A program made the position numbers and the translations under genes. A stretch of DNA of 54,819 nucleotides, filler included, from Catajapyx aquilonaris (lineage: Eukaryota), in the NCBI GenBank assembly GCA_000934665.2. It is 2 parts of 2 records of this genome, joined end to end, with 100 filler letters (N's around TTAATTAATTAA, not from the genome) between each part and the next. Parts side by side here need not be neighbours in the genome. Positions count along the whole stretch, not along the records: positions 1 to 27,367 come from JYFJ02005066.1; 1 more part is not named here. The stretch is one strand, 5' to 3'. Every line of letters starts with the position of its first letter. Within the stretch, counting starts at the first letter, position 1. This document shows, piece after piece, positions 1 through 54,819 of the stretch. The notes beneath the pieces were generated by a model, which was not told the origin of the DNA, ran no database searches, and worked only from the letters and a program-made list of their open reading frames with translations.

Positions 1-504
1 GTTGCCAAAGCATCCTGGTCGCGCGAACTGGGCTCACTTCGCGAGGGCATAAACAGGCCTTGGGAAAGTCAGCAAAAGGTTCGACCTCGAGAGAGAGGGG
101 GGGGGAGAGAGGGGGGGATTAATGTTTCCTCCAAGAAGTGGGAATACTGGGAAAACACTGCGTGAATGAGGAAAATGTGTGTGCGCGCGTGTGATCTCTC
201 CCATCTGCTACTCACCTATTCTCACCGGCCTGTTCCCGCCCGTATCCCTGTACCGACAGTGCGGGGCAATATAATAGGCTAATTCCCGTCTTTCTTTCTT
301 TTAAATAAGCAACTCATGAAGCTGCTGTGTGCAATCAATCAGCGCACTTTTTCTTATGCGAAAATCTCAATTCTTGACAGTCTTTGAAATTTTGTAAAAA
401 TAGCAAAAGGGCCATTTTTGTAATAAATACAGTACCATGCATTTCCTCTTCAGCACTGTTAGTCATCCCATCAGACAGTGTCTATTTAGATAACTCTGTT
501 CATG

Positions 505-1045
505 GATCATTCTGGGACTGATTAGGGCCTATATTTGGCCCCATTGAGTACTTTCAAGGCGCACATGCGTTCCTTCAAATGCAATTATTTTCCTTAAATC
601 AAAAAAGTCCTCCTGAGATTTTTTTCTATGTGAGGGAAAGGGTCTGAGCTACAACATTATTTAAAAATCGGATTTTTAAATTAGGCGGATTTTTTTTAAA
701 AAAAATTTGAAATTTTGAAAATGGGACAAAATTTTCAAAAAAGTCAAAATACAAATTTTCAATCCTTAGTGAGATTGGGCTCTCGAATCTCTTCAAAGGG
801 AGCGGTCTACGACGTCTGTAGCTCAATTGGTTCACGAGATATGACCGATTTCTGAAACCCTACCTTCCGAAAATGACGTTTTTTTCGGTGGGCCTATCTC
901 CGGGGAGGGGGGGTAAATCTCAAAACCGCGCAAATGGTATTTTTGAAAGACGTAATTAAAGCGATTCGCCGATTTTCGTCAAAATCTGACAACCCAAGGG
1001 TCAATTTTCCTTAAAAGCTCGGTGAATTGACATGGAATGACCCCA
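505..1045. mobile_element. Non-autonomous DNA transposon fragment (family uncertain) in an ABCC intron
   Basis: Direct repeat CTGTTCATG at 496-504 and 1046-1054; ends (T)GGATCATTC ... GAATGACCCCA are imperfect inverted repeats; AT-rich internal sequence typical of such elements. Confidence 0.5.
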
Positions 1046-1237
1046 CTGTTCATGAGGGGACATTAGTCAAACTGAAGAGAGAACTTACAGAAAAATTAGA
1101 CATCCAATATGTTTGCAGTTAGTGCTGGTGCTTGTCCTTGTGGAACAATAACTTTAGCTAGGGGCCACGTATGAAGGTGGAATACATTCAAGGTGTTTGT
1201 AATGCTCCTGTTGATGCAAATTTCATGTTACTTCTAG

Positions 1238-2010
<773 letters not shown>

Positions 2011-2607
2011 AGCCTTTTGTGTCGATCTTTTATGAGTTTTGGCATGCTCATATGCTCTGAGTATGATTTTTTTGAAAATGTTCCACTTCTCAAAATCAGT
2101 TGCATTGTTTGGTAGGAGTTATTGCATAGTGTGTGTTGAAAAATTTATGTGCACAAGTACACAAAGTATTATGATAGGAATTTGCACAGGAGAATGCTTT
2201 TAAACATTATTTTCATTATATCAGTACAGGTGCTACAAAACTGCTCTCTAACACATACACATGTACACACGCCCAAAACTGGATGTTACTGCCACTGGCA
2301 GTCATACCGGTATAGCCTACCGCTTGTAACAACAGTCCTGCATGATTACGTTCCAGAGCCTGCCACAGCTGCATGGCAGACATTTCCATCCTTATGAACT
2401 CTTATTAGCATCTGGACAGGTTTCATACTTTGAAATTAAATCTATCTCTTTAAAAATTAGGTAATTTGACCTACCTGGTTGATGCACACAGGCTTCAATT
2501 ATGACATATGGTTTTGGTGCACTTAAGTGGGATGTTATTGACATGTTTATCCTGTTAACGTTTATGATATGGTGGATCATGTACTTAATTGTACTGAGTA
2601 GTAGAAG

Positions 2608-2670
2608 AATAAATACACATCTACATGAAGATGTATAAATGGACTGAACAATTACTGTTATTGAAATAAA
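2608..2670 (+). terminator. Candidate polyadenylation signals of the ABCC gene
   Basis: AATAAA at 2608-2613 and 2665-2670, about 600 nt after the stop codon. Confidence 0.45.
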
Positions 2671-2946
2671 AACAATGCATTCCATGCTGATTATTTTGAA
2701 AACTGTGACGAAATCAACAGTGGCCTCTCATTGTATAATAATAATTATTGATTTGCACACTGCAGGAATTTCAGCGTATTGTCGTGCAGTATATTCAGAA
2801 TAAAATTTTTACGAGTTGTAGAGAAAGTGGATGTTTCAAGAGATTGGCAGCTTTGACTTGTAGGTACAGTTGCCTTCATAAGTATCTTTCCACACCTGAA
2901 ATAGTTTCTTCCACTTTTTACATGCAGCCCACATGTAGAACAGGTA

Positions 2947-3020
2947 CTATCGGGTTCAAATACTTTTGGCCACTTTATCCTGGTCTTGAAGCAACCCTTC
3001 ACACAGACCCCATGTTAAGG

Positions 3021-3057
<37 letters not shown>

Positions 3058-3108
3058 GGGTTGCTTCAAGACCAGGATAAAGTGGCCAAAAGTATTTGAA
3101 CCCAATAG
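2947..3108. repeat. 59-bp near-perfect inverted repeat enclosing a (GT)n microsatellite
   Basis: Arm 2947-3005 is the reverse complement of arm 3050-3108 with one mismatch; the (GT)n tract lies at about 3023-3055. Confidence 0.9.
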
Positions 3109-3582
3109 CGCATTCTTGTGCAGAAATAAGGGTTGAGAAGGCATTGACAGGGGAGGGCAGAGCAGAGCAGGTGATGGGGGGCGGGGGGTTCAAATTTGTG
3201 TTTGCGAACTTTATGAATGCCCCTCGTATTTCAACATGAAGTGCAATTATACCAGGCACTCACTTGTCAGTGTCACATGAGGTTGGCTACATCAGATGTC
3301 AAGACATGCTCGAGACATGAGCAAGACCAGTGCAACATTACTAGCACGAATGTCAGGATACGCTGCATGAATAAGATCAGGTGCAGGTAGAAGGAAAGTC
3401 ATAGGACCACTATAATCATAGGACCACAAATAATTTTATTGTTCAAGTGTCCATACCAATTATGTAATTATATACTACTTGCACTTTTAAATTTGGTATA
3501 TCTAGATAATCTACTATCTATCAATGGTGAAATTTAATACACTGTGTTATCACTAAGAAGAAGGGGTCATGTCCCTCATCTT

Positions 3583-5828
3583 CTACTCAGCGGGCAGAGT
3601 AGGGTCTGGCACACGCAGCTTAAAGTCCTCAGGTAGCTCATCCTCTGAGTGGACCCTGTCGGAGAAATACACCCTGCGGATGCGGCAGTTAGCATGAATC
3701 TTGACTCGCACGGTCTCGATGAACTTTGTTCCAAAGGCTCGCTTAGTCAGGTCTCGAAGGTTGATCTGGATATGGTTCCAGCCTTCGACCAAGTGTAGTG
3801 GCAGGATGCAGATAAATGGCTGCACCGTGGTTCGTAAGTGGTAGTTACAAACTTGGATGAGCCTGTACAAGTTCTTGTCATCCTGGACCTATGGAGAGTG
3901 GGGTCATAGATATGACTAGTGATAATAAACACTGCCTATCTTGAAAAAATTGGTTAGTGTTTGCTATCATTCGGGGAAGTTACATCAAATGCAATTTATT
4001 GTTTTATGTAACAATACCTCATTGCCATGGCAGCGCAATTCCAGACCAAAGAGTTCTGCTATAATGTACAGGGTGAATCTGATCCCCACCGACAGCCATG
4101 TACCAATGGCATAATGGGCACCAGGGGATCAATTAATGTAGAGGAGTCATCATGTCTAGGCCACCTCATTACGGAGATGAACGATCATTTGCGAAGTAGC
4201 GATTGCGCTTAAGCGTTATTGTCAAATAGCCGTGCATCTAGGGGGGACTGCATTCTCAGAGCCCTTAGTGACTAACCCAATCGCAGTTTACTTGTCGCCC
4301 AATGACAGTAGCTGCTACTGTGCCCTGCGATGCGATTGGTGGCTGAAGGTTTACATACCTGCCAGGATACTTTGTACTACATGTTTGAAGGCAATTATCC
4401 CCGTATAATGAGGCAGCCTAGACATGATGACTCCTCTACATTAATTGATCCCATGGTGCCCATTATGCCATTGGTACATGGCTGTCAGTGGGGATCGGAT
4501 TCACCCTGTATATAATTATATATACCTAGAGAGAGTGGCAACCCTGTTCCCCTTGCGCAAGGAAACGGGGTTGTGGCTTCTGCACAAGAAGGGAGATCCA
4601 GACAGAAGTGGGGCTTGTTCATGTCAAGTTTGGACCCGATTGTGCTTAGCTTTTGAACTACCCTGTCACCGTCACCAGTATACTGGTGACGGTGACAGGG
4701 TAGTTCAAAAGGACCGCATCCTGGTGCACAGCCCTAAGCCATGCCATCGAAGTTAGAACAGCACTTTTGGTTGAAGATAGAGGTGGCGAGATGCCATGAC
4801 AATGCCCAGTACTACCACGACTTGGAACACCATATGAGACCAGCGATACGACGCAAGCGACCAAATTTCCTGAACACCAGCCCCATGACCAGCCCTATCG
4901 CGTTGCCATGTCGCAGCTGCAGTGACAGAATTATTGCACGTTGGCAATGGGAAACACTTCAGCACCCTCCTTACTCTCCAGACATGACCCCTTGCGATTT
5001 TGATTATTAATTTTTGTTCACAAAAATGAAGGAACCAGTGCAAGAAACGTATCCAGAAAGCAATAGTACACGCTTTAGGGCGAGTGATTGCAGGTACCAA
5101 CAAACATCACTCTGCTGACGTGCCATTACTGCGACAGGCGAGGATCCGTTGTGAAAATTCACAATTTAATGCATTCAACCACAATAATAATGGAATGCAG
5201 GAATGCTACGGCACCACTTGTATGAAAGACAATGTTCTGATACTAGTAAACTGAAATAGGCTACAGGTTTTTTTTGTTGTTGTATTACCCCATGATAGGG
5301 TCATGGGCCCTTATTGGGGGGAAGGGGAGATTCCCAAGGGAGGTCACTCTTAATCGGCTACAGGTTTCACTGCTGTGTCTAGAACTGAAGCAATTCTCCT
5401 GGCAGAAATATTTCTGACCAAATTACGCACCAGGACCTCAAACATGAAGTAAATGTTGAGGTTCTTGACTATCAGGCCCAAGATGGGCAGCTCGAGTCCG
5501 AGGATGTCACGGGGGTCTGGCGGGGATGTGATGAAGGTGGTGTAGACGCTGGGGCCCACCACTTCTAGCACCAGAGACTGTAGGTCTTTGTCGGTCATGA
5601 ACCTGATCTGCCCAGCGCACATCTGCAGGGATCGTAAGAACGGGATTTTAGTCTTGGTAAAAACTACACTCTATTGAAGCTGATATTGCATTGCCTTCTT
5701 CCACTAAGCTCGACCCGCCCTTCAATCTGTCCTGCTCTCACCTGCTTTTCCCAGAGATTGAGTGCCTTCCTGCCCACGGGGTACAGCATGGACAGGAATC
5801 CAGGTTTGTTGTACATGTTCCTGAGCAT
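3583..5828 (-). CDS. CFAP20/BUG22-like protein (divergent paralogue), 3 exons, 194 aa
   Basis: Exons 5828-5742, 5622-5431 and 3888-3583 are joined by phase-0 GT-AG introns. Protein [16 protein letters not shown]...QSLVLEVVG...GWNHIQINL...[28 protein letters not shown] matches CFAP20 motifs along its whole length. Minus-strand AATAAA at 3440-3435. Confidence 0.92.
4069..4508. mobile_element. Tc1/mariner-type MITE in CFAP20-like intron 2
   Basis: TA|CAGGGTGAATC ... GATTCACCCTG|TA with terminal inverted repeats of about 95-110 bp and a TA target duplication. Confidence 0.85.
4741..5040 (+). mobile_element. Internally deleted mariner transposase relic
   Basis: Reads [17 protein letters not shown] (mariner-like N-terminus) fused to RPAIRRKRP...[18 protein letters not shown] (the mariner YSPDLAPxD motif); an [12 protein letters not shown] sequence follows after a frame disruption. 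Confidence 0.85.
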
Positions 5829-6107
5829 GGCTGGAGTTCCTCTGGACTGGACGACTTCCAAGAAAGGCGTCTGATGGTGCGGTACCTTCCTCTCGAGCTG
5901 TGTTTTGCCCCTTACGTTCGTCTATTCACTTGGTGGGGTTGGGGAGGTCTACTAGAGTTCTGGAAAAGACTACGACGTACACCCTGTGGTCTACAGACTG
6001 AGCTTTCCACACTGTTATTGTAAACATTTGCACAGATCTCCTTGGAAACCACACGGCGACAATATTCGATACGAACCACCCACCTGTGTTTATTAATTAA
6101 CTGCCAT

Positions 6108-6358
6108 GCGACACGGTGGCCGAGTGGTTAGCGCCGTAGCCTTCCACCTCTAAGGTCCCGAGTTCGATCCCCGGGTCGGACGGAGGATACTTATGTGGAT
6201 AGAGTTTCGATGGGTTCTCTCCGTGTTCGCGTGGGTTTTCTCGGGGTTCTCCCGTTTCCTCCCACTATCAAAATCCATCACATTACAGGCAAATGATTAA
6301 AGTCGGTTATTCAAAAGATGATCCCCTAAGAGGCCCAAGGGGCCTATCACGGGGTATC

Positions 6359-6410
<52 letters not shown>

Positions 6411-6425
6411 ATTATTATATTATTA
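6108..6425 (+). mobile_element. Young tRNA-derived SINE with V-domain-like core and (ATT)n tail
   Basis: A box TGGCCGAGTGG at 6117-6127, B box GAGTTCGATCC at 6160-6170, (ATT)n tail from about 6360, and an 18-bp TSD TTATTAATTAACTGCCAT at 6090-6107 and 6426-6443. Confidence 0.9.
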
Positions 6426-6719
6426 TTATTAATTAACTGCCATAAATGAGCAGCCTTCAGAAGAGCCTTGGAAATCCTCTGTACACGGACTGTATTGCAT
6501 TACAGATAATTGCAATTAAAAGCGGAAGAGCGAAAGAAATCGGTCGTATTAAATATGTATAAGGTGACTAAGGTCCTTGAGTTACAATGGCAACAATGAC
6601 TTTCAACACAGTAATCCAATGGTTGAAAGGCTGTGGTGACTTCAGTCCACTGTCAGGCCATGTTTGTACATTACAAGTACTGTACAGTACCCTTCATAAA
6701 GAATGGTATGACTCTATAT

Positions 6720-6973
6720 CAGTGGTTCCCAACCTTTTTCGAGTCGTGAACCCCTTTTATGAGAGTCAAGTAACCTGCGAGCCCCCCNNNNCCCCCCCCC
6801 CCCCTCCTCGAGGATTAGTAGAAGATTAGTGTAGTGTGGGCATACACTGTATTAAAATTTGTTTTAAAAAACCTTTGTGGTGAAATCTCATATAAAATTT
6901 ATTGCAAGTAAAAATAACTGAGGCCACCATGCGACCCTCAAGGAGGTTGTGACCCACAGGTTTGGAACCACTG
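6720..6973. mobile_element. hAT (Charlie-like) MITE
   Basis: CAGTGGTTCC...GGAACCACTG termini with a perfect 8-bp TSD CTCTATAT. Confidence 0.85.
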
Positions 6974-7713
6974 CTCTATATGACGAAATGTTTAGCCTGT
7001 TCTCAACCCTTGGGTCGCCAGCATGTTTTTAGGGGTCATGAGGAAGTCCAGGAAAAGGGAATCGGAATAAAATAAAAAAGCGAAGAAAAAAACAAAGCAA
7101 AGTAGGAAAATTTTAGGGGGAAATTCACATCAAATATGTAAGCATTGCACCTGGTTGAACATTTTGGCAATTAAATTTTTTTTTAATGGGGATGGGTCGT
7201 ACGAGTCACCAGAGGTCCAGAAAAGGTTGTCCATAGGATTTCATCAAAATAAGGTTTGGAATAATGCTGGATCATCAGGATGAACATTTCGTCCATAGAG
7301 TCGTTCCATTCTTTATGAACAAGACTGTACACTACCTTCTACTGATATCTTCCAGGATTTCTGAGAATCCTTTATCTTTTTATTACCAATAGTCACCATA
7401 CTTTGCTCATGATAATACAGTACCTGGTGGCAAAGGGTGTGGCTGGAAAAATCTTCAAGGATGTACTGGAAACATTGCCATGGGAAAAAAGTGGACTGCC
7501 CTATTCAAACACACACTGCTGGGTACTCCCTCAGACCTTATTCTCCAAAATGTGAAGCAACACCCTTGGGGTCAGTTCAGTGGTAGAGACCAAAATGTCA
7601 AGTCACCTGAAAAGGTGATCTTGGACAAATGGAAGTTTTCATTCTTCCATTTCAGTTTGGACAAGTTTCCGAGAAGATGGACCTCTTAGACTCTCTCTGT
7701 GACTTAGAGAAAT

Positions 7714-7715
7714 AT

Positions 7716-7770
<55 letters not shown>

Positions 7771-7810
7771 TTTTGTTTACCCCGTGATAGAGCAGTGCTT
7801 TCTTGGGGGC
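7714..7810 (-). mobile_element. 3' fragment of a SINE/LINE with (AAAT)n tail
   Basis: Reverse complement reads CCCCCAAG...CTATCACGGGGTAAAC(AAAT)n, the same 3' end as the SINE at 6108. Confidence 0.6.
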
Positions 7811-7954
7811 ATACTTAGAGAAATAAAAATATATATTGGTCTTATGACTTGTGTTTCAGCTTCATGTCATGAACTTATCTTGTATGATGTCTCTCATACT
7901 GTGTGTATCAGAACTTGGCTACCAATCATATAATGGAAATGTCAAACACTCCTC

Positions 7955-8125
7955 TAACAATAATGGATAACAATCATCACAGCCTTACACCTCGGAAGTC
8001 CCAAGTTCAATCCCAGGGTTCGACAGAACACACTCTCTCATGTGCGTCTTTCGAGAAGCTCTCTCTCGGTGTTGAAATGGGTCTTCTTGGCATTCTACCA
8101 TTTCCTCCCACAGTCCAAAAACTTC
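7955..8125 (+). mobile_element. Degenerate tRNA-derived SINE with V-domain-like core
   Basis: B-box-like AAGTTCAATCCC followed by ...TTTCCTCCCACAGTCCAAAA, colinear with the 6108 element. Confidence 0.55.
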
Positions 8126-8204
8126 TCTTCCCCTCTCACCCTCCCTTATGCCAGATAGCCTTAGTTGTTTGGCTCCCCAGTCAACCAACCATATTGATAT
8201 ATAG

Positions 8205-8468
8205 CAGTGCTACCCCGAACTTAATATTTGGGGTCACGAGAATGGGTAACAAATTATTTTCACAAAATGATTCTAACTCTCTTGAAAATTATGCCCATAA
8301 GGTAAGTTACAGAACAATTCAGATATTCAACAATATTTATCAGTTATTTTCATTTCACTGTTTACCTGTATTCTCATGTTGAGGGATCAAAATGTGCACA
8401 TATAGGGGGTCACAAATTTTACGGGACAATTTTTTGGGGTCGCCAATGAAAAAGATTGGGAGGCACTG
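8205..8468. mobile_element. hAT-type MITE
   Basis: CAGTGC...GCACTG termini; 8-bp TSD ATATATAG/ATCTATAG (7 of 8 match). Confidence 0.7.
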
Positions 8469-8849
8469 ATCTATAGGACACAAATTGTATTTTTGTAAAT
8501 CTACAACACACTGTAATGTACCCTTTGCTGTTCAGACATGAACTATCTGGGGGTACCCTTCCGTAACAGGAGACCCCCTCACGTTTACCTATCCTAGGTG
8601 TATATCTGCTGAAGGATAGGCATGAATCTGCTGAAGGATAGGTGTGTATTCACCAGGAAGGAAGGTTAGGTCATGCAGTAGGTTGGTGCAGCCATGCCCC
8701 TATCCCTGCCACATTCAGTCTGCCATTATGAAATCCTATCGGGCCCTATACAACCATCATCATCAGGTAAAGTCTATGGAAACCAAAGACACTCGAGTTC
8801 TGACAGCTGTATAATGCCATATGGCTGTCTTGCATTTTTTTGACATATA

Positions 8850-9075
8850 CAGCTGAATCCAGATATAACAGCCTCTTGGCTATAACGAACTTTCGGTTAT
8901 AACAGACTCAAAAGGCTGGTCCCGGCAAACTTCTAGCAGGCCCTGTGTATTTAGACTCCTGATATAATAGCTACGCTATTTTTTAACCTCGCTAACAGAC
9001 CATTTCTTGGCCTCTCAGCAGGAAAATATGCTGCTTTTGATTACTCAGCTTCCTTTCCCATGCGAGGAAGGGACT
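8850..9075 (+). mobile_element. Tigger/pogo-like non-autonomous element fragment
   Basis: Starts TA|CAGCTGAATCCAGATATAACAG; homologous sequence recurs at about 48745-48920 and, inverted, at about 54490-54691. Confidence 0.65.
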
Positions 9076-9956
9076 GCATACTGGAGATGGGGTCATTTTC
9101 CTACCCGTCACTTATATCCTCCTGAGACCTGGTGTTGTCATATGTCACCTGGTGAAGTACATTTAGGCCTGATGATTCATAGTGAGCCAGAAATACAGGC
9201 TTTTCAGTCTTCACTAGCATTAAGCAGGTGCAGTCAAATCTTTGCATTCCATTATGTCAAAATATTTTTTTGACTTAATGGATTTCTCCTGTATGCCCAT
9301 AATAGGTTGCATTTTTTCTATTTTGTAGGCAAGTAAGTGAGTATACTGGATATTCAGGAAGGATTTTTAGCCTTTGATGTTCCCCTCAAATATTGGATGC
9401 ATTGTTGCTCCGTCCCCAGTATTGCGGAGAGGAGGATTTTCGCAATCATTGTCCAGGATAGCTCTTTAACAGGTCAAGCTTGGAAACATTGGGCAGCAGG
9501 GAGAGGAATGTGGTAGAGGAGGAGCAGTTTGTTTGAAACAGAAAATCAGGGAATAGAGCAATTATCAGAGCTGGGTGGAAAACACCTTCGCTCCTCTCCA
9601 GACCATGTTCGCAACATGGAACAAGTAGAGAGACTAAGAACACCCCCATTGAGACAAACCTTTTGCAGACTATGTAAATGGTAGAGACTATTAAAAAGCT
9701 TGCAAGAATTGATACTGCAATACCAAAAATCTGAAGCTGACCCCAAAAGTAAGGCACATATCTGGTTAAATCCTGTTTATTGAACAAACCAAACAGGAAT
9801 GAACTATACTCTTCCATTGGACATTACAAAATCCTCTTGTTTGCTGAATGAATCAATGAGAAAAGCATAATCCTCTCCTGCTGGGCATTACAAAAGCGCA
9901 CTGATGTATTCTATTTAGACTATTTGAATTGTGCGCAGGCTTAAGAGCCTTCAGTC

Positions 9957-10173
9957 TTAACTTCCAGAATATCGCCTTGGGAAGTCAGATTTAGGGCTGC
10001 TTGAGGTGATCGGCATGGCCCGTGGCTCCCCGTCCACCAAGACGTAAGGCCCAGTGTAGTAGCGGAAGAAGATGGACCCACCCCTCTTTAGCTGATTGAT
10101 GTTAGCCAGGTGGGTGTAGCAGCTGGTAGACGAGGGGAAGCTCATCATGTAAGGAGGACGGCTTACAGCCAGG
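9957..10173 (-). CDS. Orphan putative terminal coding exon, product unknown
   Basis: Strong acceptor TCTTTTCCTATTGCAG precedes an open frame LAVSRPPYMMSFPSSTSCYTHLANINQLKRGGSIFFRYYTGPYVLVDGEPRAMPITSSSPKSDFPRRYSGS* with many G/C-ending codons. No family recognised and no upstream exon identified. Confidence 0.4.
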
Positions 10174-10323
10174 CTGCAATAGGAAAAGACAACATTATTT
10201 CTTGCAAGAAAAGAATACCTCTATGTTTTTGGCATTTAGTGTTCACCACTAACAATAAGTGTTTACAATCTACAGGATGCAGTAAAAGCAAGGCAACCTT
10301 GATGAATTAAATAAAAGCTTTAA

Positions 10324-10633
10324 GGGGGGCATGGTAGCCTAGTGGCTTATGCTACTGGCTAGCCAAGCGGGAGGGCCGGGGTTCAAATCCCATCCCTGTC
10401 CCCTCTGCTTGGTCGGGTCTTTTTCCGCTTTTCACCCGACATGTCCGGGCAGACTCTCACTCCCTACTCTGCCCAGGGCCAGGAGAAAAGGTCTGATGCT
10501 CTGAGGGTCTGCAATGACTAGAAACTATTTAAGAGTGCCCTCCCTTGGGAACCTCCCCTTCCCCACACGCCCATGGAGCAGGGCGTTGCGACGAAAACAT
10601 AAGTGTGTATGGGAAAATAAATAAATAAATAAA
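10324..10633 (+). mobile_element. tRNA-derived SINE with (AAAT)n tail
   Basis: A box TAGCCTAGTGG at 10335-10345, B box GGTTCAAATCC at 10380-10390, (AAAT)n tail at 10615-10633; no clear TSD. Confidence 0.75.
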
Positions 10634-10961
10634 GGTCCGTGCAATACCAAGAAGGTCAGTACTACCCAATATTATTACTATTATATTATTATTAATAAAG
10701 GCTTTAATATAAGTGTTCAAGTAATTGACCTTTGAGATTCCACATAGAAGGCAGGATGATACCTGCAATACAAATGCCTGTATGTGCCATTGACCGTCAT
10801 CTTGCATTTTTAAGCACGCATCTTAAATGATGCAAAGAAAAAAAAGAGTAGGCTATGTTTCTATTTTTGTCCACATTTCTCATTAGTCTCTCAAACTTCA
10901 TAGGTTTTAAGTTAATTAATCAGAGCGACATTTATCCTCCTGCTCACCACAAGAACTTCTA

Positions 10962-11476
10962 CCGTATTACCTCTCATATTGCGGCATGCCGGTGTCGGTG
11001 AGGTCGACCAGTTTTTTAAAATGCTTGATCTGGTGGCTATACCGGCATGCCGGTATAAGGCGAGGTTTTCACATATGTTACATTATCCTTTCTGAACTGG
11101 ACATTTGCCTGAAAAGCAAAATTCACGTAAAGGCTATCAAAAAGGCTCATTTTCTGGCAATAATCTCTCTTTAAACAGTATGTTGGAGCAGGGGACCCTG
11201 TCAAAGCAGGCTGACGATGGGATTGGTCACACAATCTACCTTTTTTATATGCACTGTGCAACAGAAGTTGCATATTCTCACAGCCTGTACACTCGCCCAT
11301 TTTCAATGTAACATTATTTTCGTATGGTACCAGATGCATTACAAAATATTTGGCAAGGATCAAAATTACGGAAATCTACCTCGATTATTGCAACATGCCG
11401 GCCACCCCCGGGTTATACCAGCATGCTGGTCGACCTCGTTTTATACCGGTGTGCCGCAATATGAGAGGTAATACGG
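10962..11476. mobile_element. Tc1/mariner-type MITE
   Basis: TA|CCGTATTACCTCTCATATTGCGGCA ... TGCCGCAATATGAGAGGTAATACGG|TA; about 50-bp TIRs with a TA TSD. Confidence 0.88.
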
Positions 11477-12422
11477 TACTTATTCACACATTTCCACATT
11501 CTGTGCCCATGCCTGAACTGTTGGTTCCGATATTTTATTCATTCCATGTTTGATGCTTTGCCGTGATCAACAGCCACAATCCTTAAGTAAACTTTGGCCA
11601 TCACTTTCCCTTCATTGGCCAAGGCATGCCAACTCCAGTTTCTTACAAGCCATGATTGTACCAGGAAGTGTCACCTTTACTCTCAACACATTACTTCTGC
11701 AAGCCTGTTTATTTTCATGTGCATAGCTTCCTTGCTTCATGCCCCTCATACCTCAAGGGGAAGAATACCTTGGGTGACCAAGGATGCAAAGTCCAGTTAA
11801 TTTTAAAATCCAGATTTCTTAGTTGGGATCTAAGTATGCAAAAACTGAGTTACACTTTTCATCTAATATTATTAGGAACACACTCACAAAATATTATTAC
11901 ATGTACAATATGAGCTGAAACTGATCATGGAAAATATCCTCTAATCATATCCAGAAGTTTCTGCCCAGAAAAATGGCCTCATGATATAAAGAAACAGTCA
12001 ACGTATGCACTATCTCCCCTTCCCCCACATCCCACGTGCAACCATACACGAAGCCAGTACAAAATCATGACTTTGGAATTTGAGTTGGTATGTGCACAGC
12101 TGGAAACCCCATTATAATCCAGGAGCGGATGTGACAATGACTCAGCCTGGCTCAAATGAACAAAGATCATCCTGTCCCAGGCACCAGAGCGAGATAAGAG
12201 CGTAAAAAATACATGAACACGTCAGAGAAAACATCTCAAGCTGCAGAGCAATGCGCAGGGGCGGCCACGCAGACAACAGGAATTCTCCAGTTCGACACGT
12301 ATGCTCAACAAGTGCTCTTGGCCCCAGCAGTTCTGGTGGGCTACTGATAGTAAGTTATAGTGATTTTTCCAATTTATTTAATGCTTAACATTTACTTGTA
12401 GCACGGTGGTTTTTGACATGTA

Positions 12423-13546
12423 CCGTATTTCATGACATATCAAACGTTATGGGCATAGAAGATGTGCCCCCATTTCAGCATGGCATATTCAGGAAAAATA
12501 GGGTAGGGTAGGGTAGAATTTATAGAGATTGGTTAACTTACACGGGAAGTTAGTTGTTAGTCGTCATCTACACACAAATTTTGGGACTGACTAGCGGAAA
12601 AGATGTCCGACCAGTCCGCTGATTTTCGCCATATGACTGGTATCACAGCTTTTGGACCTTGTGCGCTTGAAAAATCAGCGGTTACGGGCCTACCTGACCT
12701 GGAACACTTTCCTGACACTACTGCAGGGCAAGAAATTTCGGAATAAACACAGGTTTGCTTATTAAATGGCATAGACTATCCCTACTGCACACTGGCGGAA
12801 TAACTGCTGTCATAAAGTGACGAAGATCTAACCATCGGGCGGGGCTTCCATGACTGACAGGCTGTGCTTTTACTGTAGTAGGCCTGGCACGCCAGATGAC
12901 AGGGGAAAGCTTCTTGCATTTTTTTCTTAGCCGACCATGTGCCGAATTCTCTTCCTTCCACAGCACCATTTAATCAGGGAGTGGGGAGCTCGTCTGGTGG
13001 AAAGGGGGAATGGGTGGCAAAACTCGTGTGGCTGGTAGAAATGACCATCTGAGGTAAAATTAGCCTATGGTGGGCCTCAACTTCACATATAAGACGCAGG
13101 CCAATTTTTAAAGGCATTTTTGTGGGGGGGGAAAGGCTGATCATTCCTACGCGATGAAGTGGCAGGAGTTGGGGTGGAGGTATGGCGGGCAGTTCAGAGA
13201 GCGCGTCCAAATGGGTGGGTGTTTCGGTATGACTTTTTCCCGTGTACTGTGGCCCCGCCAGGGCAAGGTCCGTTAATTAGCCCAATACTTTTAGTTAATT
13301 GCAAAGCATCAGCAGAGCTGGGCACTTATTGTGGGTTATGTAACTGCAAAAATTACTGTATGATTTACGGTGCCACAGGCAAACAAACATTATTATGACT
13401 TTACCATGGCGGGATGCACTTGGGCATTACATGCATTCGGTCCACCCATTCGGATGCACTCTCTGAACTCTGAACCCTGACTCCCGCCACTTCATCACGT
13501 AGAAAAGATCTTCCGAAAAAAGTGTCTTATATGCAGTCAAATGCAG
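12423..13546. mobile_element. Tc1/mariner-type non-autonomous element inserted into an array unit
   Basis: TA|CCGTATTT ... AAATGCAG|TA. The flanks rejoin to GACATGTAATTAGG, which is contiguous in the intact units; internal TATAAGACG repeat at about 13088. Confidence 0.75.
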
Positions 13547-13640
13547 TAATTAGGAATATGTGATACCAATATGGTTAGGGTGTGGTCTGAGATTCTGCAA
13601 GATTCCTATGACAAGACACTGCAGATTCTCATGTACCTGT

Positions 13641-13713
13641 CCAGGTAAACCAAGCTTGCATCAAATGTGGCTGAGATGCAGGACCACTTTGGTACAAGCT
13701 TGGTAATACCTGG
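13641..13713 (+). ncRNA. Candidate pre-miRNA hairpin H1 (other copies 17987-18059, 18439-18513, 18894-18966, 19808-19880)
   Basis: Stem CCAGGTA/TACCTGG, ACCAAGCTTG/CAAGCTTGGT, ATCAAA/TTTGGT, GTGG/CCAC, with compensatory changes between copies. No expression evidence is available. Confidence 0.5.
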
Positions 13714-13848
13714 TAGGATACCAGCAACAAGTGAAGATTATTGGAGATTACACTTGCTTCTCAGGTTCTCCAGTTATTGGCAAACCTGACAATATGAACT
13801 GGTTTGGCAATCTCTATAGAACCTGAGGGGACAGTTTGCAACCTCTTA

Positions 13849-16234
13849 AGGTCTAAACTCATATCGACTTGAAACTACGACTTGTGCGTCAAAATCGTAC
13901 TTTTGCGTGTGCGTTTCCATGGCCTTGTTTGCGTCGGAAAGAGGGCTGTTTCCATATCGACTTGTGCGTCAAATTCGAACTTGTGCGTCAAAGTCAAACT
14001 TATGCGTGTTCGAATCCATCCCGCCGCGCCGGCTGCGTATGCAATTCCATCCCCGAGGGCACATGCGCAGTGTGTCGTGCAGTACGATAATCGAACAGTG
14101 CCAACAATCGAATGTCAACAATTACATTGACCACGTTCCAGTTTCGTACCTCTAGCGGCATGATGTCAAAATGGCGGCGAAATGCTATCATTCGCGGGAG
14201 TCACATATTACTTGCCCCAACCTGCTTGTCCTCATCTGGTGGTCTGGCCCCCGGGCAGATCATCCTAAGATTTTTTTTTAAAGTGAGGAGTGACTTGCCC
14301 TTCCCTTTCCATGTGATTGCGACTTGCGCAATGGTCATTATTACCTGCCCATTGTGAATGGGCCCTTCTCTAGCACGTCTGGTGGTCTGGATACAGGGCA
14401 GACTAGCCAGGGATTTTTTGAGGAGTGAAGAGGAACTACTATTTGGCTATTTGCTTTTCATTAGATTCTTTTTTAAATGTTTAATGTAACTTTCCTTGGT
14501 CATGACACTATATGTAACACTTTTCTTGTCCATGGAATTTCATTGGTATTTCCATTAGGTCACTCGTAACTCACAACAATGCGCATTCATTTTGTCTGAA
14601 CATAATTTTTGACCTCGGGGCAGTCAAAAAACCATATTTCTCAAAATAGTTGGGCCATTCCGAATGAAGAGAGTGCATAAATGTTGTTCGACCATTTCGG
14701 AATTCGCAGGAAAAAAATCACGGCAGTACAGAACTATGACATAACGCTGCACATCAAGTTTCAGCCATATTGCGAAATACCGTGGCGCCCCCGAGATTTT
14801 GGAAGGAGGTGAAAATGGGGCCTTTTTAGGAGAATTTTTATTCATTGGTGGAAGTGGTCAGAACTTAAGAAACGTATACAAAGGAGGAAGACGAGGAAAA
14901 CGCAACTTTGTAATATTGTTGGCTTTTCAGTGAAAATGTAACTAGAAAAACGTATGCAGCATTCCATTGGTCATATACTCAACCTACTCTACCTTTGTCC
15001 CTTTTAAAAGTCATTGCTTTGGCTCCTTCCTAATAAACGAAACAAATAAACCACGTGTCCGAGAATTTTGCCCCCGACAATATACGTATTATAGGGATGT
15101 ATTTGCATAACATCAGTCACATTTGGTGATGTCCCGGGTCCAGACCACCAGACGTGCTAGAGCAGAGGCCATGAACAATGGGAAGGTATATGAGAAAGTA
15201 GCACTAGATTCACAAATCGCTCAAGGAGCAGTCTGCCACAGTGCCACGGGGCCGATTCACTTTGGGCATATGGCAAGGGAAGGGCAGGTTCCTCCTCACT
15301 CCAAGATGATCTGCAGCCAGTGGTGTGTAGTGGGGGGGGGGGGGGNTTTTTTTTGCCTACGGCGGACTTTCCCTTTCCCCCCAAAGGAACTTTCTGGGTG
15401 CGCCACAGTTTCGTCTGCTTCGTATTGTTCCGGGCTCCATTCATGAACGTGATACATTATTGTATACAGAAGAGGCACAAGGAACAGTGACCATTGTTGG
15501 GTTACCCCTGCTGACATGGTGTGCCAAGAAATGAGCTGCAGAAGAGACTTTGGTGTACGACTACTTCCCCGATGTCGAAAGGAGGGGGGGGGGGCAATTC
15601 TCTCCCTTTGCCCCCCCCCTCCCCCCTGCGAAAAACTCATGGTACGCCACTGTCTGCAGCCTCTTGGTCAGATCACCAGATGCGGACAAGCAGGGGCCAT
15701 CCACAATGGGCAGGCAATTCGAGACTCCAGTGGATGATAGCATTTCGTCGCTCTTTGACAGCCAGCCAAATTTTCGCCTCTACAGGGGGGAAACTTGACA
15801 GTGGTCAATTTGCAGGGGTGCCAAAAGAAGGGGACAGTGGGCGTGGCAAGCAGGGGAGACCCACGTGACCACACACGAGGACTGTGATTGGTTACCGCTC
15901 GTGCTTGTGGCATGTGCTTGCGCATATGATCTACCTGGAATAGATCGACGACGCACGCACAAGGCGGCATGCGGGCGGTGAATGTCAACACGAACCCACA
16001 ATGCGTAGCAATGGTGTCGAATCGAATTGTTGAATATCGATCGACCTGGGGCCCACACGCACCAGGGTGCCAACAGTTGCGTGCGGTGAATGGCAACCAC
16101 GGTCAACCAATGTCAACAAGAGGCCTACACGCATGCAGAAACGGCGTTCCAAAGCACGCAAAAGTACGAATTTCGCGCACAAGTCCGACTTCGACGCACA
16201 AGTCGTAGTTGCAAGTCGATATTAGTTTAGACCT
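13849..16234. mobile_element. PIF/Harbinger-like non-autonomous element (~2.4 kb) with nested internal repeats, inserted into an array unit
   Basis: TTA|AGGTCTAAACTCATATCGACTTG ... CAAGTCGATATTAGTTTAGACCT|TTA; 3-bp TTA TSD; subterminal GACTTGTGCGTC repeats; the array unit resumes after 16237. Confidence 0.85.
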
Positions 16235-16553
16235 TTAGTCGTTCCTCATTATCGGCGTAGCAATAAAGTACACTTCTGATCCCATTTATGTTTGTAGGCT
16301 CCTGGCAGTTTAGTTATAACGAGTGCCCCCATTTATTTACCGCTCAACATGCACTTGTGACAATTGTGGTCACTGGCATGTAATTAGGCACACTTGATTC
16401 CAATGCAGACATTCCTTGCTAATATGACAGATTTGGTTCCAGTCCACCCCATGAAGTGATTATCTCCATAAAGATAATGACATATTTTTTTCACTTGCCG
16501 GGACAAATTAAAACCTTACAAGGATGTTTACACTATCCTATAATGCTATAAAG

Positions 16554-16761
16554 CAGTGGTTTCCAACCTTTTACCAACTGCAACCCCCTAAACATGTTTC
16601 CACAAATGTGCGACCCCCCCCCCCTCCTCCCCCGGCCCCTTCTACAACTGCCCCCTTTCCAGAAACATACACTGTGTACGGCCACAAAAATTGTTCAATT
16701 GAAACAGAAATTGTAAAAAAAAAGTTGAACCACGGCTCAAACCCCCAGTTGGAAACCACTG
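16554..16761. mobile_element. hAT (Charlie-like) MITE
   Basis: CAGTGGTTTCCAAC...GTTGGAAACCACTG; TSD CTATAAAG/CTAAAAAG (7 of 8 match). Confidence 0.82.
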
Positions 16762-17257
16762 CTAAAAAGGATGATTCACTAGGAAGCTGGCCCAGCTAAA
16801 TGCACATAATTTTCCAAGTGGCATACTGAAACAGGGAGATTTCACATCAAAATAATGTACTAAACTAAATGCACATAAAACAGTTCTCTCACTGACAGTG
16901 TTTGCTTCATGTGGCCACAAGTCATCAACAGTTAATGGTGTGGCTTACTGGTACCCAGTCATCTCATATTTTGATGCGCCTTGTTTCTTTCAGGCGGTAG
17001 TGCTGTACTCTTTCCCTGGGTAAGCAGCATGAATTACATGGTTGCTGAGGGTGCATTTCTTGTGGAAACATATTGGATGACAAAATCATTTCATTAAAAA
17101 AAAAAAAATCTACCCAGTGTTGGGATGGGTGGAATACCACCAATTTTTCTTACAAATTTTCTTTTGCATTTTTCTTTCTGGTGCAGGTATCAGGATAGGG
17201 ATTTGTGAGGAGGGGACACTGGTGCAAGTGCGTTGTCTTTATGTTGGGGGTCAGGTT

Positions 17258-17438
17258 AAATTCATTTAATATCTGCCATCTGGAGTTTGTTGTGCAATTC
17301 AGCTGACGGCCCCCTAGCATGTGAGATTCAAATCTGTCATGCTTCAAATTTCTTCACTGATTTCCAAATGTACTGCTTGCTAGGGGGGCGGGCACCGAAT
17401 CACACAGAGAACTCATATTGGCAGATCTTAAATGATTT
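17258..17438. repeat. Degenerate inverted repeat (MITE-like)
   Basis: TCATTTAATATCTGCCA...CCCCCTAGCA pairs with TGCTAGGGGG...TGGCAGATCTTAAATGA; arms about 60 bp. Confidence 0.6.
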
Positions 17439-18098
17439 CATAATCCAATACGTTTTCACCAGGAACACTCTCTCAGAAACCATGTAAGTCACGCTACTTT
17501 AATGTGGAAAGAGAACAGCACTACTGCTTGAGACAAGCACAGTACTTCAACTGACGAGAGGTTAGGCTCCAGTAGACCATGTCCATTAACCAGTGATGAC
17601 TCATGAGCTACATGACACAAACCTTCCCGGCAAAGGAAATGTTTCAGGTACAACTGGACATGAAATTGATGTTTCCATGTATCACTAGGTAAACTACTCA
17701 TACTTACCTGGGCCAACTACATAGTGAATCACCCTATATCAAGTTTGCTATAATGCTAGGCGGCAAAAAAAATCCCAATAGTAACAAAATGGCACCCCTT
17801 GACTTGGATGCAGTTGATGTATCATTACAGGTCCATGGGAGCAAGGAAAGTGTCAAAAATAATTAATATTACTTTAATTTAAATTGCCACAAAGGGAAGT
17901 GCTGTAAATTGAGGTATGCTTGATTAGGGTGTGATCTGAGACTTGGCAAGAATCCAATAAGACACTTCAAATTACTATGTACCTGTCCAGGTGAACCATG
18001 CATGTATCAAATGCGGCTGAGATGCAAGACCCTTTTGGTACAAGCTTGGTAACACCTGGTAGGATACCAGCAGCAAGTGAAGATTATCAGAGATGACG

Positions 18099-18180
18099 CT
18101 TGCTTCTCAGGTTCTCCAGTTCGTGGCAAACCGGACAATATGAACTGGCTTGGCACAATCTGCTGAACCTGAGAGGTAAG
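18099..18180 (+). ncRNA. Candidate pre-miRNA hairpin H2 (other copies about 13753-13834, 18552-18633, 19007-19082, 19929-19998)
   Basis: Two 36-nt arms around the 10-nt loop ACAATATGAA; 30 of 36 positions pair (3 are G-U) with no bulges; covarying pairs across copies. Confidence 0.55.
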
Positions 18181-19187
18181 TGCACTGAAGTTTGCAACCC
18201 CTCACTGATTCCCCATTACAGACTTAGCAGGCAAGTACACTTCTGATCCCAGTTGTCTCTGGGTTACTGGTAGTAATTTAGAGTGAGTGTGCCGATTCAT
18301 TTACTGCTCAACATTTACTTGTGGCATTTGTGGTGTTTGACATGTAATTAGGCATATATGATGCTAATGTGGTCAGGATGTGATCCGAGATTTTGCAAGA
18401 CTCCTAAGACAAGACACTTCAGATTTTGAAGTACCTGTCCAGGTGAACTAAGCATGTATCAAAAATGTGGCTGAGATGCAAGACCACTTTGGTACAAGCT
18501 TAGTAAAACCTGGTAGGATACAGCAGCAAGTGAAGATTATTGGAGATTATGCTTGCTTCTCAGGTTCGGCAGGTCGTGGCAAACTGGATAATATTAACTG
18601 GGTTGGCACAATCTGCAGAACCTGAGAGGAAAGTGCACTGAAGTTTGCAACCCCTCATTGATTCCCCATTACAGACTTAGCAGGCAAGTACACTTCTGAT
18701 CCCAGTTATGTTTCTGGGTTACTGGTAGTAATTTAGAGTGAGTGTGCCAATTTATTTACCACTCAACATTTACCTGTGGAATTTGTGGTGTTTGACATGT
18801 AATTAGGCATATATGATGCTAATGTGGTTAGGGTGTGATCTCAGATTCTGCAAGACTCCTACGACAAGACACTTCAGATTCCTATGTACCTGTCCAGGTG
18901 AACCATGCGGGTATCAAATGAGGCGGAGCTACAAGACCCCTTTGGCACAAGTTTGGTAATACCTGGCAGGAAACCAGCAGCAAGTGATATTGGAGATGAC
19001 CCTTCAGCTTCTCAGGTTCTCCAGTTCGTGGCAAACCTGATAATATGAACTGGCTTGGCACAACCCGGTGAACTTGAGAGGAAAGTGCACTGAAGTTTGC
19101 AACCCCTCACTGATTCCCCATTACAGGCTTAGCATGCAAGTACACTTCTGATCCCATTTATGGTTCTGGATTACTGGTAGTAATTTT

Positions 19188-19677
19188 CAGTGGAACCTTG
19201 TACTTTGAACTACACTAATTTTGAACGTTTGAGAGTTCGAATACAAAGGAATTCAAGCTAGAGTTTCAATAATGCTTCTAAATTCAAACTGCTTGAATAG
19301 TGAAAAAACACTCTTGCTCCTTAAACACCATCTGTTGTGCATCTAAGTCTTCCTTTGCTCTCGCTGTGAAAGCATCTCTTGCATAATGCATGTGTCCTTT
19401 TAGTGCTTTTTTCACTTTATTTACAATATTTATGTATTTTATTTATATTGTTTTCAAATTTTAAATTTATTCTTCAGGGCTTTTAGTTTTGTTATTTGTA
19501 GGCTACCTGAAATTATGTGTATTTGCTCTTGAAGTTTATTGAGATGGGTACTGTTTAGGGTCTGGGATTGGATTAATCCACTTTCCATTATTCCTAATGA
19601 GGAAAATTGGAATTTGTACAATTCAGAGTTCAACTGGCCTCCTGAAAAGAATTAGTTTGAAGTACAAGGTACCATTG
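19188..19677. mobile_element. Tigger/pogo-like MITE inserted into an array unit
   Basis: CAGTGGAACCTTGTACTTTGAACT ... AGTTTGAAGTACAAGGTACCATTG|TA; array sequence continues on both sides. Confidence 0.75.
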
Positions 19678-21299
19678 TATAGCCAGTGTGTCAATTTATT
19701 TATTGCTCAATATTTACTTGTGGCATATGTGATGCAAATATGGTTAGGGTGTGATCTGAGACTCTGCATGATTCCTGTGACAAGACTTCAGAATCTGATG
19801 TACCTGTCCAGGTGAACCCAGCATGTATCAAATGTCGTTGAGATGTAAGACCACTTTGGTACAAGCTTGGTAATACCTGGTAGGATACAAGCAGCATGTG
19901 AAGATTATCAAAGATGACTTATTGCGCATCTCAGGTTCTTCAGTTTGTGGCAAACCTGATAGTATGAACTGGTTTGGCACTTCCTGATGAAACTGAGGAG
20001 AATTGCACTGACGTTTACAACGCCTCAGCCACAGTTAAGTAATTCCAAATTATGTGTAGCAGGCAAGTACACTTCTGATTACATTTGTATGTGTGGGCTG
20101 TGGGAGTAAGTTACATTTACTGCTGAACACGTACTTGAAGACTTTGGGGGGAAGGGGGNGGGGGGGGACTATCAAGGGTACTGTAAGTGTTGTAAATGGA
20201 TTTGCTGAATGAAACTTGGCACAATAATAGGGTAAGGGGTCCAAATTTCGACATCCTTACGTCGTTTTCCTCTTGTTAGAAAATGGTTGAACGCAGCAAT
20301 GTAAGGAAAGTGAATGTTAATAATACATTGAACATTTACCTACTAGGTCCCGCAATGAAAATTTTATAACAATTTATAGGAAAAAGCACAAAATTGAAAA
20401 AGTGAAAACACCAATTTTTTCAGTTTCAAAAAAAGTGTTCCTAATTTTGGAACCTGCATTTTAATGGGAGGACAGGTGTACAAAAAATACATTTCTAAAT
20501 TTTGGTATGATTACAATCATACCACACATAATAATTTTTTACAATTGATTGGTATCACCTAGATGAAAATATCTTTCACCGTAGCCTTCGGAAATGTTCG
20601 TAGATTATAATTATGTGCATCTGTATTTACGCCACCCGCGTGATATATTTAATGGAATAACGTCACACGTCAAAGTCTCATCACTGTAAACGAGTTGTAA
20701 ACAAACACTTACTGCACGAATGTAAATAGACATAACTCCCTGCTGAATTTTTCCCGGTAAGTGGACCGTTCAGCGGAAAACCACCAAAAACATCCCGATT
20801 TACTATAAATCTTAATGACACTGTTCTACAAACAAAGTATTTTTCTTTTTTCTGAAGATCTGAATAGTGATTCATATGGTAATTTTCGCTCTGAATCAGA
20901 ATCTTAGCTCAGAATGTTTCTGTCAGGTACAGTCTTTGAGATATATCGTTTTAACACTTGGAAAGGCTCGGGGGGCTGACAATTCGGCCTTTTTGTATAT
21001 TTTTTCGGTTAGTGGAAGAGCTCAAAATTCAAAAACATATACATGTCAAATGAAACAGGAACACGACGACAATGCGCCTATGGAATATGGTTTCCTTTAC
21101 AAATAATATTTTAAGCAGAAAAATGTGCATGCCATTCCATTGGTCACGTACTCAGTCACAAGTCAAAGAATTTTGACCTCAACAATTATTAGAGATGTAT
21201 TTTATCTGATTACGATTATTTTACTGATTATCCGGCCACACCAGTGCATTCATTAGCTCGGGTAATAGGGCGTACATTGTATACTCGTATGTAATGGCG

Positions 21300-21990
21300 A
21301 ACCTCACACGTCTTGAGAATGCCGAAACGTTATTGGTTTCCCACAGGTAGGCCTATTTCAGCTCAAGCTTGGGCACACTGGCATTTAATATGCAGCTTTG
21401 AAAAGGAAGTCGTGTCATCTGGTGGCAAACCCGACATGCTGTATGTGAACGAGTGTATCGATGTCAATGATGCTGGCTGTGCCTCTCTCGAGAAGTCTGT
21501 CCAAATCTGCCCCTTCACTGTACCTCCTGTGGCATCCACTGAGCCTTTACCGTGACAGATAGCAACAATTAAAATATCATCGGACCTTTCAGTGGGCTCA
21601 ACTTCTACAGAATAAGACGTACAGTAACTTGATAATTATTTATTTGTTGCTAAATTGGGATGCTGCCCATCACTAAACCCATCTATTCACTCGAACCTCC
21701 TACACCCACTTATTTGCACATCATCGAGGATTTCTGACACAGGACACTTGTTCTGCTGCAGATTATCAGAAATGATATGCCAATATTGTTTGTTTTGGAT
21801 GCAGGTAGCTATCAAGTAAGTTCCGTTACGGACAATATCACCCATAACAACTGACGCACATTACACCATTAATCGTCATTAATTTCGGCATTTATAATAA
21901 TGGAAGAATGTCTGTGTACTGAAGTTATATTTGGATTATGACTTTTCAACGTGCAAATAAAATTTTCTCCTACAATAATTTTAAAAAAAT
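21300..21990 (-). mobile_element. Degraded DDD transposase relic, Sola2-like
   Basis: The minus strand gives, in order and with frameshifts, IISDNLQQNK (about 21780-21750), FSDG/AASQFSNK (about 21680-21640) and HGKGSVDATGGTVK (about 21555-21513). These resemble the FSDGxxxQFKN and HGKGxxDGxGGxVK motifs that I recall for Sola2-type transposases. Confidence 0.6.
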
Positions 21991-22955
21991 CCCTGTCATG
22001 TTGACATTATCGTGGTATTGCTCTCATGCAAATAAACAGTGTAAGCAACATCATAGGCTAAAATAAATTATTGAATCGCATAGCTTAATTGCTGGGAAAT
22101 TATGGCCAATAATAGCATGAGCTGCAATCCACCATACTTTATACCCCCAAGTCCTGCTCCATCCCACTCACATGTAACAGACAGTCACTCAACATTTAAC
22201 ACCCCTACCCCATACTGATCTGATGTACTGTACAGTACTATATGGTCAATCCTAAAGTATATTTCACCTTACAAGTTGTTTGCAATTTTGTTACTAATAA
22301 ATATTTAATCAACTACAAAAATGATGTTTCTCATCATTTATTGTGATCCATTATGCGATTGAGACTTGACCTGGATAAAAAATGGCACACTCTAGGACAG
22401 TACACTATTATTTTCATAATAATATAATAAGCGCCTTCAGTACTTCACTCTATTCTATTTTTTATAATCATAAGTGGTGCAAAAACAAGGTGACGCAGTG
22501 GATTCAATTTTTTTAGAGGATTTGAAGAACATGTGTACACTTTTTTAGTGTAAAAATTTTATTATCACTTTACTCAGATCATGACCCTGAAAACAAAAGT
22601 ATTTTACACTACCATTACACCTGATTTTTCAAACAGTGGTTGAAACTCCAATTGCAATTACACCATGCTCTAGTTGAAACTCTCCTTCTACTACTCTTCA
22701 TTTCCTGACATTCTAACAATCTGGCAGAACTTGAACCCTGAACTCGGTTTGGAAATGCAAATGCTCATTGGGACAGAGGAGTGAAGTTAATCTAAGTTGA
22801 CATAACTATCCTTCAGGGATTGGGGAGGCAGGGAGAGGAATACACAGTGTCACGACAATTAGAACCCAAAAAGAAAATTTTACATCTAAAAATTCACCAT
22901 ACACATTCGGGTTAATTCTTTGGAATGGACAACATTTGAGATTTTTTCAATACAT

Positions 22956-23190
22956 TTTAATGCAGGCACCCCAGGCAGCATGACAAATTAGCCAGGTTAC
23001 ATTCACTGTCAGTATACATGTTTTGTAGCATGTCGGGTGTAATAAGAAATGACCTTCAGCAATGGATCCACACACCCACACACGCAGGATGATGTGGATA
23101 TGATTACACCCAACATGCCACAAAATTCATGGACTGATATTAAATATTGCCTGGATAATTTTTGGCGCTACAAAGGGCGTCAACATTAAA
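22956..23190. repeat. Degenerate foldback/MITE-like inverted repeat
   Basis: About 88-bp arms, e.g. TTTTGTAGCATGTCGGGTGTAAT versus ATTACACCCAACATGCCACAAAA. Confidence 0.6.
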
Positions 23191-23432
23191 TTTATCGAAA
23201 AGCTATTTTACAAAAATACTTTTAATGACTTTGGAAGGACATAACCTAGTCAGATATCCCTTTCGGGACCGGCAGATTTGACCTTGACGCTTTTCAAATT
23301 GCAATTAGGGGCTGGGGTTGTATAGACAGTTGAATTCCTGCCGACTAGACAGCTTAGGTGTCCAACTGATATCCGCCAGAGCTGGCCCTTCGCAAACTCT
23401 TGGCGCTCAAGCGAGATTCCAAGGCTGAAAGT

Positions 23433-24019
23433 CAGGGCCGGATCTAAAGGGGGGGGGGNGGCACCTGCCCCGGGCGGCAAGAAGGTGGGGGCGGCATGTC
23501 TTGTCCCTGGAAATGAACTTGTCAAATGCACATTGCACTGTTCTGTGTGCAGCTCCGGATTTACTCCCCCGGCCGCCCTTAGGCACGTGAGATACGGCCG
23601 CCCCTCCCCCCCGGCCTGACACTTAAAAATGCAAATGTTTAAATTGTGTTCTCTCCTTCATTTAATGTTATTTTATTTTAAAATATTATATTGAAAGTTA
23701 GGGCCGACCAGAGGGCGGCCGCCCTTCGGCAATGACCTTTTCTGCCTCTAGTGGTAAATCAAGCTCTCAAAAATTCGATTTTCTTTGTGATCTCGCCTTA
23801 ATTTCATAATTGCATTTGAGAAATATTATTTATTGCAACTCGCGGCTGCCCTTCCGCAATTACCTTTTCTGCCTGTAGTGGCAAATCAAGCTCTCAAAAA
23901 ATCGATTTTCTTAGTGATCTCGCCTTAATTTCATAATTGTATTTGAGAAACATATTTATTGCAACTCGCTGCCACCCCTAGGCCAGTGCCTACTGTGCCT
24001 AATGGGAAATCCGCCGCTG
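23433..24019. mobile_element. hAT-like non-autonomous element containing a ~127-bp tandem duplication
   Basis: CAGGGCCGGAT...ATCCGCCGCTG termini; direct repeats at 23715-23841 and 23842-23967; no TSD visible. Confidence 0.55.
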
Positions 24020-24865
24020 TTGTGTTCTTTTCCCTTTTGCGGTCGCGACCCCTTCGGAGTCGCGAGGAAGGTTATACCCTAACTACGTAGTTATTTGTGC
24101 AGATTGATTCTATCTCTCTAGAAAATTTGCCCGTAAATGAGATGTGTTAATTTAGCGATTATTGTAATTAACTACCACCAAAGGAACGGGGTAGGGTTGA
24201 ATTGGAAGTGGTGGTCGCGAATTTTACGCATCTATCCGAAAAAGATTGGGAAGCACGGCTCTAATGATTGAAAACCCGCTAATGTACGTTGACAATACTG
24301 GAATTGTTTGTGAACTTGTAACGACAAAACTACAGCCACCTAAGCAGAACTCCTTTCAAGTGCAATATGCAGATCTGAAATAGTTATTAACCTTCTTGTC
24401 CTGCAGAAAGCTTTCATGCTAACCTTCTCCTGTGTATTGTCCGGGACAATGACAAGACGTGCATTCATTAAGAAAATATCTGCAAACAGTATATTATTTG
24501 GACTGGTAGTCAAAACTGTAGTGCATCTTAGGGACTCTTTCCCAGAAATGCAAAACAACCTTGAAGATGATATTTCTTTCTGGCAGAAAGAAATTTAGCA
24601 CCCTCAGCTTGTGTGACTTTGAACACACAAAAATTTTCGCCTGCGGCGGGCTTCCTCGCCTGCTAGCTCTCTCTCTCTTCCCCCCCCCCCCCCNCCCCAA
24701 AAAAGAACATTTTGCATGCGCCACTGCCTGAAGTGCAGAAGATCCATGTCAGAAAATGAAACCAAACTTTCAAACCACGGGGGTGGGGGTGGGGGGCGGC
24801 AGGAAAGGTTTCTGCCCCCCCCTCCGAAATCTCGTAAATCCGGCACTGCTGAAAGTTAAAAGGCT

Positions 24866-25188
24866 ACGCGAGATGGTAACGTCTCGGCTTGCTGAGTGAA
24901 AGGTCCCAGGTTCGATCCCCGCCTGGGATTTCCCTTTCACCTGCGACAGGAGGGTCTCTGACATGCATCTTGGAGGTGTGTGTTAACCTCTTGGGGAACA
25001 GCACATGAGCCCTTTTCAGACATTGCATTTGTACCCATGTTCCCTCCCATAAAATCCCTATCCTTACTCTATGTCCTTGAATCGTTGCACCCGTGTTTGA
25101 AGGAAAAATTCTAGAAAACTGACGGTGGTGTGCCACCCCCCTAAAAGGGCTCCGCCCTAGCACAGGGTATATTTAAATATAAAATAAA
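24866..25188 (+). mobile_element. tRNA-derived SINE, slightly 5'-truncated
   Basis: B box GGTTCGATCC at 24909-24918, A-rich tail, and a 14-bp TSD AAAGTTAAAAGGCT at 24852-24865 and 25189-25202. Confidence 0.82.
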
Positions 25189-25799
25189 AAAGTTAAAAGG
25201 CTGCGTTGGACAGCCTCTCCCAGCTGGCATTTACATTCCAAACAGCTGCACAGTGACCAGGCTCAAATCGCATCCTCCATACCCACCAATTAAAAAATAG
25301 TTATATGCAAATATTTGTCCACCACACTAACTTTTATTGTAAAAGGTGTAAAAATGAGTTTGTTTTTGTTAAATCCTTAGAGTTACCTAAATGAGCTTTA
25401 AAAGTGACCTTGCACCACCGCCTTGCACGCTTCTCAAAATGCACCCAAGATGGCCGTACGACCTGACCACGCGAGATTTTTTTGGGTGAGTTCTGCTTGT
25501 GAATATGCTGAAAACCGCACTAATCTACGCCTTATAAAATTTCCGCAAAAAATTCTCAAAGTGCAGCGCCGCGAAAGACGGCGCCGGTCCCGAAAGGGAT
25601 ATAAGCATGATAAACTGATTTTGAGGTTTGGATTTTTCTAGCTGCATTCTAATCATCTGGATATACTGTATGGTTGTCCCCACATAAGGTATTTGCATAA
25701 GTGACTCAGGGAATGCAATTTTCACATTTCTGTGGATTGTTGTGCCCCCAACAAGCTCAAATTGTGCAGCATATACCAAATTATATGACAACCAACATT

Positions 25800-26131
25800 A
25801 TTATAATAATCCAGAGGTAGTGCTTTCACCCCCACATGGGGGTATATCACACGGACCTTTATTTGGTGGTACATTTTTGGTGCCTACTCATTGAAGCGCT
25901 CAGGCCCACGGGCGGGATGACAGGAGGGGATGTGCAAGGTGCAGTGCAATGTCGTTCCTACTGTCGTTTTGTGAACTCCCCGGGTGGTTTGTCTAAGGAG
26001 ATACCCTCCGAGACGAAGACAGAGACAGCCCAACTCTGCACGAGATGAAGGGGGTGTCCCCAGGCTGGGATCGAACCCGGGACCTTAACATCTGTGGGCG
26101 CATACGTTACTGCAGCGCCACTTCGCCTCCC
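25800..26131 (-). mobile_element. tRNA-derived SINE
   Basis: Minus strand reads GGGAGGCGAAGTGGCGCTGCAGTAA...GGGTTCGATCC (B box 26078-26068); ATT-like tail near 25800. Confidence 0.7.
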
Positions 26132-26890
26132 TTGTATGACAACCGACATTAGAAGGAAGATCCCACTCACCACCTTATCTGAAGGCCATCAACCTTGAAC
26201 AACCCACAGCAACTGATAGTATTAGAGTTCCTGCAAGATACCTTGAGTATGATAGTTTCTGAGGCACCTTTTGTCAAGATCAGGCCAACTCTGTATCTCT
26301 TGGAGCTTAAGTTTTTTTTAAAAGGGTAGTACGTTGATAACCAGAAAGGAGGTAAGGGATGTCCAATGTTTATATAGCACGTGAGCTTTCATCCTATTAA
26401 TCCAATGTGATCTCCCATTTCTAGGCTACCACTGCTGGCCTACTCCACCAAGCAAAGATAAGGCTGGTTTATTCCTGTATGAGCATAGCAAGAAAAATGT
26501 GAACCCAATTTACACTCCAACTGGTGTTTACTTTTGCATCAAGAAATTAAAACCTCCCTGGACAGAGTTCGAAACATGTGTAAACTGCAGACTGGAATAA
26601 ACTCCAGTCCAAGAAATCAGGTGTTAATTATTCATTCTCAGAAACAAAAACTGTCTCACAAGGGAAAGTTACAAAACCATGTAAATGAGTTTCTGGATTA
26701 GATCTATGGAATTTGACAGATGTTACATGCATGTGCTCACATCCAAAATTTTTACAATGGAACCATATACCGTGAAACCTGCCCATGACACACCCTGAAT
26801 CTAATGGAAACATGTCCATTGTGGTATTTTTCTAAGAACAGGCATATGGATAAGACATGAATTTGTGGTAAATACTGTGTTTAATATAAG

Positions 26891-27282
26891 GTACGTTCAC
26901 ACGGGCGTGAAATTCCTAGGAAAGTGTTGGAAAGTAGATTCCACTAGAAGCAGATTCCAAGTAATGTCCAACTTCCCAGTGACAGTAGTCCACACGAGCC
27001 AGGTTACAACAGATGAAACACGCCACCCGTGCAACCCAACAACGAGAGGGGGGGAAAAGAGCAGGGGGGGAGGTGGAGGGGAGGGAAAGACAGCATGCGC
27101 TCAGAAGTCACGTGATCCCACTTTCCAGGTTGGAGCGAGATTCCTACTTTATCCAACTTGGAATCTTTTCCAACTTGGGACAGGCTTTCCGAGTTTGTAC
27201 TTTCCCATTTGGACGGGTGACAAAACCTGGAATTCAACTTTCCAGGCACTTTCCTAGGAATTTCGCGCCCGTGTGAATGTAC
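26891..27282. mobile_element. MITE with ~50-bp TIRs (Harbinger-like)
   Basis: GTACGTTCACACGGGCGTGAAATTCCTAGGAAAGTG ... CACTTTCCTAGGAATTTCGCGCCCGTGTGAATGTAC. Confidence 0.75.
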
Positions 27283-27367
27283 AGTCGCCGACATATTGAT
27301 TGAATCACTTGCGAGCCGATTTCTAACGTTATCCTGGATATTCAGAGCAATACCGCACAACATCTTG

Positions 27368-27467
27368 NNNNNNNNNNNNNNNNNNNNNNNNNNNNNNNNN
27401 NNNNNNNNNNNTTAATTAATTAANNNNNNNNNNNNNNNNNNNNNNNNNNNNNNNNNNNNNNNNNNNN
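27368..27467. other. Artificial scaffold/contig spacer
   Basis: Exactly 44 N + palindromic TTAATTAATTAA (stops in all six frames) + 44 N = 100 nt. Confidence 0.92.
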
Positions 27468-30400
27468 TCTTACAAGGCAGTTTCCTTCTCCCATGACCAG
27501 TGACCACTACAGCACGGTATCTTTTTCCGAGTTTTAGATGTTTGCGAGTGGCCTGCGACATGGTAAGTCCACGTTCTCAGCGTATTCTTCAGTGGACTAG
27601 GCGGAAATATACGACGGTATATCAAAGAAGCCCTATCCGCTTCCGTTTGTATGTCTTATCGGTGCGTTTTTCCAAGTAGGTCACGGAATAATGGGATCTC
27701 CGAAATTTAGATGACAAAAAAAATCTTCCGCGGTTAGTGTACATTATATGTCCTTACAATACTTCCCTGGAGAGAATTTGCTCTTAAGACTATTTTCCTC
27801 GTGTAGGCCCTAATTAATTTATCATAACCAACCCAAGGAGAGATTTTCAAAGTGCAAGACCTCTCAAAAAGGTAAGGACCAAGTAAGGACTGATGCTGTA
27901 AACACATATTGGTCATTACATCATTGTGTTGAATGGAAGTGTTTGGAAATGTTGTATTGTACACTGTATTAGTATTCCGCTTCTGAGCGCTATAAGCAAC
28001 ATTCTGCAGGAAACCAACAGAAGTGAAGGCTGCGGAGGATGTTGGCTATTCGCCTCAGGTACTGTAGCCAGCATTAGCATACACCGCATCTGAAAAATCG
28101 CAGGAAGCAGATGCAAGTACACAGCCCTGCAGTAATGTTTCCCCTCATTTCCTTCACCCCCCGTCCGCACCACTAAAAGCTCTAAGCACCATATGCTGGC
28201 ATTTTCGAACACCAGTTTTATTTCTTTATACCCCTAGCCTTATTGTTATTGCTGGAATTCCTCTGGTGGCCATACCCTTACGAAACATCCCCGAGTGAAG
28301 GAAGGCAAATTCCAATTTCCCTCAAGTCCTACATTGCGACTACTTATGTAAGCCCATGGAAATGCTTCAGTTGAGAATCTCCCGTATTTACCAACCAGTC
28401 CCACTGCGGAACGTGCTCCGTTTATAGCCCCCTCCGTAATTCCTCCTCGGGAACATTTATTCTAACTACACACTATACGTCCCTGCACGGATTCATTTCC
28501 GAAACTGGCTCTTTCCAACCCACTCAATCGTTCATAAGGTATTTCGAAACCTATTAAGCCCCTTTAACACCGCTCGCTCCTTTCTTTTTTAATCACACTC
28601 TGATTAGGAATGAGGATTGAAAATGTCACTCAGTCTATTGGCCCATAGCCCGAATCTCACAGCCACCAATAATTAAAACTATAGCCTCCAAGTTGCCCGG
28701 TACATCATTTCCGACGGTTCAACTCATGTGACCTGCAAAAAAAATGGATCGAAGGTGAGCCTGCACACATCGGTTTACCGGCACAAAAGCCGGGGGTTTT
28801 TTTTTACGACTAAACTGCATAGGATTAACTATATTAACGTGTCTGCCGGGTTACGCAACTGTTTTTTTAAATAAAGGGGCGAAATTGGGGCTATAAATCC
28901 TGGCAGAAACTTTCCTTCATCCGGTTGCATGTTACAATAAGGATTAATTAGAAATTTTATGAGAATGTTTGCTTCCTGCTATTTTTTTTGCCAGGTGCAG
29001 TTTTGTATAAACCAGGGTCACCTACATGAGTGCCTCCCCCACCTAGACAGGGTATTGTCTCTCCGCCATATTGGAGCTAATTCACATAGGAGCTACATGG
29101 TTAGGGTGGGGAGGCAACCATGTAGGGGACCCTGGTATAAACAACCTGCACATAATTTATTTTTGAAATCATTTACATTATGTTGCCTGGTCATACTATT
29201 TCTGACCTTCATTCATTTGTTGCTGTGACTGGCCTTATCAGAACGTTAAGGATTACCATGATTATAGATCGCTGGGTAGTCAGCGATTTCAACCCCTGGC
29301 CACATAATTTGACAGTGTTTGATCAAAAACAAGCCCTCCCCTTTCGACCTGCTTACGCTATCAGTGTTTGGGCACAAGTGCGTACAGCACGCGAGCAAAT
29401 TGGACACGCAAAACCTTGGTCTAATTACAGGTCAAAGCTGACTCGTTAAACACACTTTCCTCAATCAAGCGCTAATCTGGTCCCATCCACAGGCGAAGGA
29501 AAACACTTTCAGGCCCGTTGGCTGCTTGAAGGAGGAAAAAAGTAAAGCTGTAATCTTTCCATTAGAATTTGGGTTGATAAATGGCGGGACGTCTTGCTTT
29601 GTTAGCTCACGAGTGGAATGATGTCTGGCTGGGTCATTCGTCTGAGACGATCTCTTGACAAACCGGAGAAGGATAGGGGGTTCAGTGGGTTGGGAAACTA
29701 ATAAAGAAGCAGTGGAGAGGAAAGGCGTCTCCAGAAGACAGGAAAATGTTCAATGCATGTGGGCTGGGTTATAACTTCAGTTATTTTTAGGAACGATTCT
29801 ATAATAGGATTTAATGATAACGAGTGTCGCAGACGTTCAAATCTCTAGCATTATTCACAGTTTTATGGATTATTTTACAACGTGCTGTAATTAGGGTGTG
29901 ATTTTGACGCTCAAGTCCCCCCCGGAATTAGTCAGGTTAATTTCAGATGCAGTGGGTGAAGCAGTGTCAGGGATTGGAGCCGAGTTAATAAAAGTCGATG
30001 GCACACTTTTGAAACGCTGATTGCAAAAAGCACCGTCTACTGTCGTTTTATTATTGCTCGATACTATCAATAGTAATATTTCAGTGGAAGGAGAAATCAT
30101 ATTTATTTTGAAGGCGCATGCTTTGTCCTAAACTTTTTGCATGGTACTCTTGTCATCCCCACATCAAACGCTGACTATGGCAATAATTTGATGAGCAAGG
30201 TTCGCCCTAGTTTCCCAACATGACAGGAATCGTCCGTGATGACACAAGCGCCACCTGCATGGACGCCATAAAAACTTGAGCCGGTATCTCCATAATGAAA
30301 AGCAGAGTCATTAATATCCGTACCCTTTTGTTTCATGAACTGCGTGCGGGTGTGCCCATCCGGCAGTTAATGCTTTTCCCCACCTCCGAACAGATGTAAA

Positions 30401-33063
30401 TAACGCATAACATCGCAGAAAAAAAAATCCCTGGTTGTTCCCCCCAAAATAAAATGACGGTACCAGCTCGTTGTCATTTTGACGACGTCGGCTGGGGTGC
30501 AAAGCCTGCAGTTAGTGCAGTGTGCGCCAGCAGTCCCCCCACAGATTGGCAGATATTGAAGAAGCCCAAAAACGAGCGACGCCCAAATTTCTCCCAGCTT
30601 CCGACCCACCAAAGCAAAAGCTCTCTGCACAAACTTTTTCCCTTAAGACTTGTCGCACACTATACCAGTAACCATGCCAACTTTTATGGCCGCGCCGTGC
30701 TTTTTCCCTGTAACAAAAAACCGACTTAGAAAAGTACGACTTCCGCAAGTCGCAATCCGACAAATCTTTGCAGGTGCTTCTGACATGTCCAAGTAGCGCG
30801 CTGACGGCGTTTTAAGTGTAACTCAGCATGTCTGTCACGAAATTTCGCGGACCACTTGCGAAGCGGGCAGTTCAAATTAATTTTCCCTCCCCGACCCGTC
30901 GTTGTCGACGTAAATATCCTTTTGGCACAGCTCCTGGGAAGCGGCATACCCATAGTCCAGATGGAGATATGCCGCCAGACGTGCCCCACGTCCTATGGAT
31001 GATTACGGGATGATTTACAGCAACTCGTCCTGTCCGCCTAACAGCCTGCCAAGTTTGCATCCACCAGATCTATTTGCCTAACTGCCTGGATTAAAATAAC
31101 GGGGAACTCTATAGGTAAGGAGAGGTCAGGAAACTCCTTTCCCTTCCCTTTTACCTAAAAGCAAACCTTGTAGAATGAACCTTTCGGGTCAATTCAATTG
31201 AAGTGGCACCGCACCGTTTATTTCCTAGATCCTTCCAAACACTACCCACCAGGTTATATAGTCCACGGTTCGGAATTGAAATCATCTCATTTCCGACATC
31301 GGCAATGCGGCACTAAAAATAAATTGGGTCAGATCGATATAGATAATCAAGGATAGCAATGGAATCAGGCGAATAATGCATGATGCCGCCAGTCCTCCGG
31401 TAATAGATTTCACTCGACCGCTTCCTAGATATTTTTTTTTCTTTTGAGGAGAAAGAAAAGGAAAATATTTACTCCAATTGGCTAGAGAATTGGCAGGCAA
31501 CTTGGCGTGACGTGACCGCATCTGGTTGCTCTTACAATACGGTTTGTGCGTAATCCTTGACCCGATAAAACGAAAGTTAACCTCTCCGTAACCATCATTT
31601 GTGTCCGGTGCAATAAAAGTCGGAGCGGCCTGCACTCGGACCAGGATTTATAGAGAGTTTAAATAACACCCTGTTTTTTTCCAATGCGAAGATTCGTGGC
31701 TGGTGAAGAAGTAACCGCTAGTTAGAATTTATGACATAACGCCGCATTTTTCACACTTTACAAGCATGCTGCGCGTGCTGCAGGCGACCATAACCGGAAC
31801 AAAGCACGTGCTTCGAGAGCACAATTTAAAAAAATTAATACCAGTCGAATTCCAGCACAATAATGTTGTCACATCGTTTGCATTTCGTTGCATCACACTG
31901 CCAGTGGAACTCTACATTCCGCAATAATCCGAACACGATTTTTATAATACCCTAATTAGAACACTTTCCCGACTATTCCTGTAATTGCAGCGATTACTAC
32001 TGACAACAAAATGCTTTCCCATCTGTAATGCTCTGAAGTAAAGCTGCCAGCAGGCAAAGGCAGAAACGTCCCTTAATCCCAAATTCTGGACGTGCCCTCT
32101 ATTTGCCTACGCAGAACCCCGGAGATAAATCACTCTGCCGCCTCTGGCTTTTAATTACACCCCCGGTTATGACTCTCAAAAGAAAAAAAAATATTACGAA
32201 ATGAATTCGCACCTTCCCGCTGAGCTACTTGGAAACTGCAGCTCCTTCAGGGCGTCAAAACAGATTGCAGGCAGTTATATATGACGTACGCCTTTCGAGA
32301 GTGGTTTTTAAAACGTTGAGAAAAGCTCGTATATAGGAATACATATACTGGGCCTAAAGTAGGGTTTGGAGAAAAAGCGATGGTAGAAAGGAACGATAAT
32401 TCTTCTAAGCGAGCGAGGAAGTCGGCACAAAGAAAATGATGGCGGCAGGATGGAGGTGAGAACTAATGGAGTGATTTCTCCAGGAATTCAACTTCATTTA
32501 AGGTGAATTATATCTGAATGCCGTTTGTTAGGAAGCACTCACGTCTATGTGAGAGGGTGTTAAGTGTTACCATTTGTCTTTTGTTGGAACCGGATTTTGA
32601 ATGCCTCTGCTGAAGTGTGAAAGTATAGTCCGATGTATTTGTTTTATTTCGCCCTTTTCATATACGACGGGAGGAGAGTGGACCTATGGCAGATTTCCAG
32701 GCAGATTGTCTCATATCGTACAAGTTGAAATGTAACACTACTGTCCATCTGGATGTAAATAAATGGGCCTGTTAGTGGATTTGTTAAAATATTAATTGAT
32801 GCGAGCCACGGTGTCTTATAAACATTTCATAACTTTATAGTTAAACATGTCCGGCCAACACTATCCAATCGCCTAAAAATACTGCTTTTGCAGGGAGCCA
32901 ATGTTCCACAATATTTATTTTCTTTCATTCGCCGTAGCTAGAAATATGGAAGGTCAATCGTCCAAAATAGATTGTTAGGAGTTGGCATCAGATAGTTTAC
33001 ATAACAACACTTTCGTTCGCGGTCCTCTGGCAAACACTAATTTAAAATTATGCGACAACCCAC

Positions 33064-33406
33064 CTCTCATGTAAATGTACGCCGTTCCTTTCATGTTGGG
33101 CCTGGTGAGTACGACCAGATTGAGCACGTTGCCGATAATGCCGAAGAAGCAGATGAATGGCAGCACGATTCCGTAGGCCACATGCTTCAGCCGGACAATG
33201 TCCTCCTGCACCTCCGCGTCTGCCCCTGCGGTCAGGTTGTTCAGAGTCCCGTTGGCACCCAGCAGGATGTAGACACAGAGCGGAAGGGTCAGCACCGTCG
33301 GTTGAGTGTCCTCTGTGACCACCTCCGGAGGCGGATCGAGCTTGGCCAGCAGGAAGTAGTTGGCCGGGTTGATGACCGCGGCCACCGGGTCCGGTACCAC
33401 CTCCAT
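33064..33406 (-). CDS. Rhodopsin-class GPCR, FMRFamide/peptide-receptor-like group; first coding exon (N-terminus, TM1, ICL1)
   Basis: MEVVPDP...NGTLNNLT...VAYGIVLPFICFFGIIGNVLNLVVLTRPNMKGTAYIYMR|G: N-glycosylation sequons, TM1 GN motif, phase-1 donor G|GTGGGT at 33064/33063. An in-frame TAA 8 codons upstream supports ATG 33406; exon acceptor TTTTTTCCCCAG at 33877. Downstream exons were not found. Confidence 0.88.
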
Positions 33407-36400
33407 CGGCCCACTGTTACATGTGGGTTACGCGGAAGCCGTTTTTAATAGCCTCTGTTCCTCCCTCCCCCCCTCCCCCCTCCAGCACCCTTGGCCAACG
33501 ACAGCCCACAACTGGCACCGACGGTGTTCTTCCATGGGCCGTTCCCTGTACCCACGGCGCCGGCGCCTGACAGCCAATATGCTGCTGGGGGCTGAGGCCT
33601 GTCTGCTCTACTTGGGAGCCCACAATGTTTCCGAGGGGATTCGCAACATTGCGGTTCTCTAGAAGCTTTTTGCTTGTTTGCAGATTGCCCCCTTGAACCA
33701 GACATGGGTACTCGCAAGTGTCGTTCTGGAGGAACCCGCGCCTTCCTAACTGGATGATCCCATCCATTGTTTTTATGCGGGTCTCAGCGCCGGTTACTGC
33801 GTAAAAATTAGACATTGTAATACGGTGCTAAAAGTGAGACATACATGTGAGATCCACCAGGCAGGCTCCAGATTACCTGGGGAAAAAAGATATAATATTT
33901 CAGTATAGACAGCAGAAACGGCTGTGTTGACAATCAAAAAAGCGATAAAAGAAGGGGCACGTGGTGAGTTGAATAGAATAGAATGCTATTGGGGTTAGCG
34001 GGAGCGGCGGCAAAGCATTGGCGCAGCATTCATCGTTAAGCCGCACCAACCCCTCCGCGGTCTATAAGAACAGCCAAAGTGTTCCCAGAGAACGCCGAGG
34101 CAATTTATCACACTGAAGAAGGATTCGATAGGGATCCCAAGCAGAACTGCAGGAAGGAGATAACTAGTCATTCCCAGAATGCCTCTGCTGCAATGTGAAG
34201 TGAATGTGGAATGTGTCGTCAGGTAAGAAATCTCAGTGGCTAAAAACCCGAATATGCAAACTTTACATCGCTATCTAACTAATTAAAGTTTATTAATAAT
34301 TAATACTACACTTCTCGAGTACAGTATACACTTGTGCAACTATGAAGCATAACACATGCTGCAGCACCTAGTACTGCCCCAAAGTATTCTTGACTCTAAA
34401 AACATCTTATTGCTCACCCTTGTAATGGGCTCTGCTAATGAGGCACCTCTGCGCTAATTTCAGGAAAAGTGATTATGAGAAATGGGCGAAAAGCATATTC
34501 TGAGGCTTGTGCTCAGGAGGCATAGCGTCATTCTCAGGCTCCGCGAAGCAACTTTTGCAGTGCAATACGTGAATGCATCCTGGTCATCTCGACGTCCGCA
34601 GTATAAAAAGTCTAATATATTACGCAATAAACCTTTTTTAAACTACTGTAGGTGTGGCAAATGCACATTGCACAGTACCTGACAGTACTGTTTACAGTAT
34701 AGTACAGTGCACCAAGTATGCTCCTGCGCTATATACTTTCCACGATACAAGGGTGCGATTGCCTACAATGTCAGGATGAAACCATTCGCAGATCACCATT
34801 GGTTACGATGGGTCTGTCGCGCCTGGTGACCATAATCGCTCCATTTCGACTTGTAATGTAGGCAACTGTAATGTACAGTGCGTGCTACAAGCTTAATGTC
34901 TGCTCTGAAACAATATAATTACCACAAAATTATGCTTTAACACTATATCTGCATGAATTAATAATAATTAATGCATATATTAATGAAATAATAATGATGG
35001 TGAGACCATTCATTATATGGCGCTTTCGTTACATAGCAGCAATCATTCTTGTTAGCGTTAATGAGATGTCGTATCTTGCAAAATAATGGCTGCGTACAAA
35101 AAAAGGTGTCACAAAATAGCAACTAACTTAAAGGTTAAGTGTAATTTATAGCCCATAAAAATATTTTCAGGTTGCATCAAACATCGTCAAAAATTAGTAA
35201 TTCGAGTGAATTTTCGCTCCTGTCGTATTATTCCGTCTCTTCCCTGTCTTTTATAAAAAGGAACAAGTTTCATTTGCATAACAGCCGCATGCAAAGTCAT
35301 TTGCCTGTCGGGGATGTTGTCCAACCCCCCCGTATACATTTCGGCTTACAATATGAAATGATTATCCTTTCGCCCAGCGATTTGACGAGGCCGACATGGG
35401 AGGCATGCGAGCTATTTCTAAATTGAAAATTCGCTGGCGGTAGTCTCCTCCAGCGCTATTGGCCCATCAGAAGATGGAGTGCCATGCAAACCAATTACCT
35501 GCGTCTTACCATCTTTCGGACAGATGAAAGGGCCCGACTCTGTTACTGGGGGGGAAAAAAAAGGGTCGAATCAATATCGCTCAGTCACACTCACAATGGC
35601 GTCTGCTCAACACCACGACAGAAAACAAATTGACTACCTACAGCACTTTTGGTAAACACAACTTTTTGGCTCTAATTTATGTGCTAATAAGTGCTGTGAC
35701 ATTTGTATGCAGGGTTAGTCGCAAAGGGTTTCTAACTTTTGGTAACTTTTTTTTCCCCTCCCCCCTCACTCCCTGCAGAAAAACTTTTGTGTCATCATGA
35801 TTCAAGTCCTGCCGATAGCAGCAATAGGAATTGACCCCATTGCTGAAGACGTTAGCATTCAGAGAAGTGTTTCTCAATCCCCCAGCAGATCTCCACCTCG
35901 TCAACTTCAATATACTGAAGGAACCCGACGGAAACATACTTTAACTTCGGAACGAATCGAGATGGAGAGGGAGAATGGGGGAGAAGGAGGTGCAGGTTGT
36001 GCCCCGGATGAGATGGGACAACTATAGAGTCAGTGAGTCACGTGACAATATGGCAACAATGAATAGCTGCAATATCAAAACATTGCGAATTTTCCAAAAG
36101 TAAACCAAACTCGTAACATTGGATCAAACTACAAAAATGACTGAATTATTACCTTCATATATGTCACCGACTAAAAATTATTATCCCAATTTTTTCTAAT
36201 AAAATTGACCATTTTTCAGCTAATCTCTTCAAATGGAGTGCATTAGGCACGTAATTGGTAGATTAGTCCATATTTTCCAATATTGCGTGGATCAGTGGCA
36301 TAAGTGATATGTAACGAGGCTTTTCCTATCTAATAGAGCGATCGTTTGTGCCGCTTTTGGGTCACCCCCTCAGTCGGATGATGGGCCTGACTTTTCCCTT

Positions 36401-39400
36401 CGGGCCCAATAACTCACTTTTGTTTCAGGCAGACATGCTTCCCTTGACACAGACTCTCCACAGGTGATGTTAAACGGGCTCGGCTGAGTTCAGTTTATCC
36501 GTTGGAAAATGAGAGAAAAAACGGTTTTCCAGCCTACACCTTCTAAGAAACATAACCATACAAGAAAAAATTTCAACATGTGCCACATTTTCCTGTTGCA
36601 GAACATGTTGAGCTAACACGTGAAATTCCCAGGCTCTCCCCAAATGCTAAAAGGCTCTGCCACCGTAACACTATATTTCACACTACTCGAAAGCACCGGA
36701 AAAGAGCTGTAAGGCTTCACGCGTCACAAAATCTTTAAACAAGGTACACACAAAAAATCGCCGCATTTTCCGCCAGAAAGTGGACACGTCCATCTCGAGA
36801 AGCACCAAATGGGGCCAGGAAACAGACCTGCGACGAGTTACATCAGGCATAGTGCCAAGAGCCGTGCTATTACATTGCCCATGCGTCTTTTGGCCTCGTT
36901 TCAAGTCAACGTGTCACTAGTTGTACAAGTAGTTGTGGGTCTTCCCTCTACCACATTTTCTCCCACCCCCTACAACGGTTGACTGGGTCAACTTCAGAGA
37001 CTCATCTGCCTTTCCAACATTGCCTTTATGCTGCCCCATTTGCTCTCCATCCTATCGATCTAGTCACAGACACGCGCCCGGGCTACCCCCAACTTTGCTC
37101 CCCATATCTATCTCTAACTAGTAACTACTATACTTTACACTATTCACTTTCCAGGGAGGTCCATCGTGAATTCAAATTCGGACACCGTAACTTTTTTTTG
37201 CCACACTCAAACTCGGTGCATCGAAAAGTGAGTTCCAATTCCAGGCATGAAATTCGGCGCTAGTTTCTGCAGTACCTCCCACACATGCATAATAGCATCG
37301 TTACTTATTAGCTTGGGTTCCTACATGATATCATTCATCAAGTAAAGGCTCTCATATTTTAATATTACATTACAATGCCTATTTCCTAGAATGACTTCCT
37401 TAAAAGTAGATAAAACCGGCAACGAGGTATGATAAACACAACGAAACCTCATTATGCACCTGCAAATCTCCGTACAGTACAATGCACGTCAAGACCCGAG
37501 CGTCTTCCTCAATCTGAAATCGGCAATCACATTTTGCCTCGGGTCGATTTGTTAAGAATGTTGGTGGGTGATGAAGAAAGCTTTCAGAGTGATCCGTCGC
37601 CTTTTTTTTTAGGGAAGCCAATACACGCGGTCTTTTGAACAGAAAAGCCTGGGTTTACTCCACCCCCATTCAAATCAGACATTAGAAACTTAATACCTGT
37701 TCGGTTGGGTGAAAACTGGCACTAGTTTGACGAAGGAAATTGCTCGTTGGCTCTTGCGGAGGTGGCTCTTGCCACGCTCTGATGACGATGAATGTTCCTT
37801 TTAGTTTTCCTAGCGAACCCTCCTGAATGGCCAACTGCCCTTCCTTCTCTTCCTTCTCCTAATCCTTTTTTACCCTTTTTCCAGTTTCCTCAAACCCACT
37901 GACCCACTAAATGGAAGGGAACAAATGCTCGAGGAAGGAGAACAAATCACTGATGTAGATATCGTCAGCCTGAAAATCGCTGGCAAGAGAGGATTGAAGC
38001 CTTTACGACGCTCGGGCTATTCCATTCGATCTCCTTCTAAGACATTGGGCGCGATATTTAGAGCCAATGTGAAGTCTGAAGAACAACGTCCATTATACGG
38101 AGCCTGCTAGAACCTATGGAATTTTTTGCCTCGTCCAGGCTACTAATGCACTTCAAAATGTTATTGAATCGGAAAGCATGGATTATTAACAAAAAAAAAA
38201 GTTGTATGAGCCTAAACTTTCCTGGACGAATACAACAATATTTTCGAATCTAAACTACTCTGAGAAGCAGTGAAGAGTAAACAAGGTATGTCCTAAAAGT
38301 GTCAGATAAATAGTGTAATGAGCAAATACGGAGCGACCCACTTTGAGAGGTCTTAGAAGCAGTCTGAGAGGCTTCATGCTCGACGTGAGGGCACTTTGAA
38401 AACATGAGGACCTGATGGAAGCAGCTTCTTTGCAGGATCTGCTCCGACCCAAATGCACAAGCCCATTTTCACGTCCCCAATCGATGACTTCCTAAAATCC
38501 ACTCACCTGTTACTACATCACAATATTCATATTCAATGGATCAACAGTATACTAGCCAGACATTCCCATCAGTTCCTTTTTACTCCAACTATCTGCCCCC
38601 TATCCTAACGTAATTTACTGGAAAACATTCCAGTTGGTTCTGACGATACTTTCCATTGTAATGTCTCATTTACTTCTATCTTCAAATTGCATCGAAATTC
38701 CCAGGCATTTCGCCTAAAGTCATCGGTACATTCCAATAAGCGGAGACACCACGCATTAGAACTTCCATTACGCTAAAATGCTCATACATTCCAACAAAGC
38801 ACCCGAACCTATCCGAAGCGACACTCGCGTTTCGCAGGCCTCTTTGCCGTGGGTTTAAGAGAGTCGCTGAATTTAACAAGCCAATCAGATTTAATCTGTC
38901 GTTACCGTGAGATTTTACGACCTCCCATAATAGACTCCGCTCCGTAACTTCTTAATTAATGAGCCACCCCATTCATTGGCGTCCTTTTTCCGCCTTTTCT
39001 TCAGCATTTTTTCTTTCGATTGGAAAATGAGTTAAGCCAAAAGAAAGCTAAGAGAATAGAGTCTGGCAATTGGAAGAATTGGCGAATTGGACGTTTCTCA
39101 AGGTTCACGTTCTACCGGATGATGTGTTGGGAGGAGGAAGTGGCCAGCAGTTTGTTAGCCTCTGCTGCTACTGCATTCTCTGCTGCCTTTTTTCCCTTTT
39201 TCCCCACTGGGAACCTATAAACTCGGGCCTGTAATTGGATCCAGAAGGCGCGAATGGAAGCCAGGAGGAGCCAAATCAATTGAGGTTCACATCAAAAGAC
39301 GGCCTCTCCTAACCCCTCGAAAAGGGTCGACGAGGGACACCACTCTTCCCTGGTAACTCGTTAACTTCAACTACACTGACAGTACTACTTGTAGCACTAC

Positions 39401-42400
39401 AGTACTGAGATTCAGTCTGTCTTGTTGCCTCCAGATAGGGTTGAGTTATATAACGTAATTTTTCTACGTAATTGCCACGTAGTATAAGTCCTATTCTCAT
39501 GGAGTACTTAACTAGTGAGCTAAGCCTTGAAGTCATCTGACATCAATTTTGCAGAGGAAGATTTAATCACCGGTGTTACCCCCTCTCCTCGTAACGATGT
39601 CGCTTCAGACTTAATTACATAATCTCCATACTCCCTGCTTTCAATACCAGTGTTCCACGTCCGTTAAACATGACCCGCAACCATTCATTTGCCCCATTAC
39701 AGTTACATAACTGTAATAAGAACAGCCCTTGACCTCCCTTCATATACACCTATCATCATTGTGGTGTTTTACAGGCAATTTGGGTATTGCGCGGACATTT
39801 GTTTTCCACAGGTGGCCTCCGCTGATTATGCAATGTTTCATTAGTACGGGGGGGCGCAATTCAGTACTATAAAACATTTATATAGCTTTTACCGGCAAAA
39901 TTAGAACGCACCGTTGACACTGTCCGGAACGTAAACTGGGCACCAGATGGCGTCTCCGAAATTACAAACTTGCGCTAACAAATCGCTTCCCAGCATTCAA
40001 TTTGAGTCTTCCTTTCTGTTGGTCCAGAGAATATTTGAATAAGGAAGCAAGCGCTCAAACCTTTATCTACGAAGTTGAAGCAGTCAAGTCAGCGAATCAA
40101 GCTAATCTCCACAGGCCTATAGATAGACCCTTATGATAGAGTTCCTTTCCCTGAACAAACTCAGCTCCAACACTTTCGACAGCGTCGAAACTTTCCGGTA
40201 GTGAAAAAAAAAGAAAAAGATAAGGAATATGAACTTGTGGAAAGAAGACATCATGAACATCGACTGCTTCTCCGAGTTTGCCTTCCACAAGTCGCGATAA
40301 AAATCTTTAAAGGAGACTTGTTGTTCACTTAAGAAAGGGGCGGACTATTTCATGGCAGGAAAATATGTGCACAATAGAGCGCAAAGCAGGCTAAAAGCCC
40401 TGACCGGATTTCATGACATGGTTTCAATTCACCACAAGTGAATCTTCAAGAGGATGAATTATTCCACATATTCATCCTACGTACAGACATAGAGAAACAT
40501 TTTAGGGTAACAAAAATAAATGGCAAGCTTTTATACGCCACACTTCTGATTGGCCCGTCGTTTGCGCGACGCTTCCTATTGGCCCCGTTCTGCGCTGCAC
40601 AATGGGGAGAGGCAGCGCCTCTGGTGGATGGGACGTAGAACTAGCATCAAATTAATTCCAGTTAAGCTACAAATCCTTGTCCTACTTGCACGTATCGGAT
40701 AAAAAACTACTACATAAACATCGTGTAATTGAAAATAGACTGCACGTGCTCTAAATGCAAAACGGTTTCCCCGCCATGATAACTTGCTGTAGTTACTACT
40801 GAACACGGTTTTAAATGCAACGCTTCAATTACTCCTGTGCAATGTAGCCAATGTGTTTTCAGCTGGCACAAAAAGCATCAGGGAGAGCTGGCGTCGGACT
40901 CCCACAATCTGCCTTCTAGGTAAAAGGTAGCAGGTCCAGACCGAGTTATAAGGGCTCAGGGAGCAATATCGATGAAGTACGAGGTGTGGCCTGCAAGGTA
41001 GGTGTGGATCTCCGGAAATTACACCTCTAGGAATTTACGGAATGGATCTGAGGCATGTTAGCCCCGATGTCCTCTTATTTCGGGTGCGTTTTATCTCCCG
41101 TCTCGCAGCGCAGGTGTAAAAGAATGGTGGCCACAAAAAGGATATAATACGGTGTCGCTTACTTCAAAATATTATGAGACTTATCCAACCTTTGCTAACT
41201 TACATAGCTGTAACTGGCATGTTCGGTGAATAACCTCGACATTCTAGACAAGAAGACAGGAGTGATTTCTCTCGGGATTAGCCAACATTTCATCCCTAAC
41301 CTCACCCACGGAATGGCTTCCGGAAAGTTTCCAAAAAAGTTATCAAACTCCGTTGTTGTAAATTATATGTGCGGGATATGACACGCTTGTCGGTTTTTGC
41401 CCGGACAACAAGATGGTTTCAGCGTCTTGGTCGGACGCCCTTCTTCAGATTACTTAGTAATTTTTTGTGCAACACTTTTCTGCATAATGCAAATGGTACG
41501 TCCATACAGTGTACAACTCAGGGATTTTTATATACAATATTTCACATGCTGACACACTATAATTGCTCAAGTCGCATTACGCATTCCTGCAGCGGTGGTT
41601 ATAGGATTCGCATTTAGATCGATGATAGATAAGAAGCGCGTTAAGGTGAAGGGCAGTTCGGTCACGTTTGTGGAATTAAGGTCGCCCGAATGGGGTGATG
41701 GCGTTAAGAGAGACGGTAAGTAGCGAAAAAGAGGATAAGATAAAACAAAGGGCCGGAGGAAAGAAGAATGCCCAGAAAGCATGATGCAGTGCAGTGATGC
41801 AAGCGACGGATACGTGACGCGCATCAAATTCTCACTCTTGCCCTAACTTACAACTCTGATGGGGAATTCCTGGCATATGCTAAGGACCTGCGAGACTTTC
41901 CAGAATAGCAGAACGCCATGGGAAAAAAGGAGAGAATTTTCCAACAGCATACCGAATTCACTAAGGTGTCATTCCGAAGGGTAGGACGTGGACTCCTCTC
42001 ATCTCTAGGGAATGTCGGCTATATGGGTCATCTTAAATCACATCGCATTCAACGGTCTACTAATTACCTTCATCCATTTATGAGTCCAGCTCTTATCCAA
42101 TATGGAAGTTATGGCCCTGGAAAACGGACCGTAAAAGCGCAGTAAAAGGGAATAGAATCGTACTGGCGTGGCCTAATTCATGGCGCATAATTTCCCTCGA
42201 TGGTGTATATTGGCGGATGCAGTAGTGTGTGGTGCTGAAAGCGAGTAGTCAACACAAACACGTACAATATGAGAATACCTTAAATTCAGTCCACACTTGT
42301 GCAAAAATAAACACCATGAGGAATACATTGCAACTAATAATTGATACAATAATTTTAGGCAATATGTGGATTTAAAAGGTCTGCAGTAACTAGGCGCCCA

Positions 42401-45400
42401 GTTTCACTCGTAAAATGTGACCCTCGCTAATGGTACACCAAGCAGCACTATGTAGGCCTAACCACACGTAGAAAACAACCATACATTTTCCTAATTAACA
42501 TTTTCATCACACTAATGCACAAATCGAGCTGAATCATGCATAAAAAGTGCATGTAAGGGCACAGCTTCACTGATCAGCAATATTGTTTTCTACAAAAAGT
42601 ACACACATTATTGACGTCAATTGCGACTCACCTGGTTATTTTTCCTTCATAGTAACTGTCCATTCTTGCAATATGCACACCACACAACCTTAAACGAGCG
42701 CAATAAACCCCTTCTACCCTGCTCACCACCTAAAATGTCCATTGTCCCCCGCCCTAAAGTAACAAAAGCCCGCCCATCAGTTAAGATAACCGGAAATTAA
42801 ATTGCACGTGTATCTAGGTTACTCACACAATAAGCAGGAGGATCATTTGTGGCCAACCACGTTTTTTTCCCCTCTCACACTTGCTGGCAGCCTCCCAACC
42901 CAACAACCCAGAATTCTTCTCAGCACCCAAAGAAGATCCCTCCCAAGTGGAAAGAATTCATCTACATTTTTTTAAAAGGCAAGGAAGAATATACGTCCCG
43001 ATTTTATTAGGCGCGTCACACCTGCCGTCAATTGCTTTTGAACCCATTTCATTCTATAGATGACTCGCTTTTTAAGTTCTAGCTCTCAGCACTTTTTGCC
43101 ACATTCTTCTACCTTCTAGGCTGGTGGTCACTTCATTGAACCTGCCATTCACAGAAGTTTTTGGTCCGAGTTATTGCGGCGGATCTGTCATGGTCCAGGT
43201 AGGGTAAAGAAGTGGTACGGAAAAAGGATATTGATTCTTTCAACTCCTGTCTATAGTTAGGATTTTCATTCGGGTGTAACTTCTAGAGATTGTGTCGGCA
43301 CAGAATGACATTCGGCTCGATACTTGTCAACTTTCCTGCCATATTTCATCTCGTCATATTCAGCGGAAAACCAACACAATATGTCTTCGTCTCGAATAAA
43401 GTTCGTAATACAGCATCTGAATCTGTGGTCTATAACCTACTCCTTGCTTTGCTCTGCTGAAAATAAGGTTTCTGACAGGAGTTCAAACTTTTGTAAACTT
43501 TGAAAAATATAAGCTTATTAATGGCACTAATTAATTAAATAATGCACAAGATCAGCAATTTCACACTAAACCATTTCCAAATGCTCTCACAGTCAGCTCA
43601 CAGTCATAGTGTACGTACTGTACATAAACGCCAGGGAAATAACCCAAGTGGATTGTAAAGTCTAATTACCAATCATTGCATGTGTATCATGTGGCCACAA
43701 GTAACAGCTTGAAAATAAAATGTGTTCAATGACCTCTGAGCTTTCATTAAAGGAGGGAATGCTCTCGTTATTATGCTCGAAACAATTTCCTCTGAACATT
43801 TCAGTGAGAATGCCCTCTTGCATGGGTAATGAAGCAACGCCTTCTGAGAATGTTAGCGGTCATGTGAAAGATTCCAGCAGCAATTAAGTTCATAACGCAT
43901 CATATCAGAATACACATTGCTCCGGGAATGGCTAGAAGCTCGGTTAACTTCGGCTCATTAGTATTGGAGATAATGAAACAGATCGGATATCGATATGCAC
44001 TATCTTGCAGATATATTAGTTGCTTAAGTTTAAGACTATTAATGGCTTATTAAGACTCAGCTGCTACTAACTTGTAAGAGCTGTATTGGCCAATATTGAA
44101 GGTGACTTTACAGTTACTAATGCCGAGAATATCAGTACAGGGAGTTCAAAAATGTGGGCCAGTACTCAACTGTAAAGCCTTTAATTACAACGGGCTCAAA
44201 TTGACATAATATTGCTTTTTCTAGCTGTTTCTGTGACAGGCGGATAAGCCCACACACTGTAGCATGGAATTAGTAAATGCTTATAATGGTATTTCAGAAC
44301 AAATGAGACTCTCTGTCATACAGTTCTCATATGCCAGACACGGTATAAGTGACAAGAAAATTTAATTTCTCTGCTTGTAAATATTCATGATTAATACTTT
44401 CGTACAAGTGACCCATAATAATTACAATTTAAACTTTCTAATATCCACAGTATATACGCGGGAGACTAATGATATCAGGAAATTTCTTACAGCAATCTTA
44501 TCTCGTTCACAAAGCCAGTTTTTTTTGCAAGACCATGACGATGAAAAGTGTGGCATCGGACTCGAGGCAATTTCTCACCACTTCTGGCAGAAAAAAACAG
44601 CTACAAAAGGAAGTGCCATTTAGGGTAGAGGTTTCCACAATTCCGTCCTGAAGGAGGAAATAAGATCCAAAAAACATTGGGGCGCTATCCAGGAAGCAGC
44701 TGGATATCTTTCCTTGTTTTTGCCTGGAAGGAACTTTGGTCCTAATCCCCGTCCTCATTTCCAAGTGTGCGCGATTTTACGCGAAACTTCCCGAAAAGAC
44801 GAGAATCACCCCCTTATTGTTAGGAGCGGTACAAACATAGTAGACTGTGCTATGTATAAATCAGTAGAATGTGCTATGTAAATGTAGTAATGAATTGCAC
44901 TTCCCATTCCCCAAACCACTTCATTTGGGAACCGATAAGTTCATTTAAATGCAAATTAATGCAACCAAAACTATGTAATCATTCATTAAGCAGCCTATTG
45001 GAATAATATTGTCTGTGTTTTGCAATATTTAGAAAGCATTGGATGTATGAGCGGCAAGCACTGTTGCAACGTTCAAATTGCATGTGCAAAGCAGGTTCCC
45101 TTGGATGGAGGCCGACATCCAACTTATGTGTTTTCACGTTTCCACAAAATGAAGTCAATAGGGTCCATTACCCCATTAGCCCCGGTCTAACCCCTAACCA
45201 CCTATCCGGGCAGCGCAGGAATGAATGTCCGTGGCCACCCCAGCCTCCTACGTGTGACATGGAGCCTCCGGGATTATTCTGACCCAACTATTACTCGGGG
45301 CCATTGGAGGGAGGTCCTGCCCAGAAAGGCCGGTATACCTACGCTCCCGGATTCCCCATCACAGGGGCTTGTTACCTTTTGTTTATTTCCTCGTCCCTTT

Positions 45401-46105
45401 CAAGGCTCGGCCTACTTTCTCCCTGCGTTTCCGGCTTCCCGGAAAATCCGGAAAAGCCACCTTCTGAGTAGAAGAGACATTCATTTCCAATGCAACGCCC
45501 CTTTCCATTCTTCAATGAAATTACGGCCACTCTATATTTTGGCGAAAAAGATGTTTTGCAGTTTTCTTTTCAACAGCCAGCTCTATATGTAGGCACTAAT
45601 TGTATGCAAAACTGAATTAAGTAGAAAATTATGGGGGGCACCTTCCGCGACCAAAAATATTAGTCATTAGGATGAATTTATTAGGTCAATTATTTTGTTT
45701 AGGAATAAAGTACCTCCCAAGCCTGCCTGGGGTAATATGGAGCAGAGGAATTTGGTCATTTTCCCGGAAGATGCTTCCCGGAATAGTATATAGCAATGAA
45801 TCTAAATTCTACTGAGGAATCATTAAATATTACCAGATATTGTTGTTACCGTGCTAACACACTTGCATTCTACTTGATATGTTATCAGTTGGTAATTCCA
45901 TGGCAAATTTCACGTAAGTGATGTTTAAAACTACTCATTATCATAATTTTAACATTATTGATTAATACTACATACTACACATTGAATATGCCCGTCGCAA
46001 TCCTGAATAATGAAGCAGCAGTGTGAGAAAATGTTATTAATACGTATAGGCCTTACTCATTGTGCTGGCAAATGAAACCAGTAATTATGAGAATATGGTT
46101 ATAGG

Positions 46106-46266
46106 CCAAGGGGGTTACCACTTCGGTACTCCGGTGTACACCTGCGAGTGGTACTCCCAGTCCCAGGTACTGCTTAGGTATAGTACCTCACTCTTTATTA
46201 CTCCTTGGTACTCCTTGAATTTGGTACTCCAGTGTACACTTTTCAGTCGAGTGATTACCCCCTTGG
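46106..46266. mobile_element. Small MITE-like element upstream of MED27
   Basis: CCAAGGGGGTTACCACT ... AGTGATTACCCCCTTGG inverted ends with internal GGTACTCC repeats; no clear TSD. Confidence 0.5.
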
Positions 46267-46619
46267 GTTAGGTGTTAGGCTAATGATGACAAATAATTCC
46301 ACTATATACACAGCATGTTATAACCCAGCATTTCCAACATTCCTGATTCACTCCATCACAAATCCCTGTTCATAATGCACTCGTGCTGAGTGCAACACTT
46401 GAACATCCTGCTGTAATTCCAACCATTTTTTGTGTGACAATTACGGCTATTTCCTATACACATCAAGGATCAAGCAGTCATTGACACGGGCAGTCTTGAA
46501 CGTGGCGCACGGCAAGTAGCAACATGATGACATGGCGAGTGTGGCGCCATCCCGCGTCCCTCCCTGGAAGTTGGCAGAGTCCAGGCGTGAACAAGTGAGC
46601 ATCGGAGGAGGCGGCAAAG

Positions 46620-48251
46620 ATGGCGGACGCTAGCCTGATGGACGTCCTCCAGGCCTCCATCAACTCAGTCAAGACACTCAGGACGAGCGTGGGGCAGGTG
46701 TTCGAGACCTTGGCCACTGGAGTGAAGAGGGAGGCCGCGGCCGCAGGGCTAGGAGGAGCGGAGGGAGGAGGAGGACTCGTCAGCGCGGGGAAGGAAAAGA
46801 AGTTCAGGAAGGAGCTGCAGGAGCTGCTGGGTGCTGTCAACACCAACCTCAGGTAATGTTACCCCCGAGGGGTGCGTTCTCAGGGGTGCTCTCAACGCAA
46901 TCTGCTTCTACCTTACAGGGACGTGGAGCAGTCGGTCAATGGCCTGGCAGTGCCTCCTGGGCCCTTCACCTTGGGCAACACCACTTTTCTCAGCCAGGAG
47001 ACCTCGCACGATCGGACTCCACTCTATGGACAGCTGGTTGATTCCTACCGCTGGACAGACAAGGTTCGTTTTCATAGGTGCCAGTCGTGCAAGGTTATGA
47101 ACATTTTGTGTTCAGTACGTTCCTAAATGCAACGTTATCTTGAACAGGTGCATGAGTTTTCTGGATTGGCCCTGCCCCTTCTCAGCCAAAATGCCCTGAA
47201 GCGATCTTCTACCAATGCCAGCTTGTCTGCCAAGCGGAGGAGAACTCAAACCAACAGCCACAATGTTCCACCTCAGTAAGGCACATGTTATTTGTATTAT
47301 ATGCCAATTTTATTAAGAACCAAAATTGGGCACCTGAGGTGTGTGAATTCTACAGTAATTTGGGGCATTTGCTGTAATTCACCTGTTTAAAGATTTGATA
47401 ACTTCTGCTACAAACATGAAACATCTCATTTTTCAGGGCTGTGGACAATGTGATCAGCACCATTGACAAGCTGTTCCCAGATATGACCATCAGCGTGTCA
47501 CGACCTCTTGGCAACAATGCGATTCTACAGGTTTACTTCACACATTATTTTAAGCTTGACCTTGAATCACGCCATAACTTTTATTACAGATAACTCTGGG
47601 GAAGTTCCTGAAAGCTATCGTGATCTTCAAAGGCCTGATGATTGAGTGGGTAATGATCAAAGGTTACAACGAGGACTTCACCAATGAAGACGGCGGAGTT
47701 GACCTCTGGTCCGAATCCTGCTTCAAAGTGTTCCAAAAGCTGACGGAAAATGCTAATGCTGCCATGCTGCATTTTTACTCCCCATTATATCCAGAGCTGG
47801 CAGTCAAGTCTTTCATGGTAGTACCTGATCTGTTTGAACTTTCAGTACAGTGATGCACATTCACTAACTTTGGGCTATGACTTGCTTTGTGGCTAGAGGA
47901 AGTTGCCAAGTTGCTTCTAATTATTACAATTTTTGGCTTAGAGTTGAAAGTTCATCAAATGTCTCCTGACCATGGCAGGCATGGGATAAGAATTTTCAAA
48001 AAAGGGAGTCAGCGCATGGGGCGAAAAATATCAAAGGAGGGATTCCTCCAGCATTCTTTGAGACTACATCATTGAGTCAGGATGAAAGTGTGAATGTTCT
48101 TTCTATTACTTTTCAGACATGGCTTCACAGCTTCAACACACTCTTCACCGACACGTGTAAGAAGTGTGGGAATCATTTGCACAACAACATGCCACCAACT
48201 TGGAGAGACTTTAGGACCTTGGATCCATATCATGAGGATTGCAAGCCTTGA
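46620..48251 (+). CDS. MED27: Mediator of RNA polymerase II transcription subunit 27, 6 exons, 320 aa
   Basis: Exons 46620-46852, 46919-47063, 47148-47275, 47437-47530, 47590-47817 and 48117-48251 are all GT-AG and phase-consistent (963 nt). Motifs LRTSVGQVF, LYGQLVDSYRWTDKVHE, LSQNALKRS, IEWVMIKGYNE, AAMLHF and the C-terminal CKKCG...PPTWRDFRTLDPYHEDC. AATAAA at 48619. Confidence 0.96.
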
Positions 48252-48744
48252 TTTGAAGTGGGGTGTGATCTGACAGCGATACTTCAAAGTGTAATGTAAG
48301 AACTGCTCAATTTACATGGATAATTTCTGTCGGGCACTGTGAACTGAAGATAGTGTGATGCAGCTGTGCTGGAGATAGGTGACATACCTAAGCAAAAAGG
48401 GAGCAACCCACATTATAGTAATTCCTTCCCTTTTCCTTCCATACAATGTGGTAAAACTTGTATGAAATTGTGTACCTGTATTACAAAGATATTTATATGA
48501 CATTTGAAAGTCAGGCTTTTCAATGGCATTGTCAGTTGGAACAAGATTCCCATCTCTATTTTGTGCTTGTACTTTTGCATCAATCAATCAATCTCATCAA
48601 GGTCATAAAATTTAACACAATAAAATTTAATGTCATTTTCGATGTAGCTAGTGATATGGCCAAATGATTTGTCACAAGAATAATCAGTTGTTTGGTATGG
48701 CATGCAAGTAAGATGCTTGACCACAGTGGGCTGGGGGCGCTTCC

Positions 48745-48920
48745 TGGTTATAACAGACTCAAAAGGCCAGTCCCAGCCCACTTCCATAAGGCCCTGTGTA
48801 TTTTTACTCCAGATATAACACTCATTTTCTACCTCACCTTGGCAATAACAGACTATTTCTTGGCCCCTTGGTGTGAAAATATGCTGCCTTTGATCACTCG
48901 GCATCACCTTCCCACACATA
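48745..48920 (+). mobile_element. Tigger/pogo-like element fragment (same family as 8850)
   Basis: TTATAACAGACTCAAAAGGC...GGCCCTGTGTATTT...AAAATATGCTGC is colinear with 8898-9062. Confidence 0.65.
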
Positions 48921-49255
48921 GTAAGGCGCTGTATACTGTAGAATGGGTGATATTCCCATCTATCACTTATCTAAGCTTCTTGTCACACATTTTACATTTC
49001 AAGGTTGAGGCATACATATGCTGAGTTCAGTGTATACAGAAGTCTTAATGAGGGAGGAATGGGATTATCCCATCAAAATAGCCTATGTGCAGTGATGAGA
49101 AGAACGTGAGCTGTCACAACCAGCCAATCTGTTCACACAGGTGTTATTGAGATGCAATTTTTCTCATTCCTCGAGTTTTTCACAATGTGCAGGACATTCA
49201 TAGGCAATAATCTCATCTCACAGGCTAACTAGAAAATTGTCTACCAGTACCACCT

Positions 49256-49406
49256 TGGTATCATCAGTCCAAAAAGAATTGTCCCAGTCATCCTGATGTG
49301 TGTGCTGCACGCTCGACACACACCATGTAACTTACATGGTGTGTGTCGAGCGGCCAGCCCACACGTCAGGATGACTGGGAAAGTTCTTTTTGAACTGTTG
49401 ATACCA
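49256..49406. repeat. 151-nt palindrome/foldback with 75-bp arms
   Basis: Symmetry centre at 49331; perfect core CGCTCGACACACACCATGTAA-C-TTACATGGTGTGTGTCGAGCG, with few mismatches and no indels in the outer arms. Confidence 0.9.
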
Positions 49407-50609
49407 CTGATAAATGCTTCAATGTTCCCCACTTGCACTGGGTTGATCTGGCTGAGGCTCAAGTGTCACATTTTGCCTCCCTTGCAACCGTTTTATACAG
49501 TAGTGCAACACATGCCCCACAAGGCTCTACAAGTTATTGATGACACTGTTGTGCTGTACATCCTCTGGGAATTTCAATTTTTTGTCTCCAATTTTGAAAA
49601 TATCATGAATAGATCAGGTGGTCATGAAAGCTCACGTTCTTTTTTATTGTGCGCATGTATGGCATGGTGCATGACGTATCTGTGATTCCGTACCCTGCGA
49701 CCCATCTGCAATCCCACCTTTGCTTTGCATTGGCTGGGAAATATGCATTTGCCCACCTCGACATACCAATACCTTTTGAATTTTAAAAAACCCCAATTAT
49801 TGTATGAACAGATATTCACAACCTCTACCTCTTCTACTTGCATGCACTCTCACATGTGTCTAAATTATATGCACACTTTCTGACCACAATTTTCTAACTG
49901 CTCATAACTCCCCTTTATTATAAACGTCCATGGAACTCTGCAGTGTTTGTATTAGGTGATCAAAACACTGGTTTCATTCTTCCCGACACTTACTTTTGAC
50001 GTTCTCGACCTATCCCCAGGTTCAGTGTCCATGGAGTTGGCACCACTGATAAACAACATCCCGACCGACCTAGCCTATGTCCGGTTTGTTTACGACGTTC
50101 CATCCGATCATTCCTCCTTCCTTCCCCTCTCCCCTCCCCCTCCCCTGTTGTGAGGTCACCGTGAAGATGTGGGTGGAGGAAGGTGGAAGGGTGGAAGGGT
50201 CTTCACGGGAGATGTGTCCTCGTTGACGCCCAGCAAGCGACTGTGGCGTTCTTCCACCCATTGCGCATGCTCGGAACAGGGCCAATTGGAGGCGCCATGG
50301 TAACAATACGTCCACTTAACAATGAAAGCGGGCCAATGGGGAGGTGGCGGCAACAATACAGGGGCGGACCAATCAGAGGGCTCGGCTGTGCAACGCAAGC
50401 ATTTTAATATTATAGAAAAGCAATTTCACAACAATAGCAAACCATTCTTTATTCACAATCACAATGATAATACACTTTCTTGCTACATACCTGCTCGAGA
50501 AGAAATGCATATCAAACAAAATAATATTTGATAAAGGCCTATACAAAGATTTAGAGTGATGAATTTTAACCTTCACAGAAGTGTTCATTGTCAATAGCAT
50601 GATAGTACT

Positions 50610-51058
50610 TAGGCTTGCATACATAACAGTCTTTTGAATGCAGAGTCAGGCTTGACTCCAAGTTGACATGGGGTTAACCCTGTGGCAAAGGAACGAGTTA
50701 GGTTAAACCTTGGTCTGGGAGCAGAGTGGACTCCAGCAGCCAAGTCTAAGAGCATTTTTGAAAGTGGCAGGCAGAGTCCAATTGGGAGAAGTATTTTGAA
50801 GCTACTGGAGAAAGTCGAGGTGATGAGGTATGGTACAACCTCATTGAGATGCATAGGAGGGACTTCGCGGAGTTGCACAATGGCATTTCGTCCTGAGACA
50901 AGAAAAAGAGCTGGTTCCGAGTTGGAGTCAAGTAATCGTGTACATGTTTTTTTTGCTATGTATGCAGACCTAACTTGACCGTGGGTTCAACCTTGACTTG
51001 CTTTCAATCTTGGGTTACACAACTCTACAATTTGCGTATCACTATGTACATGAACCTT
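50610..51058. mobile_element. Degenerate MITE-like element
   Basis: Imperfect inverted ends TTAGGCTTGCATACATA / TATGTACATGAACCTTAA and internal inverted TTGACTCCAA / TTGGAGTCAA. Confidence 0.4.
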
Positions 51059-51765
51059 AATCACTGTAACACAAAGAACCACTGTACTAATTTCTACCTC
51101 AGATTTACATAAAGTAATGTGTTAAACTAACATGGGCCACAACATAGTGTAGATTGGTGATATTTTCCCACATTCTCATCAAAAGTTTTTTTCAGGTGCA
51201 AAGCAAATATGAGCAAACTTGTCCATGACAAAACAGTATATCTGGATCACTTATACATAATGACTCTGCATTACCACTGTTCAACAATTCCATGTCCTCC
51301 ATGGAAAACATTACTGGTATACTGTATATAAACCATACACCAACAATAAAGCGAACAAAGCACCGAAAACACAGGAGCATAATGTAAAATATGCTTTCAC
51401 AAGTAAGAGAGAGACAACTTGGGCGCGTAACAAACGGCATTTACACAGCAAGCGAAAATTTCCACCGGACGAGCCATTCCAACATAGGAGCATTGTTCGA
51501 AGTTTGTTATTCGAAGTACGATGTTCCACGGCAGTTATTAGTACATACTAACACTTACACATTCCACCAAATAAGTAATGTCCTGTGATTTACTTATTCT
51601 ATCAGTAAATACAGGTGACTTGATGAGCATCCATCTGTGGTTTCTTACTCACAAGGCATCTTACTAATTAAAGGCTAATGCTAATTTCTTCTCCTTTGAA
51701 CAACACAATAATTAACATTCACATCTGTTACGTTCATTTGTGAGTGTGACATGTTTCCAACTTTC

Positions 51766-52731
51766 TTATGAAATGGTGGGGGCTAGATTAAGTTCAGGCA
51801 CTGTTTCTGTGGGATGTGCAAGCACCAGGTGAGATTTCATGCTTTGTGAGTAACCAAACTCCCTATCACAATATGGACATGCAAATGGTTTATCACCAGT
51901 ATGAACCTGCATATGCCTTTTCAGAGTGGAACATTGCCTGAACTGCTTAGGACACATTGTGCAACTGAATGGCTTTTCTCCAGTGTGCACACGCAAGTGA
52001 TCTTTCAAAGCTGATGCCTGTCGAAACCTTTTGTCACATATGGGACAACCAAAGGGCTTCTCTTCGGAGTGTGTCCTCATATGCTTTTTCAACAACAAAG
52101 GTACCACAAAAGTTTTACTGCATATGTAACAACTCAATGGTTTTTGATCTTCGTGCGACTGCAAATGTTTTTTCAGAGATGTTAAATGCTTCACCTTCTT
52201 GCCACACACATGGCAAGAGTATTGTTCTTCAGCGATGTGCTTTAGTGAATGATCCTTGAAGAAGCTCCACTCAGTAAATGTCTTATCACACACCTGACAA
52301 ACAAAGGGACTGTCTACGACCGAACAGGAGTGATCTCTCAAGTCTTCCGATCTTGCAAAAGATCTCTGACACAAGTCACAAGCACATTGATTTTCACTAT
52401 GGCGAATGGTTAGGCGTGTTGCCACACAACTGCCTGAGGGCAATGCTTCTTGACGTGACCATTTTTTCCTGATTGGCTCACTGATTCTCACAATGCTATC
52501 GCTTTCACCTGGAATTCCGACACTGTTAAATACGACAAGTGCACTCTCAGTTGGAGATTCCTTGTTGTCCAAACTATGCTCACTTGTATCATTTGTGCTA
52601 ATGCGTGTAAGTTTAGACTGATTAAAAACAATCACCTCTTGATTATTGTCACTGCTTCCTATTTCTTCGAGCTCGGGTGCCTCTGTTTGTGGTAAGTCTC
52701 CTGCTGAAGGCATTGAGTAGCTGCGAATAAC
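51766..52731 (-). CDS. C2H2 zinc-finger protein, terminal exon (6 canonical fingers plus 1 degenerate finger)
   Basis: Acceptor TATTTTTAG at 52732, phase 0 (VIRSYSMPSAG...); tandem CxxC-x12-HxxxH fingers with TGEKPF/SEEKPF/TGDKPF linkers; stop at 51768-51766. Confidence 0.93.
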   Translation of the reverse strand, partial: VIRSYSMPSAGDLPQTEAPELEEIGSSDNNQEVIVFNQSKLTRISTNDTSEHSLDNKESPTESALVVFNSVGIPGESDSIVRISEPIRKKWSRQEALPSGSCVATRLTIRHSENQCACDLCQRSFARSEDLRDHSCSVVDSPFVCQVCDKTFTEWSFFKDHSLKHIAEEQYSCHVCGKKVKHLTSLKKHLQSHEDQKPLSCYICSKTFVVPLLLKKHMRTHSEEKPFGCPICDKRFRQASALKDHLRVHTGEKPFSCTMCPKQFRQCSTLKRHMQVHTGDKPFACPYCDREFGYSQSMKSHLVLAHPTETVPELNLAPTIS

Positions 52732-53663
52732 CTAAAAATAAAGAAATATTTAGTATACATCTGTTGTAATGCCATCCTACAACACCATAAAGCCATCTAC
52801 ATCCTGGTAGTTATAACATAGTTTAGTTTTAAGGATCCACCAAATGGCATGGGCTGCTCTGGTACAAAGGACAATGTGGACAACACTGACTGGCATATCC
52901 TCAAGACTTAAGACTAAAACTCTGCAAAACCACCCACATGCAGACCCCATAATTCACTGATGACAGAAATCATGTTCCCTACTTAAACAGAACCAGTCAA
53001 GTGCTCATGACCTTTAAAAAAAACAAAAAAAAAACATTCAGTGGTAATATTCTCTTCGCCCCGTCCCCATCCTTTACACTCTGACACTCCCATGTGCCCA
53101 ATGCCCCACCAGTCCACCACCATACTGAACTAGCCTCTTACACTGAAAGACTCCAGCACAAATGGTAGTGCAGTAGTACATTTTTGTAATATAAAAACAT
53201 AGGCTATAATATATTATGCAGGCATATGCAGCCACCAAATAATAATGATGCACTGATTTTTATGTCTCAATCACAGTAGTATGGTAACACCTACATGCAC
53301 CAGCATACTCGCAATGAAAAAGTAAATCCTGGAGATGCACAGCTTGCCATTGATGTATTACATTAATTTTTGCTTAACAGCAAAAGTGGGATCGGCAGTC
53401 CTTCACTGGCAATTTGTACTACCAGACGGCAATTACATCCTGTTACCCTAGTAATAATCCCATCATGTCATCTAGGTACGCTACTGAATCCAAAGTATGC
53501 CTATACAATCAATGCATCTAACTTTAATGCAGTAGAATCCAGATATAACAGACTTCAAGGGACTGCAGAAAAAAGGCTGTTACTGCCAAATCGCCACTTT
53601 TGCAACAAATAAACGGTTTTCTGTTGTCAAAATGCCACTAATGTGCAGTTGTGCACTACTTCA

Positions 53664-54275
53664 CAGTGGCGTTGCTAGGCAGGTGCGGGGGGTGCAGACC
53701 GCACCGGGTGACACCCTCAAAGGGGGTGACACCCAAGTGCATGATTGTTAAAAAATTATTTCCTAATTTTATATCACCTAATACGCTAATAGCACCGCCA
53801 CACCGGGTGACACGAGTGACACAGGGACACCCTCAAAGGGGGTGATACCCAATAGATTGTAAAAATTTCTTGCGCATTTTATCCGGGAGAGGGTCCTGGC
53901 CCTTGGGCCAGGGAGGTGTGTGTGTGTGGGTGATCAGACATTGCTATCCTTGTGAGGATTTTTTTCGCTTGTTTCCTATCCTTGTGAGGACCGAAAACCT
54001 TACGAGGACTTTTTTCAGGCCCTCATAAGGTACACAGTCCTCACAAGGATGGCGGAAAATCAAACCAAGACCTCCTTTTTACTGTGAAAAAATAGGTCAC
54101 CAAAATATCGTGTGTTTTTTGTAGGTTAGGTTAGGTTAGGTTAGGTTAGGTTAGTTTTAAATTTTTATTTTTGCCAGACCCTCACAAGGATAGCACATTA
54201 TAACATGTGTGCGTGTGTGTGTGTGTGACACCACCAGTTGCCGCACAGTTGACAACAACACTAGCGACGCCACTG
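53664..54275. mobile_element. hAT-type MITE (nested)
   Basis: CAGTGGCGTTGCTAG...CTAGCGACGCCACTG with a perfect 8-bp TSD CTACTTCA. Confidence 0.88.
53935..54205. mobile_element. Small TIR element flanked by (GT)n and carrying an internal (TTAGG)n tract
   Basis: TGCTATCCTTGTGAGG (53942-53957) and CCTCACAAGGATAGCA (54180-54195); (GT)n at 53916-53928 and 54206-54227; about 6 TTAGG units at 54122-54154. Confidence 0.65.
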
Positions 54276-54702
54276 CTACTTCATACTGATTAATAATGAA
54301 ATTATCCCCCAAAAAATCAAAATTAGCTTACCCTTACATTAGGGAGGAGCAAAAAATCAGTAATATTCTCTTGCCGTCTCCTTCTTGCCAAATATCCCAG
54401 AAAATGAATGATTTCAATTTTGACATTTGTGGCCAAGTGTTACATCAATGACAGACGGAAAAATCACCCCATCTCCAGTATGCAGTGCTTTCCTCACATG
54501 GGAAAGGAAGCTGAGTAATCAAAAGCAGTGTATTTTCCCACAGGGGGGCCAAGAAATGGTCTGTTATAGCCGATGTGAGGTGAAAAGGAGTGTTATATCA
54601 GGAGTAAAAATACACAGGGCCTTATGAAAGTATTCCAGGACCGGGCTTTCAAGTCTGTTGTAGCCGAGGCTGTTATAACTGGAGTCAACTGTAATAACTT
54701 AC

Positions 54703-54740
54703 CAGTATTTTGGGTAATTCCGCCTGTCCTGTGTCAGATT
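54703..54740 (-). CDS. 38-nt internal exon of the zinc-finger gene
   Basis: TTTCTTTTCAG acceptor and CTG|GTAAGT donor; encodes xSDTGQAELPKIL and ends in phase 0, matching the terminal exon. A further possible donor GAG|GTACCG lies at 54817/54816. Confidence 0.7.
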
Positions 54741-54819
54741 CTGAAAAGAAACAGATGATGTGTTAGTGGATCAAGAAAGTAACCTTCTTCTTTTGCAAAA
54801 TATTTAAGTACGGTACCTC

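Follow-up and report, generated by a model that had tools for sequence, protein, structure and literature searches.

A locus on the plus strand of a 54,819-nucleotide stretch of Catajapyx aquilonaris DNA (hereafter the window) probably encodes a new, lineage-specific multicopy microRNA (miRNA) family comparable to mir-3851/mir-3836 of Tribolium castaneum; we put the probability of this prediction at about 0.72. A preliminary description of this DNA had read it as a lineage-specific miRNA locus, polycistronic and with about ten hairpins outside any known family, and that proposal is still the best explanation, although its strand argument from G-U changes was not upheld. The evidence beyond that first reading consists of the paralogy of the two hairpin types, H1 and H2, with a common predicted 3p seed, the in-register Microprocessor motifs of H1, and the low DNA depth of the repeated unit.

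The locus is an old array in which five ~453-bp units (A to E) and terminal stubs follow one another head to tail, with interruptions, at 12337..20137 on the plus strand, as delimited by a blastn search of the window with one unit, TRF and the junctions. The tandem ~450-bp array previously placed at 12280..20140 is thus right in its five units but not as an unbroken tandem, since only 17924-19186 is uninterrupted (period 453, 2.8 copies by TRF). Four insertions within 8 kb split the array, all of them outside the H1-H2 block, and the units differ from one another by indels of 1, 2 and 4 nt. Unit A starts with a plus-strand spacer part at 12337..12422 (unit positions 8-94 by blastn), is interrupted by a ~1.1-kb insertion, and picks up at 13546 at unit position 92. 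An insertion of 2.4 kb, non-coding and bounded by terminal inverted repeats (TIRs), occupies 13850..16233 (inverted arms 13840-13907 and 16176-16243, TTAA/TTTA at the flanks); it begins 25 nt past the 3p end of H2a and is no component of the RNA gene. The A/B spacer resumes past it on the plus strand at 16242..16405, as seen by blastn (unit positions 410-456, then 33-117) and in a spacer alignment, and contains a 1.5-kb insertion at 16406..17920. At 16554-16761 this insertion has a short TIR element showing an 8-bp near-duplication, and at 16765-17740 a long foldback (976 nt, z -10.8). The D/E spacer holds a 0.49-kb MITE-like element at 19188..19677, marked by TIRs with TA at the right side, its junctions and raised depth. 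No TATA match was found on the plus strand within 9000-20800.

The array contains exactly ten hairpins, H1 and H2 occurring five times each as had been described, and none was present elsewhere in the 54.8 kb. The predicted H1 precursors, all on the plus strand, are H1a at 13646..13710 (5p 13646-13667, 3p 13688-13710; z -5.8; motifs 7/7), H1b at 17992..18056 (3p 18034-18056; z -4.5; 6/7), H1c at 18444..18510 (3p 18488-18510; z -7.1; 5/7), whose 5' arm carries a 2-nt insertion, and H1e at 19813..19877 (3p 19855-19877; z -4.7; 7/7), each with the predicted seed UUGGUAC. The H2 precursors predicted on the same strand are H2a at 13765..13824 (3p 13803-13824; variant seed UUGGCAA; z -4.0) and, with seed UUGGCAC, H2b at 18111..18170 (3p 18149-18170; z -6.4), H2c at 18564..18623 (3p 18602-18623; z -5.9) and H2e at 19935..19994 (3p 19973-19994; z -3.0). 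Around H2b, the stem at 18099-18180 indeed has 30 of its 36 ungapped positions paired about a 10-nt loop. Both plus-strand hairpins of copy D are weakened: H1d (18899..18963, 3p 18941-18963, z -0.9) now has UUGGCAC, the H2 seed, and H2d (19016..19075, 3p 19054-19075, z -1.9) retains UUGGCAC. Plus-strand folding thus ranged from z -0.9 to -7.1. Folding energies no better than those of shuffles had been named as an outcome against the miRNA reading, and the comparison did not refute it: seven of the ten hairpins were better than 200/200 shuffles, while H1d, H2d and H2e were equalled by 34/200, 9/200 and 2/200 shuffles, respectively. The minus-strand folds were likewise stable. Copy D, which is probably decaying, folds near the shuffle level and pairs weakly, and its hairpins diverged more than the flanks in two of its four pairwise comparisons. 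The predicted geometry comprises arms of 22-24 nt, loops of 16-20 nt and precursors of 60-67 nt; the H2 layout of 22/16/22 nt totals 60 nt, equal to the MirGeneDB mean, and H1 measures 65-67 nt. The MirGeneDB ranges (PMC11701709) are two imperfectly paired arms of 20-26 nt and a loop of no fewer than 8 nt; the predicted hairpins fall into these, with copy D pairing weakly.

The compensatory changes previously quoted are all present in the sequence. In H1, columns 107/169 change from A-U to G-C and columns 111/164 from C-G to U-A; in H2, columns 242/275 are G-C or U-A, and columns 235/282 are G-C, C-G or U-A. What had been omitted are the breaks in pairing, with 107/169 being G-A in one copy and 235/282 unpaired in two. 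Across the 60 pairs, pairing is broken in 17 changed cells and retained with 13 one-sided and three two-sided changes. H2a carries two adjacent two-sided changes, at 241/276 and 242/275. We compared the copies with a neutral simulation in which substitutions were scattered randomly over the hairpins on a star tree and the structure was re-derived in each of 500 runs. Breaks numbered 18 observed against 27 simulated (P 0.018), two-sided types occurred at 4 pairs against 1.2 (P 0.016), and the alifold energy gave P 0.016; these values of about 0.02 are soft, because the copies are only five, are related, and were simulated as a star tree. The summed minimum free energy was -370 against -312 +/- 17, and 0/300 runs were as low. 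The covariation score of 0.102 was matched by one of 500 shuffles, with slid controls at 0.02-0.03, in a tool whose shuffles can be outscored by related sequences. Divergence was 6.2% at paired columns, lower than at the unpaired columns of the hairpins (12.0%, p 0.008) and in the flanks (9.5%, p 0.04). Under a fixed structure, two-sided changes were not in excess (2 against 0.9-1.5, P 0.24-0.43), and the pairing-keeping share of changes was 0.45 against 0.36 (P 0.10). Pairing is kept better than under the neutral expectation (P about 0.02), a soft result. Among the mismatches, the G-G of H2 is identical in all five copies, and the A-A of H1 is unpaired in all five.

The 3' arms of H1 and H2 are more alike than expected by chance (P 0.0006, 5000 shuffles), and none of 2502 background windows scored equally high. 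H1 and H2 are paralogues, and the ten hairpins therefore constitute one family. Their likeness is greatest at the predicted seed, UUGG(U/C)AC, which the predicted 3' arms have in common (UUGGUAC in four hairpins, UUGGCAC in five, UUGGCAA in one), and in the lower stem beneath the cut H1 and H2 show two-sided differences while pairing is retained. Among the paralogues alone, the 3p seed changed in 2/70 cells compared with 19/140 in the remainder of the 3p arm (p 0.014). The comparisons of the 3p seed with the 5p seed (2/70 against 8/70, p 0.10) and with the flanks (p 0.07) were not significant. Seed conservation is silent on the strand, because the arm paired with the seed is conserved as well.

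The Microprocessor motif set (basal UG, CmR/mGHG, apical UGUG, CNNC) is a supportive feature and not a requirement for a miRNA. With the H1 cut site fixed from the stem base ahead of consulting the motif definitions, 31 of 35 possible matches occurred at a single plus-strand register, and the runner-up among 21 other registers had 21. By motif, the five H1 copies scored 4/5 for basal UG, 5/5 each for C at -5, the mismatch at -6/+4 and the purine at +5, 3/5 for apical UGU/GUG, 4/5 for CNNC, and 5/5 for a 3p beginning with U. Of 4000 runs of a structure-preserving null, 0.7-0.8% gave at least six motifs at any register. For CNNC and the apical motif, the windows were chosen after seeing H1; the H1 CNNC begins at +15, one base outside the window of +16 to +18, and the strict window lowers H1a and H1e to 6/7. 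H2 had 14/35 motifs on the plus strand at the predicted register and 20-22/35 on the minus strand. Thus, the H1 motifs are specific to the plus strand, and those of H2 show no plus preference. The claim that G-U changes favour the plus strand did not survive counting, as derived G-U and A-C pairs from Watson-Crick consensus pairs stand at 8:7; other evidence continues to favour the plus strand.

DNA depth was taken from assembled contigs at 80% likeness, summed per bin, and is used as a contrast only, because such sums do not give an exact copy number. Unit bins had depths of 25-121, compared with 17-39 for the exact-match contigs listed and hundreds to 11647 for the inserted elements; the 13850..16233 element reached 5075, and the bin with the short 16554-16761 element 11647. 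The DNA runs contain at least one more unit, outside the window. A high-copy dispersed repeat had been named as an outcome that would count against the miRNA reading, and the depth of the unit is low next to that of the inserted elements, leaving the reading unrefuted. In the Rfam search, which extended to E 10, no family matched any of the hairpins, in accord with the earlier remark that the arms were not recognised as a known family. Metagenome and viral contigs, scanned by pattern for a homologue in another species, gave chance matches only; an official miRNA family name requires conservation in at least two species. In a Pfam search of 85 ORFs within 5.9-32.5 kb, 84 had no match and one was sub-threshold.

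We propose that an ancestral single hairpin duplicated to give H1 and H2, that this pair, together with its spacer, multiplied head-to-tail into at least five 453-bp units, and that mobile elements later inserted four times, sparing the H1-H2 block. A plus-strand polycistronic non-coding transcript would be cropped by Drosha/Pasha ~13 nt above each stem base into the 60-67-nt precursors, from which Dicer would release 22-23-nt duplexes. The 3' arms would be loaded into Ago1 with seeds UUGGUAC, UUGGCAC and UUGGCAA and would repress mRNAs whose 3' UTRs carry matching sites, the copy number raising the dose.

It is unlikely that the array is instead a non-functional low-copy tandem repeat with two chance palindromes per unit, making no small RNA or no longer making it. 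The palindromes would then stem from template switching or a small inverted-repeat element, with arm-to-arm replication copying, not selection, keeping the match. The available part of Monttinen and Loytynoja 2022 (PMC8794818) reports that template switching can make stems and that hairpins born in this way carry multibase compensatory changes, as H2a does at its two adjacent pairs; the lack of strand bias in derived G-U and A-C pairs and the near-shuffle folding of copy D would also agree with such an origin. Template switching yields perfect complements, yet in every copy the G-G mismatch of H2 is the same and the A-A site of H1 stays unpaired, and a non-functional repeat leaves unexplained the alignment of H1 motifs at one register and strand, the precursor-sized stems, and the H1/H2 likeness that peaks at the predicted seed. 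As characterised there (PMC8794818), template switching is a mechanism of mutation, not a function, and it may have supplied changes that were later kept by selection.

A different structured small-RNA source, either hairpin RNA/endo-siRNA made via Dicer-2 or a transposon-rich piRNA-type cluster, possibly on both strands, appears improbable. H2 does look amenable to processing on the minus strand too. The 976-nt foldback, the four insertions within 8 kb, the minus-strand H2 registers and the stable minus-strand folds would suit such a source, but the foldback belongs to a later insertion and not to the unit, the H1 motifs are plus-strand specific, and ten separate imperfect 60-67 nt hairpins with central mismatches have the geometry of miRNAs, not of long hairpins. 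That the hairpins are terminal-repeat remnants of a high-copy satellite or dispersed transposon is largely refuted by the depth contrast, and by their position internal to a unit and absence elsewhere in the window, notwithstanding the tandem repetition and the further unit beyond the window. We consider it very improbable that the hairpins derive from splicing, as tailed mirtrons, or are repeated small exons. CAG|GU does lie at or beside the predicted 5' cut, with AG a few bases past the 3' arm, in both hairpins, and CAGGT is invariant in 10/10 hairpins and donor-like in H1; the donor is poor in H2, however, a mirtron has no need of the paired lower stem with its two-sided H1/H2 differences, and the small indels among copies and the Pfam result also speak against this reading.

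Canonical miRNAs are recognised by reads from both arms, homogeneous 5' ends and 2-nt 3' overhangs. Should reads confirm the predicted family, sequence alone will have added an unannotated miRNA family beyond the reach of homology-based annotation. The locus would then be a compact record of miRNA family evolution, combining two duplication rounds, a seed both conserved and switched, a single decaying copy, and hairpins left intact by the transposon insertions. Germline or embryonic expression, which the preliminary description had in view, is an analogy with other clusters. The value of the locus would be greater if it were expressed at zygotic genome activation in an early-branching arthropod. 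More speculatively, and with rather low likelihood, it could be a multicopy miRNA cluster of embryo or germline that evolved independently in an arthropod other than a holometabolous insect, having re-invented the miR-263b seed on the opposite arm and switched seeds between living paralogues (UUGGUAC, UUGGCAC, UUGGCAA); if true, the locus would allow a test of whether multicopy maternal-clearance clusters had repeated origins, far deeper among arthropods than established so far.

The MIR-96 family includes, besides miR-263b, miR-96 and miR-182. The miR-263b seed UUGGCAC lies on five of the ten predicted 3p arms, an assignment that hinges on the predicted cut, and nucleotides 1-8 of whitefly miR-263b-5p, as given in the available part of PMC12484754, are common to two predicted H2 3p arms. 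miR-263b is produced from the 5' arm (PMC12484754), whereas the array seed is on the 3' arm in 10/10 hairpins, and past nucleotide 8 only 2/14 positions agree by inspection. Membership in MIR-96/miR-263b was rejected on these grounds and for want of an Rfam match; H2 lies outside the miR-263b family because its seed occupies the opposite arm, and the identity of the predicted seed with that of miR-263b is convergence.

The proposed mechanism is not new, as comparable clusters are known in beetles, sawflies and mosquitoes (PMC8126727, PMC4691753, in the parts available). MIR-2941/MIR-3841/MIR-6000 of holometabolous insects, which exceed ten units in certain species (Ma et al. 2021, PMC8126727), are, like the array, fast-evolving tandem clusters joined by seed and not by overall sequence; they are reported from Endopterygota, their seeds are AGUACGG/AGUACGA, and the accessible portion of that paper shows no sequence match to the array. 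The seeds AGUACG/A, CACUGG, AUCACA, UAAAGC and GACUAG of early-embryo clusters (mir-3851/3836, mir-2941/3841/6000, mir-309) are absent among the predicted seeds. Such early-embryo clusters are characterised by a surge in expression when the zygotic genome is activated and by targets enriched among cleared maternal mRNAs. The Tribolium mir-3851/mir-3836 clusters resemble the array in being lineage-specific, locally duplicated hairpins that yield 3p matures with a few seeds in common, and the miR-3 seed of mir-3836-3p, with little likeness beyond it, parallels H2 with miR-263b (PMC4691753). The Tribolium seeds given in the excerpted text of Ninova et al. 2016 (PMC4691753; AGUACG, AGUACA, CACUGG, AUCACA, UAAAGC, GACUAG, AAUACU) all differ from those predicted here. 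Those clusters were proven by reads and blastoderm expression (PMC4691753), whereas the array is known from its sequence, and, unlike the clusters described there, its amplified unit is a fixed two-hairpin cassette.

Blast comparison of the repeat unit with the window gave matches at 12337-12422, 13546-13835, 16242-16405, 17926-19160, 19685-20079 and 20114-20137. Since these pieces run in unit order, the locus was originally a single head-to-tail array of five units (A to E). It is now split by an insertion of about 1.1 kb (12423-13545), a 2.4-kb TIR element (13850-16233), a 1.5-kb insertion in the spacer between units A and B (16406-17920) and a 0.49-kb TIR element (19188-19677), and only 17924-19186 is clean tandem today. 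All four insertions spared the block holding the two hairpin types, H1 and H2, which occupies about 45% of the unit; with a chance of about 0.09, reckoned by hand, this is only suggestive as a sign beyond chance. Identity between copies is 81-90% within the hairpins and 76-89% outside them. The five copies and about ten hairpins of the preliminary description were recovered, the hairpins numbering exactly ten: a covariance model of these sequences matched those ten and their antisense images across the window, with no further hairpin match in the window below E 0.5. No third hairpin was detected in the spacer with this model, and no plus-strand segment went beyond z -2.5 in a sliding scan of the spacer.

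The 2.4-kb TIR element carries nested internal inverted repeats (14164-14249/15666-15760, 14342-14400/15130-15188 and 14282-14315/15267-15300), and none of its ORFs tested matched Pfam. The A/B spacer insertion contains a 976-nt imperfect foldback (16765-17740; -350 kcal/mol, z -10.8), with low DNA depth in its outer arms (46-99) and a high-copy centre (17078-17348); it may be an old foldback element or serve as a long-hairpin source of siRNAs. A separate tandem repeat of 127 bp (2.1 copies, 90% identical) lies at 23715-23977.

The stretch was contained in five sequencing runs, four probable DNA runs from one sample and one of unrecorded kind, and depth was summed over contigs of three of the five, placed at 80% likeness. 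Summed depth, which is not a copy number and was used only for the contrast between unit and insertions, was 25-121 in unit bins (16-39 for the listed exact-match contigs) and reached 400-11647 in inserted-element bins. A satellite or transposon of high copy number, one of the outcomes that the preliminary description had named as refuting its proposal, is excluded by this contrast. One contig of run X1 (depth 29.6) holds a unit with differing letters at 20003-20053 and joints 20085->18741 and 18878->17977, so that a further diverged unit or another haplotype exists beyond this assembly. Run X5, the one whose kind is not on record, contributed a single 168-nt contig that matches 18773-18940 exactly at a depth of 2.1 and was given no weight.

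The window comes from an animal and carries CFAP20 exons, two ordinary genes (Med27 exons at 46753-48251, plus strand, and a 321-aa C2H2 zinc-finger ORF at 51766-52731, minus strand) and, of a B0563.6-like class A GPCR, the first coding exon (32975-33427, minus strand), whose named homologues come from insects and a springtail. An ESM Atlas search with the zinc-finger ORF was uninformative about taxonomy. Matches of four full-length GPCR homologues to the window were confined to this exon, at 33.1-33.3 kb, so the remainder lies beyond 33 kb downstream, lies on another contig or has been lost. No host gene for the array was found in the window. Around the array, 118 ORFs of 65 aa or longer were listed and 85 scanned against Pfam, none of which passed the cut-off; the array locus is non-coding. 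A eukaryotic motif scan for a promoter near the array gave nothing distinctive, and a sigma-70 scan was set aside as irrelevant to animal DNA. Between two CFAP20 exons lies an ORF remnant without a Pfam hit (4445-5106), which we take to resemble a mariner transposase; it includes a near-perfect 63-nt palindrome (4649-4713) with sub-threshold Rfam miRNA hits. At 49269-49393, a long stem interrupted by a 52-nt insert scored 40.9 bits to mir-2483 on both strands, against a gathering score of 75, and is probably an inverted repeat.

The observation made in the preliminary description was confirmed, and its interpretation as a novel miRNA cluster is partly supported and is extended here: folding, constraint on pairing and the H1 processing motifs favour it, but its strand argument from G-U pairs fails, given that derived G-U and A-C changes numbered 8 and 7 (the consensus pairs include four G-U and one A-C). 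Its count of 30 paired positions out of 36 in H2 was exact, and the four pair changes that it quoted are all present in the sequence; however, its account of covariation omitted the breaks. Among the changed alignment cells, 17 lose pairing, whereas 13 keep it through one-sided and 3 through two-sided changes. On the plus strand, seven of the ten hairpins folded better than all 200 shuffles and H2e was equalled by 2 of 200, but the weakened pair of copy D, H1d and H2d, was near background (34/200 and 9/200 shuffles as good). Minus-strand folds were likewise stable, the plus-strand energy being lower in seven hairpins, equal in one and higher in two.

With a fixed structure, we counted 16 breaks compared with 29-34 in neutral simulations, and seven mismatched positions gained pairs compared with about 1.7; two-sided changes alone were not above chance (P 0.24-0.43). 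Because this test is partly circular, the structure was re-derived within each of 500 simulations, which gave 18 breaks versus 27 (P 0.018), four pairs with two-sided types versus 1.2 (P 0.016) and a consensus energy at P 0.016. Free refolding of the copies summed to -370 kcal/mol, compared with -312 +/- 17, a value attained in none of 300 runs. Pair-count covariation was attained by 1 of 500 shuffles, a result that relatedness of the copies can inflate. Based on the fewer breaks, the two-sided types and the energies relative to simulations, we conclude from five copies and a star tree that the pairing is likely under constraint.

H1 and H2 are homologues: alignment of the 3' arms gives P 0.0006 relative to shuffles, with a score that none of 2502 background windows equalled, and the lower stems of the two differ through two-sided changes. 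Drosha cuts 13 nt above the stem base, and a cut placed there predicts duplexes with 2-nt basal overhangs in nine of the ten hairpins and precursors of 60 nt for H2 and 65-67 nt for H1. According to PMC11701709, MirGeneDB precursors average 60 nt, made up of 22-nt arms and a loop of 16 nt. The predicted 3p seed is UUGGUAC in four hairpins, UUGGCAC in five and UUGGCAA in one. Among these paralogues it changed in 2 of 70 cells, compared with 19 of 140 in the remaining arm (p 0.014); set against the 5p seed (8 of 70), the difference was not significant.

At the predicted register, the H1 copies carry a basal UG (4/5), C at -5 (5/5), the -6/+4 mismatch (5/5), a purine at +5 (5/5), an apical UGU/GUG (3/5), CNNC (4/5) and U at 3p position 1 (5/5). 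Processing motifs are treated in PMC6943042. The total of 31/35 compares with a maximum of 21 among the 21 alternative registers, both strands included, and at least six of the seven motifs occurred at any register in <1% of 4000 structure-preserving randomisations. The CNNC and apical windows were chosen after H1 had been seen. The CNNC of H1 starts at +15, one short of the CNNC window, and under the strict window the two H1 copies tested scored 6/7. H2 gave 14/35 on the plus strand and 20-22 on the minus strand, with no H1-like signal. The plus strand is favoured as the sense strand by the H1 motifs, the folding energy and the likeness of H1 and H2, which peaks at the plus-strand 3p seed, although this is not proven for H2.

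We assign a probability of about 0.72 to a lineage-specific Drosha/Dicer-1/Ago1 miRNA polycistron. The array would have grown through two rounds of duplication; its plus strand, we infer, would be transcribed as a polycistron and processed by Drosha and then Dicer-1, the 3p arms would serve as guides in Ago1, and copy D would be in decay. The main rival, unlikely in our judgement, is a repeat that has no function and in which template switching, a mechanism treated in PMC8794818, keeps the arms matched. This rival can account for the double changes that lie side by side in H2a, yet it cannot explain why mismatches are retained, why the geometry is precursor-sized or why H1 carries its motifs. 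A small-RNA locus of siRNA/piRNA type, or one read on both strands, seems quite improbable. A satellite or transposon, against which the depth contrast speaks, has very little to recommend it, and mirtrons are equally hard to credit.

In line with the remark in the preliminary description that the arms were not recognised as a known family, no hairpin matched Rfam (a search of the entire window to E 1 gave 15 rows, none in the array; one of 17900-20140 to E 10 gave three chance rows, none on a hairpin). The pattern common to H1 and H2 occurred at 119 metagenome and 10 viral loci; folding and blast of all 129 gave no relative, and neither did covariance model R1 on 90 of them (best E 0.1). Five arm motifs searched in the literature returned no arthropod miRNA among the matches listed (titles and abstract starts), six motifs were absent from the readable text of the PMC8126727 supplement, outside which its miRNA tables may fall, and searches of the open literature gave nothing specific on small RNAs of early-branching hexapods. 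Within the open-literature text that these searches covered, the hairpin family appears to be absent from print.

The H2 seed is identical to that of miR-263b-5p as given in PMC12484754, but the array hairpins differ from miR-263b in arm, 3' sequence and covariance-model match, and H2 was therefore not filed in MIR-96. The array would work in the same way as the Tribolium mir-3851/3836 multicopy clusters, for which PMC4691753 likewise describes seed convergence in a 3p hairpin that has multiplied, and as MIR-2941/3841/6000 (PMC8126727); the seeds reported there for both groups differ from those predicted for the array. A bolder reading, speculative and rather doubtful, is that the array is an embryonic clearance cluster which evolved independently in an early-branching arthropod and arrived at the miR-263b seed anew. 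Set beside these systems, the array probably represents a new miRNA family, lineage-specific and of an already known kind.
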